A stretch of DNA of 64,000 bases from Bacteroidota bacterium (GTDB lineage Bacteria > Bacteroidota > Ignavibacteria > Ignavibacteriales > SURF-24), in contig JBLMZS010000048.1 of NCBI GenBank assembly GCA_050258935.1, positions 1,278 through 65,277 on the forward strand, given 5' to 3'. The notes beneath the pieces are model-generated. The model was not told the origin of the DNA. It did no database searches and was given only the letters and a program-made list of their open reading frames with translations. This document shows positions 1-64,000 of the stretch, piece after piece. The position numbers and the translations under genes were made by a program. Each line of letters opens with the position of its first letter. Within the stretch, counting starts at the first letter, position 1.

Positions 1-2399
1 AATCTGTAAGGGTACAGGACGTAGTTATATCTGCCGAGAGGCCTATTGTACAGAGAGACCTGACATCAACAGAAGCAAAAGTCTCCGGTGATCAGATATC
101 CATGCTTCCGCTTGAGGATGTACAGTCGGTGATTAATCTGCAGGCAGGAGTAGTAGACGGCCACGTTAGGGGCGGACGCAGCAGCGAGGTAAAGTACCTG
201 ATAGATGGTGTATCGGTAAATGATGCATTTTCGGGCAGTTCATCACTCATGGCTGAAGTCAACAGTATTCAGGAGATACAGGTTATAACCGGCACCTTCA
301 ACGCTGAATATGGTGAAGCTCTTTCCGGAGTTGTAAATCAGGTTACTAAAGTTGCCGGCGATAATTATTCAGGCGATGTGTCTTTCTACACGGGAGATTA
401 TATAACCTCCAGGAAATCTCTTTATCAGAACATTGACCACATTTCGCCGGGTGATGTTTATAATTTCCAGGGAAGCCTGAGCGGACCGGTACCCGGAGCA
501 GGGCAGATACTAAAGTTCTTTATAGCCGGCAAATATCTTTATGATGACGGTTACCTGTACGGAAAGCGAATGTTCAACCCGTATGATTCATCCAATTTTT
601 CTGATAATAAACCGGAGAACTGGTATGTCGGTGCTACCGGCGATAATAAATATGTTCCGATGAATTACTCAAAGCGGTTTTCTATGCAGGGTAAGATCAG
701 TATAAACATAGGAAATGCAAAGGGAATCATACTGCATGGCCTGTATCAGAACAGGGAGTACAAAGACTATACGCATGCCTACAGGCTGAATCCAGACGGC
801 GATTATACGAAGTTCCAGAAAAGTTTTATGGGTAGTGTAAGTTATAATCACGTTTTCGGATCATCGACTTTCGTTGACATACTGGCATCCTACCTCGGTA
901 CTGATTTTCAGCAGTATGTTTACGAGGATCCGTATGCGTATGATCTTATCACCAATGCTGACGGCACTTCCTACAGAAGGTATAAATATGTAAACCCTGA
1001 ACGCAAGCGGGATGTAAGCGGTAATGCATTTCTGACCGGCGGAACTGAGAACTGGCAGGTCTCGCATATGACCGAAACTATAAGCGCAAAAGTGGATATC
1101 ACTTCACAGATAGATAAGATCAACGAAGCCAAACTCGGAGTTGAAGTAAACAGGCACGAACTTCACTATAAGGATTTCCAGATCCATGTTGATGCGTCGA
1201 GCGGCTTCAGGCCCGCAATCTCCGACCCGGGAAGCTTTGACTATAATGTGTACAAAAACAATCCATATCAGATTTCGGCCTATATACAGGATAAGATCGA
1301 GCTGGAATATCTTATTGTTAATGCCGGTGTCAGGTTTGACTATTTTGAGCCGGACGGACTGGTGCTTCGCAACCCGGACAATATATCTGTACTGGACTCG
1401 CTTAGGCCTCCGTATCCGGGGCAGTATTTCTACAAAGCAAAAGCTAAATACCAGCTGAGTCCGAGGCTTGGTATATCATACCCGATGAGCGATAAGGGTG
1501 CAGTACATATCTCATACGGACATTTCTTTCAGGTGCCTCCGTTTGAATTCCTGTACAGAAATCCGAATTTCAGGATAGCTCTGAGCGGAACATTTCCCGA
1601 TTTCGTAGGAAATGTTATAGGCAATGCCGATCTCGAGCCTCAGCGTACTACTATATATGAAGCCGGACTTCAGCAGCAGATAGGAGAAGAACTGGGTATA
1701 AGCCTGACCGCATACTACAAGGATATCAGAAATCTTCTGGGCACGGAGATACATATTAAAAATGATGTGCGGAAGTTTGCTAAGTTCATTAACCGCGATT
1801 ACGGTGCGGTAAGCGGATTCATAGTCGCTATAGATAAACGGTTTAGCGATTTCTTCGGATTCAACATTGACTATACATATCAGATTGCCAAAGGAAATGC
1901 TTCCGATCCTAACGATTCATTCAATAAGGCTCAGGCAAATCCTCCCATCGAAGCCAACAAGCAGCTGGTATACCTGAACTGGGACCGCAGGCATTCTCTC
2001 AATTTTACACTGACGGCAGGTGAGCCCGATAACCTGATTGCGAGTTTCATAGGACGACTGGGCAGCGGCCTTCCATATACTCCTTCGCTGCAGAACCAGC
2101 GCACCGGGCTGGAAAACAGTGACAACAGGCCGTCTATATTTAATATAGATCTGTACGTGACAAAATACATAAGGGTCATGGGCACCAATATTTCCGCATT
2201 TCTGAAAGTATACAATCTCTTTGATACAAATAATGAACTGGAAATATTTACAGATACCGGCAGGGCAGGTTATACTCTCGATGAAACCAGAGCTCAGGCT
2301 GCACCGCGCGGTGTAAACACTTTACAGGAATATTTCTCGCGTCCTGAGTTTTATTCAGCCCCGCGCCAGATGATTATTGGTGCATCTGTGACTTTTTAA
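1..2399 (+). CDS. TonB-dependent receptor (5'-truncated by window edge)
   Basis: Frame is open upstream of the ORF-track start at 102 (SVRVQDVVISAERPIVQRD, TonB-box-like). Plug motifs HVRGGRSSEVKYLIDG and FNAEYGEALSGVVN; barrel motifs NAGVRFDYF, SPRLGISYP and GNADLEPQRT; C-terminal Phe. Confidence 0.9.
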   Translation, partial: SVRVQDVVISAERPIVQRDLTSTEAKVSGDQISMLPLEDVQSVINLQAGVVDGHVRGGRSSEVKYLIDGVSVNDAFSGSSSLMAEVNSIQEIQVITGTFNAEYGEALSGVVNQVTKVAGDNYSGDVSFYTGDYITSRKSLYQNIDHISPGDVYNFQGSLSGPVPGAGQILKFFIAGKYLYDDGYLYGKRMFNPYDSSNFSDNKPENWYVGATGDNKYVPMNYSKRFSMQGKISINIGNAKGIILHGLYQNREYKDYTHAYRLNPDGDYTKFQKSFMGSVSYNHVFGSSTFVDILASYLGTDFQQYVYEDPYAYDLITNADGTSYRRYKYVNPERKRDVSGNAFLTGGTENWQVSHMTETISAKVDITSQIDKINEAKLGVEVNRHELHYKDFQIHVDASSGFRPAISDPGSFDYNVYKNNPYQISAYIQDKIELEYLIVNAGVRFDYFEPDGLVLRNPDNISVLDSLRPPYPGQYFYKAKAKYQLSPRLGISYPMSDKGAVHISYGHFFQVPPFEFLYRNPNFRIALSGTFPDFVGNVIGNADLEPQRTTIYEAGLQQQIGEELGISLTAYYKDIRNLLGTEIHIKNDVRKFAKFINRDYGAVSGFIVAIDKRFSDFFGFNIDYTYQIAKGNASDPNDSFNKAQANPPIEANKQLVYLNWDRRHSLNFTLTAGEPDNLIASFIGRLGSGLPYTPSLQNQRTGLENSDNRPSIFNIDLYVTKYIRVMGTNISAFLKVYNLFDTNNELEIFTDTGRAGYTLDETRAQAAPRGVNTLQEYFSRPEFYSAPRQMIIGASVTF

Positions 2400-2479
2400 T
2401 TGGTTTACTGATTGTAATAATCGTCCGGAGAAATTAAACTTGAACTGATACTTTGTTCATGTCTATGGAGGTTGCAGCT

Positions 2480-5400
2480 GTGATTAGAAAAATATTTACA
2501 GTCAATAATATCAGGATAATGGCTTTGTCATTATTGTTGTTCCTGCTGATGGCAGATCTGTCTAATGCCCAACGGCTGGTTGACAAAACCAAGGGAAACC
2601 ATAATTACAGTAAAAAAGGTTTTATGGATGGCAACCTGGTTTCTACGGTATATTATAACTTCGGTGAAATTGCCGACTGGGAAAATGAACCATCGAGAAG
2701 CGGAGTCTGGCCCAAGGGAACGAACCACACGTACGTCGATGGAATTGCAATAATTGTTCAGGCAGAAGCTGCCGATCCGCAGGGCCGGATAATACACCCG
2801 CTCGAAACCAATTACTACGAGTATACCAGGATTGACCCTGCAACAAAGGTCACTTACGGATGGTGGCCATTACCAAATTATTATAACCCATATCAGTCGA
2901 GTCCTGCGCAGAGCAATGATTCACACACCTGGCCGCTGCACTGGCCGGACAGACCGTCAGACTGGGACGGCGTGTGGAACGGATTTTTCGGTAAGGGGGT
3001 ACAGAACGCTGATCTGGAATCATACTTTGTTTTTGATGATCATGAGGACCGGGAATATATACTGAAAAACAATTTCCACCCGGATCAGGACGATCCGGAC
3101 AGGGGCGGGCTGGGTATGCAGGTTCATGCAAGAGGCTTCCAGTGGTCGCAGGTGCTGGCTGAGGATGTGATTTTCTGGTACTACGAGATTACAAACATGG
3201 GGACTTATGATTACAATAAAGCACTGTTTGCACAGTACGTGGACTGGGGCATTGGCGGGCACGATAATTCATCTAATAATGCTGGTGACTATGACGAACA
3301 GCTGGATATTTCCTATGCCTACTCGACAGTATCATTCGGGAGTCCTGGCAACTGGAGTCCTGTAGGAATTTCCGGATACGCATTCCTCGAAAGTCCCGGC
3401 ATCGCCGATGACAACCGGGATAATGATGACGACGGTCTCCGCGATGAAAAACGCGACAACGTGGCAAGTGTATTTGTCCAGCAGACAGGTCAGGACAGGT
3501 ACCTAACTGATCCGGCTCAGGATACTCTGAAGTTCAAAAGATTCTACGGGTATTCATGGCGGCCGCACTGGGATGCTGACGAGAATGCAAACTGGAGAAG
3601 CTTTACGGATCTGAACAAGGACGGAGTTTATTCGAAAGGCGAACCGCTGAATGATGACGTTGGAAGCGATGGTATCGGACCGTACGACGAAGGTTATGGG
3701 TCGGAAGATGCAGACGGTACAGAAGGAAACGGCAGACCCGATCAGGGTGAGCCGAATTTCGGAATGCTGGATAAGGACGAATCCGACCAGCTCGGACTTA
3801 CCGGCTTCCTTATCTTCCCGACTCATACTCCGTATGATCTGGATAATGATGAGGAAAACTGGAAAGGACTGTCTTCACTTCCGGCACCTCACGGACAGTC
3901 TCTCGTAGGAGTAAATCTTGCCAACTTCTTCTCGTCATATTTCATACATCTTTTCGGCAGAAATACATATTCTGCCAGAACCGGTACGCTTCAGGAAACC
4001 GGTGAAACTGAGAGATTCTCGATGTCAATGCTGTTCGCTCTCGATAAGATGGACCTTTTCAGAAGAAAGAAGACAGTACAGCAGATATATAATGCCAATT
4101 ACCGGTTTGCCAAACCTCCGGAGAAACCGATAGTACGTGCAATTCCCGGCGACGGCAGGGTTACACTTTACTGGGACAACAGGGCAGAGCTTACATTTGA
4201 TGCATTTTATCAGAGATACAACTTTGAAGGATACCGGATATACAGAAGTACTGAAGCCAATTTCCTCGAGAACAAAATTATTACAGATGCATACGGAAAA
4301 ACCGTTTACAGAAAACCACTTGCACAGTTTGATGTTATTGACGGTATAAAGGGCCTGCATCCTGTCACGGTTGCCGGTGCAACATTTAATCTTGGCGATG
4401 ACACCGGACTTCAGCATTCATTTATTGATTCCACAGTTCAGAACGGCCAGACATACTATTATGCTGTAGTTGCCTATGATAAAGGATTTTCGGATACTTC
4501 AATAACCGGTGAATTTATAGGCATACCTCCGACTGAAACTACAAGCATAATCAAGCTGGATATAAACGGCAGCTATAAAACAGATATTAACACTGCAGTG
4601 GTTACACCGCGCGCTCCTGCCAGCGGATATGTAAAGGCGCAGCTTGAAGGATATGTTCAGACCGGTCCGGCTACCGGCAGTGTAAAAGTCGATATCATTG
4701 ATCCGGATTCTCTTAAACGTAATCACCAGTACCGGATTGATTTCTTCAACAATTCCAGATTCAATAATCTTCATCATCCTTCATACCGCATGATAGATAT
4801 TACAGAAAATGATACCATTGTGGCTCTGACCAGGATGAAGGGTGAGCAGGAGCAGACACTCGTGATCGATGGAATGTCTGTCACAATAAATAATGATACA
4901 CTGGTTGCCATAAACAGCGACAGTACCGGTTGGGTAAAAGGTAATAGCAACTATGTAACTAAAACCGGATTTGATACGCGATACGTAGCTACATATCAGG
5001 CAAAGCGTATCGACTATCCTGCTGATTTTGAAATCAGCTTCCTGGAGAAAGGTCAGGGAGATCTTTCATTTCCAGCATCAACTTTCCTGAAGCCTCAGCC
5101 ATCGGATATAAAAATCAAAAACCTGACAGAGGGTATTGACCACTTCCAGTTCATTTTCCGGGACAACAACAGGGATTCTCTTTTCAATGCAGGAGATGCA
5201 ATATTTGTCGTCTTCGGTGATTCTGCCGGCAAAGCAGCGAAGACTTTCCTCGATGTCCGCATAGGCTGGTCGCTGTCTCTTGAAACTGATACAACCATCG
5301 CTCCCGGATTAAGACACGCTCCGCAGCCGGGTGATGTATTCAGGATATCCACACTGAAACCCTTCAGAACCGGTGACTATGTGGAATTCACTTCCAAACC

Positions 5401-5746
5401 AGCCGGCTTTGATCAAGCCAGGGCTAAGACCGAACTCTCAAACGTAGCAGTAGTTCCCAATCCCTATGTGGGTGCAGCTTCCTGGGAGCCTGCAACATCA
5501 AGCGTTGGACGCGGCGAAAGAAGGATTTCATTTATACACCTTCCGGCAGAATGTACTATCAGAATTTATACAATGGCCGGACGGCTTGTAAAACAAATTG
5601 AACACAACAGCACACTTGATGACGGTCAGGAGTCATGGAATCTGGTGTCTGAAGATGGGATGGACATCGCATATGGTGTGTATATTTATCACGTGGATGC
5701 TCCAGGGATAGGCGAGAGAATTGACAGGTTTGCAATTATAAAATAA
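2480..5746 (+). CDS. Large exported acidic protein with FN3-like domain and variant T9SS-like C-terminal sorting domain
   Basis: Signal peptide; Asp-rich DxDxDG-like motifs; FN3-like GDGRVTLYW...FEGYRIYRS...YYYAVVAYD; C-terminus VVPNPY...IRIYT..G..VK...W...GVYIYHV...FAIIK. GTG at 2480 follows GGAGG (ORF-track start 2453). Confidence 0.7.
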   Translation: MIRKIFTVNNIRIMALSLLLFLLMADLSNAQRLVDKTKGNHNYSKKGFMDGNLVSTVYYNFGEIADWENEPSRSGVWPKGTNHTYVDGIAIIVQAEAADPQGRIIHPLETNYYEYTRIDPATKVTYGWWPLPNYYNPYQSSPAQSNDSHTWPLHWPDRPSDWDGVWNGFFGKGVQNADLESYFVFDDHEDREYILKNNFHPDQDDPDRGGLGMQVHARGFQWSQVLAEDVIFWYYEITNMGTYDYNKALFAQYVDWGIGGHDNSSNNAGDYDEQLDISYAYSTVSFGSPGNWSPVGISGYAFLESPGIADDNRDNDDDGLRDEKRDNVASVFVQQTGQDRYLTDPAQDTLKFKRFYGYSWRPHWDADENANWRSFTDLNKDGVYSKGEPLNDDVGSDGIGPYDEGYGSEDADGTEGNGRPDQGEPNFGMLDKDESDQLGLTGFLIFPTHTPYDLDNDEENWKGLSSLPAPHGQSLVGVNLANFFSSYFIHLFGRNTYSARTGTLQETGETERFSMSMLFALDKMDLFRRKKTVQQIYNANYRFAKPPEKPIVRAIPGDGRVTLYWDNRAELTFDAFYQRYNFEGYRIYRSTEANFLENKIITDAYGKTVYRKPLAQFDVIDGIKGLHPVTVAGATFNLGDDTGLQHSFIDSTVQNGQTYYYAVVAYDKGFSDTSITGEFIGIPPTETTSIIKLDINGSYKTDINTAVVTPRAPASGYVKAQLEGYVQTGPATGSVKVDIIDPDSLKRNHQYRIDFFNNSRFNNLHHPSYRMIDITENDTIVALTRMKGEQEQTLVIDGMSVTINNDTLVAINSDSTGWVKGNSNYVTKTGFDTRYVATYQAKRIDYPADFEISFLEKGQGDLSFPASTFLKPQPSDIKIKNLTEGIDHFQFIFRDNNRDSLFNAGDAIFVVFGDSAGKAAKTFLDVRIGWSLSLETDTTIAPGLRHAPQPGDVFRISTLKPFRTGDYVEFTSKPAGFDQARAKTELSNVAVVPNPYVGAASWEPATSSVGRGERRISFIHLPAECTIRIYTMAGRLVKQIEHNSTLDDGQESWNLVSEDGMDIAYGVYIYHVDAPGIGERIDRFAIIK

Positions 5747-5826
5747 CTGATGACATCAGGGCATAATGGCGTTGCACCGGTAAAACGGTTGTAATGCTTA
5801 GCCTGTTGAAAGTTTCGAGGATTTAT

Positions 5827-6855
5827 ATGAAAACAGTAATATATATATATATTGCATTTTTACTGTGTTGTTGTCAGGCACAGGCGCAGAACAGAAATGT
5901 CTCCAAAAGCGGAACGACTGCCGCGGTATTTCTCGAGATACCTGTCGGGGCAAGAGCTATCGGTATGGGCGGGGCCTATGTCAGCATAGCCGATGATGCA
6001 ACTGCGACATACTGGAATGCAGCCGGGATCGCCAGAGCAGAGGCGAATATGGTCTCTGTGGTTCATACCGAATGGCTGGCTGATACAAAATTTGACCATG
6101 CCTCTGTCGTCTTCGGTCTTGGAAGTATTGGAGTGCTGGGCTTTAGTTATACTTCTCTTTCCATGCCTGATATGATAGTCAGGACAGTAGAAAAACCGGA
6201 AGGCACGGGAGAGAGATTCTCGGCCGGGGATATTAGCGTAGGAGTTTCTTACGCAAGAGATGTTACTGACAGATTCTCAATTGGTTTTACTGCCAAATAT
6301 ATACAACAGACAATATGGCACGAGACCGCATCCGGTTTTGCAATAGATGCAGGGACAATTTTCAGGACGGACCTTCTGAACGGTCTGGTAATTGGTGCAT
6401 CGATTTCCAACTTCGGTACCTCAATGCAGCTTGACGGCAGGGATACCAGAAGCTTCGGCAGAATAGATGACACAAAGCAGGGGTCAAATGAAAGGATTCC
6501 GTTCAATATTGAACTTGAAAGCTGGGACCTGCCGCTGCTGTTTCAGATCGGATTGTCAACAAGCCTTATAAAGGATAAGAACTATAATATACTTGTTGCC
6601 GTCGATGCACTCCACCCGAATGACAATTATGAGAGCGTGAATTTGGGGACTGAAATATCATTTATGCAGGTGTTCTTCCTGCGTGCCGGATTCAATTCAT
6701 TACTCCTGAAAGACAGAGAGGGGGGCCTTACACTCGGTGTCGGTTTGGAAACGGGCAGACTGTTTAACAATACTTCTGTTGGATTTGACTATGCATACAG
6801 GGATTTCGGGCGGCTTAAAAATATTCACGTGTTTGATGTGAACATGAAATTTTAA
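5827..6855 (+). CDS. PorV/PorQ-family outer-membrane barrel (T9SS shuttle-like)
   Basis: Signal peptide, FLEIPVGARAIGMGGAY...YWNAAG motif, DAG, FLRAGF, DYAY, C-terminal Phe. Start moved to ATG 5827. Confidence 0.85.
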   Translation: MKTVIYIYIAFLLCCCQAQAQNRNVSKSGTTAAVFLEIPVGARAIGMGGAYVSIADDATATYWNAAGIARAEANMVSVVHTEWLADTKFDHASVVFGLGSIGVLGFSYTSLSMPDMIVRTVEKPEGTGERFSAGDISVGVSYARDVTDRFSIGFTAKYIQQTIWHETASGFAIDAGTIFRTDLLNGLVIGASISNFGTSMQLDGRDTRSFGRIDDTKQGSNERIPFNIELESWDLPLLFQIGLSTSLIKDKNYNILVAVDALHPNDNYESVNLGTEISFMQVFFLRAGFNSLLLKDREGGLTLGVGLETGRLFNNTSVGFDYAYRDFGRLKNIHVFDVNMKF

Positions 6856-6863
6856 TTTTAGGA

Positions 6864-6896
6864 GCATCATCATACACCTTCAGTGAATGATGATGC
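6864..6896 (+). terminator. Stem-loop directly after the PorV-family gene (terminator or mRNA stabiliser)
   Basis: 10-bp inverted repeat GCATCATCAT/ATGATGATGC; no clear U-tract. Confidence 0.4.
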
Positions 6897-6941
6897 GGAG
6901 GTAGTAATGAATTGTTTCTTTTATGAAATTTAAAGTTTGTC

Positions 6942-7057
6942 CCACGGGTTTCACCCGTGGTAATTCACAGCCAACTCCTCCAGAGTTGACGATGTAGTTT
7001 GATTCGTTGACCGCGGGTTTCACCCGCGGCTATTCACAGCCGACGCCTCCGGCGTCG
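6942..7057. repeat. Two tandem REP-like double-hairpin units
   Basis: CCACGGG-TTTCA-CCCGTGG..ATTCACAGC..CAACTC-CTCCA-GAGTTG and CCGCGGG-TTTCA-CCCGCGG..ATTCACAGC..CGACGCC-TCC-GGCGTCG. Confidence 0.75.
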
Positions 7058-7087
7058 AACACAGATAAGGTTAAACTCTATGATCCA

Positions 7088-7207
7088 TATTGCAGCTTTG
7101 CCCTGACAAGGGCAAATGGATATCAGCGCAGGGCTTCAGCCCTGCGTTAAATGGTCACCACCCAATAACGCACGCTGAAAGTGTGCGGGGATGGGTTTTG
7201 GGTAACA
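7088..7207 (+). repeat. ~120-bp three-hairpin dispersed element, copy 1
   Basis: Aligns by hand to the reverse complement of 63641-63761 with about 16 differences. Confidence 0.85.
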
Positions 7208-7230
7208 TGAACTCAGAACAAAGTATGCTA

Positions 7231-8679
7231 ATGAACAAATTATACATAACGCTGATTATATTTTTGATGCTGCCGGTTACTCTGTACTGTGCCGATACTA
7301 CCGATGTCAGGCGATACCTGGAACACCCCGGCAGTATTACGCCTTCTGCAGTTGTTGCGGAGGTGGGCCCGATCAGTATAACAGCAGAGGAATTTATTAA
7401 TAGCTATGAATTCGGGCCTGCATTCTATAAGCGCGACAAGGATTCGAGGCGGAAGTTCCTGGACTTCCTTGTATACGAAAAACTGCTCGCTCTGGAAGCC
7501 TATGACAGACATCTGGATACTGCAAGAGATGTCAGGGATCTCTTGTATGAAATTGAAGCCGATCTGGCTGGTGAGCAGCTGTATAGGAATGAGATACTCA
7601 ATACAGTGACTGTTGGTCAGGATGAGATTGACAGATCGATTGCAGATGAAATGATTGAACTGAAGTTCAGATGGTTGTATGCGGAGACTGAAGAACAGGT
7701 TAGCAACTACACAGAACAAATAAAAAACATCCGTGCCTTTGATTCGCTGTTTAACGTACAGAACCCCGATTTTACCGGCAGAAATGAAAGAATGCTGAAT
7801 CTCACTCTCCGTGAACTGAAAAAAAATCCCCGTGCAGCAGAGGTCGTCGCATACCTTTCTAAAAATGAAATATCAAAACCGCTCAAAGGCGATGACGGCT
7901 GGTATCTGTTTATTCTTGATGACAGAATGGAAACTGTTTTGTCAACACAGAGCGAAACAAACAACATGAGATACAGTATCTATAAGAGTCTTGTAAAGGC
8001 CAAGTCTGATTCTCTCTCAGACCTGTATGTCAGAAATCTCATGGATATTGAACAGCCTGTAATATCGGGAACAGCATTCAGCGAGATGAATGATGAAATG
8101 TGGAAAAGTTTTCAGGAGACGGACAATTTTACAAAAGTCCTTTCATCTTCAGGTTTATTTGAACAGAATACTAAAATCCTTGTCCGAATGAAATCTTTTG
8201 CATTGACAGTAGGGGACTTCATTCAATGGGCCCGGCTGAGAAGTACATACATACGTCCTGAACTAAAAGGAAAACAGAAATTCTATGTGTCGGTCGAGGC
8301 AATGATATGGAAGGCGGTAAGAGACAGGCTGATCATCAAAAGAGCTGCAGACTTGAAAACATTCGACGACCCCTATGTCAGAAAACAAATCCGTCTGTGG
8401 AGGGATAAAGTAGTATATCAGAAGCTAAAACTGCAGACTGCGGCTGAACTGAAGCAGGACAGCAGTTATGCCTTTGAATATACAAAAACCATATTCAGGA
8501 AAGTGATGAAGCTGAAAAATAGATACAAAGTTACGATAGACGAAAAACTTCTGGACAGTATAAAGGTTAGTGATGAGGACAATCCGCAATCTGTTGAGAT
8601 GTATGCAGTAAAAAAGGGCGGGACGTTCATACATCAGGTGTTTCCGGTAATAGACTATGAATGGCAGTTCTGGAAATGA
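7231..8679 (+). CDS. Exported SurA/PrsA-like (parvulin-like) chaperone
   Basis: Signal peptide after ATG 7231; VVAEVG..ITAEEF; KLLALEA; parvulin-like ISKPLKGDDGWYLF. The ORF-track extension from 7090 runs through a repeat. Confidence 0.7.
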   Translation: MNKLYITLIIFLMLPVTLYCADTTDVRRYLEHPGSITPSAVVAEVGPISITAEEFINSYEFGPAFYKRDKDSRRKFLDFLVYEKLLALEAYDRHLDTARDVRDLLYEIEADLAGEQLYRNEILNTVTVGQDEIDRSIADEMIELKFRWLYAETEEQVSNYTEQIKNIRAFDSLFNVQNPDFTGRNERMLNLTLRELKKNPRAAEVVAYLSKNEISKPLKGDDGWYLFILDDRMETVLSTQSETNNMRYSIYKSLVKAKSDSLSDLYVRNLMDIEQPVISGTAFSEMNDEMWKSFQETDNFTKVLSSSGLFEQNTKILVRMKSFALTVGDFIQWARLRSTYIRPELKGKQKFYVSVEAMIWKAVRDRLIIKRAADLKTFDDPYVRKQIRLWRDKVVYQKLKLQTAAELKQDSSYAFEYTKTIFRKVMKLKNRYKVTIDEKLLDSIKVSDEDNPQSVEMYAVKKGGTFIHQVFPVIDYEWQFWK

Positions 8680-8696
8680 CAGAAGCTAAAACATAT

Positions 8697-9977
8697 ATGA
8701 AGTTTTCAGCACCGGCACTTTTACTTCTGGCACTGCTCAGTTCCGGCTGCAGCAGAAACAGCGGAGCACAGCACGATAAGATTACTTACTGGTCGTCCAA
8801 CAATACCGATGAGATCACTTTCGCTGAGATGATAGTTAACCAGTGGAACAGCGGACAATCAGGACCGGTGGTACACGTGCAGCCCGTACCGGAAGGACAG
8901 TCGAGCGAGGAAGTCATACTTGCAGCAGCAGTTGGAAATACCACCCCTGACATATATTCGAATATGTGGCAGGGAGATGTGGAGTTCTATGCTCGCAGCG
9001 GCAGACTCGTCCCGCTCGATACCATACCAGGATTCCTGCAGTTTATATATGAAAGGTGCGACTCTGCAGTGGTAAAGGAAATTACTTCGGATGACGGCCA
9101 TATTTATCAGGTGCCGTGGAAGATAAATCCAATAATGATAATATATAATGAAAGGATATTCAGTGAGGCCGGTTATAACATTCCGCCGCCGACTTATGAC
9201 GGATTCTTTGAGGCCGCCCGCAGGATGAAGGACCGGAACATCTGGATCGGTTATTCAGAAGTAATAGTCACCTGGTGGCAGAGATTGTTTGATTTCTATC
9301 CGTTTTATCTCGCAGCTTCAAACGGAGGCAAACTGGTCGACGGTAACAGAATAGTATTCAACAATGAATATGCGGTCAGGACATTCGGCTTTCTCAAAAC
9401 GCTATATGATAATGGCTATATGCCGCGCGAAAGAATATCTGCACAGCAGGACCCGTTCCTTTCGGGAGTAATCGCAACCAGATTTACCGGTCCCTGGGAA
9501 ATAGTGCATGCAGAGAAATTCAAGCCGGATGGATTCAAATATTCATATGCACCTCTTCCTGTTCCGGGCAGCAGCGATTCAATCATCAATAAACAGGACA
9601 TATCTTATACGTACGGCGATACGAAAAATATTGTGATATTCAATACATGCAGGAATATAAACGCCGCATGGAACTTCATTAAGCTAATGTTGAACAGCAA
9701 GAATGAACTGCTGCTGCTTAAAACAACTGCACAGCTGCCGAGAAGAAAGGATCTGGAGAGCAATCCGGAGTTCATTGAATTCTTTAGAAATAATCCCAAG
9801 ATGCAGCCGTTTGCCAGACAGGCAAGATTTGTCAGGGGACCGGATAATTGTCCGGTGCTGAAAGAAATATTCGACATAATATCGCAGGAATATGAAGCGT
9901 GTGTAATCTATGGTCGCAAAACTCCAGGTCAGGCGGTGAAGGATGCAGCAGATGCAGCTCAGTTATTGCTGAAATAA
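8697..9977 (+). CDS. Sugar ABC transporter solute-binding lipoprotein
   Basis: Lipobox-like LSSGC; TPDI, LVPLD, DGHIYQVP, YNERIFSEAG and TGPW motifs typical of family-1 SBPs. Confidence 0.9.
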   Translation: MKFSAPALLLLALLSSGCSRNSGAQHDKITYWSSNNTDEITFAEMIVNQWNSGQSGPVVHVQPVPEGQSSEEVILAAAVGNTTPDIYSNMWQGDVEFYARSGRLVPLDTIPGFLQFIYERCDSAVVKEITSDDGHIYQVPWKINPIMIIYNERIFSEAGYNIPPPTYDGFFEAARRMKDRNIWIGYSEVIVTWWQRLFDFYPFYLAASNGGKLVDGNRIVFNNEYAVRTFGFLKTLYDNGYMPRERISAQQDPFLSGVIATRFTGPWEIVHAEKFKPDGFKYSYAPLPVPGSSDSIINKQDISYTYGDTKNIVIFNTCRNINAAWNFIKLMLNSKNELLLLKTTAQLPRRKDLESNPEFIEFFRNNPKMQPFARQARFVRGPDNCPVLKEIFDIISQEYEACVIYGRKTPGQAVKDAADAAQLLLK

Positions 9978-10012
9978 ATCTCTGAATATTTGCTTAACGA
10001 TAAATAATACAA

Positions 10013-10873
10013 ATGCCGAAGAAAACTAAAATAATACCTTACATCATGGTGCTGCCATACATTGTGCACTTCCTTGTCTTTGTATCGTTTCCGGTGATAT
10101 TCTCATTTGTACTGATATTCCATAAATGGAATATCATTTCCCCTATGCAGTTCATAGGTCTTGACAATTTCTATCACCTGTTTCATGACAGACAGTTTTT
10201 CTACGCTGTAGGCAATACGCTCATTTTTCTTCTGATACATATACCTCTGCAGATAGCCGGAGCTTTGTTCTTTGCTGTCATGCTGAACCAGAGACTCAGA
10301 TTCATAGGATTCTTCAGAGCCGCGTATTTCCTTCCCGTAATAGTCTCCGGTGTGGTCGTTACTATTCTGTGGCAGCAGCTTTTCGGATATGAGACCGGAC
10401 TGCTGAACAGAATGCTCTCAGCTGCCGGATTGCCCAGGATCGGATGGCTGGTCAATCCGTCTGTTGCCATGTCGTCAATTGCAATAATGGCCACGTGGAA
10501 AAATGTCGGACTCTATATTGTGCTTTTCCTGGCCGGACTGCAGACAGTTCCTAATCATCTTTATGAAAGTGCAGAACTGGAAGGTGCAAATTCATGGCAG
10601 AAGTTCAGATACATTACTCTGCCGATGATCAATCCGACGGTAATGATGGTGATAATTCTCTCGACCATCGGCGGATTCTCACTGTTTATTGAACCATATG
10701 TCATGACCGGAGGCGGTCCGCTTAACAGCACTCTATCAGCAGTGCTGTATATATATAAGCAGGGATTCTTCTATTATCATATGGGGTATGCTTCGACGCT
10801 TGGATTCTTTTTTGCAGGAATAATCCTCCTGGTCATAGTAATTCAGAAAAAGTATGTGGAGAGAGAAACATAG
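10013..10873 (+). CDS. Carbohydrate ABC transporter permease (MalF-like)
   Basis: FIGLDNF; EAA-loop LYESAELEGANSWQKFRYITLP; MTGGGP; multiple TM segments. Confidence 0.93.
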   Translation: MPKKTKIIPYIMVLPYIVHFLVFVSFPVIFSFVLIFHKWNIISPMQFIGLDNFYHLFHDRQFFYAVGNTLIFLLIHIPLQIAGALFFAVMLNQRLRFIGFFRAAYFLPVIVSGVVVTILWQQLFGYETGLLNRMLSAAGLPRIGWLVNPSVAMSSIAIMATWKNVGLYIVLFLAGLQTVPNHLYESAELEGANSWQKFRYITLPMINPTVMMVIILSTIGGFSLFIEPYVMTGGGPLNSTLSAVLYIYKQGFFYYHMGYASTLGFFFAGIILLVIVIQKKYVERET

Positions 10874-10921
10874 AACAACTTATTTCCGGTGCAGTCTTAT
10901 TGTCGCTAAAAATGTGGATGC

Positions 10922-11752
10922 ATGGTAATGAAAAAACTGAATATGAAAAATGTAATATCGTACCTGGTGCTTACAGCAGGAGCGTTAATGTTTGTATATC
11001 CTTTCATCTGGATGTTCAGCGCTTCAGTCGCGCAGGAGAAGGAGATTACTGATCTTGTACTGCTGCCGGGCAGTTTCTCAATGGATAATTATCTGCAGGT
11101 TGTAAATAAAATTCCTGCATTCAGGGCGCTGCTCAACAGTATTATTGTATCCGCCATTGTCACCGCAGGAGCTGTAATATTTACCTCCATGGTAGGTTAT
11201 GCTCTTGCACACCTTGAATTCAGGGGCAGGCAGTCATTGTTCTATTTAATAATATTTACAATGAGCATTCCTTTTCAGATTACACTCATTCCGCAGTACA
11301 TACTGATGGTAGAGTTCAGGTGGATAGATACTTTCTTTGCTCTTACAGTACCGTATTTCCTGAACGGACTCGGAATAATAATGTTCCGCCAGTATTTCAG
11401 GAGCATACCAAAAGATATGATAGATGCGGCAAGGATAGACGGCTGCGGTGAATTCAGAATACTCTTCAGCATAGTATTGCCCAACTCTGTCCCGGCAATA
11501 ATTACCATCGGCATAATTACTTTTATGGGCAGCTGGAACGAGGTACTTTGGCCGATTATAGTAATACGCGATCAGAATCTGATGACAATGCCTCAGCTGA
11601 TCGCACTGTTTGCAGTCGGCGGAAGAGCCGAATCTCAGCTCGGTGTCAAACTTGCTTCGGCAACAATGCTGGCTTTACCAATAATAGTCGCATATACATT
11701 CTTCCAGAAATATTTCATACAAAGCATGGCTTCAACCGGATTAAAAGAATAA
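10922..11752 (+). CDS. Carbohydrate ABC transporter permease (MalG-like)
   Basis: EAA-loop IPKDMIDAARIDG; WNEVLWP; C-terminal FQKYFIQS..STGLKE. Confidence 0.93.
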   Translation: MVMKKLNMKNVISYLVLTAGALMFVYPFIWMFSASVAQEKEITDLVLLPGSFSMDNYLQVVNKIPAFRALLNSIIVSAIVTAGAVIFTSMVGYALAHLEFRGRQSLFYLIIFTMSIPFQITLIPQYILMVEFRWIDTFFALTVPYFLNGLGIIMFRQYFRSIPKDMIDAARIDGCGEFRILFSIVLPNSVPAIITIGIITFMGSWNEVLWPIIVIRDQNLMTMPQLIALFAVGGRAESQLGVKLASATMLALPIIVAYTFFQKYFIQSMASTGLKE

Positions 11753-11763
11753 GGGGTCGGAAG

Positions 11764-13041
11764 GTGAGAAAAATAAATGTCAGAAAGCAGGATATAAGGA
11801 TCAATGCGGATCCGCAGCGCGTGATTATGAATTTCTTCTTTCCCGGAACACAGGAGCGCGCTGAACGTGTAATTGAACGGGTGCTGTCTCTTCCGGCGAA
11901 AAAAATGGAGAGCTGCCTCGATGCAGTGACTCAGGAATTCTCGTTCAGGCACAGATCGGTCGGGAATATATTCCTTGAGAATTTTGCAAGGATACAGAAA
12001 ATAATGGATAAGAATTCCGAAAACACGGAACTGTTTATCAGGCTCGGAGAAGCAGATCAGATCGCCAGAATGCTGATTGGTGCATATTTCTCTAAAGAGT
12101 ATTCGATCGAAGCCGCTGCTATATTCAATCCTTCCATAGTACTGCTGAATGATGATTCCGGTCCTGTAAAGTTTGTCATGAGTCTGCGCGCTGCGGGTGA
12201 AGGCCATATTTCATCGGTCGAATTCAGATACGGTACAATTAACACTTCAGGACAAATCACTCTTGATGAGATTCCGCGATATGTGAATACAGGGAAAATA
12301 ACTTCTGGAGAAAATGAGAATTCTTATTCGGTTAAGTTCGACGACAAAACCGGCATTACCGAAAGAGTATTGTTTCCTCATTCACCGGATGAATCCAACG
12401 GACTCGAAGATGCCAGATTTGTATTTCACAGCAGCGATAAGAAATATTATGCAACCTATACTGGTTATAACGGAAAGAAAATTCAGACCAAGATGATAGA
12501 GACTGAAGACTTCCGGTCGTTCAGGCTGTTCCCTGTATTTGGTGATGCGGTAAAGGATAAAGGAATGGCTCTTTTCCCTGAGAAGATAAACGACCGGTAT
12601 GTCATGATATCGCGTCAGGATGGTGAAAATCTGTACATTATGGAATCCTCCAGAATAGATCACTGGGAGAAAAAAAAGCTGCTGAAGGTTCCATCTGAAT
12701 ACTGGGAGTTTGTACAGATCGGAAACTGCGGATCACCTGTCAGGACTGAAAAAGGATGGCTGCTGCTGACCCACGGTGTTGGTGCAGTAAGGAAGTATTC
12801 AATATCTGCATTGCTGCTGGATGCTGAAAATCCGGAGAAAATTGCCGGAGTACTGAAAGAACCGTTGATTTCACCCGGCAAAGAAGAACGCGAAGGATAC
12901 GTCCCGAATGTTGTATATACCTGCGGATGCGCAATAGTTAAGAATAAACTCATTATTCCTTATGCCATGTCCGATGCAGCCATAGCAGTTGCCTGTGTCG
13001 ATTTAAAAGAGTTACTGGACAGGTTTGAACCGGCAGTATAA
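11764..13041 (+). CDS. GH130-family mannoside phosphorylase/hydrolase with N-terminal helical extension
   Basis: FNPSIV, GLEDARF, KGMALFPEKI, GYVPNVVYTCG, YAMSD. Probable start is GTG 11764; the ORF-track start 11548 overlaps the permease. Confidence 0.85.
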   Translation: MRKINVRKQDIRINADPQRVIMNFFFPGTQERAERVIERVLSLPAKKMESCLDAVTQEFSFRHRSVGNIFLENFARIQKIMDKNSENTELFIRLGEADQIARMLIGAYFSKEYSIEAAAIFNPSIVLLNDDSGPVKFVMSLRAAGEGHISSVEFRYGTINTSGQITLDEIPRYVNTGKITSGENENSYSVKFDDKTGITERVLFPHSPDESNGLEDARFVFHSSDKKYYATYTGYNGKKIQTKMIETEDFRSFRLFPVFGDAVKDKGMALFPEKINDRYVMISRQDGENLYIMESSRIDHWEKKKLLKVPSEYWEFVQIGNCGSPVRTEKGWLLLTHGVGAVRKYSISALLLDAENPEKIAGVLKEPLISPGKEEREGYVPNVVYTCGCAIVKNKLIIPYAMSDAAIAVACVDLKELLDRFEPAV

Positions 13042-13054
13042 AACAGGAGGTAAA

Positions 13055-13960
13055 ATGGAAAAGCACCAGAACAACCCAATATTGACCAGAGAAGACGTTC
13101 CGTTTCCGGTCAATAGTATTTTCAATGCGGGAGCTGTGAAATTCGGCGATACGTACCTGCTGTTGTGCAGAGTCGAGATGCCTGTAGGCCGGTCAAGTTT
13201 TGTGATTGCAAGGAGCAGTGACGGATGCAGCTTCAGTGTCGACAAAAAACCCTGCCTTACACCACAGGACCATAATGAGTTCTATGAATATGTGGAGTGG
13301 GGAATAGAAGATCCCAGGATAACCCGTATTGGGGGAAAATTCTATATAACATATACAGGATATTCCAAATTTATGCCGCTTGTAATGCTTGCAGAAACAG
13401 AAGACTTTAAGAATTTTAATATCATCGGTCCTGTCAGTGAACCGTCAAATAAAGATGCAGCCCTGTTTCCGGAAAAGATAGACGGATACTTCTGGAAAAT
13501 TGACAGACCGACCGCAGGCAGCAGGAGTGATATATGGATCAACAGAAGTCACGACCTGAAGCACTGGGGTGACTACAGGTTTGTGCAGGGGACGGTACCA
13601 GGCACATGGGAAACGGATAAAGTCGGAATTTCAACTCCTCCTGTCAGAACCGACCACGGATGGCTCTGTCTCTATCATGGCGTACGCAGCTTCGGTATAA
13701 GTACACTATACAAAATCGGGGTTATACTGCTGGATCTGAACGAACCATGGAAAGTCATAGGCAAGAGTCCGGAACCGTTCCTGTATCCCGATTACGACTA
13801 CGAGCGTGTTGGCGATGTGGATAATGTTGTTTTCAGCAACGGCTGGATAATCGAAGATAATGGTGATGTCAGAATATATTATTCAGGAGCGGATACAAAC
13901 ATATGTCTGTGCTTGACAAATTTGGAATTTCTTATTTCATTATGTAAGTTATCCGGGTAG
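13055..13960 (+). CDS. GH130-family mannoside phosphorylase
   Basis: NPIL, FNAGAV, WGIEDPRIT, NKDAALFPEKI, YHGV, GDVDNVVF, YYSGAD; AGGAGG upstream of ATG 13055. Confidence 0.9.
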   Translation: MEKHQNNPILTREDVPFPVNSIFNAGAVKFGDTYLLLCRVEMPVGRSSFVIARSSDGCSFSVDKKPCLTPQDHNEFYEYVEWGIEDPRITRIGGKFYITYTGYSKFMPLVMLAETEDFKNFNIIGPVSEPSNKDAALFPEKIDGYFWKIDRPTAGSRSDIWINRSHDLKHWGDYRFVQGTVPGTWETDKVGISTPPVRTDHGWLCLYHGVRSFGISTLYKIGVILLDLNEPWKVIGKSPEPFLYPDYDYERVGDVDNVVFSNGWIIEDNGDVRIYYSGADTNICLCLTNLEFLISLCKLSG

Positions 13961-14001
13961 GCTCTCTCCTTATTTGTCAAAAAATCTTGTATGAAAAAAC
14001 C

Positions 14002-15273
14002 ATGAAAAAAACTTTACTAATAATACTACTCTTAGCGGCATCTTTATCGGCGCAGAACATTACTCTGATTAATACGAGCCACCTCGACCACCTCTATGAT
14101 GAGGTCAACGTGCAGGGCCGGAAAGTCGGGATAGTCCACATATATTCCGAATATCCTGATTATCAGCTCGTAGGTGACGACGACGAGGGAATTGCATGTG
14201 TGGACGATGCGGCAAGGGCTGCAATTTTTTATCTCAGGTATTATAAAATAAAGGGTGATAAAGAACTGCTGCGCAAGGCCAAACAGCTCATTCAGTTCCT
14301 GCTCGTCATGCAGAGTGACAGCGGGTTTACCAACTTTATAAAAGATGACTTCTCCCGCAATACTTCCGGTAAAACAAGCGTCGCTTCTTCAAACTGGTGG
14401 ACATGGCGTGCAATGTGGGCAATGAGTGAGGCTTACAGCCTGCTTTCTGTTAAAACAGATTCTTCCTATGACCGCAGACTCGCCGACCGCACCAGAAGGT
14501 CCCTTATACGTGCTCTTCCTCTTCTGAAAAAAATGTTTACAAGTTATCCGGCCACATCTGCAAAAGAAAATGTAATTATGCCCCAATGGCTGCCTCATAA
14601 GTGTGCATCAGACCAGGCTGCAGTGCTTATAATGGCGCTGGTACCTTTATTTGAAAAGGCTAAGGACAATACGCTGTATGACTATATAAAAAAGCTGGCT
14701 GAAGGTATAATGCTAATGCAGATGGGTGACAAGGATAATCCGCCGTATTATGCACACCTGAGCTGGGAAAACAGCTGGCATGCCTGGGGTGCAAATCAGG
14801 CTGAAGCTCTTCTGAGGGCGGGCCGTTCACTGAACGATAAAAAAATGATCCAGTCGGCACTGAACGAAATTGACAGTTTCTATGACTATCTGATCGAAAA
14901 TCAATATCTCAGCAGCTTTGTATTCGAGAACAGGAAAATGGAAAAATCCGAGAGGTATCCACAGATCGCCTATGGCTTTTCGCCGCTTATTTCGGCCTGC
15001 ATGCTTGCCTCAGAAATAACCGGAGATCAGAAGTACGCTGAAAAAGGAGCACGTATTGCACTCTGGTTTGCAGGCGATAATCCGGCAAATGCACCAATAT
15101 ATGACCTGTCATCAGGCAGGGTATATGACGGTATAAATGGCCGTACCGATCTGAACCGCAACTCAGGTGCTGAATCTACAATAGAAGCATTGCTTGCCAT
15201 GCTCGAGATCGAAAAAAATCCGGTTGCCAGAGGCATAGTTCTGGAACGATTTAATAATAACCAGGGAAATTGA
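14002..15273 (+). CDS. Exported putative (alpha/alpha)6-barrel glycosidase-like protein of unknown function
   Basis: Signal peptide; EGIACVDDAARA, WWTWRAMWA, WFAGDN, YDGI..NRNSGAESTIEALL. The fold is inferred. Confidence 0.55.
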   Translation: MKKTLLIILLLAASLSAQNITLINTSHLDHLYDEVNVQGRKVGIVHIYSEYPDYQLVGDDDEGIACVDDAARAAIFYLRYYKIKGDKELLRKAKQLIQFLLVMQSDSGFTNFIKDDFSRNTSGKTSVASSNWWTWRAMWAMSEAYSLLSVKTDSSYDRRLADRTRRSLIRALPLLKKMFTSYPATSAKENVIMPQWLPHKCASDQAAVLIMALVPLFEKAKDNTLYDYIKKLAEGIMLMQMGDKDNPPYYAHLSWENSWHAWGANQAEALLRAGRSLNDKKMIQSALNEIDSFYDYLIENQYLSSFVFENRKMEKSERYPQIAYGFSPLISACMLASEITGDQKYAEKGARIALWFAGDNPANAPIYDLSSGRVYDGINGRTDLNRNSGAESTIEALLAMLEIEKNPVARGIVLERFNNNQGN

Positions 15274-17513
15274 AATCAGCAATCTATCATATAACGGGCC
15301 GGGCAGCCGGCCTGCTGCTGTATTTATCTTTGAATCTCTGCGCCCAGCAGATCAGTATCGGCCGAATAGAACAGATTACAGGCCCTCCGGATCCATATGA
15401 ATTGCGGCAGTGGAAAACGGTCGCACGTCAGTACGATTCTCTCATATTTAATCCCCAGCTCTCCGGCCAATACCTCCCTGTAATACGAATAAACAAAACC
15501 GGTATCAATTACCCGTCCATCAGCACTATCAACCTGAATACATTCATCGGTACTAATTATCTCAGTTCATCTGAGGCCATTAACGTGATTCCGGCTGTGA
15601 TCAGCGGCCGGCTTGCCGGTAATAACAAACGCAGCCAGTATGGTTACGACTGGGTGATGATGTGCAGGGATTATTTCAACCTGAAGAACGGACAGAATGT
15701 ATATCTTAATCATCCATCTGCTCAGACCGGCAACGACTGGTGGTATGAAACAATGCCCAATGTGTTTTTCATACAGTTGTACGCGCTTTATCCTGATATG
15801 GGCGATTTCCATGTGCAGTTGATGGCTTTGGCAGACCGCTGGCTCGAAGCGGTTAATCATATGGGCGGAAGTACGACTCCCTGGAGTGTTCCAGAAATGA
15901 ACTACAGGGCGTTTGACCTGAGGACTATGAAGCCTAACAATTCCGGAGTACCGGAACCTGAGGCCGCCGGTGCGATCGCGTATATATTGTATAATGCATA
16001 TAAAATAACCGGAGCGGACAAATACAGGATCGGTGCTGAATGGTGCCTCGAGTTCCTTGATCAGCTGCAGATAAACCCATCTTATGAACTTCAGCTGCCC
16101 TACGGCGTATATACGGCAGCCAGAATGAATGCGGAACTTGGTACAGATTACAATATTGAAAAAATGATAAACTGGTGCTTTGACGTTTCTCCTCTGCGCT
16201 CCTGGGGAATGATAAAAGGCAGGTGGGGGAAATACAGTGTTGACGGGCTCATCGGCGAGGTAAATGGCAACAATGATTATGCGTTCCTGATGAACACCTT
16301 CCAGCTTGCCTCTGCACTGGTTCCTGCCGTCAGGTATGACGACAGGTTTGCCAGAGCAATCGGGAAATGGCTGCTGCATGCATCGAACTCCGCCAGACTA
16401 TTTTACAGCAGTTATCTGCCGGATATAAATCAGGACAACGAAGCCTGGTCAAAAAAATACGATCCTTCCAGTGTCATAGCATATGAAGCGCTGAGACAGT
16501 TCCGGTTCACAGTTTCACCACACGCTACCGGTGATGCAATGGCAGGAGGCTGGAGCAATACCAACCTGGCACTATATGCATCATCGCATGCCGGAATATT
16601 CGGAGCAATTATAGATACGACGGATGTCAGAATGATACTGAAGATAGATGTTGCTGCAACCGACTACTGGAATAATTCTGCATATCCGGCCTACCTGTAT
16701 TATAATCCGTATTCTGTGGATAAAGATGTATCTGTTCGGCTCAGCGAGACAGGCGATATATATGATGCTGTAAATAATAAAGTCATGTATCAGTCTGTTT
16801 CAGGAAACGTGAAAATTTCCATACCGGCCGATCAGGCAGTCCTGCTGGTCATACTTCCATCAGGAAGTATCATAGAGAAACATGATAATAAGGCGTATGT
16901 TGACGGTACTGTGATCGATCATAATGCTGGGAATGAACAGTTGCAGCATCCGCCCAGAATAAAAAGCCTTTCTGCTGATTCATCAGCTGCTTACATAAAC
17001 GGCAGCGTCAGAATATACTGCACAGCGGGCGACATTGACGGAGGTCCGCTGGTATATGACTGGAAGGTGAGTAAAGGTGAACTGAAAGTGTTTTCAGATT
17101 CAGCTCTCTTTACAGCTCCCTCTGAAGCCGGGGAGGTAATAGTCTCATGTGTTGTCCGCGATAATTCCGGCTATACTGATTCTGCTGTTACCGTCATAAA
17201 AGTGCGCGATTCTTCGTCTGTTAGTGTCGGATCAGGTGGTCCGGTGTTGCCGGTGAAAACAGAACTGTTTCAGAATTATCCGAATCCTTTCAATTCATCA
17301 GCTTCTATTTCATATCAGCTAACGTCAGACGGAGTGGTACGGTTGTCAGTCTGTGATATTCTGGGACGGGAGGTTGCAGTGCTGGAAGACGGATACAGGA
17401 AAGCAGGAACGCATCTGGTAAGGTTCAATAAAGATTTGCCCGGAGGTGTTTACTTTTATACATTATATACTGAGACAGTCACTATTTCAAAGAAAATGGT
17501 TCTATTGAAATAA
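15270..17513 (+). CDS. T9SS-secreted protein: uncharacterised catalytic-like domain, Ig-like domain and type A CTD
   Basis: Signal peptide; Trp/Tyr-rich N-domain (DWWYE, EPEAAG, NPSYELQLPYG, AARMNAE); CTD LFQNYPNPFN...GVYFY...KKMVLLK; TTG start overlaps the upstream stop. Confidence 0.75.
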   Translation: MKSAIYHITGRAAGLLLYLSLNLCAQQISIGRIEQITGPPDPYELRQWKTVARQYDSLIFNPQLSGQYLPVIRINKTGINYPSISTINLNTFIGTNYLSSSEAINVIPAVISGRLAGNNKRSQYGYDWVMMCRDYFNLKNGQNVYLNHPSAQTGNDWWYETMPNVFFIQLYALYPDMGDFHVQLMALADRWLEAVNHMGGSTTPWSVPEMNYRAFDLRTMKPNNSGVPEPEAAGAIAYILYNAYKITGADKYRIGAEWCLEFLDQLQINPSYELQLPYGVYTAARMNAELGTDYNIEKMINWCFDVSPLRSWGMIKGRWGKYSVDGLIGEVNGNNDYAFLMNTFQLASALVPAVRYDDRFARAIGKWLLHASNSARLFYSSYLPDINQDNEAWSKKYDPSSVIAYEALRQFRFTVSPHATGDAMAGGWSNTNLALYASSHAGIFGAIIDTTDVRMILKIDVAATDYWNNSAYPAYLYYNPYSVDKDVSVRLSETGDIYDAVNNKVMYQSVSGNVKISIPADQAVLLVILPSGSIIEKHDNKAYVDGTVIDHNAGNEQLQHPPRIKSLSADSSAAYINGSVRIYCTAGDIDGGPLVYDWKVSKGELKVFSDSALFTAPSEAGEVIVSCVVRDNSGYTDSAVTVIKVRDSSSVSVGSGGPVLPVKTELFQNYPNPFNSSASISYQLTSDGVVRLSVCDILGREVAVLEDGYRKAGTHLVRFNKDLPGGVYFYTLYTETVTISKKMVLLK

Positions 17514-17548
17514 TTCTGGAATATAGCTAAGAACAGTCGGGGTAATAT

Positions 17549-20065
17549 ATGAAAACGAAACATTACATCAACAGCGGCTGGAAATTCTGCCTGAAATCTG
17601 ACGATGCAGGGCTTGAAAAAATTATAAGGCGGGGAGTATGGTTTGACGCATCGGTACCCGGTACCATACATACCGATCTGCTGAGACACCGGATGATCGA
17701 AGATCCGTTTTATGCAGATAATGAAAAGTCGCTGCAGTGGATCGGAGAGAAAGACTGGATATACAAAACGGAATTTGACCTGCCTGAAAATTTTGACCCC
17801 GCCAAATCTGCCGAATTACTGTTCGAAGGTCTTGATACTATTGCAGAAGTATTTCTTAACGGGGTGAAGCTGGGTAATGCCTCCAATATGTTCCGTTCCT
17901 ATGTCTTTGATACTACCGGTTCTCTTATGTCTCTGGGTAATGTGCTGGAAGTCCATTTGTCATCTGCCGTAGAATATGCCCGGCATGTCGAAAAAATGCA
18001 CGGCAGACTCCCGGTCGCACTGAATTCAGGTCGTGTTTATATAAGAAAAGCCCAGTATTCGTTCGGATGGGACTGGGGACCCTCGTTTGTCACATCCGGA
18101 ATATGGAAACCTGTCTGCCTGCGCCAGGGAGAAAGAGCAGAAATAGAATATTTCACTTTCAGTACTACCGAAATAGCCGGCAGTTCCGCCTCAGTTACTC
18201 TGAGTGTTTTGGTGAAGAATCCGTCTGAAGAGGATCTGATGCTGGAGGTGAGTCTGAGTGATTCGTCATCTGCAGTATCAAGGCGTTCTGATGTTAGTGG
18301 TAACGGACTAATAAATATCAGCATGAAAGTGGAAAATCCGGTGCTCTGGTACCCGAACGGCATGGGCAAACCGCATATGTATGATCTGAAAATTAAATTA
18401 ACTGACAGATCTAAAAAGATGCTGGATGAAAAACAAACAAAAACTGGAATCAGGACAATATCTCTGCAGACTCGAAAAAAAGATTCTGATCAGAATACTC
18501 TCGGGAACAATCAGACTGCTGAGCCGGGGACAGACTGCGATTTCTGCTTTATTGTAAACGGTGAACCGCTGTTTATTAAGGGAGCAAACTGGATACCAGC
18601 GGATTCTTTTCTCCCCAGAGTTACTGAGGAAAAATACCGCAGACTGATCGGGTATGCCAGGGATGCACATATGAACATGCTGAGGGTCTGGGGCGGCGGA
18701 GTATATGAAGAGGATATGTTCTACAGTATCTGTGATGAAATGGGTATACTCGTTTGGCAGGACTTTATGTTTGCGTGTGCTTCATATCCGGAAATACCCG
18801 AATTCCTGGAGAATGTAAAGTATGAAGTTCAGGAAAATATCAGGCGGCTTCAGCCGCACCCCTCAATTGCCGTCTGGTGCGGGAATAACGAAAATGAATG
18901 GATATGGTACCAGGAACAGAAATCATCATACAGAAATATGCCGGGCTTTGTTATATACCACCAGCTGATTCCTGAAATCCTCTCTAAACTCGACCCGTCA
19001 CGCCAGTATCTTCCGTCTACTCCGTTCGGAGATGATGAGGATCCGAACTCTGAGGCAAGCGGAAACCGGCACCAGTGGGACGTCTGGAGCAGGTGGATCG
19101 ATTACAAACAGGTACGTTCTGATAACAGTCTGTTCGTAACTGAATTCGGATTTCAGGCGCCGGCAAACTACAGCACACTGAAGAGTGTCATCTCCAAAAA
19201 GGACAGATATGTGCAGAGCGAGATATTTGAATTTCATAATAAACAGATAGAAGGCAACGAAAGACTGTTCAGGTTCCTTTCCGGACACCTGCCCGTTTCA
19301 ACAGAGATAAAGGACTTTATATATCTTACTCAGCTCAATCAGGGCTTTGCTTTGAAAGAATGCCTGGAACACTGGCGCCTGAGAAGTGAGCGGACAAACG
19401 GCGCAGTAATATGGCAGCTGAATGACTGCTGGCCTGTTGCCAGCTGGTCACTTGTGGACTCCGGAAATGTTCCGAAACCAGCCTGGTATTTTGCATCAAA
19501 AGCATTTGCACCACTAGTGATCAGTATCAACAGAAACGGGAGTAAATTTGACCTTTCAATACTGAATGATACAGCTAATGTGTTTTCCGGCCGCTATGAG
19601 ATCACTGCAGTATATCTTCCAAAAGCAAAAACAGAATTACTCGACAGCGATATCGTCAGACTCATTCCTCACGAGCACAGGGTCATTCCGGATGTACTGA
19701 CTTCTGAGTATCCCGATCTGAAGAATTTAGTACTTGTGGCCACATTATACGACGAGAAGAACGGCCGTATAAGCAGAAATTTCTATACTCACGATGAATG
19801 GAAGTATATGCAGATACCTGACCCGGGGATTGGATTCAAATTGAAAGAAGATGATGCCGGCGGTAGAAGGCACGGTGAAATAAAAGCTGTATGCAGCAAA
19901 CCTGCATTCTTTGCGACATTTTACAGAAGCCATACCGCATTTTCTGACAACTGCCTTATTATGCTGCCTGGAGAGGAACACGTTTTAGGCTTCAGAAACC
20001 TCAGTCAGGAGGGAGCTTCTTCCAAACTCGGGATATTTACATTAAACGATTACCTGCATAAATGA
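17549..20065 (+). CDS. GH2 beta-mannosidase-like (no signal peptide)
   Basis: FEGLDT, RKAQYSFGWDWGP, KGANWIP, NMLRVWGGG, VWQDFMFAC, WCGNNE, TEFGFQ, WQLNDCWP. Confidence 0.92.
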   Translation: MKTKHYINSGWKFCLKSDDAGLEKIIRRGVWFDASVPGTIHTDLLRHRMIEDPFYADNEKSLQWIGEKDWIYKTEFDLPENFDPAKSAELLFEGLDTIAEVFLNGVKLGNASNMFRSYVFDTTGSLMSLGNVLEVHLSSAVEYARHVEKMHGRLPVALNSGRVYIRKAQYSFGWDWGPSFVTSGIWKPVCLRQGERAEIEYFTFSTTEIAGSSASVTLSVLVKNPSEEDLMLEVSLSDSSSAVSRRSDVSGNGLINISMKVENPVLWYPNGMGKPHMYDLKIKLTDRSKKMLDEKQTKTGIRTISLQTRKKDSDQNTLGNNQTAEPGTDCDFCFIVNGEPLFIKGANWIPADSFLPRVTEEKYRRLIGYARDAHMNMLRVWGGGVYEEDMFYSICDEMGILVWQDFMFACASYPEIPEFLENVKYEVQENIRRLQPHPSIAVWCGNNENEWIWYQEQKSSYRNMPGFVIYHQLIPEILSKLDPSRQYLPSTPFGDDEDPNSEASGNRHQWDVWSRWIDYKQVRSDNSLFVTEFGFQAPANYSTLKSVISKKDRYVQSEIFEFHNKQIEGNERLFRFLSGHLPVSTEIKDFIYLTQLNQGFALKECLEHWRLRSERTNGAVIWQLNDCWPVASWSLVDSGNVPKPAWYFASKAFAPLVISINRNGSKFDLSILNDTANVFSGRYEITAVYLPKAKTELLDSDIVRLIPHEHRVIPDVLTSEYPDLKNLVLVATLYDEKNGRISRNFYTHDEWKYMQIPDPGIGFKLKEDDAGGRRHGEIKAVCSKPAFFATFYRSHTAFSDNCLIMLPGEEHVLGFRNLSQEGASSKLGIFTLNDYLHK

Positions 20066-22641
20066 GGGAGCACGGGAAAATGAAACTGTACCGGATTGTG
20101 TGTTTCTTTATCTCAGCTTCCTCCTTGTTTGCACAGTCATCTGCACAGGGCACCATAGCGGGCCGTCTTTACGACAAGAGAAAAGAACTGTTGCAGAAGG
20201 AATTCACCGCAGATGCCCAGATTGAAACAGGCTCCTCATTCATAGGCGTGGAATTTCACCATGGAAATCCATGCCCACAGAGGATCAGCTATTTTTATCC
20301 TGCTGCAAACAGTGCTGATATAAGCACGGATTACTGGAAGCGCGACAGTACTCACATTATGAAACTCAGGCTCAAGGCAGGAAATTTCTCTGAGGCTATT
20401 GAAACCAAACGGTTCCACACCGTTCTGACACCTTATTCTGTCGTGTTTTCAGACAGCAATAATTTGCGCACCATAAAGATATCATACCGTTTCTGTCTGT
20501 CAAAACCTGCAATGGTGGTCAGCTGCACGATCAGGAATAACTCAAAAACGAAACGGAAATTCGAACTCACTGCAGCGTTCGCGCAGCTACTCAGGACTTC
20601 TCATACTTTTGCGGCCATGTATCCTTCTGCAATGAGATTTTATAGTAAATCAGGTGCGGTCATATCCGAATATAATTACACTCAGACAAGAAGGGCATAT
20701 ACATATATCTGCAATGCCGCCACTGAGGCGGAGTATGCATTCGACAGCAGGCAGATGTACAATCATGATGGCAGCAGCATGGAGCTGTCGGGCATGGTAA
20801 AATCACTGTTTGAAAAAACACCTTCGGCCGGATTTATTTACTCCAGACAGCTTTCATACAATGAAGAGATGAATATCGTGCTGATAGCCGGTACGGCGTC
20901 AAAAGATGAATATGAGGCACATTTAACATATCTCAAAAAAAATTATGAGCGCGAAATAAAAGATTACGAATCAACTGTTCTGAATTATGCTTTCTCTGAC
21001 AGGGTATTCATAAGCAGCGATGAAGATTTTGATGATACAGACAGATGGGCCAGGGCTGTTCTTGCTGTTAACCGGCACTATCTCGATAGTGCGGTAGTAC
21101 CCATGCCGTGTCCGGCTGAATATAATTTTTATTTTACTCATGATGTACTAATGACCGACCTGGCAGTAGTAAATTATGATACCGGTCGCGTCAGGAATGA
21201 CCTGGAGTTCATTGCTTCTCACTGCAGAAAAGATTCGGTAATACCGCATGCGTATTACTGGAAGGAAAGCATGTACGTAACAGAATATGCTTCTGCAGAT
21301 AACTGGAACCATTTCTGGTTTATCATATTGTCTGCTAAATATCTGAGACATTCCGGTGATACGTCCTTTATTCAGAAAATATATCCAAACCTGAAAAAAA
21401 GCAGTGAGTTAATGCTAATTAACCTGAAAGACAGCCTCATATGGGCCTACCGGCCGGACTGGTGGGATATAGGGTGGAAGTGGGGGCCGCGGGCATATAT
21501 GAACATACTTGCTGTGAGGGCGCTCAGGGATTTAAGTTTTATTGATCTTGTTTTGGGAAAGAATACAAGTACCGTAAGTCGTAAAGCACTGCTTGCAGAT
21601 GAAATCAGCAGCAATGTTATGTCAGGCCTGTGGAGTAAACAACATGGCTATATCATGAATTATTTTGAAGACGGCAGCATGGATGAGCATCTTTATATGG
21701 GGTCACTGCTTGCTGCACACATGGGAATAATTCACGGAGCGGAACTTAAAACAATGCTTGCGACGGCTGAAGATAAACTGCTCGATAAAACACTTGGGGT
21801 TTGTACCGTTTATCCGATGGATTTTCACCGTTTGATTGCCTTCTGGAATTTTGCCGGAAATGAGGCCGGCGATCCCTATTTCTATATTAACGGAGGCATA
21901 TGGCAGCATGCAAACGCATGGTATCTTCTGGCGCTGAAGCAGAATGACGAAAGAGGCAAGGCACTCAGGCTGATGAGGAATATCATGACCATCGCGCACA
22001 TTATGCGCAGTCCGAATGGGTATCCGGCTATGCCGGAATACAGAAATGCAAATAAATCGGATGAAAATCAGTACGGCAGAATTGATAAGCCTCAGTTTAT
22101 GTGGGCAGCCGGATGGTATATATACTGTTTATATGAATTGCTTGCTGTTTCAGAGAACAGTTACAACATCACTTTCGATCCCTTTATACTGCACACCGGT
22201 CGCAATATAGAATTTCCAATTGTCTGGAACGGTGAAAACATTCACTGCAGTGTTTCAGGCAGCGGGGAAGTAATAGGAGAAATTACGGTAAATGACGGTC
22301 AGTTATATCCGTCAGCCGTTTTGCCCCGGAAACTTTCGGGTATTCGTAACATATCTGTAAAAATGGGCGTGCCCGGGAATCTGTTACTCAGATCAATACA
22401 GGGCATGCTTGAGGAGGTAAGCCGGACAGGTGACGGAGTGCTCAGAATACGGTCAAAGGCTCCGGCAGGTACAAATGAGAAGATTACTCTGTATTCACCT
22501 TATGAGATCAGGCGTGTAAGTCTGAACGGCAGAGAAATGTCTGAGGGCGTTGAAAGGATAAAAATGAAAGGATATAGTATAACGACAGTTGAATTTAAGT
22601 ATGATGACAAAGAGTGTGTTCTGGAAATTTCCGGTACATAA
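20062..22641 (+). CDS. Exported putative (alpha/alpha)6 glycoside hydrolase-like protein
   Basis: Signal peptide (alternative start 20080); YNFYFTHD, RPDWWD, YINGGIW, MPEY and QFMWAAG resemble inverting (alpha/alpha)6 GH motifs. Confidence 0.6.
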   Translation: MREHGKMKLYRIVCFFISASSLFAQSSAQGTIAGRLYDKRKELLQKEFTADAQIETGSSFIGVEFHHGNPCPQRISYFYPAANSADISTDYWKRDSTHIMKLRLKAGNFSEAIETKRFHTVLTPYSVVFSDSNNLRTIKISYRFCLSKPAMVVSCTIRNNSKTKRKFELTAAFAQLLRTSHTFAAMYPSAMRFYSKSGAVISEYNYTQTRRAYTYICNAATEAEYAFDSRQMYNHDGSSMELSGMVKSLFEKTPSAGFIYSRQLSYNEEMNIVLIAGTASKDEYEAHLTYLKKNYEREIKDYESTVLNYAFSDRVFISSDEDFDDTDRWARAVLAVNRHYLDSAVVPMPCPAEYNFYFTHDVLMTDLAVVNYDTGRVRNDLEFIASHCRKDSVIPHAYYWKESMYVTEYASADNWNHFWFIILSAKYLRHSGDTSFIQKIYPNLKKSSELMLINLKDSLIWAYRPDWWDIGWKWGPRAYMNILAVRALRDLSFIDLVLGKNTSTVSRKALLADEISSNVMSGLWSKQHGYIMNYFEDGSMDEHLYMGSLLAAHMGIIHGAELKTMLATAEDKLLDKTLGVCTVYPMDFHRLIAFWNFAGNEAGDPYFYINGGIWQHANAWYLLALKQNDERGKALRLMRNIMTIAHIMRSPNGYPAMPEYRNANKSDENQYGRIDKPQFMWAAGWYIYCLYELLAVSENSYNITFDPFILHTGRNIEFPIVWNGENIHCSVSGSGEVIGEITVNDGQLYPSAVLPRKLSGIRNISVKMGVPGNLLLRSIQGMLEEVSRTGDGVLRIRSKAPAGTNEKITLYSPYEIRRVSLNGREMSEGVERIKMKGYSITTVEFKYDDKECVLEISGT

Positions 22642-22643
22642 CC

Positions 22644-22703
22644 GCGGCTGTAATAAAGTTATCAGAAACATTATTTCTTCCGGATAAAAGTTATTACAGC
22701 CGC
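22644..22703. terminator. Long imperfect hairpin between convergent genes
   Basis: 13-bp arms GCGGCTGTAATAA/TTATTACAGCCGC with further inner pairing. Confidence 0.55.
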
Positions 22704-22726
22704 AGGCCAGACACAATTTGTCTGAA

Positions 22727-23227
22727 TTAACCTATTCTGAGTGGATTGCAGTAGGTTCTTATTACATTTCTGAGCTTACCGAGTTCAAGCGGCTTGGTCA
22801 GGAAATAGTTGCCGCCGAACATTTTTATATCCTTTTCACTTATCAGCTCCGGATATCCGGTCATTACGACTACCGGGATTTCCGGGTTGTTTTTGCGTAT
22901 CAGTGTAAAAAGCTCAATGCTTGATTTTGTTTTAAGCATAAAATCGGTAATAATCAGGTCGATCTTTTTGCCCTGTATTTTGTCCATCACTTCGTCAATA
23001 TCTGTGGCCGAAATCATATTCAGATTCTCGCTGGTCATCAGTATTTCAAAGGCTTCGAGAATTTTTGTATCATCATCTACAACAAGTACCGTAGGCTGCA
23101 CAACTTCGGCAGCGGTATTTATTTCCGGTTCAGGAGCGGTTTCAGCCGGTCCGGTAAATAATTCGGGTTCAATAGTTGGGGCGCTGTTTTTCTCGTATCC
23201 GGGTTTCACATCATCTGCATATAACAT
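22727..23227 (-). CDS. Single-domain response regulator with Pro/Glu-rich N-terminal extension
   Basis: VLVVDDD, LIITD, MTGY, FLTKP; GGAGG upstream. Confidence 0.88.
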   Translation of the reverse strand: MLYADDVKPGYEKNSAPTIEPELFTGPAETAPEPEINTAAEVVQPTVLVVDDDTKILEAFEILMTSENLNMISATDIDEVMDKIQGKKIDLIITDFMLKTKSSIELFTLIRKNNPEIPVVVMTGYPELISEKDIKMFGGNYFLTKPLELGKLRNVIRTYCNPLRIG

Positions 23228-23404
23228 ATTACCTCCTTTATCTTAATTCAACTGTTACATATATAATATTGTGCCACATAAAAAAGCGAAAAATATGCGG
23301 GAAAAACGATTTTATGCCGTAAATTATGCCAGCAGGTGCCAATTTATGCTTGGCAGTAATAATAACAGGAAATGGCAGTAAAAAGTTCTGGATTTAATAT
23401 GGTA

Positions 23405-24829
23405 TTACAGATCTCTGAAATCTTCAGACTTGATGTTATATTTTTTCATAAGGCGCTGGAGGTTTTGCCTGCTCATTTGAGACAGTCTGGATGCCTCGGT
23501 CACATTGCCGTGTGTTTTTTTCAGTATGTGCTGAAGAAACTTAAGTTCAAAAGATCCGACAGCGGATTCTCTTGCTGCTGAAAAAACGTCGCTGGAAATC
23601 GGGGGTGCGGACTGTTTGTCTGATCCTCCTGAGACTAATTCCTGCAGGTGGTCGCTGAGAATTACATCTCCTTTGGAGAGCATTACCGCGCGTTCTATGA
23701 GATTCTCAAGCTCGCGCACGTTTCCGGGGTAGTTGTACCGCGAAAGCCACTGAACAGCCTGCTTAGAAAAACCCTTAATATTCTTCTTCATGTGAAAATT
23801 ATATTTGGCCAGGAAATAGCTGGCCAGCAGCGGAATATCCTCTTTTCGTTGCCTGAGCGGGGCTATATAGACTACGGCTATATTGATGCGGTAAAAAAGG
23901 TCTTCGCGGAAATTGCCCTTTTTAACTTCGCTGTCGATGTCAGTATTGGATGCGGCGATAAATCTGGCCCGGATGGGGATGGTATCCAGTCCTCCTACGC
24001 GGTCGAGTTCTCTTTGCTGCAGTACACGCAGCAGTTTTTGCTGTATATTTATAGACAGACTGCTGATCTCATCGAGAAAAATTGTGCCGGCTCCGGCTGC
24101 TTCAAATCTGCCTATTTTTCTTTCGACTGCGCCGGTAAAAGAGCCTTTCTCATGCCCGAACAGTTCACTCTCCAGCAGGTTCTCAGGCAGAGCGGTGCAG
24201 TTGACAGCTATAAAGGGTTCGGAGGCATTTGAACCGTGATTGTGAATTGCTCTGGCTACCAGTTCCTTGCCCGTGCCGCTTTCCCCGATTATCAGTACAG
24301 AAGTATAGTTCGGTGTAGTGGAAATTGAACCGATCATTTTATAGACATCCTGCATGGACGAACTGTTGCCCACAATTTCATAGCGTTCGGGGATTTCAGC
24401 CCTGAAGATGTCTGTATGCGGCTGTTTCTGCGGCTGAGTTTTTCTGCTGAGCCGTGCCTTTTTTATGATCTCTCGAACTTTTGAAATGTCAATTGGTTTT
24501 GTGAGATAATCGAAAGCGCCGTTTTGTATTGCTTTTACCGCGGTCTGCATCGTGCCGGCGCCGGTTATGACGATTACCGGTATGGATGAGTCTATTCCTC
24601 TGAGTTTTTTCAAAGCCTCGAGTCCGTCCAGCTTAGGCATGGCTATATCTAAGAAGATTATATCGGGCTTTTCAATTATCGTTTTCGATACGGCATCTTC
24701 ACCGTCTTCGGCCAGTACTGGCAGGTAATTATCCCTTTTCAGCAATGAATCAAATGCAAATCGTATAGATTCATCATCATCCGCGATCATTATTTTGAAT
24801 GAGTCAGGCATAAATAATTTGTCCTGCAT
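23405..24829 (-). CDS. Sigma-54-dependent NtrC-family response regulator
   Basis: REC domain; GESGTGKELVA; ESELFGHEKGSFTGA; FLDE; FREDLFYR; YPGNVRELEN; Fis-type HTH. Confidence 0.95.
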   Translation of the reverse strand: MQDKLFMPDSFKIMIADDDESIRFAFDSLLKRDNYLPVLAEDGEDAVSKTIIEKPDIIFLDIAMPKLDGLEALKKLRGIDSSIPVIVITGAGTMQTAVKAIQNGAFDYLTKPIDISKVREIIKKARLSRKTQPQKQPHTDIFRAEIPERYEIVGNSSSMQDVYKMIGSISTTPNYTSVLIIGESGTGKELVARAIHNHGSNASEPFIAVNCTALPENLLESELFGHEKGSFTGAVERKIGRFEAAGAGTIFLDEISSLSINIQQKLLRVLQQRELDRVGGLDTIPIRARFIAASNTDIDSEVKKGNFREDLFYRINIAVVYIAPLRQRKEDIPLLASYFLAKYNFHMKKNIKGFSKQAVQWLSRYNYPGNVRELENLIERAVMLSKGDVILSDHLQELVSGGSDKQSAPPISSDVFSAARESAVGSFELKFLQHILKKTHGNVTEASRLSQMSRQNLQRLMKKYNIKSEDFRDL

Positions 24830-24841
24830 TTGTTAAACAAA

Positions 24842-27202
24842 TCAGATTTTCAAAGGCAGATAAATCTTAAAGACGGTACCGTGATTTTTTTTGCTGGTTA
24901 CAAGAATAATACCTCCGTGCGCATTTACAGTTCTTTTTACTATTGACAATCCTAGTCCGGAGCCGGTCTTTTTTGTGGTGAAGAAAGGTTCGTATATTTT
25001 GCTTATATGCTCCTTATCAATACCGTCTCCGTTGTCCTTAATTTCTATGCAGGCGCATTCAGTTCCCTTCATCAGTCTTATTTCCTGGCCGTCATCGAGG
25101 CGGTTACGGATTCCGATGTGCCTGCTTTTAGTGCCGAAATCGTAATCATTTATAGTATGGTCTAATACAACCGGTTTTGTAGTTACAGTTATTGTCTTTC
25201 CTTCCATATCCGGAGAGCTGAACGATTGTATTGCATTCAGCAGAAGGTTGATAACCATTTCCTTTATGCTGGTGGAATGCAGTATTATCGGCGGGATCTG
25301 TGGATCGAGTGATTTAATTATCTCCACATTCTTTTTATTTGCCTGCATCTGCACAAAGCTTATGCAGCTTTTGATGATATTGTTCAGTTCTTCGATCTGG
25401 AGCTCCACCGGCGCCGGATGTGCAAAGGTCAGAAGCTGCTGCACTATGTTTTCCATATGCTGAATTGAATGGACAGCCACACCAAACGAATTTTTTTCTT
25501 TCTGAGTAAGATTATTCGATTCATTCAGCAGCTGGATTATCATTTTAACAGATGTAAGCGCATTGCGGAATTCATGGGCAATCATGGCACTCATTTCACC
25601 AATGGCCATTAGTTTCTCGGTCTGTATCATCTGCTGCTCAAGCTTCTTGCGTTCGGAGATATCGCGCGAAACAATTACCCCGCGTATCTCTCCGGATGCA
25701 GTGGTAAACTTCTTACCGGCACTCTCGAACCATATCCATTCACCGTCTGCATGCTTGAGTCTGAGAATTGCGCGTCCGGGATTCTTTCTCAGTTCCCTGA
25801 TCACATTTGGAATGTCATCCAGATGAATGTAGTCGAGAAGATTATTCTTTGCAAATGCTTCGGGTGAATAGCCCAGCAGTTCGTGTACATTGGGACTGAT
25901 ATATAGTATATTCAGCTCATTGCCTACCTCACTGATCAGATCATACGAATTTTCGGCGAGTGTTCTGTATCGTTCCTCACTGTCCTTCAGCAGCTGTTCG
26001 GATTTTTTTCTGTTAGTAATATCTATCATCACCCCCACTATTCCGTATACGGAATTATCCTGATTATATAAAACCGCTTCGGTCACCAGGACATCATGCG
26101 GTGTTCTGTCCGGATAATTGAATTTAGTCTCATATAACTGTATGCCGCTTTTCTGGAAGTTATCCGGGTTGTACCTGATAAATCGTTCTGCCTGTTCAGA
26201 AGATATAAGCTCATGTATCGGCCGGCCGATAATTTCCTCTTTTCGGAACCCCAGAAAGTTTTCAAACGCAATGTTGCAACCCTGGAATACTTCTTCAGTA
26301 TTCTTGTAATAGATCGGGTTAGGTATGGTATCGATAAGTTTCTGCAGCAGCATATACTGCTGCTTGAGTGCGTCTTCTGCATTTTTACGGTCGGTAATGT
26401 CGATGATGAAACCATCAAGGCGTATCAGCTCACCGGATTCATCTGTGAATACGGTAAATGTATTTGATATCCACCTTATTGAACCGTTCTTGTGTATGAT
26501 CCTGTGTTCAATGTTTGTCTGCTGACGGTTCTGAGTGAGGTTCATAAAGAAATTATTTATATGTGTACGGTCGTCGCGGTGCACCATTTTGATCCACAGG
26601 TCCGGATCGTTTGCATATTCTTCAGGAGTATAGCCGGTAATGCTGATGCAGCGGGGACTGTGGAATGACGAGATGGCCATGTTATCTTCATAAAATACAC
26701 TGTATATGTAGCCGTTAAGGTTCTGAATGACCGAACGAAAACGTTCCTCACTTTCCTTAAGAGCTTCCTCGTAATGCTTGCGCCCGGTAATATCATGGCA
26801 TACAATGAGCAGTGCCCATTCACCCTGAAAATTGAACGGCGAGATGACGATATCAACAGTCAGTCCGGTGCCGCTGAGGCACATGAGTTTTATTTCAAAT
26901 GAGCGGCTTTCACGGCCTTCTACGATTACCTGCCTGAATTTCTCTCTGACTGCTTCCTTGTAGTCCGGATGCACGAAATCGATGAATGCTTTTCCGGTGA
27001 TCTCATCGGTGGAAGCTAACCCCAGGAGCTTTGAACCAGCCGGGTTAATGAATATAATTTTCCCTTCGGAATGGACAAGAACCATGTCCGACAGAAAATA
27101 TACCAGCTGCTGGTATCTGTCTTCGCTTTCTTTTAATGCTTTTTTTATCTGCCTGTCTTCCAAAAAGATTCTCCTTTCTGTCTCAGGAAGATTTGCCATC
27201 AC
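24842..27202 (-). CDS. Soluble multi-PAS sensor histidine kinase
   Basis: Four PAS/PAC repeats ending DIT.RK or DISERK; H-box AHEFRN; NLLLNA; DNGDG; FFTTK..GSGLGL; no TM segment seen. Confidence 0.93.
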   Translation of the reverse strand: MMANLPETERRIFLEDRQIKKALKESEDRYQQLVYFLSDMVLVHSEGKIIFINPAGSKLLGLASTDEITGKAFIDFVHPDYKEAVREKFRQVIVEGRESRSFEIKLMCLSGTGLTVDIVISPFNFQGEWALLIVCHDITGRKHYEEALKESEERFRSVIQNLNGYIYSVFYEDNMAISSFHSPRCISITGYTPEEYANDPDLWIKMVHRDDRTHINNFFMNLTQNRQQTNIEHRIIHKNGSIRWISNTFTVFTDESGELIRLDGFIIDITDRKNAEDALKQQYMLLQKLIDTIPNPIYYKNTEEVFQGCNIAFENFLGFRKEEIIGRPIHELISSEQAERFIRYNPDNFQKSGIQLYETKFNYPDRTPHDVLVTEAVLYNQDNSVYGIVGVMIDITNRKKSEQLLKDSEERYRTLAENSYDLISEVGNELNILYISPNVHELLGYSPEAFAKNNLLDYIHLDDIPNVIRELRKNPGRAILRLKHADGEWIWFESAGKKFTTASGEIRGVIVSRDISERKKLEQQMIQTEKLMAIGEMSAMIAHEFRNALTSVKMIIQLLNESNNLTQKEKNSFGVAVHSIQHMENIVQQLLTFAHPAPVELQIEELNNIIKSCISFVQMQANKKNVEIIKSLDPQIPPIILHSTSIKEMVINLLLNAIQSFSSPDMEGKTITVTTKPVVLDHTINDYDFGTKSRHIGIRNRLDDGQEIRLMKGTECACIEIKDNGDGIDKEHISKIYEPFFTTKKTGSGLGLSIVKRTVNAHGGIILVTSKKNHGTVFKIYLPLKI

Positions 27203-27492
27203 CGCTGTACAATACAGGAAACAGGGGCACTAATATTTTTTAATATACAAAAAATTAAAAAAAGAAATAGCGGCATACCAAATAGAAAAAATCCTTTAAA
27301 TTTGTTATAATTACATTCAGATTGCATGGCATTTTACTGCCCTATGTTGCACGTGACATTATCTGTGCAACAAGAGTTCCGGATAAATTTTTATTTGAAA
27401 AATCAGACTTATGAACCATGTCTAATTTTCATTCAGAATTCAAAATTTACATCGTTCATTAGCATTTACCTACTATAAAATCGGATATTGTC

Positions 27493-28326
27493 ATGAAGCC
27501 AAATATTTCTTTTATCCCTGCATTACTTCTTTTTACTGCATGCAGTCTATATGCGCAAAACTCGCAGCTGTATAATTATCAGCTTGATGGAAAAGGTGAT
27601 GGTGTAATGAAACTTTCCGGGCAGCTCTACGAGATTTCGGGTCTTGCGGCTGCAAAAGATGACCGGGTATTCGCACATAATGACGAGGAAAGCTATATTT
27701 TTGAACTGGATACAAAAACCGGAAAAATTAAAAAATATTTTTATGCTGGCGACAAACCGGTAAGCGGTGATTTTGAGGATATCGCTTATGTAAACGGAAA
27801 ATTCTTTCTGCTGACGAGCAACGGAACACTGCTTGAATTCAGGGAGGGCGGCAGCAAGCAGGGCAGTTCTGTAAAAAAGATTTCAACAGGTCTGAAAAGC
27901 AGCAATGATATTGAAGGACTGGAATACGATGCCGCCACAAATTCCCTGCTGCTGGCCTGCAAGGGGAAAGCAGGTAAGGGCCTGAAGAATAAAAAAGCCG
28001 TATACTCATTTTCTCTGAAGTCATACAGCTTAAACGAAAAGCCGCGCTTTCTGCTGGATGAAAAGTACATAACCGGGCAGCTGGGGATAAACTCATTCAG
28101 TCCGTCGGCAATTAAAAAGCATCCCGTTTCTGGAAGTTATTTTATACTTTCAGCAAATGACAATGCTATCGTCGAACTGAGTTCTGACGGCAGAATACTG
28201 GCAATGATGAAGCTCTCCAAAAAACTTCACCCTCAGCCCGAGAGCCTCTGCTTCCTGAGCGACAATACACTGCTGATCGGAGATGAATCGGGAATACTGA
28301 CCCGCTACCGTTACAGGAGGAAATAG
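27493..28326 (+). CDS. Exported SdiA-regulated-family (YjiK-like) beta-propeller protein
   Basis: Signal peptide; EISGL, HNDE, GDFEDIA, DIEGL, SPSAI, QPESL, IGDE. Confidence 0.75.
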   Translation: MKPNISFIPALLLFTACSLYAQNSQLYNYQLDGKGDGVMKLSGQLYEISGLAAAKDDRVFAHNDEESYIFELDTKTGKIKKYFYAGDKPVSGDFEDIAYVNGKFFLLTSNGTLLEFREGGSKQGSSVKKISTGLKSSNDIEGLEYDAATNSLLLACKGKAGKGLKNKKAVYSFSLKSYSLNEKPRFLLDEKYITGQLGINSFSPSAIKKHPVSGSYFILSANDNAIVELSSDGRILAMMKLSKKLHPQPESLCFLSDNTLLIGDESGILTRYRYRRK

Positions 28327-28335
28327 ATTCCCCCA

Positions 28336-29580
28336 TTATTTGCTGAACATCAGCTGCAGGGTGTCTATATTTGCAGTGGTCGGGTACATGAGTATTGAAA
28401 CGAAGTATGCAAGCACACTGATGATCATGCCAAACATGAATATGTTATAGCAGACGTTCATGTGCTTGTATTTTCTGCCCAGCACTTTCCCGAGGAAATA
28501 GAAGTCCTTGATCATGCTTCCGTACAGGTAGTCCTTATCGTTCATCATTTCATTCATACCCCATACAAAATCGTCCAGTTCCATATTGAAGAAATTGCCG
28601 AAGAATAAAAGGTTTGCCTTTTTGTTCCGAATATCCTCCTTTGTAAATGTACCGGATGTAATTTTCGGGCGCGTGGACATGGTTGCAAATACTATGGACA
28701 AAAGACTTGTAGTCATCAACAGCAGTGTGGGAATGATCAAATGTGGATTGGCATCCAATTTCCTGACGAGCAGTGTTACCACGACAGATATAATGATGGC
28801 ATTTATACTTATCATTATATGGGCTTTGTTATCGGCCATGGAACTCAGTCGTATATGATTTGTGGAAGTAATCCTGAACATGGTTTCAATGCCGCGCTCC
28901 GGTTTTTCCTGCTTTAGTTTTTTCAGCTTGATTTTTTCGCTGGCAAGGGAACTCTTCTTATCAGTCTGTTCAGCATTTATTCTCCTTTTTTTAAGGCGCC
29001 TGTGCAGCCTGAGATAATTGTCTATCCTCTGGTTTTCAAACTCTTTTATGGCATATCTTGTCCTGAAGGAATATGTACTGATGAACTCCAGGTTCTTCTT
29101 CAGCCATTCCTCGTCAGAGAAAAATTTGTTCTGTGTCTGTTCAAATTCAAGTCTTAGAAGGTCACTGCGGCTGGAGAAACTCTTCCTGCCGACATGACTC
29201 AGATCCGCATCGCATACAATCTCTTCGAGCAGGTTCTGCGGTGACTGCGGCATTTTTGTTGCCAGTATACAGTTCCTTATCAGTGCAATTTTTTCAGGCG
29301 GAAAGAATTCTTTTTTCAGAAATGTCTCGGCAATCTGGGCGCTGATCTCCTCATGGTCTTCAATCTGCTGGAAGAAACCGGCATCGTGAAACCACCCTGC
29401 AAGAGTCACTATTTCAATATCACTGTCAGGCAGCTTCAGGCCTTCAGCAATTTCCTCGCAGGTGTCGGCGACATCCATCAGATGAGTATAGTCGTGATAA
29501 AGATAAGTACCCGGAGGTACCACCTTATATAATTCAAATATGTATTCAGAAGCTTTTTTGATCAGATCACGTTTACCCAT
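28336..29580 (-). CDS. HD-domain phosphohydrolase fused to a Pycsar-effector-like (DUF5706) transmembrane domain
   Basis: YH...H...WFHDAG...HEE...CDADL; C-terminal ERGIETMFR..NH..LS.MADNKA, NLLFFGNF, LG.VL..KY with three hydrophobic segments. Confidence 0.85.
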   Translation of the reverse strand: MGKRDLIKKASEYIFELYKVVPPGTYLYHDYTHLMDVADTCEEIAEGLKLPDSDIEIVTLAGWFHDAGFFQQIEDHEEISAQIAETFLKKEFFPPEKIALIRNCILATKMPQSPQNLLEEIVCDADLSHVGRKSFSSRSDLLRLEFEQTQNKFFSDEEWLKKNLEFISTYSFRTRYAIKEFENQRIDNYLRLHRRLKKRRINAEQTDKKSSLASEKIKLKKLKQEKPERGIETMFRITSTNHIRLSSMADNKAHIMISINAIIISVVVTLLVRKLDANPHLIIPTLLLMTTSLLSIVFATMSTRPKITSGTFTKEDIRNKKANLLFFGNFFNMELDDFVWGMNEMMNDKDYLYGSMIKDFYFLGKVLGRKYKHMNVCYNIFMFGMIISVLAYFVSILMYPTTANIDTLQLMFSK

Positions 29581-29764
29581 AATAAAGATTCCTTCGGGGA
29601 AATATTTCTCGTAAAAATATTCCTTTTTATGTTAATAGTAAACACGGAATATTCTAATGTGGAAGAAATATACAAATATTTTTATTACTTTAGCGTTACT
29701 ATGGTTTATTGGCTTTGCACAGACCACTGCTGGAACTTAATCTGTAAATAACAGGAATCCCTAT

Positions 29765-30799
29765 ATGAATAATAATTCTACCGTCAGATTGTTTTTATCT
29801 GTTTTTGTTTTCCTGCTCACTGCCGCATGTTTTACAGTCGCCGAGGCACAGGAGAAGATCAGCTTCAGCGGTTACGGCGCAACCGGTATAAAAATTTACG
29901 ACAGGAATAAACTGCGTAAGTACAACCAGGAAACTTACTATGAAGGGAAACTGCAGGCTGACATAAAGATTAATAAAGACATCGACGCACAGGTGGATAT
30001 GCGCGGCAGCTCGGAAGACGGCCGTATGATACTGAGAGAATTTTCTGTGAAGTTTGATTATTTCAAGTATATGAAAATCAAGGCTGGAAATCTGAAAAAA
30101 CCGTTCGGACAGGAACAGCTGCTGAATACGGAAGACCTGCCGACAATCGACAGAAGCTACATCAGGAATGTCATCTCGGATTTCGGATACGGCGGAAGAA
30201 GTGTGAGCCTGATGGCGTATTACAACTACAAGGAAAAGAATCCTGAATTTCCGTTTTCTTACTATATTTCTTTCTTCAAGGATAATTCGCTCTTTACAGG
30301 CACTGCTGCCAGACTGGCATACCACAACAGCGGTATCGCTTATGCGTTGAATTATCAGCTCCAGAATAAGGGCGGGGAAGAGAAAATTACTACATACGGG
30401 ATGTCTGCCGATATTTCTCTGGAAAATAACGGATACTATGCATCTCTCGAGGGTATATATGCGCAGGATCCGATTGAAAGCATCCGCCGGAGAAATTATA
30501 TGGGTATTGATAAGAAAGTATTTACTGCCGGATTAAAGGCTACTGTGTCTGCAAACTATGCTGTCGGCGGCAGAATCGTGGAGTCTGTAGAACCGGTTAT
30601 ACTGGGCGGACTGTATATACCCGATTCGGACAAGGACGAATACCGTACGTATGAAGTACTGGCAGGCGTGAATGTTTACCTCGACAAGGATGTGAGGCTG
30701 AGGCTGAACGGTGATGCTCTGTTCACAAAGAATCTTTATGACGACGATTATTCGACAATAGGATCAAAAGTAATTGCTGAAATACAGGTTAAATTTTAA
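29765..30799 (+). CDS. Outer-membrane porin (OprO/OprP-like, tentative)
   Basis: Signal peptide; IKAGNLKKPFGQE..LPTIDRS motif; amphipathic strands; C-terminal QVKF. Confidence 0.6.
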   Translation: MNNNSTVRLFLSVFVFLLTAACFTVAEAQEKISFSGYGATGIKIYDRNKLRKYNQETYYEGKLQADIKINKDIDAQVDMRGSSEDGRMILREFSVKFDYFKYMKIKAGNLKKPFGQEQLLNTEDLPTIDRSYIRNVISDFGYGGRSVSLMAYYNYKEKNPEFPFSYYISFFKDNSLFTGTAARLAYHNSGIAYALNYQLQNKGGEEKITTYGMSADISLENNGYYASLEGIYAQDPIESIRRRNYMGIDKKVFTAGLKATVSANYAVGGRIVESVEPVILGGLYIPDSDKDEYRTYEVLAGVNVYLDKDVRLRLNGDALFTKNLYDDDYSTIGSKVIAEIQVKF

Positions 30800-31986
30800 T
30801 GCAGTTCAGAGTTAATTTGGAATTGAATACTATGTCAGTACGATTGTATAAAAATGCGCTTTGCTTTGCATCCTGCCTGCTCATGGCAGTACTTTTTGCC
30901 TCATGCAGTACATTTACCGAACCGGAATGGGCCTCTGAAATGAATTCCCGCATGCTGATGATGGATCTGCAGGTTGACAGCGACGAATTGCAGATGCTGA
31001 ATGAAAACAGGTTCAGTAACCTGCAGGTGCCCGGAAAACTCTACTATATGAACGGGGAAAACGGAAGCCGGAGGATGGTAAGGACATATCTTGAGGCTCA
31101 GGGTGCGGGATCAAGATATTTTACGAAATGGGGATATACCTTCACACTTGACGGCAATGAAAAAATATTCGGCCTCAACAGGTTTAATCTTAGTATACAG
31201 GCCTACGACAAATCGAAGATTCGTTCAATTGTAACTTCCCGCATATTTGAGAAAGCGGGATTTCACGTGTTCGAGTCGCATCACGCATTCCTGAAGATCA
31301 ACGATAAAACAGAGGGACTCTATCTGCTGACGGAAAGGGTGGAGGAGGATTTCTTCAACAGAAGAAATATAGGCGTTGCCGAACTAATAAAAGTGGTATT
31401 TGGTGCGAAGTTTTCATATGAAAGCAGGAACCATTTGTCCGATAATTTTGAGAAAAAAATCCCGGATGATGACAATTACAACAACCTGGCCGATTTTATT
31501 TCCGTCCTGGATACCGCAAATCCTGCGCACATTATGAGCATTGCAGGCAGATATCTGAACATAAGACAATACTTAACTTACCACGCTGTCTGTTCGATAA
31601 TTAATAACGTTGACGGACTTACTAATAATTTTTATCTTTATAGAAGTGCGGTTGGAAAACCTTATGAGATAATTCCATGGGATTTTGACAAATCATTCTT
31701 CTCCTCTGAACCGATGGGATTGTATGGCGATAGTGACATAATACGGAAACTTTTTGCAGACCAGGAATGTTACAGAATTTATAAAGAGATAGTCAGAGAT
31801 TTATTAGAAACCGTATTCACAGAAGAAAATCTTTTTCCCATTATCGACAGTGCATACGATTCAATCCGGGAAGCGTATTATAAGGATCCATATCTGAGAA
31901 TAAAGGAGAACTCGCTTGAAGATGAAGTCCGTGATCTCAAGCAGTTTATAACCGAAAGACGGCTGCAATTATCAACAATTTTATAG
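30799..31986 (+). CDS. CotH-family kinase, probable lipoprotein
   Basis: LFASC lipobox (alternative start 30832); GLYLLTERV; N.DG..NNFYLY; IPWDFDKSF. Confidence 0.82.
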   Translation: MQFRVNLELNTMSVRLYKNALCFASCLLMAVLFASCSTFTEPEWASEMNSRMLMMDLQVDSDELQMLNENRFSNLQVPGKLYYMNGENGSRRMVRTYLEAQGAGSRYFTKWGYTFTLDGNEKIFGLNRFNLSIQAYDKSKIRSIVTSRIFEKAGFHVFESHHAFLKINDKTEGLYLLTERVEEDFFNRRNIGVAELIKVVFGAKFSYESRNHLSDNFEKKIPDDDNYNNLADFISVLDTANPAHIMSIAGRYLNIRQYLTYHAVCSIINNVDGLTNNFYLYRSAVGKPYEIIPWDFDKSFFSSEPMGLYGDSDIIRKLFADQECYRIYKEIVRDLLETVFTEENLFPIIDSAYDSIREAYYKDPYLRIKENSLEDEVRDLKQFITERRLQLSTIL

Positions 31987-31989
31987 AGT

Positions 31990-32844
31990 ATGGGATATTT
32001 CTTATTTGTATTTCAGTTTTTAGCCCTGGTGTCATTGATATATGCACAGGAAGGCAGAACAGTTACAACTTTCAGGGGAACTCAGGGTCCGCTGAGCGGA
32101 ACCATGTCCCATATACTTAAAGGAGCTTCCAGATCTTTCGAATGGTATGATGTGCCTATTGCCGCGGCGTACGGACTGCGCAGCAGTATCAGGCCTGAAT
32201 ACAATAACCGTCTTATTGTGCGCCCGTTTCACTTTGAGGAGGAGCTGCAGGAACATGTGGGGGTATCCGGCAGATACTCTATCGGCAGCATGGACAAAGA
32301 TCTGATCCCTTATTCGGTTTTCTTTGCCGGCCTGGCTTATACTGCCGGGGCGGATATACTGACCAATGCAAACATAAACGATGAGGATTATCAGCGGCTG
32401 TTCGTGTTCTACAAATCCCTGATTTATACACATACCGCGACTGAGCTTGTAAAAAATTTCACGAGAAAAGACAGGCCTGACGGCACAGACGGGAAAAGCT
32501 TTTTCAGCGGCCATTCATCCACAACATTTGCTGCCGTCTCGTTTATCTACAGGGAAGTCGATGATTTTATAGACAGAGGCACCATATCCCGTAACAGCAG
32601 CACGAAATTCCTGATGAAATCTCTTTCTTTTACTGCACTCTACGGATGGGCTTCATTTGTCGCATACAGCCGGCTCAGGGATAATAAGCACTACCTGATG
32701 GACGTTGCGACAGGCGCGGCTGTGGGCACACTGATAGGAAATATGCTCTATAGCAAATATTTCAGCAGCCCTTCTGACAGTTTTAACTTTTCTATGGGCG
32801 TAAGTGACAATACCCCGCATCTTAACTTCTCGTATTCATTTTAA
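31990..32844 (+). CDS. PAP2-family phosphatase
   Basis: K.....RPD, SFFSGHSS and SRLRDNKHYLMDV (C1-C3 motifs). Confidence 0.85.
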   Translation: MGYFLFVFQFLALVSLIYAQEGRTVTTFRGTQGPLSGTMSHILKGASRSFEWYDVPIAAAYGLRSSIRPEYNNRLIVRPFHFEEELQEHVGVSGRYSIGSMDKDLIPYSVFFAGLAYTAGADILTNANINDEDYQRLFVFYKSLIYTHTATELVKNFTRKDRPDGTDGKSFFSGHSSTTFAAVSFIYREVDDFIDRGTISRNSSTKFLMKSLSFTALYGWASFVAYSRLRDNKHYLMDVATGAAVGTLIGNMLYSKYFSSPSDSFNFSMGVSDNTPHLNFSYSF

Positions 32845-32949
32845 CCGGTACAAAATATCCGAGAAACACCAGAAAACAATTGCAAACCCGGTAAATAATT
32901 TTTATTTTGCCTCTCGATAATTCCATTTCAAAAAACAATATGGTAAGTC

Positions 32950-33891
32950 ATGGACAAAATAAAACCTCCCAAACTCAATAAGGGTGACCTTATTGGCATA
33001 ATATCTCCGGCTTCGTGTCCCGATGATGTCACCAGGATAGAGAAGGGCGCTTCATACCTCGAAAAACTGGGCTACAGGGTTGTCATTGGCGAAAATGCCA
33101 GAAAGAACTACGGATACCTCGCCGGCGAAGACAATCTGAGACTCGATGACCTGCACAACATGTTCGGGAACAAGGAGGTTAAGGCAATTTTCTGTACCAG
33201 GGGCGGATATGGTACACCAAGACTACTCGACCGCGTAGACTATAACCTCATAAAAAAGAATCCTAAAATATTTGTGGGCTACAGCGATATTACTGCTCTG
33301 CAGATGGCAATACTGAGGAAAACAGGACTTATCAGCTTTGCTGGTCCCATGGTTGCCGTGGATTTCTGGAATGAGGTCAACCCGTATACAGAAGAAATGT
33401 TCTGGGCAATGATTACTTCAGATAAAAAATACGGCCGTGTAAATAACCCCGGAAACGAAAAAATCGACCTGCTAAAGGGGGGACAAACCGAAGGTGAAGT
33501 AATTGGCGGAAATCTGGCGCTTCTGACGTCTGTTATCGGAACCCCGTATTCTCCTGATTTTAAGGACAGGGTGCTGCTCATCGAAGATATCGGCGAACCG
33601 CCATACCGGATCGACCGAATGCTAAATCAGCTGAAACTCTCTGGAGTATTCAAAAGTATTAACGGCATAATTCTGGGCTGTTTTACAGACTGCGTCGAAC
33701 CCGATCCGTATTCCAAAACACTGTCTCTCAACGAAGTGATCGACGGATATCTCGGCGGGCTGGATATGCCGGTTATGTACAACTACAAACACGGACACGT
33801 AAAGGAAAATATCACCGTCCCGTACGGCATTACTCATTTTATCGATGCGGATAAGGGAATAGTTGAAATTACAGAAAGTGCTGTCGTCTGA
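32950..33891 (+). CDS. ldcA: LD-carboxypeptidase (peptidase S66)
   Basis: RGGYG, GYSDIT, GGNL, EDIGE, C-terminal GH. Confidence 0.9.
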   Translation: MDKIKPPKLNKGDLIGIISPASCPDDVTRIEKGASYLEKLGYRVVIGENARKNYGYLAGEDNLRLDDLHNMFGNKEVKAIFCTRGGYGTPRLLDRVDYNLIKKNPKIFVGYSDITALQMAILRKTGLISFAGPMVAVDFWNEVNPYTEEMFWAMITSDKKYGRVNNPGNEKIDLLKGGQTEGEVIGGNLALLTSVIGTPYSPDFKDRVLLIEDIGEPPYRIDRMLNQLKLSGVFKSINGIILGCFTDCVEPDPYSKTLSLNEVIDGYLGGLDMPVMYNYKHGHVKENITVPYGITHFIDADKGIVEITESAVV

Positions 33892-33957
33892 CACAACTGG
33901 TAAAAACTGCGTTGACTGAAATAAACGGATATTTAAAGATTATTTAATGAAATATTC

Positions 33958-33986
33958 TTGACTGAATAGTATTTAAATTCTAATTT
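33958..33986 (+). promoter_or_regulatory. Sigma-70-like promoter upstream of the T9SS surface protein
   Basis: TTGACT-N17-TAATTT; a second TTGACTGAA copy lies at 33912. Confidence 0.5.
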
Positions 33987-34063
33987 AGTACAAGGTAAAT
34001 TGTATTCTAGTATTATGTCTAATATAATTGTTTGATTTCTATTTTAATTATTCCGGAGGTGAA

Positions 34064-36247
34064 ATGAAAAGATTCCTTACAGTGTTACTTATGGTTATAT
34101 CAGTGAGCGGTCTTTCCCAGGCCCAGTATAAAACAGTTTGGGAAAAATCCAAAGCGGCGGGAAGCCTTCCCACCTATATGGGTACTGCAAATACCGAGCG
34201 CGGTTTTGCGTATGGAAACGGTCATGTATATCTTGTTTCCAGAAAATCAGGCAACAATATCGTTATAATTGATGCTGCTAAAGGCGACAGTCTTGGTACA
34301 TTGAAAGTTCCTTCTTCAGTTGTTACGGGTGGAACACTTGCAATTAACGATGCTGAAGTGTCAGAAGACGGAGTAATTTTTGCAGCAAATCTGAGTACAG
34401 GTACCGGAGCTGATACACTTTTTAAGGTATACAAATGGACTTCCGAGAGTGCAGATCCTGTAAAAGTTGCTGAATATAAGACAAAAGGAACTCCTGCTAT
34501 TCGCCTCGGAGATAAGTTTACTGTAACCGGTAAGGCTTCAGATAATACTCTTGCTATCTGGGCGGTACAGGCCAGCGGTACAAAAGTTATAAAGTTTGCT
34601 ACTGCCGACAACGGCAATACTTTTACCACAAGTGAAATCACGCTGGCTTCTGCAGCAGGCGGCAGCGCTTCAATCGCTCCTATTGGTGACGGATCAACAG
34701 GTTTTTATATCAATGGCGGCGGCGTAAATGCAGTTCAGTATGATGCTGCTGGTGCTTTAGTTGGTACAATCAGCGGAACACTTGTTGCCACTGGCAGCAA
34801 CGCTATCAGGTATTTCGAAAGCGCTGCAAGAAAATATATCGTTACTTATAATTTCGGCGCAGGTAACGAAAACCTGAGGGTCGTTGATGTTACTGACGGT
34901 GCAAAAAATGCAACCAGAGTATACCCGACCAAATCAATTGGCACCAATGCAAATGCAAATGGAACGGGTGATGTTGCAATAAAGAGAAACGGAACAACAG
35001 TTGATCTTTTCATACTCTCTACAAACAATGGTATGGCTGCTTATAAGTTCTATGCTCCTCTTACACTTTCAGAACTGAAGGTTGATGCTGATAAGAACTT
35101 CGTTCCGGATCTTAAAGTAACCGGCGATACAGTATACGTAAAGGGCGTTGTATTTACTCCCAATATCGGAAGTGCTACAAGATCTTCATACTATATGGCT
35201 GACGGTACAGGCGGAGTCAATTTCTACTCTACACTGAAAAACTTCAACTTTGATAAAGGCGACAGCGTTTCAGTTATCGGTAAGCTGGATCATTATAATG
35301 GTCTTGCTGAGATAGTTCCTATCGATACAAGCTCTGTAGTTGTTATCAAGAAAGGTGCTGTAGAACCCGCAGCAGCTGAAGTTACTCTTGCTGACATAAA
35401 AGCTAACGGCGAAGCCTTTGAAAGTGCACTCTATACAGTGAAAAACCTCAACAAGGTTTCAGGAACATGGCCTACTGCCGGAAATTATGCAACTTTGAAA
35501 GTTTCTGACGGTAAAGATACTCTGGATCTCTATATCAATAAGTATACAGACCTCAGCCAGAATACCGAACCGGTATGGCCGCAGGATGTAACCGGTATGG
35601 TTACCCAGTTCATCAAGACTGCACCTTACAATTCAGGTTATCAGATCTATCCGAGAACATATGCTGATTTCAAAGCAGCTGTTGTTCCTGTTGAACTTAC
35701 TTCATTTGCAGCTTCAGTAAAAGGCAGCTCAGTCAGCCTGAAATGGCAGACAGCAACTGAAATCAACAACTCCGGTTTCGAAATCTACAGAGATGGAGTT
35801 AAGATCAGATTCATAAAAGGTGCCGGTACTTCAACTGAAAAGAGATCTTACAGCTATTCAGATGAAAACCTTGCAAACGGTAACTACAGCTATAAACTCG
35901 TTCAGGTAGATCTGGATGGTACCAAGACTACCGTTGGTACAACAGAAGCAGCTGTAAGCAGCCTGCCTGCTGAATTTGCTCTGTCACAGAACTATCCTAA
36001 CCCGTTCAATCCTTCAACAGTTATTAAATTTGCTCTTCCCGGCGATGCAAAGGTAAGCCTCAAGGTATTCAACCTTCTTGGCGAAGAAGTAGCAAACATA
36101 CTGAATAAGGATATGGCTGCAGGAAATCATGAAGTACGTTTCAATGCTTCAAACCTGAACAGCGGTATTTACTTCTACACCATAGAAGCAAAATCGGGTA
36201 ACGGTCAGAACTTCAGAAATACAAAGAAGATGGTACTTGTTAAGTAA
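34064..36247 (+). CDS. T9SS type A CTD surface protein (DUF4623-like N-domain, OB-like domains)
   Basis: GGAGG then ATG 34064; signal peptide; NTERGFAY..VSR; VPVELTSF; LSQNYPNPFNPST...SGIYFY...KKMVLVK. Confidence 0.8.
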   Translation: MKRFLTVLLMVISVSGLSQAQYKTVWEKSKAAGSLPTYMGTANTERGFAYGNGHVYLVSRKSGNNIVIIDAAKGDSLGTLKVPSSVVTGGTLAINDAEVSEDGVIFAANLSTGTGADTLFKVYKWTSESADPVKVAEYKTKGTPAIRLGDKFTVTGKASDNTLAIWAVQASGTKVIKFATADNGNTFTTSEITLASAAGGSASIAPIGDGSTGFYINGGGVNAVQYDAAGALVGTISGTLVATGSNAIRYFESAARKYIVTYNFGAGNENLRVVDVTDGAKNATRVYPTKSIGTNANANGTGDVAIKRNGTTVDLFILSTNNGMAAYKFYAPLTLSELKVDADKNFVPDLKVTGDTVYVKGVVFTPNIGSATRSSYYMADGTGGVNFYSTLKNFNFDKGDSVSVIGKLDHYNGLAEIVPIDTSSVVVIKKGAVEPAAAEVTLADIKANGEAFESALYTVKNLNKVSGTWPTAGNYATLKVSDGKDTLDLYINKYTDLSQNTEPVWPQDVTGMVTQFIKTAPYNSGYQIYPRTYADFKAAVVPVELTSFAASVKGSSVSLKWQTATEINNSGFEIYRDGVKIRFIKGAGTSTEKRSYSYSDENLANGNYSYKLVQVDLDGTKTTVGTTEAAVSSLPAEFALSQNYPNPFNPSTVIKFALPGDAKVSLKVFNLLGEEVANILNKDMAAGNHEVRFNASNLNSGIYFYTIEAKSGNGQNFRNTKKMVLVK

Positions 36248-36270
36248 TTATCTCCTTTGATGAATGTTAT

Positions 36271-36308
36271 AAAAGGCTCCTGCTGAATCTAAGCGGGAGC
36301 CTTTTTTT
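36271..36308 (+). terminator. Rho-independent terminator
   Basis: AAAAGGCTCCTGCT..AGCGGGAGCC stem followed by a T7 tract. Confidence 0.85.
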
Positions 36309-36391
36309 ATAAAGACCAGGACTCAGATAAGTTCTTAAAATGGTTGAGATCAGCAGTGTGCAGCGGCTATTATGTATCTCATTCATAATTC

Positions 36392-36424
36392 CCCGCCTCC
36401 GGCGGGATCCCGCCAAAGGCGGGA
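36392..36424. repeat. GC-rich double hairpin (REP-like)
   Basis: CCCGCC-TCC-GGCGGG followed by TCCCGCC-AAA-GGCGGGA in an AT-rich intergenic region. Confidence 0.55.
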
Positions 36425-36484
36425 CATATTTCAAAATGAGTATGGCTCATTAGCGTTGTTAATAGTAAAAATGGGGACGATTCA

Positions 36485-36997
36485 ATGAACTCAGTAAGAA
36501 TTATATTTTTTTTCTTAATATTATCGTCAGTATTGTTTTCTCAGGATTCGAAGAAGGTATACAAGACCAATTTTGGTTTTACATTTGGCAGAGGTTTTTC
36601 TTTTCTTGACCCGCCTAAGGGGATCAATGTAACTTCAATTGAATTTTTTCTGAGACCAGGGCTAAGAAACTGTACCAGCAGTCGCTGGGCATCTCAATGG
36701 GGTGCTTCATTTATTCAGGCCCAATCTGAAGAAAATATAGAAGATTCATACGAGAAGGAAAAAAAAGATATTGTATTTTTCGGACTATCCTATCTATACG
36801 GTAAGTATTTCTATATTGCGGATAGTCAAGGGCTGTATGCCTATGGTGGAGCGGGATTTGGTGCAATACTAAGCCAATCTCTTAGTCTTCCAATGATTCT
36901 GCCACAAATTGGATTAAGCTATAGGAATAGCATTATACTGTTGGATCTCAAGTGTACTCTGGGGACTGCAGGCTTATCTGCTGGTCTTATATTTTAA
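36485..36997 (+). CDS. Hypothetical small outer-membrane beta-barrel-like protein
   Basis: Signal peptide; Y.GGAGFG strand; C-terminal AGLIF. Confidence 0.55.
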   Translation: MNSVRIIFFFLILSSVLFSQDSKKVYKTNFGFTFGRGFSFLDPPKGINVTSIEFFLRPGLRNCTSSRWASQWGASFIQAQSEENIEDSYEKEKKDIVFFGLSYLYGKYFYIADSQGLYAYGGAGFGAILSQSLSLPMILPQIGLSYRNSIILLDLKCTLGTAGLSAGLIF

Positions 36998-37039
36998 AGA
37001 CAGTCTGTTGCGGATGAGGATAAAATTGCCAAGTATAAA

Positions 37040-37618
37040 CTAAATTGATCTGTAAAGTCCGCGGCTGGTAATATAATCCGAAACCTTATCAGGTACCATG
37101 TCTTCCACAGTCCGTCCTTCTGATGCCAAAAGCCTTACTGCGGTCGAAGAAATGTTTATTACCGGCGTGTCGACAAATATTGCTGCATTGTAAAACCTGT
37201 CGTGCGGTATATCGCGCCTGTCGGTTTCGCGGCGCATTACGATGAGTTTTGCCAGTTGCAGAATCCTGTCGGGATCCTTCCATGTATAGAATTTTTCCAG
37301 ATTATCAAACCCGATAATCAGTTCCAGTTCACCAAATTCCTTTTTAAGTTCGGTCAGTGTATCGACCATATATGAAATTCCGCCCCGGAACAGTTCCAGT
37401 GTGGAGATCATAAAATCATCGCTGTCTTCTATTGCCAGCTGGAGCATATTCAGCCGGTCTTCGGGAAGTGATGTGCGGAATTCGGTCTTGTGCGGTGAAA
37501 TATGGCACGGCACAAACAGAATTTTATCTAAATGTCTTATCTCCTTGACTGCTGCTGCAGTAATCAGGTGTCCTGAATGCACCGGGTCAAATGTCCCGCC
37601 GAATACGCCTGTTTTCAT
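37040..37618 (-). CDS. nadD: Nicotinate-nucleotide adenylyltransferase
   Basis: GGTFDPVHSGH, SPHK, IIGFD, ISST.VR. Confidence 0.95.
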   Translation of the reverse strand: MKTGVFGGTFDPVHSGHLITAAAVKEIRHLDKILFVPCHISPHKTEFRTSLPEDRLNMLQLAIEDSDDFMISTLELFRGGISYMVDTLTELKKEFGELELIIGFDNLEKFYTWKDPDRILQLAKLIVMRRETDRRDIPHDRFYNAAIFVDTPVINISSTAVRLLASEGRTVEDMVPDKVSDYITSRGLYRSI

Positions 37619-37621
37619 ACT

Positions 37622-38317
37622 CTACAGCAGTTCCTTGTATTCGATGAAAAGATTAGTAAACTGTTCGTGAATCTCGTGGCTGCAGTATTCAATACTCTCT
37701 TTGGTAGACAGCAGCTTGTACAGTTCCCTGAAATCATCCAGCGTTTCGACTGTAAAAAAGCCGTCGAGAGCAAACAGATAATTATTCATTTTTCCGGCCA
37801 ATCTCAGAAAATCATCCCGGCCGGATGTGAACGGGTTGATCTCCTCAAAAAGCAGTGGATCGAAGTGGTTGATGCCGTAAAATGCCAGCTTATCCTGACT
37901 GGAAATTCCTGCTACAATATTGTTGTCATCGTTGTTCAGCAGATTGAACAGGGAATTGATCCTTGCGGGACTGATCCCTATGGAATGTGAAAAAAACACC
38001 AGCAGATTGGTGCCTTCCTGATTGATTATCTTTGATGAAACAGACGATAGCAGATTCCACTTCTCACCGTTCTCGTAGAATTTGCACCGGGCGCTCTGAG
38101 ATATACTCTCCGGCAGGAATTCCATATCCCTTGAATCAAATATGAAAGTAGTATCTATGCTGCCGTTAAACCTGGAGAGTACGTCAATATAGTTCGAATA
38201 GAGCGTGGAATACAGCAGTGCTGAGTCTTCCGGGGTGAAGTTCTCGAATACCGGTACTGAGTCTGTATTGTACACAGGCGTCGGAGGAACAATTATAACA
38301 TTATTTTTCGTTGCCAT
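37622..38317 (-). CDS. Hypothetical protein, possibly DUF2064/GT-A-like
   Basis: Adjacent to nadD (3-nt gap); weak resemblance only (VETLDDFREL). Confidence 0.45.
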   Translation of the reverse strand: MATKNNVIIVPPTPVYNTDSVPVFENFTPEDSALLYSTLYSNYIDVLSRFNGSIDTTFIFDSRDMEFLPESISQSARCKFYENGEKWNLLSSVSSKIINQEGTNLLVFFSHSIGISPARINSLFNLLNNDDNNIVAGISSQDKLAFYGINHFDPLLFEEINPFTSGRDDFLRLAGKMNNYLFALDGFFTVETLDDFRELYKLLSTKESIEYCSHEIHEQFTNLFIEYKELL

Positions 38318-38577
38318 TACTAAAATATCCGCTGATTTATCATCCGCATCATTGCAGCGGATTAGTTATTACTGAAATTCCGGCGGGTATTCGGTTACCA
38401 CAGACCGGAGTGAAAAACAGAATGAAATTACGAGTACACGAAATTATAAATAAGAAAACTAAAAGTAAAGGACTTACCGGCACTGACATAGAATGCGAAT
38501 GCAATAGTCCGCTGCATAACTGCCTTATATTTAATATACGGTTTTCCTCAAATTATGTTTCCATACTCTGACGTATT

Positions 38578-39807
38578 TCACCTGGGCCTGCTCGTTCCGG
38601 TCCCGTCTTTATTAGCCGGATTACCTCTGCGTCTGAAAATATTTCTGCCTCCCTGATCCAGTACCGCCGATGAAAATGCGACGGATGAAAACCATATAAC
38701 CACTATAACTGAAAACACCATTATCAGTATTATAGCAGTGTTTTCCCAGGCACTGGTCTGCGAGGAAGCCATCCGGATAAACATGACGGAAGGGGAGGTG
38801 AGAGGGAAGAAGCTCAGAATTTTTACCCAGAATGCATCCGGGGTTTCCGCAACCTTAAGAGATAAGACCATAGGCACTACTAACAGTATGCTAAGATATG
38901 CCGTAATGTGCTGTGCCTGCTGTTCAGTAGTGACTATGGAACCTACACCTACAAACAGCGAGGTAAACAGAAGATAGCCCAGAAGGAAATATACTATGGA
39001 CAGTCCGGCATTGGCAAATATTCCGACAGGCAGAATACCCTGTCCTGAAAGCACCCAGGCGATCATAATCCAGACCGACAGCTGAAAGAGTCCCAGAGCC
39101 GCAAGTCCTGCAATCTTGCCCGTCAGTATTTCACCCGGGCTGCAGCTCGAAAGCAGTATTTCAAGTATCCGGTTGGATTTTTCTTCTATCATGCTCCTTA
39201 CGAGCAGTCCTCCGGAGAACATTATGGTCATGAACAGCAGTATAACAAAGAACAGGGCAGCCATAAGCTGCATTATAGTTTTATCATCATCCAGCTCTGA
39301 AGGAAGTTCCGATATTCTGATACTGCTTACTGTACTCCCCGGGAGTCCGAGTCTTTCGAGTCTGCGTACAGTAATAACCCGGTTGACCGATGTCTCGAAA
39401 TTTCTGATGTCCTCTTTAAGAGCTGTAGTTCTGCCTTTGTAAACAAAGGACGAATTATCCAATAACAATATGCCCGCAAAATTTCCTTTCTTCAGATCTT
39501 TAACCGCGTTTGTCCAGGTCTGTGACGGATTTTCATCGATCGGCAAGTTAACCGGTATATACCTCGGCTGGCCGTCGGGCAGCCTGAAATTGTTCAGTTC
39601 TTTTGAAAGCGGCTGGACAAATGTGCCTGTCTTATCGATAATAGCTATTACAGAAGGTGAACTGCCGGAAGGCTGCGAGAGAATTGCGGGGATCACTGCA
39701 GAGGCCATTACAATAACAGGGAATATAAACATGTATATCAGGAAAGAACGGGTCTTTATTTTCTGAAGAAACTCAAAAGAAGCAACGGCAAGTATTCTGC
39801 TTTTCAT
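38578..39807 (-). CDS. ABC-2 exporter permease (NatB-like)
   Basis: EEKSNRILEILLSS..P.EIL.GKI; LSFFPLTSP; multiple TM segments. Confidence 0.88.
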   Translation of the reverse strand: MKSRILAVASFEFLQKIKTRSFLIYMFIFPVIVMASAVIPAILSQPSGSSPSVIAIIDKTGTFVQPLSKELNNFRLPDGQPRYIPVNLPIDENPSQTWTNAVKDLKKGNFAGILLLDNSSFVYKGRTTALKEDIRNFETSVNRVITVRRLERLGLPGSTVSSIRISELPSELDDDKTIMQLMAALFFVILLFMTIMFSGGLLVRSMIEEKSNRILEILLSSCSPGEILTGKIAGLAALGLFQLSVWIMIAWVLSGQGILPVGIFANAGLSIVYFLLGYLLFTSLFVGVGSIVTTEQQAQHITAYLSILLVVPMVLSLKVAETPDAFWVKILSFFPLTSPSVMFIRMASSQTSAWENTAIILIMVFSVIVVIWFSSVAFSSAVLDQGGRNIFRRRGNPANKDGTGTSRPR

Positions 39808-40772
39808 ATGTGCTGATCTCCCTGCGGCAGTGCGGTATTCTCTGCATTTTTTTTGTGCACTATGTCGATGAATATTTCGTTAAGTGCAGGAACATCCCTG
39901 CTGAATTCCCGGAGCTTTACTGTCTGTGCGAGTTCCTTTATTATTGTCTCAGGCGGATTGTTTTCTCCCGGTGAAATCCTGATGATATATTCACCTCCTG
40001 CAGTCTGTTTATCATCGCTCAGGATCTCATATGCGGTCTTCAGGTCATCCAGAACCGCGAAGCCATCTTCCGGCCTGCCTGCAATTCTGGCCCTGTAGCG
40101 CGGTGACATATAGTTTTGTCTGATATCTGCCAGATCTCCGCGCAGAAGCTGTTTTCCGCGGTCTATAAGCATAATATCGCTGCACAACTCTCCTGCAATG
40201 TCCATCTGGTGTGTAGACAGAATTATATGTTTCCCAGCCGCTCTGAGTTCTTCTATGAATCCCTGGACAAAGTGTCTGTTTACCGGGTCAAAACCGCTGA
40301 ACGGTTCATCAAGTATCAGTATTTCAGGGTTGTGGATTACAGCCGCTATAAACTGTATCTTCTGCTGGTTTCCCTTCGAAAGTTCATCGATCCTTTTGCT
40401 GCCGGTGCCGGCTGTCACCTGCAGCCTTTCGAAGAGCCTCTCGCTTTCTATCTGGAAATTCCGCTTCTCCATGCCTTTCAGCCGCGCAAAGTATGCGAGT
40501 ACATCACGGACGGTGCTTTTTTTATACAGGCCTCTTTCTTCGGGCAGATAACCGGTAATGCTGAAAAATTTCTTATCCGGCTTCAGACCTTTGTAAAGTA
40601 TATATCCCGAAGTGGGCTGGAGTATACCCAGAATTATGCGGAGCAGTGTAGTTTTTCCCGCTCCGTTTGGACCCAGAAGTCCCATAATCCTTCCGGGTTT
40701 TACGGTAAAACCGATATCCGAGGCGGCACAGTGTTTCTGATAATATTTGGTGACCGATCTGATTTCGAGCAT
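39804..40772 (-). CDS. ABC-2 exporter ATP-binding protein
   Basis: GPNGAGKTT, LSKGNQQK, ILDEPFSG, STH. Confidence 0.92.
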   Translation of the reverse strand: MLEIRSVTKYYQKHCAASDIGFTVKPGRIMGLLGPNGAGKTTLLRIILGILQPTSGYILYKGLKPDKKFFSITGYLPEERGLYKKSTVRDVLAYFARLKGMEKRNFQIESERLFERLQVTAGTGSKRIDELSKGNQQKIQFIAAVIHNPEILILDEPFSGFDPVNRHFVQGFIEELRAAGKHIILSTHQMDIAGELCSDIMLIDRGKQLLRGDLADIRQNYMSPRYRARIAGRPEDGFAVLDDLKTAYEILSDDKQTAGGEYIIRISPGENNPPETIIKELAQTVKLREFSRDVPALNEIFIDIVHKKNAENTALPQGDQHI

Positions 40773-41079
40773 AAGATAAAAAATATACGGTTAAAAATTA
40801 AAAATGAATATTTTTATGTAAAAATTCATTATTTTAGTACCTGTTTTTATCTGTTCTTTTTACCGGGCACAACGTAAATGTGTACGTGCAAGAATATTTA
40901 AAAACGATATAGTAAATTATGAAAAAAAAAGTTAAATTTATGTTTGTCTTTAAATATAATGAAGCAAATTAGGTTCTGCTGATATTGACTCTGAGGTTCG
41001 TTATATTTATATTAGCTTGCTTTTTAAAAAAGCTTTTGCAAGTTTGATGATTGTATGAATATTGACGATTGGCATTATT

Positions 41080-41580
41080 ATGATTATTAAAATTACGAAC
41101 TATGCCGAAGGGATTCACGAATTTGACTTTTCGGAGCCGGTCGAGAAGGTCGGTCTGGGAACACCGTTCTGCGGTGATTTGAAACTGAACGTCAGAATGG
41201 ACCGCTCGCATAGTCAGATAGTTTTTATGTGTGACGTTTTTGTGAATGCAGAGCTGAACTGTGACAGGTGTGCAAGGACTTTCAAAAGAGAATTTAAGAA
41301 CAGTTTTGTTATCACATACATAATCCAGAATAATCCGGCTGTGTCGGAGGATCTGAATGTGTATTACATATCACCGGAGACCGACAAGGTAAATCTGAAA
41401 GAGGATGTTCGCGAATATGTCCTGCTGGCGGTACCGATGAAGAATCTGTGTGAGGAAGACTGTAAGGGGCTTTGTCCCCGCTGCGGCAAGAACCTGAACG
41501 AAGAGGCCTGTGGATGTACTTCGGATGAGGTTAATCCGGTCTGGGCTGAACTTTTGAAGCTCAGGAAAATAGAAGATTAG
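41080..41580 (+). CDS. yceD: YceD/DUF177 family protein
   Basis: CDRC and LC..DCKGLCP.CG.NLN..C.C; lies upstream of rpmF. Confidence 0.9.
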   Translation: MIIKITNYAEGIHEFDFSEPVEKVGLGTPFCGDLKLNVRMDRSHSQIVFMCDVFVNAELNCDRCARTFKREFKNSFVITYIIQNNPAVSEDLNVYYISPETDKVNLKEDVREYVLLAVPMKNLCEEDCKGLCPRCGKNLNEEACGCTSDEVNPVWAELLKLRKIED

Positions 41581-41626
41581 AATTTAATCGAATAAACTAG
41601 AATAATAAATAAATAACGGGACAACA

Positions 41627-41806
41627 ATGCCAAATCCAAAACGTAAGTGGTCAAAAAGCAGAAGAGATAAAAGAAGAACACATTACAAAGCAGAGGCTCC
41701 GTCATTATCGACATGTGATAATTGTGGCGAACTGAAACTCAACCACAGAGCTTGCCCGAGCTGCGGTTATTATGCTAAACGCTCAATGTTCGTACCAAAA
41801 GGCTAA
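41627..41806 (+). CDS. rpmF: 50S ribosomal protein L32, zinc-ribbon form (absent from ORF track)
   Basis: Translated by hand: [59 protein letters not shown] (59 aa). Confidence 0.96.
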
Positions 41807-41820
41807 GAAAACTTATCTCT

Positions 41821-42849
41821 ATGGCACAATCCGGCCAAAGGTCTCGATGTAGAATAGTAGTCGACGCAATGGGGGGAGATTTTGCCCCTCAGAACGCCGT
41901 CGTCGGTGCTATTGATGCTCTTCGCGAGGACCCGTCGATAGAACTTCTTCTTGTCGGAAGGAAACAAGATATCCTGGATGTATTGGAAAAGAACCATCTG
42001 GAATTTGATGCGGGGAATATAATCCACGCTGATGAAGTGATATCTATGTCCGATTCGCCGACAATGCTCAAAACCAAAAAGGATTCCTCGATTGTCGTGG
42101 GTGTGAACCTGGTCAGGGACGGCCGTGCCGATGCGTTTGTTTCGGCTGGTAATACCGGTGCGGTTCATGCTGCTTCGACTCTTTTTATGGGACGGCTTGA
42201 AGGGGTCAGCCGCCCTACTATTGGCACATTTATGCCTTCTGAGGGAGGAGTATGTACAATATTCGATGCGGGCGCCAATGTGGATTCCAAGCCCCGTTTC
42301 CTTTTTGAGTACGCTGTTATGGGATCCATTTTTGTCAGGGAAATCTACGGCATTCAGAATCCTTCTGTCGGATTGTTGAATGTAGGTGAGGAGGATTCCA
42401 AAGGTCCCGATGTAATTAAAGAAACATTCGGGCTGCTGAAAAACTCGCAGCTTAATTTTATAGGCAACATTGAAGGCCGCGATATTCTCAAGGGCAGGGC
42501 AAATGTAGTGGTGTGCGACGGATTTGTTGGCAATATTATACTCAAATTCGGTGAAAGCATGCCGAAACTGCTGAAGGCTATGCTCAAGGAGTATGCCGGT
42601 AAGGGTATTCTGAATAAACTGAAGGTGGCCTTTGCCTACAGTGCCCTTAAGGAAGCTCTGAAGCCAATGGACTACCAGCTGCACGGCGGTGTGCCGCTGC
42701 TGGGGGTGAAAGGCATTAGTATTATAGGTCACGGTTCGAGTACTCCGCTGGCCATAAAGAATATGGTCTTCCGTGCCGCTGAAATGTACAATAAAGATCT
42801 AACCAATAAAATTGAAACATCAATAAGGCAATATGCAAGCAGCAAATAA
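41821..42849 (+). CDS. plsX: Phosphate acyltransferase PlsX
   Basis: DAMGGDFAP, SAGNTGA, DAGAN, NVGEE..KG, VVCDGFVGN, HGSS. Confidence 0.96.
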   Translation: MAQSGQRSRCRIVVDAMGGDFAPQNAVVGAIDALREDPSIELLLVGRKQDILDVLEKNHLEFDAGNIIHADEVISMSDSPTMLKTKKDSSIVVGVNLVRDGRADAFVSAGNTGAVHAASTLFMGRLEGVSRPTIGTFMPSEGGVCTIFDAGANVDSKPRFLFEYAVMGSIFVREIYGIQNPSVGLLNVGEEDSKGPDVIKETFGLLKNSQLNFIGNIEGRDILKGRANVVVCDGFVGNIILKFGESMPKLLKAMLKEYAGKGILNKLKVAFAYSALKEALKPMDYQLHGGVPLLGVKGISIIGHGSSTPLAIKNMVFRAAEMYNKDLTNKIETSIRQYASSK

Positions 42850-42856
42850 TATATAT

Positions 42857-43861
42857 ATGCAGGGAGAAAAAAAATACAGCGCAGTAATTACCGGTGTGGG
42901 AATGTATGTCCCCGAAACGGTAATGGATAATGCATACTTCGAAAAAATAGTCGATACATCTGATGAATGGATCACTGTCCGTACCGGTATCAAGGAACGC
43001 AGAAAACTTGAAAAGGGCGGTACGAGTGTGCTGGCCACAAAGGCTGTTGAAGATCTGATGAAAACTACCGGCCTTAAACCGGAAGAAATAGACATTATAA
43101 TTGTGGCAACGGTTACACCCGATATGTTTTTCCCTTCAACTGCCTGCCTGGTACAGGGGAATATCGGTGCTGTAAATGCATGGGGATTTGACATGAATGC
43201 CGCATGCTCCAGCTTCCTGTTCGCACTCAGAACTGCTGCCTCTTTCGTTGAAACCGGCAAGTATAAAAAAGTTGTGCTGGTTGGTGCGGATAAAATGACC
43301 GCCATTACTGATTATACAGACAGAAATACGTGCGTCCTTTTCGGTGACGCTGCTTCGGCAGTTCTGCTCGAACCCTCTGAAGATCTCTCTATCGGTCTTC
43401 AGGATACCATTCTCCATATTGACGGCTCCGGCAGAGAACATCTTTATATGAAGGGCGGCGGTAGCCTTAATCCCTCTACTCACGAAACTGTTGACAAGAA
43501 ACTTCATTATATATATCAGGACGGTAAGGCAGTATTCAAGGTTGCAGTAGTTTCAATGGCCGACGTATCCTATGAAATTATGCAGAAGAATAACCTGTGC
43601 GCAGAAGACGTGGCTTATCTCGTTCCTCATCAGGCCAATCTTAGAATTATTGACGCAACCGCCAAAAGAATGGGCGTTTCCACCGATAAAGTAATGATTA
43701 ATATTCACAAGTACGGTAACACTACTTCGGCAACAATTCCGCTCTGCCTAACCGAGTACTACCGTGCAGGAAAAATTAAAAAAGGAGATAAACTGATACT
43801 CGCGGCCTTCGGCGCCGGCTTTACATGGGGTTCAGGTTATCTCGTATGGGGCATGGACTGA
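42857..43861 (+). CDS. fabH: Beta-ketoacyl-ACP synthase III
   Basis: AACS, PHQANLRI, YGNTTSATIP, FGAGFTWG. Start moved to ATG 42857. Confidence 0.96.
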   Translation: MQGEKKYSAVITGVGMYVPETVMDNAYFEKIVDTSDEWITVRTGIKERRKLEKGGTSVLATKAVEDLMKTTGLKPEEIDIIIVATVTPDMFFPSTACLVQGNIGAVNAWGFDMNAACSSFLFALRTAASFVETGKYKKVVLVGADKMTAITDYTDRNTCVLFGDAASAVLLEPSEDLSIGLQDTILHIDGSGREHLYMKGGGSLNPSTHETVDKKLHYIYQDGKAVFKVAVVSMADVSYEIMQKNNLCAEDVAYLVPHQANLRIIDATAKRMGVSTDKVMINIHKYGNTTSATIPLCLTEYYRAGKIKKGDKLILAAFGAGFTWGSGYLVWGMD

Positions 43862-43862
43862 T

Positions 43863-44777
43863 ATGGGTAAAAAAGCTTTTGTATTCCCGGGACAGGGATC
43901 ACAGTACGTAGGAATGGCCAAAGAACTGTTCGACAGCTCGGCTGAAGCCAGACAGATGATTCAGCAGGCAGACGATGCTCTGGGTTACAGCCTCTCTGAT
44001 ATACTTTTTCAGGGACCTGAAGAACTGCTGAAACAGACAGAACACACTCAGCCGGCAATATTCCTGCACAGCGTGGTGCTCTCTACATTTATTAAAAATA
44101 TAAAACCCGATATGACTGCAGGTCATTCACTTGGCGAGTATTCTGCTTTAGTTGCTTCGGGAGCTGTTGACTTTCTGCCGGCACTTAAACTGGTCAGAAC
44201 CCGCGGCTGCGCCATGCAGAAGGCGGGTGAGATCGAAGCCGGTACAATGGCTGCGGTTATAGGACTGCAGGCAGAAAAAGTAGTTGAAGTATGTGCTCAG
44301 GCTACTGCTGAAGCTGGTATTGTTCAGTGCGCTAACTTTAATTCTCCCGGCCAGATAGTAATATCCGGAACCGTCGAGGGTGTGAAAAAAGCAATGGAAC
44401 TGGCAAAAGCCGGCGGAGCAAAGCTGGTTAAACAACTGGTTGTAAGCGGCGCGTTCCACAGCCCGCTCATGCAGCCTGCAGCAGAGAAACTGCAGGAGAA
44501 ACTTAACGAGACCGAATTCAGGGATATAACTGTACCGGTTTACGCAAACGTAACAGCAAAACCCGTTACCAGTGCTTCTGAAATAAAACACCTGCTCTTT
44601 GAACAGCTCGGTTCACCCGTAAGATGGGAAGAATCGGTCAGAAATATGGTCAATGACGGAGCAGATGAATTTTATGAAATAGGCCCCGGAAAAGTACTCC
44701 AGGGTCTTATCAAGAGGATCAGTCCTGACGTTAAATGTATCAGTATTGAAAAACTATCTGACATAGAAAACATATGA
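43863..44777 (+). CDS. fabD: Malonyl-CoA:ACP transacylase
   Basis: FPGQGSQ, GHSLGEY, SGAFHS, EIGPGKVL. Confidence 0.96.
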   Translation: MGKKAFVFPGQGSQYVGMAKELFDSSAEARQMIQQADDALGYSLSDILFQGPEELLKQTEHTQPAIFLHSVVLSTFIKNIKPDMTAGHSLGEYSALVASGAVDFLPALKLVRTRGCAMQKAGEIEAGTMAAVIGLQAEKVVEVCAQATAEAGIVQCANFNSPGQIVISGTVEGVKKAMELAKAGGAKLVKQLVVSGAFHSPLMQPAAEKLQEKLNETEFRDITVPVYANVTAKPVTSASEIKHLLFEQLGSPVRWEESVRNMVNDGADEFYEIGPGKVLQGLIKRISPDVKCISIEKLSDIENI

Positions 44778-45367
44778 TCGACATTAAAAGCCTGAAAATC
44801 GATCCGGTCGTATTCACGCACAGATTTGTCAAGGGATGCGATATCAGTATCTGCAGCGGGGAATGCTGCTATTATGGCGTCTATGCCGAGGTGTCTGAAA
44901 GAGACGACATACTGAAGATCAAAGACGAGATTAAGGCTATAATGGACGAATCACAGACCACTGATGACAGTCTGTGGTTTGAAGAACCGGTTGAGGATGA
45001 CGACTTTTCATCGGGTTACGCCGCCGGTACGGAATTGCACAACGGCAAGTGCGTGTTCCTCGACAAGCAGGGCTTCTGCACGCTTCAGAAGCTGGCTATG
45101 AAAAAGAACGAAAATAAATGGAAATATAAGCCGCTTTATTGTATATTATTTCCTCTGGTTATTTCTGAGGGCGAGCTTTCGGTAGATGACGATCATCTTA
45201 ACAGGATGCACTACTGCAACAAACCTGAAAATCAGCCGTCTAATGTTTTCGATGTTTGCCGTGACGAAATTCTGCATGTTTTTGGTCAGGAGGGTCTTGA
45301 TCACCTGATAAAAATGAAAGAAGAGATGCAGATAGATAATTCAAAATTAAAAATTCAAAATTCATAA
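44774..45367 (+). CDS. DUF3109-like cysteine-rich protein
   Basis: C...C.G.CC..G, CVFL, C.L, KP..C.LFP pattern. Confidence 0.75.
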   Translation: MIDIKSLKIDPVVFTHRFVKGCDISICSGECCYYGVYAEVSERDDILKIKDEIKAIMDESQTTDDSLWFEEPVEDDDFSSGYAAGTELHNGKCVFLDKQGFCTLQKLAMKKNENKWKYKPLYCILFPLVISEGELSVDDDHLNRMHYCNKPENQPSNVFDVCRDEILHVFGQEGLDHLIKMKEEMQIDNSKLKIQNS

Positions 45368-45380
45368 TTATTTTAATATT

Positions 45381-46121
45381 ATGCTTAAAGGAAAAAGAGC
45401 TTTAGTAACGGGGGGATCGAGGGGTATCGGCAAGTCAATAGTGCTTGAGCTTGCCTCTCAGGGCTGCGATGTTGTTTTTACATATCACAGCTCGCCTGAC
45501 AACGCAAAGGCAGTTGAACAGGAAGCTGCTCGGCTGGGAGTTAAGGCATTATGCTTTCAGGCAGATGCAGCTGATTTTGCCAAAGCTGAGGAAGCAGTCA
45601 AATTTACTATAGACAATCTGGGCGGAATCGATATACTGGTAAACAATGCCGGCATAACGAAGGACAACCTGCTTGTAAGAATGAGTGAACAGGATTTCGA
45701 TGCAGTGATCGCTGCCAACCTGAAGAGCGTTTTTAATTATACAAAAAATGCTGCCAAATCCATGATGACACAGCGCTATGGCAAAATTGTCAACATAGCT
45801 TCTGTCGTGGGTATAATCGGCAATCCGGGACAGGCAAATTATGTTGCTGCCAAAGCCGGAGTGATTGGAATGACTAAATCCAATGCGCTTGAACTGGCAT
45901 CGAGGAATATAACCGTGAACGCAGTTGCTCCGGGATTTATATCTACCGATATGACCGGTAAGCTGAACGACAAGCAGAAAGAAGCAATACTGACGGGTGT
46001 TCCTATGAAACGCGAAGGAAAACCGGAAGACGTTGCCAAAGTAGTGGCATTCATGTGCAGCCCGGCTTCTGATTACATAACCGGACAGGTGCTGAGCGTG
46101 GACGGCGGAATGGCAATGTGA
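45381..46121 (+). CDS. fabG: 3-oxoacyl-ACP reductase
   Basis: TGGSRGIG, NNAGITKD, NY.AAK, VAPGFI.TDMT, VDGGM. Confidence 0.96.
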   Translation: MLKGKRALVTGGSRGIGKSIVLELASQGCDVVFTYHSSPDNAKAVEQEAARLGVKALCFQADAADFAKAEEAVKFTIDNLGGIDILVNNAGITKDNLLVRMSEQDFDAVIAANLKSVFNYTKNAAKSMMTQRYGKIVNIASVVGIIGNPGQANYVAAKAGVIGMTKSNALELASRNITVNAVAPGFISTDMTGKLNDKQKEAILTGVPMKREGKPEDVAKVVAFMCSPASDYITGQVLSVDGGMAM

Positions 46122-46216
46122 TTTTTGAAAAGTTTTCACAGATATGAATTTATGTTATGTTTTATATAATGACTGATATGGGAAATTTCACAAAACAATA
46201 AACAAAAGGAGACAAA

Positions 46217-46453
46217 ATGGACGTTGAAGCAAAAGTAAAAGAAATCGTTATGGATAAACTCGGTGTCGAAGAATCACAGGTTACACCCGAAGCTTCTTTC
46301 ACTAACGATTTAGGTGCTGACTCTTTGGATATTGTAGAACTGGTAATGGGTTTTGAAAGCGCATTCGGAATTTCTATTCCCGATGAAGATGCTGAAAAAA
46401 TCGGAACTGTCGGTGATGCGGTATCTTACTTAAAGGATAAGGTTTCCGAATAA
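46217..46453 (+). CDS. acpP: Acyl carrier protein
   Basis: DLGADSLD; AGGAG ribosome-binding site. Confidence 0.97.
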
Positions 46454-46627
46454 TCCTACGCATGTTTTCTTTGGCGGAAGCTGGCTTCCGCCACGTAGTA
46501 TATAATGCAGCTGGATTATAGTGCCGTTATTTTGATAATAGTTTGAATGTTTCACTGATATCCGGCTTCTCCGGCAGATAATGCGGAGAACCGCAAAGTT
46601 AAAAATTAATTTCAGGAGAGTATATAT

Positions 46628-47872
46628 ATGAGCAGAAGGAGAGTAGTAGTAACCGGACTCGGAGCAGTTACTCCAATTGGTTTAGGTATTACTGAATACT
46701 GGCAGGGACTTGCAGAGGGACGCAACGGAGTTGGTATGATAACCAAATTTGACGTATCTGATTTTGATACCAAGTTTGCTGCAGAAATCAAAAATTTTGA
46801 TCCCTCGGTCTGTATTGATAAGAAAAGTGTCAAACGCATGGATCCTTATGCTCAGTATGCTCTCGTATCTGCTGATGAGGCGGTAAAGGATTCAGGACTT
46901 AATCTGGAAGCAGAGGATCTGGAGAGGATAGGCGTCGTTGTCGGCAGCGGCATCGGCGGCATGGATACGAACCAGAAACAGCACTTCGCATTCTTCCAGG
47001 GCGGTCCCGGCAGAATAAGCCCGTTCTTCGTGCCTATGATGATCTCCGATATTGCAGCCGGTCAGGTTTCCATAAAATTCGGACTCAAAGGCCCTAACTA
47101 TGCCACTACTTCTGCATGTGCAACCGCATCCCATTCAATTGCTGATGCTTTCATGCTTATACAGAGAGGATCTGCTGACGTTATGCTGTGCGGCGGCAGC
47201 GAAGCGGCTATAACTGAAATGGCCATCGGCGGATTCAATTCGCTGAAAGCTCTTTCTACAAACAATGAAGACTTCTGCCATGCATCGCGTCCTTTCGACA
47301 AACGCCGCGACGGATTTGTAATGGGTGAAGGTGCAGCAATACTTGTGCTCGAAGACCACGAACACGCTGTAAAAAGAGGTGCGAAAATTTACGCTGAAAT
47401 CGTTGGAATAGGCCTTACCGGTGACGCATACCACGTTACTGCTCCGGCTCCCGGCGGTGAAGGTGCTGTCAGATCTATGCGCGAAGCTCTCCGCGACGCC
47501 GGCATAAATCCGACGGATGTCGATTATATAAACGCCCACGGAACGTCTACACCATACAATGACCTGAATGAGACACTTGCAATTAAAACACTCTTCGGCG
47601 ATCATGCGTATAAAATGGTGGTGAGCTCGACAAAATCCATGACAGGACATCTTCTGGGTGCAGCAGGCGCAGTTGAAGCAGTTGCTACAGTACTGGCAAT
47701 CAAAAACGAACTCGTACCGCCTACGATTAACCTGGAAGAACAGGATCCTGAATGCGATCTTAATTATTCGCCCAAAAAAGCGACACCAATGCAGATCAAT
47801 TATGCAATAAGCAATACGTTCGGATTCGGCGGACACAATGCCTCGCTGTTATTTAAGAAATATGTAGGTTAA
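46628..47872 (+). CDS. fabF: Beta-ketoacyl-ACP synthase II
   Basis: RRVVVTG, SACAT, NAHGTST, KSMTGHLLGAAG, FGFGGHN. Confidence 0.96.
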   Translation: MSRRRVVVTGLGAVTPIGLGITEYWQGLAEGRNGVGMITKFDVSDFDTKFAAEIKNFDPSVCIDKKSVKRMDPYAQYALVSADEAVKDSGLNLEAEDLERIGVVVGSGIGGMDTNQKQHFAFFQGGPGRISPFFVPMMISDIAAGQVSIKFGLKGPNYATTSACATASHSIADAFMLIQRGSADVMLCGGSEAAITEMAIGGFNSLKALSTNNEDFCHASRPFDKRRDGFVMGEGAAILVLEDHEHAVKRGAKIYAEIVGIGLTGDAYHVTAPAPGGEGAVRSMREALRDAGINPTDVDYINAHGTSTPYNDLNETLAIKTLFGDHAYKMVVSSTKSMTGHLLGAAGAVEAVATVLAIKNELVPPTINLEEQDPECDLNYSPKKATPMQINYAISNTFGFGGHNASLLFKKYVG

Positions 47873-47891
47873 TTATAAACATTAGGTGTGA

Positions 47892-48695
47892 GTGTTGAGA
47901 CTCAGAATTTCAGGATTTTTCAAAAAACTGGTGTCTTTAGGCAGGGCCTCGAAATTGGATGCATATCCGGAGGAGTTTGCCCGCCTTCTCGATGAGAAAC
48001 TTTCGAGGCTCCAAAAACTTATCGGCTATAAAATAAAAGATCCGACCTTCTACATAAAGGCGATCACTCACCGCTCTTATGCGGATTTTACTGATTTTAA
48101 CCTGCGCTCAAATGAAAGACTTGAATTTCTGGGCGATTCAGTGCTCAGCATTATCATTGCTGAGTATCTGTTCAAGGATTTTCCCAATGAGGACGAGGGT
48201 TTTCTGACGAAAACCCGCGCCCACCTGGTTAACCGTGCAGCTCTGGGACATGCAGCAGCCAAGATCGGACTGCTTGACTATATGCTGGTCAGCAATAGTT
48301 TTGTAAATACTGCCAGCAGCAAGGGCGCCCAGTCAATCGTCTCAAACGCTATAGAAGCCCTTATCGGTGCAATATACCTCGATGCTGGTCTGGAAGCTGC
48401 AAGAAAATTCGTGGAAAAGGTGATCATTAACCCTGGCATACAGGAAGGCATTCTGCTGGTCGATAAGAATTACAAGAGCCAGCTGCTTGAGTTTACTCAG
48501 GCCCATAAACTCGACAGCCCGATATATAAGCTTCTGAAAGAAGAAGGCCCGCACCACAATAAGATATTTACTATTGAAGTACTGATCGAGGACATCAATT
48601 ACGGGGTCGGAAGCGGTAAGAATAAGAAACAGGCAGAACAAAACGCCGCTCAGGACGCACTGATCAAAATTGGCGAACTGAAACCTCAGACGTAG
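47892..48695 (+). CDS. rnc: Ribonuclease III
   Basis: NERLEFLGDS, EALIGAIYLD, C-terminal dsRBD (G.G.NKKQAEQNAA). Start codon uncertain. Confidence 0.95.
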   Translation: MLRLRISGFFKKLVSLGRASKLDAYPEEFARLLDEKLSRLQKLIGYKIKDPTFYIKAITHRSYADFTDFNLRSNERLEFLGDSVLSIIIAEYLFKDFPNEDEGFLTKTRAHLVNRAALGHAAAKIGLLDYMLVSNSFVNTASSKGAQSIVSNAIEALIGAIYLDAGLEAARKFVEKVIINPGIQEGILLVDKNYKSQLLEFTQAHKLDSPIYKLLKEEGPHHNKIFTIEVLIEDINYGVGSGKNKKQAEQNAAQDALIKIGELKPQT

Positions 48696-48798
48696 TTATA
48701 CTGATAACCCGCATTTCCTTTGTCTCATTCTCTCTTTGAGGATCGTGATCTGTTCTGAAAAATAGTTGTATAAGATTGCTGGTAAGCTGATATGAACA

Positions 48799-48972
48799 TC
48801 AATCCTGATCTGACTGATTGCCTGACACTTTCCCCCTTTTGGATTTCGCAGTCTGTTCTGAGATTGTCTTCATCAGTTCTTCAACTACGACCCTCAGTTC
48901 GGTCAGCTGCTTCTCCAGATCGACAATCTTTTTTTCAATTTTGTTCTTCTTAGCCGTATTGTCTGTTGCCAT
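48799..48972 (-). CDS. Small coiled-coil hypothetical protein (57 aa)
   Basis: ATG 48972; heptad pattern IEKKIVDLEKQLTELRVVVEEL. Confidence 0.45.
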   Translation of the reverse strand: MATDNTAKKNKIEKKIVDLEKQLTELRVVVEELMKTISEQTAKSKRGKVSGNQSDQD

Positions 48973-49133
48973 GATAGATATTTTTGGTAAATAATTGGCT
49001 AAATTAGTTATTTGAACCATAAAAAGCAAATTTCAATCGAAAAAGTGCTGCAATCTGAAACCGGTTTACTGCTTTTATTGTTACAGTATACAAATAAATG
49101 ACAATATTACGCAACAGAAATAACAGGCACAAC

Positions 49134-49598
49134 ATGACACTAAATACTGGCGATAGGGCTCCTGAATTTTTACTGAATGATTCCGAAGGGAAACAGGTCT
49201 CGTTGAAGGATTATGCTGGAAAAACAATAATACTGTATTTTTATCCGAAGGACAGTACTCCGGGGTGTACCAGGGAAGCATGCGACTTCCGCGATTCATT
49301 TGAGCGGCTAAAAACTGCGGATGCGGTGGTGGTCGGTATAAGCGCTGATTCTGTCGAATCACACAGGAAATTCAGCTCTAAATATGAACTGCCGTTTACT
49401 CTGCTGAGCGATCCGGAACATAAGGTGCTGGAAGCATACGGAGTATGGAAACAAAAGAATATGATGGGCAGAAAATTTATGGGTATAGAAAGATCTACGT
49501 TCATTATCGACGCTCAGGGAAAAATTTCCGCTGTGTATAATAAAGTTAAAGTAAACGGCCACGTCGATGAAATACTGGACTTTCTGAAGAGACAATGA
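49134..49598 (+). CDS. bcp: Peroxiredoxin Bcp/PrxQ
   Basis: FYPKDSTPGCTREAC, RSTFIID; start ATG 49134. Confidence 0.93.
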   Translation: MTLNTGDRAPEFLLNDSEGKQVSLKDYAGKTIILYFYPKDSTPGCTREACDFRDSFERLKTADAVVVGISADSVESHRKFSSKYELPFTLLSDPEHKVLEAYGVWKQKNMMGRKFMGIERSTFIIDAQGKISAVYNKVKVNGHVDEILDFLKRQ

Positions 49599-49636
49599 AC
49601 GCCAAATAATAAACGTTTTTACATAAAGGCTTTTTA

Positions 49637-50239
49637 ATGTACAAAAATCAGGACCAGGACAGCGGTCTTAACCTGGAAATAATTGAGACACACGTAAAAC
49701 AGCTTCTTGAGGAAATTGGAGAGGATCCGAACCGCGAAGGACTGATCAAAACTCCGCACCGCTATGCCAGAGCCTATGAATTCCTGACGCAGGGGTACCG
49801 CAAGAATATCAGGACAGTGCTGAATAATGCCATTTTCGAGGAAAAATACGACGAAATGGTCGTGCTGAAGGATATTGACTTTTTCAGTATGTGTGAACAC
49901 CACCTGCTTCCGTTCTTCGGAAAGGTACACATTGCATACGTTCCGAATGGTAAAATTGTTGGACTGAGCAAACTGCCCAGACTTGTGGACGTGTTTGCAC
50001 GGAGACTGCAGGTGCAGGAGCGGATGACACAGGAAATTGCGGATACCATAAAGGAGTATCTGAATCCCAAGGGGGTTGGTGTAGTCACTGAAGCAAGACA
50101 TATGTGCATGATGATGAGGGGAGTCGAAAGACAGAACTCAATAGCCACCACTTCTGCTATGCACGGACTATTTAAGACCGATGCGCGCACCAGAAGCGAG
50201 TTTTTGAACCTCATAAGCAAAAGCCTCAGCGGTATATAG
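49637..50239 (+). CDS. folE: GTP cyclohydrolase I
   Basis: [33 protein letters not shown]. Confidence 0.96.
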
Positions 50240-50253
50240 TACTGCAGCAATTC

Positions 50254-50302
50254 TTTGCCTCAGATCACATAAAATGACCGGTTTTGTGTGATCTGTGGCA
50301 AA
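50254..50302 (+). terminator. Long hairpin after folE
   Basis: TTTGCC.CAGATCACATAAAA/TTTTGTGTGATCTG.GGCAAA arms. Confidence 0.55.
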
Positions 50303-50491
50303 AATTACCTTCTATTGTGATATATGTCAACTCTACATGTAAAATTTTCCCGCAAAAACTATCAAATATCTACCCATTATCCTTTTATTATGGCATAAAA
50401 TCGGCATTTATTTCGCGGCACAATATTTGAACTTCAGATGGCAGTAATATTACTGCTAAATATCTAAGTGCGAATAACAATTAAATGATCG

Positions 50492-50797
50492 GTGAATACT
50501 ATGATTAGAATGTCGGTTAGCATCAGAATGATATATTATGCCTGGGTACTGATTAACCTGGTACTGCTGATTTTCTCGGGCTATTTCCATAAAGTTGCTC
50601 TGGTCCTTTCGCTGAAGCATGTACCGGACTTTGTTCAGGTGCACCGTATATTCTATCTGTACCAGTCATATGATATTTCGTGCTACGATATTACTGAATT
50701 TCTGGTCGCCTATCTGTTCCCGCTATTGATGGTTGCCCTTTACAGGGGAGTGCGCCAGCCGTCGCGCAAATACAGGACTAAAGGTTTTCAGTGCTGA
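50492..50797 (+). CDS. Small hypothetical membrane protein
   Basis: Two hydrophobic segments; YDITEF..Y..P motif; start uncertain. Confidence 0.5.
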   Translation: MNTMIRMSVSIRMIYYAWVLINLVLLIFSGYFHKVALVLSLKHVPDFVQVHRIFYLYQSYDISCYDITEFLVAYLFPLLMVALYRGVRQPSRKYRTKGFQC

Positions 50798-51119
50798 AGT
50801 GTTATATGCCGCCCGGTGATGCCGTGATTGCTTTTGCGGCCTTGTGGCAGGCTGTGCATGATACAGTGGGAAAAAGAATCTCAGCTTCTGCGCGCTGACC
50901 CTGCAAAAAGCTGAGATTCTGTTCCTGAAAATTGAGTTAGGTGTTTACCTGTCACCGGTGCTCTGAACACCACCAATCCGGTTTCAGGGAAACATGGTGT
51001 GTTCAACTGAGTATTCTGCAATTATTCTGATTATGGAACACTTCAGTGCAGCATTTACACGAATTCGGTACCACGCCGAAGTCGCTTATAGAATTCATAA
51101 TTCAAAATTCAGAATTAGA

Positions 51120-51641
51120 TTATAAAGTTGTATCTCTGGGTGCTGTTTTGTCCATATGCCGTTTTCTGAATTTTTCTACCCTCTCCATCATTTTGCCAGC
51201 TCTTTCTCTGAAGAGGCGGCCGTTCTCCCTGAGCATCGGAGCCCGGTTTTTCCATATTTCCTTCTGCTGTTCATCCAACTGCTTGTAGCTGTCAATCCAC
51301 ATTTTGACTTCACTGCGCTTCAGTTCCGACTGAATTTTGCTTATTTCATCTGTCAGAGAGAGGATCTTGCTCTCGCTGAAATCTTTCTGGGCCAGGAGCG
51401 TCTTAAGATCGATTCTGAGTTTTTTGATCTCTGCTCTCATATCGATCATCTTTTTCTGATATTCCGACTTGATCCTGGAAATCTCCTGTTTCTGCTGATC
51501 TGTCAGATTCAGCTTTTCTATCATTCCTTTTCTTCCAGGCATTCTGCAATCTTTTCTGTCATTTGCTGGTGTCTGCGCCCCCAGAGCGTTCTGGAGTACC
51601 AGTAATACCATTATGAGTAATCCTGCTGCTTTGCTTTTCAT
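51120..51641 (-). CDS. Spy/CpxP-like periplasmic protein
   Basis: Signal peptide; LNLTDQQK and LDEQQK (LTxxQ-like) repeats; Met/Arg-rich tail. Confidence 0.8.
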   Translation of the reverse strand: MKSKAAGLLIMVLLVLQNALGAQTPANDRKDCRMPGRKGMIEKLNLTDQQKQEISRIKSEYQKKMIDMRAEIKKLRIDLKTLLAQKDFSESKILSLTDEISKIQSELKRSEVKMWIDSYKQLDEQQKEIWKNRAPMLRENGRLFRERAGKMMERVEKFRKRHMDKTAPRDTTL

Positions 51642-51748
51642 TTTTTTCTCCGCGTTTTGTTTATTGATGTTTTAAGACAACTTTATCGCATGTCTGTTGA
51701 AATCCGGTTTACGTAAATTCATGTGACTTGTTTTTCAATTTCTGTCAT

Positions 51749-51780
51749 TTTGACACTGCCTGCAGTCAAAGGGTTTAAAA
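51749..51780 (-). promoter_or_regulatory. ECF-type promoter for the Spy/CpxP-like gene
   Basis: TTTTAAACC-N15-GTGTCAAA on the minus strand; boxes and spacing identical to 51889-51920. Confidence 0.75.
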
Positions 51781-51888
51781 CTCAGGATGGAAAATACGAC
51801 TGGAGGGAAGATATGGCATCAGTTGTAAGATATGAGCGTAAGGGAAAATTGAAAAATAGACAGCAAAAGTCTATTTTAAACCAGTGAA

Positions 51889-51920
51889 TTTTAAACCTGC
51901 GCCGGTTATTGTGTGTCAAA
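51889..51920 (+). promoter_or_regulatory. ECF-type autoregulatory promoter
   Basis: TTTTAAACC-N15-GTGTCAAA, 21 nt upstream of the sigma factor ATG. Confidence 0.75.
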
Positions 51921-51941
51921 GATTTGAAGTAATGGATAAAT

Positions 51942-52493
51942 ATGACTGAAGAGGAAAAGGATTTTCAAAATATACGCGACTACATTGCTGGTTCCGAACA
52001 GGCATTCAATTCGATTGTGCGAAAATACAGTCAGAAAATATATTGGCATGCCCGGCGGATGCTGGGCAATCATTCGGACGCCGATGAGATTACTCAGGAA
52101 GTGCTGATAGTACTATATGAGAAACTTAAAACCTTTGAATTCAAGTCGTCATTATATACCTGGATATACCGTATTACTTCAAACAGGTGTATCAATATGC
52201 TGCGCAGGCAGAGTATACGCAATCTGTTCTTCTCCGGCGATACAGATCAGGAATATCCGGAAAGCGGAAATGATATAGTATCTGGCATAGAGAACAGGGA
52301 AAAGGTGCAGCAGCTAAACCGTATACTTCAGACACTGCCTGCGAAACAAAGGGAGGTCTTTATACTCAGGCATTTTGACGAAATGAGCTATGAGGAAATA
52401 TCCAAGATTACCGGAAAGAGTGTGGGCGGACTGAAAGCTAATTATTTCCACGCACTCAGGAAGGTAATGCAGCTTCAGGAAAAAGATGACTAA
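51942..52493 (+). CDS. ECF sigma factor
   Basis: DADEITQEV, TWIYRI..N (region 2); LP..QREVF.LR..EMSYEEI (region 4). Confidence 0.93.
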   Translation: MTEEEKDFQNIRDYIAGSEQAFNSIVRKYSQKIYWHARRMLGNHSDADEITQEVLIVLYEKLKTFEFKSSLYTWIYRITSNRCINMLRRQSIRNLFFSGDTDQEYPESGNDIVSGIENREKVQQLNRILQTLPAKQREVFILRHFDEMSYEEISKITGKSVGGLKANYFHALRKVMQLQEKDD

Positions 52494-52508
52494 AGGAAGT
52501 GAAATATC

Positions 52509-53150
52509 ATGAAAAAATATGACAATCAAATATTTGGCTACCTGGCCGGGATTATGACCCCGGAGGAGAAAGCAATTTTTGAAGAACAGCTGCAGAGTTC
52601 TTCTGAACTGAATTTCAGATACCGCTACATGAAAGAAATTCTGGACGGTATCAGTGAAAAGGGAAACATACCGCTGGATGATGCTTACTTCAGCAGACTG
52701 AATGTTGAATTGAACCGGAAAATTTCTGAGCGCGATACTAATGTGAAGAAAAGGATATATGCGCGGCTTTCACTGGCAGGCGGTATGGCGGCCGCTGTAA
52801 TAGCGGGGGCCCTGTTCCTGCTGCGCCCTGCAACCAGTGTAAACACGGTAGAAGGACTGGTAGGCAACCTGAATGAGGATGCCAAAACAGAACTGCTCGA
52901 TCATTTGTCGGATAAAGAAGACCTGACAAATTTCGAAAATCAGGTTACAGCTGCAGCAGACGATGTTCAGCAGATAGTTGAGGAGAAACTGAATAATACC
53001 TTATCGGATGAAATACTGAATACCGGTTCGTCAGACGCATCAGCACTCGGCGCTATTGACAATATTGATGCTGAAGAGGTGATCGGTGATCTGACAGACA
53101 GTGAAGCTGAGAACGTGTATCAGGCAATGCTAAGCAAAAAAATACTGTAA
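52509..53150 (+). CDS. Putative single-pass anti-sigma factor
   Basis: Follows the ECF gene; YL.G.M..EE...FE N-domain; one TM helix; acidic periplasmic tail. Confidence 0.7.
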   Translation: MKKYDNQIFGYLAGIMTPEEKAIFEEQLQSSSELNFRYRYMKEILDGISEKGNIPLDDAYFSRLNVELNRKISERDTNVKKRIYARLSLAGGMAAAVIAGALFLLRPATSVNTVEGLVGNLNEDAKTELLDHLSDKEDLTNFENQVTAAADDVQQIVEEKLNNTLSDEILNTGSSDASALGAIDNIDAEEVIGDLTDSEAENVYQAMLSKKIL

Positions 53151-53183
53151 TAATATATAAATCCTGTAGACGGGAGACTTGAG

Positions 53184-53678
53184 ATGAAAAGAATATTCTA
53201 TTTAATTTGTATCGTATGCCTTTTTGGCCAGTCGGGATTTGCCCAGGAAGGGCAGCCGGGGCATCATAATGCGAGAAAAAGACTGGATGAACTGGAGAAG
53301 CTGAAACTTATGGAAATACTGAACCTTGATGAGGAGAAAATGGTGAAATTTTTCTCGAAGCGCTCGGAATTTTCAGACAGGGTGAATAACCTGTATTCTC
53401 AGAAGAACCAGAAGCTGAACCAGATAGAGAAGAGCCTCGAAGGTACAGACAAAAATGACGCGTCATTCAAGCGGCTCAACAATGAGATACTTGAAATAGA
53501 AGAAGACATTGTAAAGGCCAAGGTAGATTACATATCCTCGCTGAATTCAGTGCTGTCCCACGAACAGATTTCAAAGGTAATTCTGTTCGAAAGAAATTTC
53601 AAGCGTGAGCTCAGAACTCTGATATTTAATGAAAGGCGGGGGAAAAGACAGGGAAAGTCGGTTTCTGACACAAAATGA
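53184..53678 (+). CDS. Exported helical protein, Spy/CpxP-like
   Basis: Signal peptide; LNLDEEK and VLSHEQ; third gene of the ECF operon. Confidence 0.6.
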   Translation: MKRIFYLICIVCLFGQSGFAQEGQPGHHNARKRLDELEKLKLMEILNLDEEKMVKFFSKRSEFSDRVNNLYSQKNQKLNQIEKSLEGTDKNDASFKRLNNEILEIEEDIVKAKVDYISSLNSVLSHEQISKVILFERNFKRELRTLIFNERRGKRQGKSVSDTK

Positions 53679-53709
53679 AAGAAAAAGTGCAAAAAAAATG
53701 CATTTATAC

Positions 53710-53738
53710 TTGCATTTTAATGAAAGTAATGTTAATTT
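53710..53738 (+). promoter_or_regulatory. Sigma-70-like promoter of the tRNA
   Basis: TTGCAT-N17-TAATTT just upstream of the tRNA. Confidence 0.55.
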
Positions 53739-53752
53739 TTGAACCTGACAAC

Positions 53753-53838
53753 GCGGAAGTGGTGAAATTGGTATACACGCTATCTTGAGGGGGTAGTGCC
53801 CTTTGGGCATACGGGTTCAAGTCCCGTCTTCCGCACCA
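53753..53838 (+). tRNA. tRNA-Leu (anticodon GAG)
   Basis: Acceptor stem GCGGAAG/CTTCCGC; anticodon arm CTATC-TTGAGGG-GGTAG; long variable arm; GTTCAAG T-loop; encoded CCA. Confidence 0.96.
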
Positions 53839-53841
53839 TAC

Positions 53842-53873
53842 AAAAAAGCCCTTCTTTTCAGAAGGGCTTTTTT
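53842..53873. terminator. Bidirectional Rho-independent terminator
   Basis: AAAAAAGCCCTTCT-TTTC-AGAAGGGCTTTTTT between the tRNA and a convergent OMP gene. Confidence 0.88.
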
Positions 53874-53905
53874 ATTTATACTGCGGTCTTTTTTATTTCC
53901 CTGTA

Positions 53906-54463
53906 TTACAGTCCAAAAGCTACACCTGCATTTATTCCAAGATAGTTAGCATCGCTTATGATGTTCATCTTAACGTTGACATCAAGCTGCAGCTTTGGTC
54001 CTATATTGTAATAGAAGCCTGCCAGAGGTGCAAAACTGAAATCAGATGTGCTTTCATCTGTGTCAACCTTGCCGAATGGTCCCATATCAACGGTCACAGA
54101 AGCACTGCCGAAATGCAGACCGAGTTCTGCGCCGGCATAAGGTTTGAACTCACCACTGGTAACAAAATTGTAGCGCCCGCCCACAACGACCGGGATGAAG
54201 TTAAGGCTATAGTCAAATCCTTCCGGAATGTCACTAGCTGCACCAAATGTAAGGAAGCCAATTGTACCGGTCAGATCTATCTGAGGATTCAGACCGTAGT
54301 AGAATGTTCCCATTGCTCCGAAGCCTGTAGCATGTACATCACCGAATGTGCCCATAGGCATTGCGAGACTAACCTGAACACCACCTCTCATATCCTGGGC
54401 ATTGCTGTTTACTACAGGTGCAAAGAGCATTGCAAGAACGAGTATTGTAAATAATTTTTTCAT
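53906..54463 (-). CDS. Small (OmpA/OmpW-like) outer-membrane beta-barrel
   Basis: GGAGG then ATG 54463; signal peptide; IPV..GGRY, KPYAG; C-terminal AGVAFGL. Confidence 0.75.
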   Translation of the reverse strand: MKKLFTILVLAMLFAPVVNSNAQDMRGGVQVSLAMPMGTFGDVHATGFGAMGTFYYGLNPQIDLTGTIGFLTFGAASDIPEGFDYSLNFIPVVVGGRYNFVTSGEFKPYAGAELGLHFGSASVTVDMGPFGKVDTDESTSDFSFAPLAGFYYNIGPKLQLDVNVKMNIISDANYLGINAGVAFGL

Positions 54464-54612
54464 TATGACCTCCATATTGTTTGTGTTGAGAATTGTTGAC
54501 AATTTGTAATTTGGTGAAAATAGTTTCGATTGTCAAGCTATTTTCAACTTGAATATTTCTAATTTAAATTTATGTGATCATAATCAAAAATTCATTTTTC
54601 CTCGTTTTATCA

Positions 54613-55257
54613 TTAACGTGGCTTGTAGAGGATCATTATGCTCAGGTTCAATGAGCTCATAAATTTTTCGCCCTCATCTCTTCCGATCAGGTTTAACATA
54701 TTCAGTTTCAGGCTGGCATCCAGATCAATCTGGGGCAGTATTGTAAAATCAATACCTCCGCCGAGACCAAGTCCATATCTCGCTCCTCCGCCGACGCTTC
54801 TTTCGATCGACCGGTCAGAACGAACTATTGTAAATGAACGGTCTCCGAAAGAATTGATGAGTAAATCGGCCCCGAGATAGGGAACAGCCGGGGATGCGGC
54901 GGGCATCAGCAGGTATTCGGCTCCAAGCACCAGTGAATATACTTTCAGTGAAGTCTCAAGATCGGCTGCTACCAGGTCAGGAAAAACAAAATTTTCGCGT
55001 GTTCCGCTGAATGAAGTATAGACCAGCGATCCGGAAAGGCGCAGCGGCTGGCCGGGAAGTGTGAACCTGGCTTTGAGTGCAAGGTGAAAGTTTGACTTGA
55101 AGCCGAAACTGCTTCCCAGCGTATCTATCTCATCGGTGTATGCCGATGAGGTTAATATATATGTCAGACCGCCCCCGGCTCCAACCTGCGCGTTCTGTGC
55201 ACCGAGCTGAGATGCGATCAGTATAAACATCAGTGACGGTAATATTATATGTTTCAT
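54613..55257 (-). CDS. Small outer-membrane beta-barrel protein
   Basis: Signal peptide from ATG 55257; LGAEY, PYLG and GLGLGGG strands. Confidence 0.7.
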   Translation of the reverse strand: MKHIILPSLMFILIASQLGAQNAQVGAGGGLTYILTSSAYTDEIDTLGSSFGFKSNFHLALKARFTLPGQPLRLSGSLVYTSFSGTRENFVFPDLVAADLETSLKVYSLVLGAEYLLMPAASPAVPYLGADLLINSFGDRSFTIVRSDRSIERSVGGGARYGLGLGGGIDFTILPQIDLDASLKLNMLNLIGRDEGEKFMSSLNLSIMILYKPR

Positions 55258-55597
55258 TAAACGTAATTCCTCTCTGTATTCTATTATTCCGGACTTGCCC
55301 GTACTACACTGCTCCGGCATTTCATCATTACAACATATAATTTCAATAAAACAAACGGGCATATAAAGTAAAGCCATTTTATACGGCAGTGCAGGGAACA
55401 ATAGATACGTGTAAAGCGTATAATTTCAATGTTTCCATACCAGCATTGTTATTTTTATCTGTATTGATTTGTCCTTTTAATTATTATATTTGTAGGAAAA
55501 ATTTTTCTGAAGGGGAACTGTATTATAGAAGAAATTCTGTCCGGAAATAACTTCCGTCCGGAAAAAATTAACCCTTAGCATCCAAACATTCACGCAT

Positions 55598-58500
55598 ATG
55601 AAAAAGCTGTTTATAATTATACTGGTTTTAGTTTATTCTCAGGCCTGGCCGCAGCAGCTGAATCAGCTGTCCGGTACCGGTGAGGTTTCCGAAGGCAAAG
55701 AAATTCCCGCCGGGTTTTCTAAGGCTATGGAATTTTACAATAAGGCTGACTATACCAGGGCATATACTGAATTTGAAAAGTTCTATTCGTATTACGGCGT
55801 TGAGGACGAGCTCTCTGCTTCTGCAAAATACTACGCTGCTGAAAGCCTGCTGAAGCTGGGTCAAACGAATGCGGCCATACCTGCTCTTGAGTATTTTATA
55901 TCGAGGTATGAATGGTCTTCATTCAGGGATGAAGCATTGTACCAGCTTGGAACACTTTATTTCGAATCGGGTAAATATGCAATGAGCAGGGAAAAACTCA
56001 GGATGCTGCTGGACAATTATCCCCAGAGCACTTACACCGGCTCAGCCATGTACTGGATCGGTGAAGCATACAGCCGCGAAGATAACCTGCAGGATGCGGT
56101 GAAGTTTTTCGAGGAAGCGCTTGCTTCAAGAAAGAACAATAAGTACATCGACAACAGCATATATGCACTCGCGAATATTTATGAAAAGACGGGGGATTAT
56201 ACGCAGGCGGTAAAATATTATGACGAATTACTTGCCTACTATAAATCAAGCTCTCTGGCTCCTTATGCCCAGATCAGAATCGGTCTGTGTTACTTCAAAT
56301 TGAAGGATTATGACAACGCAATACTCGAACTGACCGATCCGATGATAAGCGAACTGCCGCCCGCGCTGCAAACAGAGGCGAATTATATACTGGGAAGTTC
56401 TTACTACAGACTTAGCGAATTTAATGATGCCGCGAAAACATTCACGGATATTATTGGAAAAGACCCGTCGGCTGCAATTATCAGGGATGTGCGCTACAGC
56501 CTGGGCTGGGTATATTTTCAGCAGGAAAAATACGACGAAGCCTATAAAATATTTAACCTTCTGTCAAAGGACGCATCTGATACCACCGGCATCAACTCGC
56601 TCTATTGGAGCGGTGAGGCAAAACGCTATGCCGGCAGCGAAAACGAAGCTCTGGAGATCTTCAGACAGTTCATGGAACAGTATCCGAACCACCCGCTTGC
56701 CTCCAGAGTCAATTATCTGACCGGCGTTACTCAGTATGGAAAGAACAAACTGAATTCGGGTGAAAAATTCCTACTTTCTGCCGCAGCTTCTGATGATGAG
56801 AATACACGGGCACGCGCATATATCGCGCTTGGCGAGATGAAGCTTACCAACAGCGTGTTTGACGAAGCAAAGAAGTATTTTTCGCAGGCTTATTCGCAAA
56901 AGGGCATTATCCCAGATCTGCAAAACCGTGCCGCCCTCGGTATGGGCGTTGCTCTATATTTCCTGAATGACTACGACGGAGCTATATCTTACCTGAAGAA
57001 TCTCTCTTTGAGTAACCCGGGATTTGAAAAAGATAAGGTCAGGTTCTACCTGGCTGAAGCTTATTCGGGCGCCAAGGATTATCCTAACGCACTGAAAAAT
57101 TATAACCAGGTAGAGCAGGGGAATCTGGAGCTGAAACCCCGGGTTATCTACGGAAAGGCTTATGCCTATTTCAATATGAAGGACTTTGTAAACGCTTCAA
57201 ATTATTTTTCTGAATTTACAAAGCAGTACAAGAACGACAAAAATTATACAGATGCGAGACTGAGACTCGCTGATAGTTACTACGGCAACAAAAAATATAC
57301 TCTGGCCGGAAATATTTATAAGGAAGTTTACCTGAATAATGCCGCCAGAGGAAAGAATGATTATGCCTATTACCAGTATGCTCAGGCTCTGTATAAGGCC
57401 GGAAAAATGAATGAGGCCATCAGTGAATTCAGGGCGCTGCAGGATAAATTCCCGGCATCATCCTATATTGAAGAATCGCAGTACCTGATCGGCTGGATCT
57501 ATTTCCAGAAAACCGACTACCGAAGCGCAATCAATAACTATAAACCCATACTCAGCAGGTTCCCGGAATCTTCGATCATTCCTGTGACACTGAATTCCAT
57601 AGCTAATTCTTATTTCAATATGGGTGCGTATGATTCGGCTCTTGTTTATTATAATACTGTGGCTTCGAGATATCCTTCCACACAATACAGCCTCGAGGCT
57701 GTCAATGGCATCAAGGACGCTTACCTGGCATCCGGCAAAACTACCGAGGCAGTTCAGGTGCTGGATGATTATTCGGCTGAAAGCGGTAAGACCGGATATG
57801 CCGACCAGCTGATGTTCAAAAAGGGCGAATTATATTACGACCTGAAGGATTATGAAAAGGCAAAGGAAGCATATAAGAATTTTATTTCAGCATATCCCAA
57901 AAGCCAGCTCATACCGGATGCCCACTACTGGGTAGGCAAGTGTGCTGAAAGCCTGAACCAGTCAGATGAAGCACTGTATCACTTCAATATAGTGTATAAT
58001 TCTTATCTGAACACTGACCTGGGTGTGGCTTCTGTACTGGAACTCGGAAAAATTTACAGCGAGCAGAAGAACTATGACGCAGCTATACGGGTCTACCAGA
58101 AAGTAAAAGATAAAATGCCCGAATCACCAAAACTACCCGAAATAATGTTCAGCAAGGCGCAGGCGCATATTGCAAATCAGGATATTACTTCTGCGTACCA
58201 GGAGTTTAATTCTATTATACAGAATTACGATGATTCCTATTTTACAGCTGCTTCGAAGGTTGAGCTTGCCCTGCTGGAGATGGTGAGGAAAAATTATGAG
58301 TCGTGCGATATGCTGCTGAAGGAAGTCGCCGAAAGCAACAATGAGGAAATGGGCGCCAAGGCTCAGTACTACTACGGTGTTTCGCTGATGGAACAGGGCA
58401 AGACTGACGATGCCATCTCTGCATTTGTCAGGGTTAAGTTTGCATTTTCAAAATACGATGAATGGCTTACCAGATCATTCCTGTCTCTGGGTGATGCTTA

Positions 58501-58615
58501 TCAGCAGAAAGGAGACATGCAGAATGCCCGCGAGATGTACCGTATCGTGCTTACCAGGCATACTGACGATGAATTTGGCACCGAAGCCCAGAATAAGTTG
58601 AGGTTATTAAAATGA
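55598..58615 (+). CDS. Periplasmic multi-TPR protein (CpoB/BamD-like repeats)
   Basis: Signal peptide followed by TPR-like repeats (A.Y..G..Y, YP.S) over about 950 aa. Confidence 0.88.
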   Translation: MKKLFIIILVLVYSQAWPQQLNQLSGTGEVSEGKEIPAGFSKAMEFYNKADYTRAYTEFEKFYSYYGVEDELSASAKYYAAESLLKLGQTNAAIPALEYFISRYEWSSFRDEALYQLGTLYFESGKYAMSREKLRMLLDNYPQSTYTGSAMYWIGEAYSREDNLQDAVKFFEEALASRKNNKYIDNSIYALANIYEKTGDYTQAVKYYDELLAYYKSSSLAPYAQIRIGLCYFKLKDYDNAILELTDPMISELPPALQTEANYILGSSYYRLSEFNDAAKTFTDIIGKDPSAAIIRDVRYSLGWVYFQQEKYDEAYKIFNLLSKDASDTTGINSLYWSGEAKRYAGSENEALEIFRQFMEQYPNHPLASRVNYLTGVTQYGKNKLNSGEKFLLSAAASDDENTRARAYIALGEMKLTNSVFDEAKKYFSQAYSQKGIIPDLQNRAALGMGVALYFLNDYDGAISYLKNLSLSNPGFEKDKVRFYLAEAYSGAKDYPNALKNYNQVEQGNLELKPRVIYGKAYAYFNMKDFVNASNYFSEFTKQYKNDKNYTDARLRLADSYYGNKKYTLAGNIYKEVYLNNAARGKNDYAYYQYAQALYKAGKMNEAISEFRALQDKFPASSYIEESQYLIGWIYFQKTDYRSAINNYKPILSRFPESSIIPVTLNSIANSYFNMGAYDSALVYYNTVASRYPSTQYSLEAVNGIKDAYLASGKTTEAVQVLDDYSAESGKTGYADQLMFKKGELYYDLKDYEKAKEAYKNFISAYPKSQLIPDAHYWVGKCAESLNQSDEALYHFNIVYNSYLNTDLGVASVLELGKIYSEQKNYDAAIRVYQKVKDKMPESPKLPEIMFSKAQAHIANQDITSAYQEFNSIIQNYDDSYFTAASKVELALLEMVRKNYESCDMLLKEVAESNNEEMGAKAQYYYGVSLMEQGKTDDAISAFVRVKFAFSKYDEWLTRSFLSLGDAYQQKGDMQNAREMYRIVLTRHTDDEFGTEAQNKLRLLK

Positions 58616-60207
58616 AAATATTCTTTCGTTTAGTGCTGACCATTTTATTTGCAGTGCCGGCATTTCTGCAGGCACAGGACGACAATAAGAATGTCGAACT
58701 GCCGGACTTTGTAATCACAGGAGTTGAACGCGTTACAATTCAGAATGCAGACAAGCCTAAGACCGAACCGGTGCCTATACTTTCAAAGGATTTCTTCAAA
58801 CCGGTCTATTCCACCGAGGAACTGCCCGTTGCAGAACTCTCGAATCCTATTAAAAAAGATATCAGACTGCTCAGCGACGAGCCGCTGCCCGAAGGCACGC
58901 TTACCCTTGCAGCCGGAATATATACAATGCCTGCGGGCAGTTTTTCGTACAATAAAAATCTGAGTGGATTTTTGTTTAACGGCAGCGTTTGGGGACTGAA
59001 TCAGAGAGAGTACGACGATCATACTGAATATAATAATTCGGGACTGAAGCTCGGCGCTTCTTTTTTCCCGTCAGCTGAAAGCGGATTGTTTCACGGATTG
59101 CAGATAGATGTTTCCGGACGCTATAACCGTGAATCGTACAGGTTCTTTGCCTCACAGACTCCGGATTTTCTGAGAAATATGCACGAGGGAAACCTTAAAC
59201 TGAATTTCAGGAATATGCTCGATGAGAAATTTAATTACGGATTACTGTTTGGCGACGATATTTTTTACCTGAAAGACCGTGACCTGAACGAAAATGTATT
59301 TTCGCTGGAAGGGTTTACACGCAACCGTTTCGGCAGTTTTGAGTTCAACGGAAACCTGCAGTACAAAAATCAGACATTCGAAAAGAAGATTTCTGACGGC
59401 ATCAGCGGCGGCAGCTTCTTCAATCTGCTTACTACAGTTGACTATAAACTTGCCGAGAACCTGAAGGTCGGTGCCGGTATCATGTATGCATCCGCTGATT
59501 CAATGCACATGTTTTCTCCTGTAGCATCAATTGCGATCAGACTCTCAGACCAGCTGTCAATATTCGGCAGCTTCAAACCTGAAGCTCATTTTATGTCATT
59601 GCGGGATATTACGCTTATAAACAGGTATTATGAGCCGCAGCAGGATTATTTGTTCTATAAGAGCAAAAACAAAATTGAGGTCGCTGCCAGATACGAGTAT
59701 GAAACCTATTTCGAGATCAACGCAGGAATGAGCTACGCGAAACTCGGCGATTACTATTATTTTACAGACACCGCAGACAGGGGCTTTTTCAGCGTCAACA
59801 GGACTGACGGTAAACAGGTAACTGCATTTGGAAATCTGCTGTTCCATCTCGGTCCGTATGGTAAATTTTACGGAGGCATTGCCTTCAACGATACAAGGGA
59901 CAATAACGACAAGACACTGCCGTATCAGCCGTTTCTTACGGGAGACCTGCGATATTCATACAAATTTGATTTCGGATTGTCTGCAGAAGCCAGCGTAGTG
60001 TTCAGCTCAAAGGCTTATACCGATAGTGTGAACAGCCGCAGCATTCCGGGCTATTTTAATGCCGGAGGCAGGCTGGGGTATGATATAATGAAAAATTTCG
60101 AGATTTTTACCGAACTCTCTAATTTGTTCGACAATAAGAATTATCTGTGGCGCGGATATAAACAGAAGCCTATAGATATAGCGTTTGGTATACAGTACAG
60201 ATGGTGA
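58612..60207 (+). CDS. Outer-membrane barrel, TonB-dependent-receptor-like with short N-domain
   Basis: Signal peptide; ELPDFVITG TonB-box-like; C-terminal NLFDNKNY...GIQYRW; ATGA overlap with the TPR gene. Confidence 0.65.
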   Translation: MKIFFRLVLTILFAVPAFLQAQDDNKNVELPDFVITGVERVTIQNADKPKTEPVPILSKDFFKPVYSTEELPVAELSNPIKKDIRLLSDEPLPEGTLTLAAGIYTMPAGSFSYNKNLSGFLFNGSVWGLNQREYDDHTEYNNSGLKLGASFFPSAESGLFHGLQIDVSGRYNRESYRFFASQTPDFLRNMHEGNLKLNFRNMLDEKFNYGLLFGDDIFYLKDRDLNENVFSLEGFTRNRFGSFEFNGNLQYKNQTFEKKISDGISGGSFFNLLTTVDYKLAENLKVGAGIMYASADSMHMFSPVASIAIRLSDQLSIFGSFKPEAHFMSLRDITLINRYYEPQQDYLFYKSKNKIEVAARYEYETYFEINAGMSYAKLGDYYYFTDTADRGFFSVNRTDGKQVTAFGNLLFHLGPYGKFYGGIAFNDTRDNNDKTLPYQPFLTGDLRYSYKFDFGLSAEASVVFSSKAYTDSVNSRSIPGYFNAGGRLGYDIMKNFEIFTELSNLFDNKNYLWRGYKQKPIDIAFGIQYRW

Positions 60208-60299
60208 TGCTGAATACAGCTGCATTTATGGAGAAATATTTTATTTTTGCCGCTTAAAAATATTTTGTTTATATTATTCCGGCAAACAAAAAAATCAAA

Positions 60300-62276
60300 A
60301 TGAACAAAGAAGAATTTTTACAAAAAATAGCGGAAATGTTCGGTGCCGAAGGCAATGACGCCAGAATTGCGCTGAGTGTTTTTCTGCAGAAGATTTCGGA
60401 ATCCCTCGAACTCAACGGATCGGTCAAGATTCCTGAGCTGGGCATTTTTCAGCTGAAAAGGAAAAATGCGCAGAAAGAGTTTGCTGCAGGAAAAGAGGAT
60501 CCGTTATTCAGATTTGTCAATAAAACGGATAATCTTCTGTTCAATATCTCAGGCGAAGCACCTGCGGCTGATAATGAAACTGTATCTGAAAATCTGTATG
60601 AGTCACCTTACTACCTGATCTTTATGCCTCTTAAATACGAAAATAAGGAAGAGGGAAAAGTATTGTGCTTCAGGATGCAGAATCTCGACAAGCTGGAATC
60701 TGATGTCAACGATTCTGTATTCAACTTATCCGTAAAGAAACCGCTTATCCCGGTTTCCGCATCGGCGAAAAAAGAACTGATGATGAAATCTTCTTTTCTG
60801 CTGCAGCAGAAGGGTTTTGAGGAAAAGGCAGATAGATTATTATCAGGCGCCGTTAGTCTGAGCAATTTCAACATAAAATACACCAGGATAAATGAATCTG
60901 ATGTAGTTGATAATGTCGGTGTTATGAATGAATTTCCGGAAGCAATGCCGGAGAATGAAGAAAGTATAGAGCTTGAAGCTGAAATAAGCAGCCTGGCACC
61001 CGAAACAGGAGAGTCTGCAGACTTTGCACCTGATTTTATGAATCCTGCGCCTGAGGAGATAGTGCCGGATCTGCAGAATACCGGTGAAACAAAGATTGAG
61101 GAACCGATTCAGTTCGACATTCCGCTGGAACCGGTGCAGGAAGAAATTCCGGATAATACGTTACCCGAGACAAGCATATTGCCGGAAACGGATTTTAACA
61201 TTGATAACGCGTTTGCCCCCGATTTTAATGCTATGATGGATTTCCCGGATCAGACTGATGCTACTGCAGGGACACCCGGCAATGAGGATCTGCAGAGCCT
61301 GAATCCTGATGAGATGAAGGAAATCGAAGACCTGATCAGCATGTACAATACCAACCAGGATACAGCTGCGGCAGAACCTGATCCCTGGCAGATAATTTCT
61401 GATGATTCTGCACAAGGCGAGGAATTCCATACGCTCGAGGTTGAAGGTGAGCCGGTAGGCGAGGAATCATTTGTCGTAGATTCATTCGAAGAAGAACTGA
61501 AAAAACAAACCGCCGCACTCGATTCACAGACGCCGCCTCCTGCAGAGCCTGAACCTGATACATATGAACCTGGTCTTGGGCACGACGATGAAAGTTTACC
61601 TGAGGCAGCGGTATCGGGAGAGGATGAGTCACTCAGGGCAAGCAGGCGAATTTCACCATTGTTCCTGACGCTTGTAATTGCATTTGTTGCGGTGACTGCA
61701 GGCGGGATATACTTCTTCTTCTTTTCAGGATCTGAAGTTGCTCCGGTGTCACCCGCAGGTAAGCAGGCAGGGAAAATACAGACTCAGATAATTGAAAGAC
61801 AATATGATATTCCGGTCACTGTTGTTCCTGAACTGTCGAACACAAATGAAGGTACCGTAGATACTGCAAACTCTGAAGCCCAGGCACAGCTGTCACAGCA
61901 GCAGCCAGAACAGCAGCGTGCCGGTGTTGTAAAACCCAATAACGGCGGCAATAAAACACAAGCTGCAGCAGCGCAGACTCCGCCTCCTGCAGCAGCAAAA
62001 GAACAGAAAGCCGGTGTTGCAGTCAGTCCAGTCAGCAATGCGGAAAAGAGAGTAGGGGAAAACATATTCTCGGACGGCAGCAATTATATGCTTCAGATCT
62101 CTTCATGGAAGACAAAGGGAGTTGCAGTAAAAGAGGCAGAGCGCCTGAAAAAAAGCGGATACAATGCGTTCATCACTACCTCAGGCGGAGAAGGAAAAGT
62201 TGTATGGTACCGGGTGCGCATTGGCGGATTTAAGAGCTTAAAAGATGCTCAGGCCGCCGCAGCCATGGTAAGATGA
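60300..62276 (+). CDS. Single-pass protein: N-terminal HU/IHF-like domain, acidic linker, TM helix, C-terminal SPOR domain
   Basis: MNKEEFLQKIA...V.IPELG.F; TM LFLTLVIAFVAVTAGGIYFFFF; Y.LQISS...WYRVRIGGF...A. Confidence 0.8.
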   Translation: MNKEEFLQKIAEMFGAEGNDARIALSVFLQKISESLELNGSVKIPELGIFQLKRKNAQKEFAAGKEDPLFRFVNKTDNLLFNISGEAPAADNETVSENLYESPYYLIFMPLKYENKEEGKVLCFRMQNLDKLESDVNDSVFNLSVKKPLIPVSASAKKELMMKSSFLLQQKGFEEKADRLLSGAVSLSNFNIKYTRINESDVVDNVGVMNEFPEAMPENEESIELEAEISSLAPETGESADFAPDFMNPAPEEIVPDLQNTGETKIEEPIQFDIPLEPVQEEIPDNTLPETSILPETDFNIDNAFAPDFNAMMDFPDQTDATAGTPGNEDLQSLNPDEMKEIEDLISMYNTNQDTAAAEPDPWQIISDDSAQGEEFHTLEVEGEPVGEESFVVDSFEEELKKQTAALDSQTPPPAEPEPDTYEPGLGHDDESLPEAAVSGEDESLRASRRISPLFLTLVIAFVAVTAGGIYFFFFSGSEVAPVSPAGKQAGKIQTQIIERQYDIPVTVVPELSNTNEGTVDTANSEAQAQLSQQQPEQQRAGVVKPNNGGNKTQAAAAQTPPPAAAKEQKAGVAVSPVSNAEKRVGENIFSDGSNYMLQISSWKTKGVAVKEAERLKKSGYNAFITTSGGEGKVVWYRVRIGGFKSLKDAQAAAAMVR

Positions 62277-62282
62277 TGCCTC

Positions 62283-62333
62283 TAATTATGAATTCTGAAT
62301 TATGAATGTGCTTTAATTCAGAATTCATAATTA
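62283..62333. terminator. Perfect 20-bp inverted repeat built from heptamers, between convergent genes
   Basis: TAATTATGAATTCTGAATTA-N11-TAATTCAGAATTCATAATTA. Confidence 0.55.
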
Positions 62334-62338
62334 ATAAT

Positions 62339-62620
62339 TTATTCGGCAGTCTTTTCAGAGTAGTACATCCTGTAAAAGAAATACTCTCCTATGGTCAGCA
62401 GCACCAGCGAAAATGTATCGCGGTCAAAATAGAGTCCGAACCCTTCTTTTTCCATAACCAGTTTTGCAATCATACCGGTAATCGACCATCCCACTGAAAA
62501 CAGTATTATGATGAGTGCAAGATTTGTAGCGGCAGCTGTAATTGATTCAGTCTGCCATTTCTTTGTGAATACTACTGTGACAAAAACAAGATGAATAAAA
62601 AATACAAGTGCTGAAATCAT
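62339..62620 (-). CDS. Small hypothetical membrane protein
   Basis: 93 aa with three hydrophobic segments; co-oriented with upstream genes. Confidence 0.6.
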   Translation of the reverse strand: MISALVFFIHLVFVTVVFTKKWQTESITAAATNLALIIILFSVGWSITGMIAKLVMEKEGFGLYFDRDTFSLVLLTIGEYFFYRMYYSEKTAE

Positions 62621-62634
62621 TTGTAAATTCCGGT

Positions 62635-63141
62635 CTATTTTGACATTTCATTATTTCTGTTGTTGATAACACGCATTCCGATCAGCGCGCCGATGAGTCC
62701 GAATATCGAGTCCATGATTATACTGCTTACAAGAACTGATGCGGTGTACAGGAAAGAGAATCCGTAATTTGTAATATCATTTGCCATTCTGTACATCATA
62801 TCCAGCACGTCTTTTTTTACATCGTCCTGCGGAAGATTTCTGAGCACAGATTCAAATTCGCGTACAGCATTCTGCAGATCGCTGTTACGTGTAATAAAAA
62901 GTATGAGTGTGTCAAACGCAGTAGAGAACAGCGCGGCAAACAGACCTGTAAAGATTCCCAGAAATACTGCCTGCGGGGCTTTTATTGTATGAATATCCTT
63001 ATTGGATTTCAGATAAAGGACTAGCGCAAAGTATGCTGCAACCGGAACGATAAAGCAGCAGGAAAAACTTTTAACTATCGGTACAATATTCAGCACTCCT
63101 GCAGCAAAACCGCATACAAGCGCCGGGAGGTATTTTTTCAA
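62635..63141 (-). CDS. Hypothetical membrane protein (DUF4199-like)
   Basis: Probable TTG start at 63141, just after the DUF2085 stop; four hydrophobic segments with SCC. Confidence 0.55.
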   Translation of the reverse strand: MKKYLPALVCGFAAGVLNIVPIVKSFSCCFIVPVAAYFALVLYLKSNKDIHTIKAPQAVFLGIFTGLFAALFSTAFDTLILFITRNSDLQNAVREFESVLRNLPQDDVKKDVLDMMYRMANDITNYGFSFLYTASVLVSSIIMDSIFGLIGALIGMRVINNRNNEMSK

Positions 63142-63142
63142 A

Positions 63143-63625
63143 TCAGTTCCTGGAATTAGTTGTAGTAAAAAATCTTTTATCAAACGCACCCAAAATATAT
63201 AAAAAACCCGCCGAACCTGAAAGTATTCCGGTAACAAATGCCAAAGTTTTTGAATAACTGTATAATCCAGTTCTGTACAGAATTGTATCGGCCAGCATGG
63301 GCAGTGAAATGAATATCAGGTGCCGGAAATTCATGCGGCGGCTCAATGCCGCGCCTCCATTAACTGGCAGGAGCAGCAGTAATGACATAATGAAGGCACC
63401 TGTATAAAGTCCGCTGCACCTTGCGCAGAGCATAAACGGCATGCCGCTGACAGAGATAGTCTTAGCCGGGAGCTGATGACATACGTGCGAATACATAAGT
63501 TTAACCGCGGGTGAAAACACCAGCAGATTATTATCTGCTATGGCGCAAATAAGATTGAACACAATTCCCGCCATCCACACCGTCAGTGCCGCAAAAAATC
63601 CCAATGCTATTTTTCTTATATTCAT
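63143..63625 (-). CDS. DUF2085-family membrane protein
   Basis: CHQ...CARCSG.Y motif; D.....G; TG.L.G. Confidence 0.85.
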   Translation of the reverse strand: MNIRKIALGFFAALTVWMAGIVFNLICAIADNNLLVFSPAVKLMYSHVCHQLPAKTISVSGMPFMLCARCSGLYTGAFIMSLLLLLPVNGGAALSRRMNFRHLIFISLPMLADTILYRTGLYSYSKTLAFVTGILSGSAGFLYILGAFDKRFFTTTNSRN

Positions 63626-63640
63626 TTATTTATTAAATTC

Positions 63641-63761
63641 TGTTACACAAAACCCTTCTCCGCACACTTACAGCGTGCGTTTTTGGGTGGGTGATCTCTT
63701 TACGCAGGGCTGAAAGCCCTGCGCTGACATATATTTGCCCCTTCAGGGCAAAGCTGCAATA
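63641..63761 (-). repeat. ~120-bp three-hairpin dispersed element, copy 2
   Basis: Inverted near-copy of 7088-7207. Confidence 0.85.
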
Positions 63762-63822
63762 CAGATTATCTGCAATACAGATTATCTGCAATACAGATTA
63801 TCTGCAATACAGATTATCTGCA
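63754..63822. repeat. 16-bp perfect tandem repeat, 4 copies plus 5 nt
   Basis: (CTGCAATACAGATTAT)x4 + CTGCA. Confidence 0.95.
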
Positions 63823-63943
63823 TTTGAAATCTGGCTTACCAACATGCTCTAAAAAGAACCACCAGTAAATAGTTTCAGGTATTCAAATCTTCAGTTCTGC
63901 AGAGTGTTATATATACAACTATCAATTCCTAATATCTTTGTCT

Positions 63944-63991
63944 TCAGTCCTGTAAGGACTGATATATGTAAGCATAGGGCGCAGCCCTATG
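63944..63991 (+). repeat. REP-like double hairpin
   Basis: TCAGTCCT-GTA-AGGACTGA, 10-nt spacer, CATAGGGC-GCA-GCCCTATG. Confidence 0.7.
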
Positions 63992-64000
63992 ACCGGATAT

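Follow-up and report, generated by a model that had tools for sequence, protein, structure and literature searches.

How does a Bacteroidota cell capture sugars at its surface when the TonB-dependent receptor of a glycan locus has no SusD beside it? SusC/SusD is the textbook system of glycan uptake in this phylum and the marker by which surveys recognize sugar utilization loci. The window analyzed here, a 64,000-nucleotide stretch of an Ignavibacteria genome (contig C48), begins with four genes on the plus strand (positions 1 to 8679), which encode a TonB-dependent receptor, a large protein predicted to be secreted and referred to as BIG, a barrel of the PorV/PorQ family, and a SurA/PrsA-like protein; this is the set that an earlier sequence-only reading had listed. 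That reading also took the four genes to head the locus, which does not hold: the receptor gene is directly preceded by one that encodes a canonical sorting-domain protein (C48:3-857, truncated where the contig ends) and that 14/14 orthologous loci keep; in the two relatives inspected, a LacI-type regulator and a Zn-dehydrogenase come before this gene in turn.

A sugar locus with a receptor and no SusD

Downstream of the four genes, on the same strand, follow a sugar ABC importer (8661 to 11752; one solute-binding protein and two permeases) and a degradative part (11548 to 22641) composed of two GH130 proteins, an unknown 428-aa protein, a 747-aa canonical sorting-domain protein, a GH2 protein, and a GDE_C-like protein. 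With two GH130 genes, GH2, and an ABC sugar importer as their sugar context, the four genes probably serve as the outer-membrane front end in the utilization of a beta-mannoside/mannan-type sugar, a reading held with the same moderate confidence as the overall explanation developed below. Promoter and terminator scans of positions 1 to 10000 stay at chance level (18 versus 19.5 and 8 versus 7.4, respectively) and are uninformative on operon structure. Three RNA-library contigs, 99.6 to 100% identical, fall inside the BIG gene; they are small and come from one library (X14), which may hold DNA and also gave one poor piece. On the other genes, X14 gave no contigs and X17 gave none at all, which is uninformative.

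The receptor (904 aa) occupies positions 1 to 2399 of the window on the plus strand, and its gene extends 315 nt further upstream, to a start at C48:962. It has an N-terminal CarbopepD_reg_2 domain, a Plug domain, and a 22-strand-type barrel, and the SusC/RagA subfamily is absent from the nine TonB-receptor models matched by its 798-aa window part (NCBIfam, E ≤ 0.01). Where a SusC/SusD locus has a SusD/RagB-family lipoprotein gene adjoining the receptor, this one has the BIG gene, whose product matches no Pfam family at E ≤ 1. Pfam scans of the window genes from 1 to 29580 found no SusD family, and genome-wide the SusD models PF07980 and PF14322 match one gene each, on contig C78, so that the proposed absence of SusD in or upstream of the locus is borne out: the one SusD of this genome is on another contig. 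In a phylum sample, SusD is rare where BIG is universal (family f4, BIG 8/8 and SusD 0/8; family f9, BIG 10/10 and SusD 0/10), and no BIG was found in SusD-rich families, for example, in f22 (BIG 0/28 versus SusD 28/28).

BIG and its sorting-like tail

BIG (2453 to 5746, plus strand) is a predicted secreted protein of a large unannotated family. It has 1097 aa, a signal-like hydrophobic stretch but no cysteine lipobox at its N terminus, and a sorting-like domain in its last ~100 residues, in keeping with the proposal of an ~1,100-aa signal-peptide protein in the SusD slot. NCBIfam (E ≤ 0.01) gives no family either, and a protein atlas gives only unnamed clusters; the atlas record of BIG begins at residue 10. 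At E ≤ 0.001, 4611 cluster representatives match the family, and the stricter cutoff of E ≤ 1e-30 leaves 621. Among the 120 homologues listed, none has a Pfam domain, and the names, where given, are all "hypothetical protein." BIG is found in 40/41 relatives and in 183/401 genomes of the phylum sample.

In the structural model of BIG (pLDDT 86.2, pTM 0.77), residues ~48 to 550 (2594 to 4102) form a predicted galactose-mutarotase-like supersandwich head, whose best match is the sugar-enzyme chain 9ju0 (Z 20.4, rmsd 3.2, 267 aligned residues), followed by N-domains of other sugar enzymes; 1lf6 scores Z 19.6. Residues ~315 to 450 (3395 to 3802) are loops rich in aspartate, which contain invariant D/E residues, largely lack secondary structure, and may bind calcium. 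Residues ~556 to 680 (4118 to 4492) form an FN3-like beta-sandwich, which short cassette proteins also possess. Foldseek against the PDB returns no global match for BIG, only strings of FN3/Ig domains with TM < 0.25; PorZ (5m11) and PorU (6za2) are among the matches. The head appears to have a carbohydrate-enzyme-type fold, and from this fold we infer that it may bind glycans.

Could BIG, instead of binding sugars or acting as a lid, be an enzyme of an unrecognized family, such as a glycoside hydrolase, a phosphorylase-like enzyme, or a lyase, so that the cassette would couple surface cleavage to import? The supersandwich matches include GH15, GH94, GH65, GH116, GH174, and polysaccharide lyase domains, aldose epimerases use this fold catalytically, and residues W175, E189, D196, and R227 of the head show no variation. 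Most of the matched enzymes, however, have the supersandwich as a noncatalytic N-domain, and neither Foldseek nor VIA yields a match to a catalytic domain. The identical invariant residues also recur in paralogues from loci with other enzyme sets, so a structural or docking role fits them as well as a binding role. Altogether, we consider an enzymatic BIG quite improbable.

The tail (residues ~995 to 1097; 5435 to 5746, plus strand) is a C-terminal domain of the sorting-like, cassette type, in which an insertion (residues 1004 to 1020, pLDDT < 50) follows the PNP motif. An HMM of this tail scores 96.6 to 146 bits with 15 cassette proteins and 56.7 bits with the next ORF, while a canonical-tail HMM built from this genome matches 147 ORFs and 0/15 cassette proteins. 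Neither Por_Secre_tail (PF18962) nor its TIGRFAM counterpart matches BIG, and there is likewise no type B match and no CHU_C match at E ≤ 1. Weak relationships are seen in the matches of the cassette-tail HMM to canonical-tail proteins (E 1e-9 to 1e-3) and in the alignment of the tail region of the PorU model (E 1.9e-4). Judged from these profiles, the BIG tail is a separate subclass of type IX secretion system (T9SS) sorting-like domain, found only in cassette proteins. As to the T9SS itself, SprA is present in the genome, and a PorU-like match falls below its cutoff.

The barrel, its predicted complex with the tail, and the chaperone

The barrel (353 aa; 5794 to 6855, plus strand) matches the PorV/PorQ-family model NF033709 over positions 1 to 326 of 326 with 204.7 bits (cutoff, 90) and PF19572 with 34.3 bits (cutoff, 27). 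It stays below the equivalog models of both PorV (NF033710; 75 bits, cutoff 250) and PorQ (NF033711; 94.6 bits, cutoff 220), and PorP/SprF models do not match it at E ≤ 0.01. A true PorV is encoded elsewhere in the genome (C59:177-1367; 257.2 bits, cutoff 250), as is a true PorQ (C13:77265-78203; 244.4 bits, cutoff 220). By these scores, the window barrel is a paralogue, neither PorV nor PorQ proper, and the locus-specific barrel is indeed not the only PorV of its genome, which holds 20 PorV-family matches over the cutoff. In a tree of all PorV-family barrels, only a seven-member clade of the long class has some support (SH-aLRT 90); with its uncertain deep forks and unreliable long branches, the tree does not show the cassette barrels to be a single clade distinct from PorV and PorQ. 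Among longer proteins, two single sequences, each from one contig, join such genes: a BIG homologue continuing into a PorV-like barrel (P0272) and a canonical-tail protein preceded by a PorV-like barrel (P0271). A lost stop or a gene-calling artifact is as likely as a true fusion, and they are not counted as support.

Does this barrel bind the tail encoded next to it? Modeled together, the two give ipSAE values of 0.92, 0.93, and 0.92 in three runs, compared to 0.46 for the best control and 0.01 and 0.00 for controls with a replaced partner, although this is one controlled model, which may pass by likeness to the PorV-cargo-tail complex already solved, as described in passages of PMC10994853. 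At least 88% of contacts agree between runs, and the partner pLDDT is at least 77. In calibration of the tool, the mark was reached by 58/80 solved complexes and 2/110 mismatched pairs. The model supports binding of the BIG tail to its neighboring barrel, the outcome anticipated by the sequence-only reading. The predicted contacts lie at the most conserved positions of both families: identity among paralogues is 0.42 at the interface versus 0.34 elsewhere for barrels and 0.48 versus 0.33 for tails. Interface conservation was considered as a sign of cognate specificity and discarded, since the contacts proved to be family-conserved only; they speak for generic binding within the family, with nothing to suggest that paralogues recognize each other specifically. 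The confident interface does not include the cassette-specific insertion.

A PorV-type barrel need not keep its cargo. The sections of PMC5562754 and PMC10994853 that treat PorV describe it as a shuttle for type A cargo, and the window barrel could likewise be a private carrier that takes BIG from the translocon to a PorU-like sortase, which would cut the tail and leave BIG lipid-linked or released, a free binder or enzyme outside any standing complex. A predicted interface on family-conserved tail motifs and a PorU-like gene in the genome agree with such a shuttle. Yet a true PorV is present, which would have to serve the 147 canonical-tail ORFs, the tail subclass is clearly set apart, and one barrel per cargo, congruent trees, and strict adjacency (see below) are more than a transient carrier would appear to need. 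We regard a dedicated shuttle as unlikely.

The fourth gene (7225 to 8679, plus strand) encodes a protein with an N-terminal hydrophobic helix and a parvulin domain. Its listed ORF begins at 7090, and the likely start is 7225 because 7090 to 7224 lies inside a dispersed repeat; two such palindromic repeats of ~115 to 130 bp (6939 to 7057 and 7079 to 7211, no strand assigned) widen the gap between barrel and chaperone. The match to Pfam Rotamase_2 (22 bits) is below the cutoff of 27. In structural comparison of its AF2 model (pLDDT 78.7), the 22 best matches are all PrsA, SurA, PpiD, PEB4-type, or parvulin chains (Z 5.7 to 10.4; for example, 6vj6 with Z 10.4, rmsd 3.3, and 126 aligned residues). 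The predicted structure, a helical chaperone module that carries the parvulin domain, identifies it as a SurA/PrsA/PpiD-type protein. Relatives occur in just 2/15 cassette neighborhoods of the genome, and the gene is kept in the orthologous locus only; it is probably a locus-specific periplasmic helper and is not a core component.

The presence of this chaperone raises another possibility, namely, that the barrel acts like BamG and, together with the SurA-like protein, helps to fold and insert the receptor or BIG, with no role in sugar capture. BamG, a FadL/PorV-like barrel, keeps surface proteins at the BAM complex; according to the accessible text of PMC12578637, it is of the FadL type and its loops bind a surface lipoprotein. 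The window barrel has a weak BamG match (23.7 bits). This score is far under the cutoff of 250, the best model of the barrel is the PorV/PorQ family, and most cassettes are without a chaperone, so a biogenesis aid is very improbable.

Receptor, BIG, and barrel form a conserved three-gene unit

The genome carries 13 complete receptor-BIG-barrel trios, one more cut by a contig end, and one re-ordered, with intergenic gaps of -31 to 84 nt within trios. Receptor and barrel trees have 6/11 splits in common, which 0/20000 label shuffles equal; receptor and tail trees share 4/11 (3/20000 shuffles), and tail and barrel trees share 3/11 (33/20000 shuffles); the trees of the three genes agree. In 14/14 orthologous loci, the order sorting-domain protein, receptor, BIG, barrel, chaperone, ABC importer, and GH130 is retained. 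Among the best 80 distant public loci, counting those with enough flank, the receptor is upstream in 70/72, the barrel downstream in 68/73, and both in 64/68; three of the exceptions have just an inserted or re-ordered gene. Receptor, BIG, and barrel are thus a tightly linked unit whose genes duplicate and diverge together, conserved across Ignavibacteria and records labeled Calditrichia, Rhodothermales, Marinimicrobia, KSB1, and the like. Some cassettes are located away from sugar enzymes, next to an M3 peptidase (contig C42) or TIG or LVIVD proteins (C50 and C22).

On balance, we favor with moderate confidence a widespread SusD-independent uptake module in which BIG is held by the neighboring barrel beside the receptor and captures oligosaccharides. 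The tail would be taken up by the barrel encoded alongside and remain bound there, as happens in the PorQ-PorZ and PorV-PorU pairs of Porphyromonas (from the portion of PMC5562754 on these pairs). BIG would thereby be fixed on the cell surface next to the receptor, where the supersandwich head and beta-sandwich stalk would capture oligosaccharides, maybe released by the canonical sorting-domain proteins of the same locus, and hand them over; the ABC importer and GH130 phosphorylases would complete utilization. A broader version is tentative: FCB bacteria outside the classic Bacteroidia might generally replace SusC/SusD by a receptor, a T9SS capture protein, and a private PorQ-like barrel with the uncleaved tail plugged in, type IX secretion rather than lipoprotein export building the capture surface, with one machine per substrate and some substrates perhaps not sugars. 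The original idea stands as far as the lack of SusD, the conserved synteny, and the additional PorV are concerned, three points on which it could have failed, and falls short on the head of the locus and on the chaperone, which lies outside the core.

How does the trio compare to known systems? Like SusC/SusD (RagA/RagB), it has a receptor with a CarboxypepD_reg-like N-domain in a sugar locus, a surface-protein gene directly after it, and numerous paralogues in each genome, located near different enzymes. It differs in that the partner is an ~1100-aa all-beta protein, predicted to be secreted, with a T9SS-type tail and no lipobox, a barrel gene is added, the receptor has no SusC/RagA match, and import in the window locus continues through an ABC system. 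In the CUT loci of Proteobacteria, a TonB-dependent receptor likewise serves sugars without SusD; to our knowledge, these loci have no T9SS cargo and no PorV-like partner. With PorQ-PorZ and PorV-PorU, the trio shares a PorV/PorQ-family barrel holding a T9SS-secreted surface protein (described in part of PMC5562754; predicted here), whereas those are one or two pairs per genome that serve secretion and the trio amounts to ~14 pairs tied to receptor genes and nutrient loci. Type B cargo genes also adjoin those of their PorP/SprF-like anchor barrels (a passage in PMC10994853, citing Gorasia 2022), but the window barrel fits PorV/PorQ models and the BIG tail lacks a CHU_C or type B match.

In agreement with the sequence-only reading, which knew of no functional characterization of this arrangement, the open-access literature, as far as its searchable text goes, yielded no description of the trio; gene tables of genome papers might name the genes. 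The accessible text of the Caldithrix genome paper has nothing on the trio, and that of the Melioribacter paper mentions a single SusCDE operon and enzymes that carry Por tails. In the part of the Rhodothermus GH3 paper on a xylan cluster, hypothetical proteins come after a TonB receptor, and Por domains are present in two of the three that stand next to it; this cluster may contain the trio described here.

Across Ignavibacteria and allied lineages, SusD is as rare as the trio is common, and the middle gene of the trio has thousands of relatives but no annotation. Surveys of soils, sediments, sludge, and hot springs that rely on SusD therefore miss these loci. Experiments are possible, since cultured carriers (Melioribacteraceae bacterium 4301-Me and Rosettibacter firmus) are named among the BIG homologues. 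If the barrel does hold its cargo by the tail, the roles of the PorV/PorQ family would widen from secretion to nutrient uptake, and there would be a testable model of how receptors are equipped in cells without SusD-type partners.

Genes of the locus and what precedes them

The genes considered here all lie on the + strand of contig C48 (JBLMZS010000048.1), of which the window covers 1278-65277, in a genome of 3.99 Mb in 88 contigs. A gene that begins 315 nt upstream of the window encodes a TonB-dependent receptor of 904 aa, in which an N-terminal CarbopepD_reg_2 domain is followed by a Plug and a TonB barrel; nine TonB-receptor models matched it in an NCBIfam scan, the SusC/RagA model not being among them. 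BIG, a putatively secreted protein of 1,097 aa (2453-5746), follows after 53 bases; its N terminus is signal-like without a lipobox cysteine, and searches assigned it to neither a Pfam family (threshold relaxed to E≤1) nor an NCBIfam family (E≤0.01). Another 47 bases separate BIG from a 353-aa barrel, to which the PorV/PorQ family model aligns from end to end (204.7 bits; cutoff, 90) and which falls below both equivalog cutoffs (PorV, 75 of 250; PorQ, 94.6 of 220). The fourth gene, SurA/PrsA-like and here called the chaperone, is listed from 7090 and encodes 484 aa from an ATG at 7225 (to 8679), the first 45 listed codons being inside dispersed repeats. Two such short palindromic repeats (6939-7057 and 7079-7211) lie between the barrel and chaperone genes; this gap has 45 BLAST matches in the genome, the first 40 listed being spread over ~20 contigs, and public DNA contigs break or pile up at the repeats (depth of 219.9 versus ~27). 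In relatives this gap is absent or at most ~160 nt.

On the 3' side of the chaperone, also on the + strand, are genes for an ABC sugar-binding protein, two permeases, and two GH130 enzymes, followed up to 22641 by an unknown protein, a protein with a canonical (ordinary T9SS) sorting domain, a GH2, and a GDE_C-like protein; the enzymes suggest a beta-mannoside/mannan-type locus. The first GH130 open reading frame (11548-13041), with a listed TTG start, shares ~200 nt with the second permease gene, and its Pfam match begins only at residue 254; translation probably initiates well downstream of that TTG. Elsewhere in the window, a candidate anti-phage effector gene (28336-29580, - strand) combines an HD domain with a Pycsar effector (PycTM) domain.

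The sequence-only reading had placed these four genes at the head of a locus without SusD. The lack of SusD is confirmed, since genome-wide searches with PF07980 and PF14322 match only one gene each, the sole such gene being next to a receptor gene on contig C78. The head of the locus has to be redrawn: 105 nt upstream of the receptor gene is the end of a canonical sorting-domain protein gene (C48:3-857, truncated at the contig edge), which is kept in all 14 orthologous loci, and in both relatives read further upstream (n = 2) this gene comes after a LacI-type regulator and a Zn-dehydrogenase. The sole SusC/SusD-like pair of the genome (C78:72591-78654) adjoins a PorV-family barrel in divergent orientation, which scores best with the "PorV2" family model (218.9 bits, short of the 325-bit cutoff).

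Receptor, BIG, and barrel form a genetic module

The genome holds 27 PorV_fam matches, 20 of which exceed the cutoff. BLAST of the four proteins against all open reading frames revealed 13 complete places with the order receptor, BIG-like protein, and barrel (a cassette), plus one cassette cut by a contig end (C60) and one re-ordered (C59), with intergenic gaps of -31 to 84 nt within cassettes. The middle proteins fall into a long class (1,058 to 1,203 aa, nine copies) and a short class (654 to 721 aa, six copies), and all share the C-terminal tail; outside it, BLAST with BIG finds an FN3-like stretch in just one short-class protein and in the divergent long-class C60 copy. For 14 cassettes, gene trees of the three members were compared by shared splits against 20,000 label shuffles. 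Receptor and barrel trees share 6 of 11 splits (reached by 0 shuffles), receptor and tail trees 4 of 11 (3 shuffles), and tail and barrel trees 3 of 11 (33 shuffles). This congruence demonstrates that the three genes were duplicated and inherited together; it does not demonstrate that their products touch.

Of 41 genomes from the same order, 40 contain BIG relatives (2 to 23 matches each), and 22 genomes hold an orthologue at 64 to 77% identity. The loci of 14 of these 22 were examined, and gene order is the same in each: sorting-domain protein, receptor, BIG, barrel, chaperone, ABC, and GH130, with identities of 65 to 77% for BIG, 60 to 72% for the receptor, 57 to 65% for the barrel, and only 31 to 39% for the chaperone. 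A pattern scan of species genomes gave 571 confirmed BIG relatives, the best 80 of which are labeled Ignavibacteria, Calditrichia/Caldithrix, Rhodothermales, Balneola, Marinimicrobia/Neomarinimicrobiota, KSB1, Stahlbacteria, and some Bacteroidota bins. Among these 80, 78 carry the cassette-type tail, and where enough flank was present the gene immediately upstream encodes a receptor in 70 of 72 loci, the one immediately downstream encodes a PorV-like protein in 68 of 73, and both partners are present in 64 of 68. Synteny, on which the proposed module depended, is therefore conserved in orthologous and distant loci alike. The exceptions have an inserted gene (L103 and L111), two BIG-type genes in tandem before receptor and barrel (L118, a public Calditrichia bin, 622-9677), or lack both partners nearby (L093 and L127). 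Three PorV/PorQ-like barrels found in the searches (P0273, P0275, and P0276) are fused to TPR repeats, one of them labeled Nitrospirota, outside the FCB group.

The BIG family comprises 4,611 representatives of 50%-identity clusters at E≤0.001; among the 120 homologues listed, none has a Pfam domain and all source names are "hypothetical protein." In a phylum sample of 401 genomes, BIG is present in 183 and SusD in 220. Families of the window's class have mostly BIG and little or no SusD (22/22 versus 7/22 in f3, 8/8 versus 0/8 in f4, and 10/10 versus 0/10 in f9), other families hold both (44/61 versus 60/61 in f29 and 5/5 versus 5/5 in f19), and BIG was not found in the SusD-rich families searched (0/28 versus 28/28 in f22 and 0/7 versus 7/7 in f25).

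The chaperone had been counted as a fourth member. Its AF2 model (pLDDT of 78.7) has PrsA, SurA, PpiD, PEB4-type, and parvulin chains as its 22 best structural matches (Z of 5.7 to 10.4; top match 6vj6, Z of 10.4, rmsd of 3.3, 126 aligned). It has only two relatives in the genome, both weak, one four genes downstream of the C13 cassette and the other elsewhere, and it is therefore not a core part. Neighbors of other cassettes include two GH3 genes and a CBM9/SGBP-like sorting-domain protein (C13a), a rhamnosidase-like six-hairpin protein (C56), a glucoamylase-like protein (C64), and a GHL10 protein (C21); others adjoin an M3 peptidase (C42) or TIG or LVIVD proteins (C50 and C22), which limits the label "glycan." A scan of 55 flanking proteins found Por_Secre_tail on 8.

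Searches of open-access papers yielded no account of the trio. A Rhodothermus xylan cluster in which a TonB receptor precedes three proteins listed as hypothetical, two of which have Por domains (PMC6987092), may be the same trio, unrecognized.

The tail of BIG and its predicted barrel partner

The sorting-like C terminus ascribed to BIG is indeed present: the tail has the PNP motif, central strand motifs, and a C-terminal hydrophobic-K/R end, as in sorting domains, with an insertion of ~15 residues after PNP, modeled as disordered. When an HMM was built from the 15 cassette tails, its own members scored 96.6 to 146 bits and the next open reading frame 56.7, and an HMM of 80 canonical tails matches 147 open reading frames at E≤0.001 and none of the 15 cassette proteins. 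As both training sets score by construction, the score gap and the failed cross-matches are the telling results, and they define the cassette tail as a separate subclass; weak cross-matches (E between 1e-9 and 1e-3) show, as far as sequence goes, a remote kinship of the two types. Each cassette barrel therefore has exactly one neighbor with the special tail. Cargo-barrel pairing is wider than the receptor cassettes, because at C59:147260-155385 the gene for a PorV-family barrel (93 bits) immediately follows that for a 2,374-aa sorting-domain protein, no receptor gene intervening, and a second such group has two barrels in tandem (C59:38401-41980).

Complex prediction with the barrel (residues 32 to 353) and the BIG tail (residues 975 to 1097), both as alignments, gave ipSAE scores of 0.92, 0.93, and 0.92, compared to 0.46 for the best control (barrel replaced) and 0.01 and 0.00 for partner-replaced controls; at least 88% of contacts agree between runs, and partner pLDDT is at least 77. 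In the calibration, 58 of 80 solved complexes attained the mark, as did 2 of 110 mismatched pairs; these counts are only roughly valid for the barrel and tail because custom alignments were used. A PorV-cargo structure has been published (PMC10994853), so likeness to it may raise the score. Conservation is higher at contact positions than elsewhere, both among orthologues (barrel, 0.74 versus 0.61; tail, 0.79 versus 0.64) and among paralogues (0.42 versus 0.34 and 0.48 versus 0.33), so the predicted mode is the general mode of the family. This one model supports binding of the BIG tail by the cassette barrel.

The head of BIG and a possible surface capture complex

The AF2 model of BIG (62-row alignment; pLDDT of 86.2, pTM of 0.77) has a galactose-mutarotase-like supersandwich head (residues ~48 to 550), then an FN3-like domain, further beta-sandwiches, and the tail (residues ~995 to 1097). 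Foldseek gave no global match, PorZ and PorU being among the multi-sandwich matches. The head best matches the sugar-enzyme chain 9ju0 (Z of 20.4, rmsd of 3.2, 267 aligned) and the glucoamylase chain 1lf6 (Z of 19.6), followed by GH94, GH65, and GH116 chains and by aldose epimerases at Z of ~13. Aspartate-rich loops within it are putative calcium sites, and D323, D325, D327, D402, E433, D440, E443, and D445 are invariant. One soil metatranscriptome run yielded three contigs within BIG (4204-4516, 4534-4779, and 4915-5144; 99.6 to 100% identical), weak evidence of expression because such libraries can hold DNA.

The genome encodes a true PorV (C59:177-1367; 257.2 bits, cutoff 250) and a true PorQ (C13:77265-78203; 244.4 bits, cutoff 220), so the window barrel is not its only PorV, in keeping with its reading as a locus-specific paralogue. 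SprA is above its cutoff, split over two contig ends, and the best PorU match is below its own (280.9 of 420); the 147 open reading frames matched by the canonical-tail HMM would fit an active T9SS. After the true PorV gene (C59:177-4397) comes a 1,008-aa protein matching the NCBIfam model "T9SS-dependent M6-like inactivated metalloprotease" (913 bits).

According to published accounts, PorV and PorQ of Porphyromonas hold PorU and PorZ on the surface (PMC5562754), type B cargo exits the translocon on other carriers, which anchor it (PMC10994853), and BamG is a related barrel whose loops hold a surface lipoprotein (PMC12578637). By analogy, we infer that each cassette barrel would hold the tail of its own BIG and so keep the protein next to the receptor at the cell surface, where its head would capture substrate, presumably by binding sugar.
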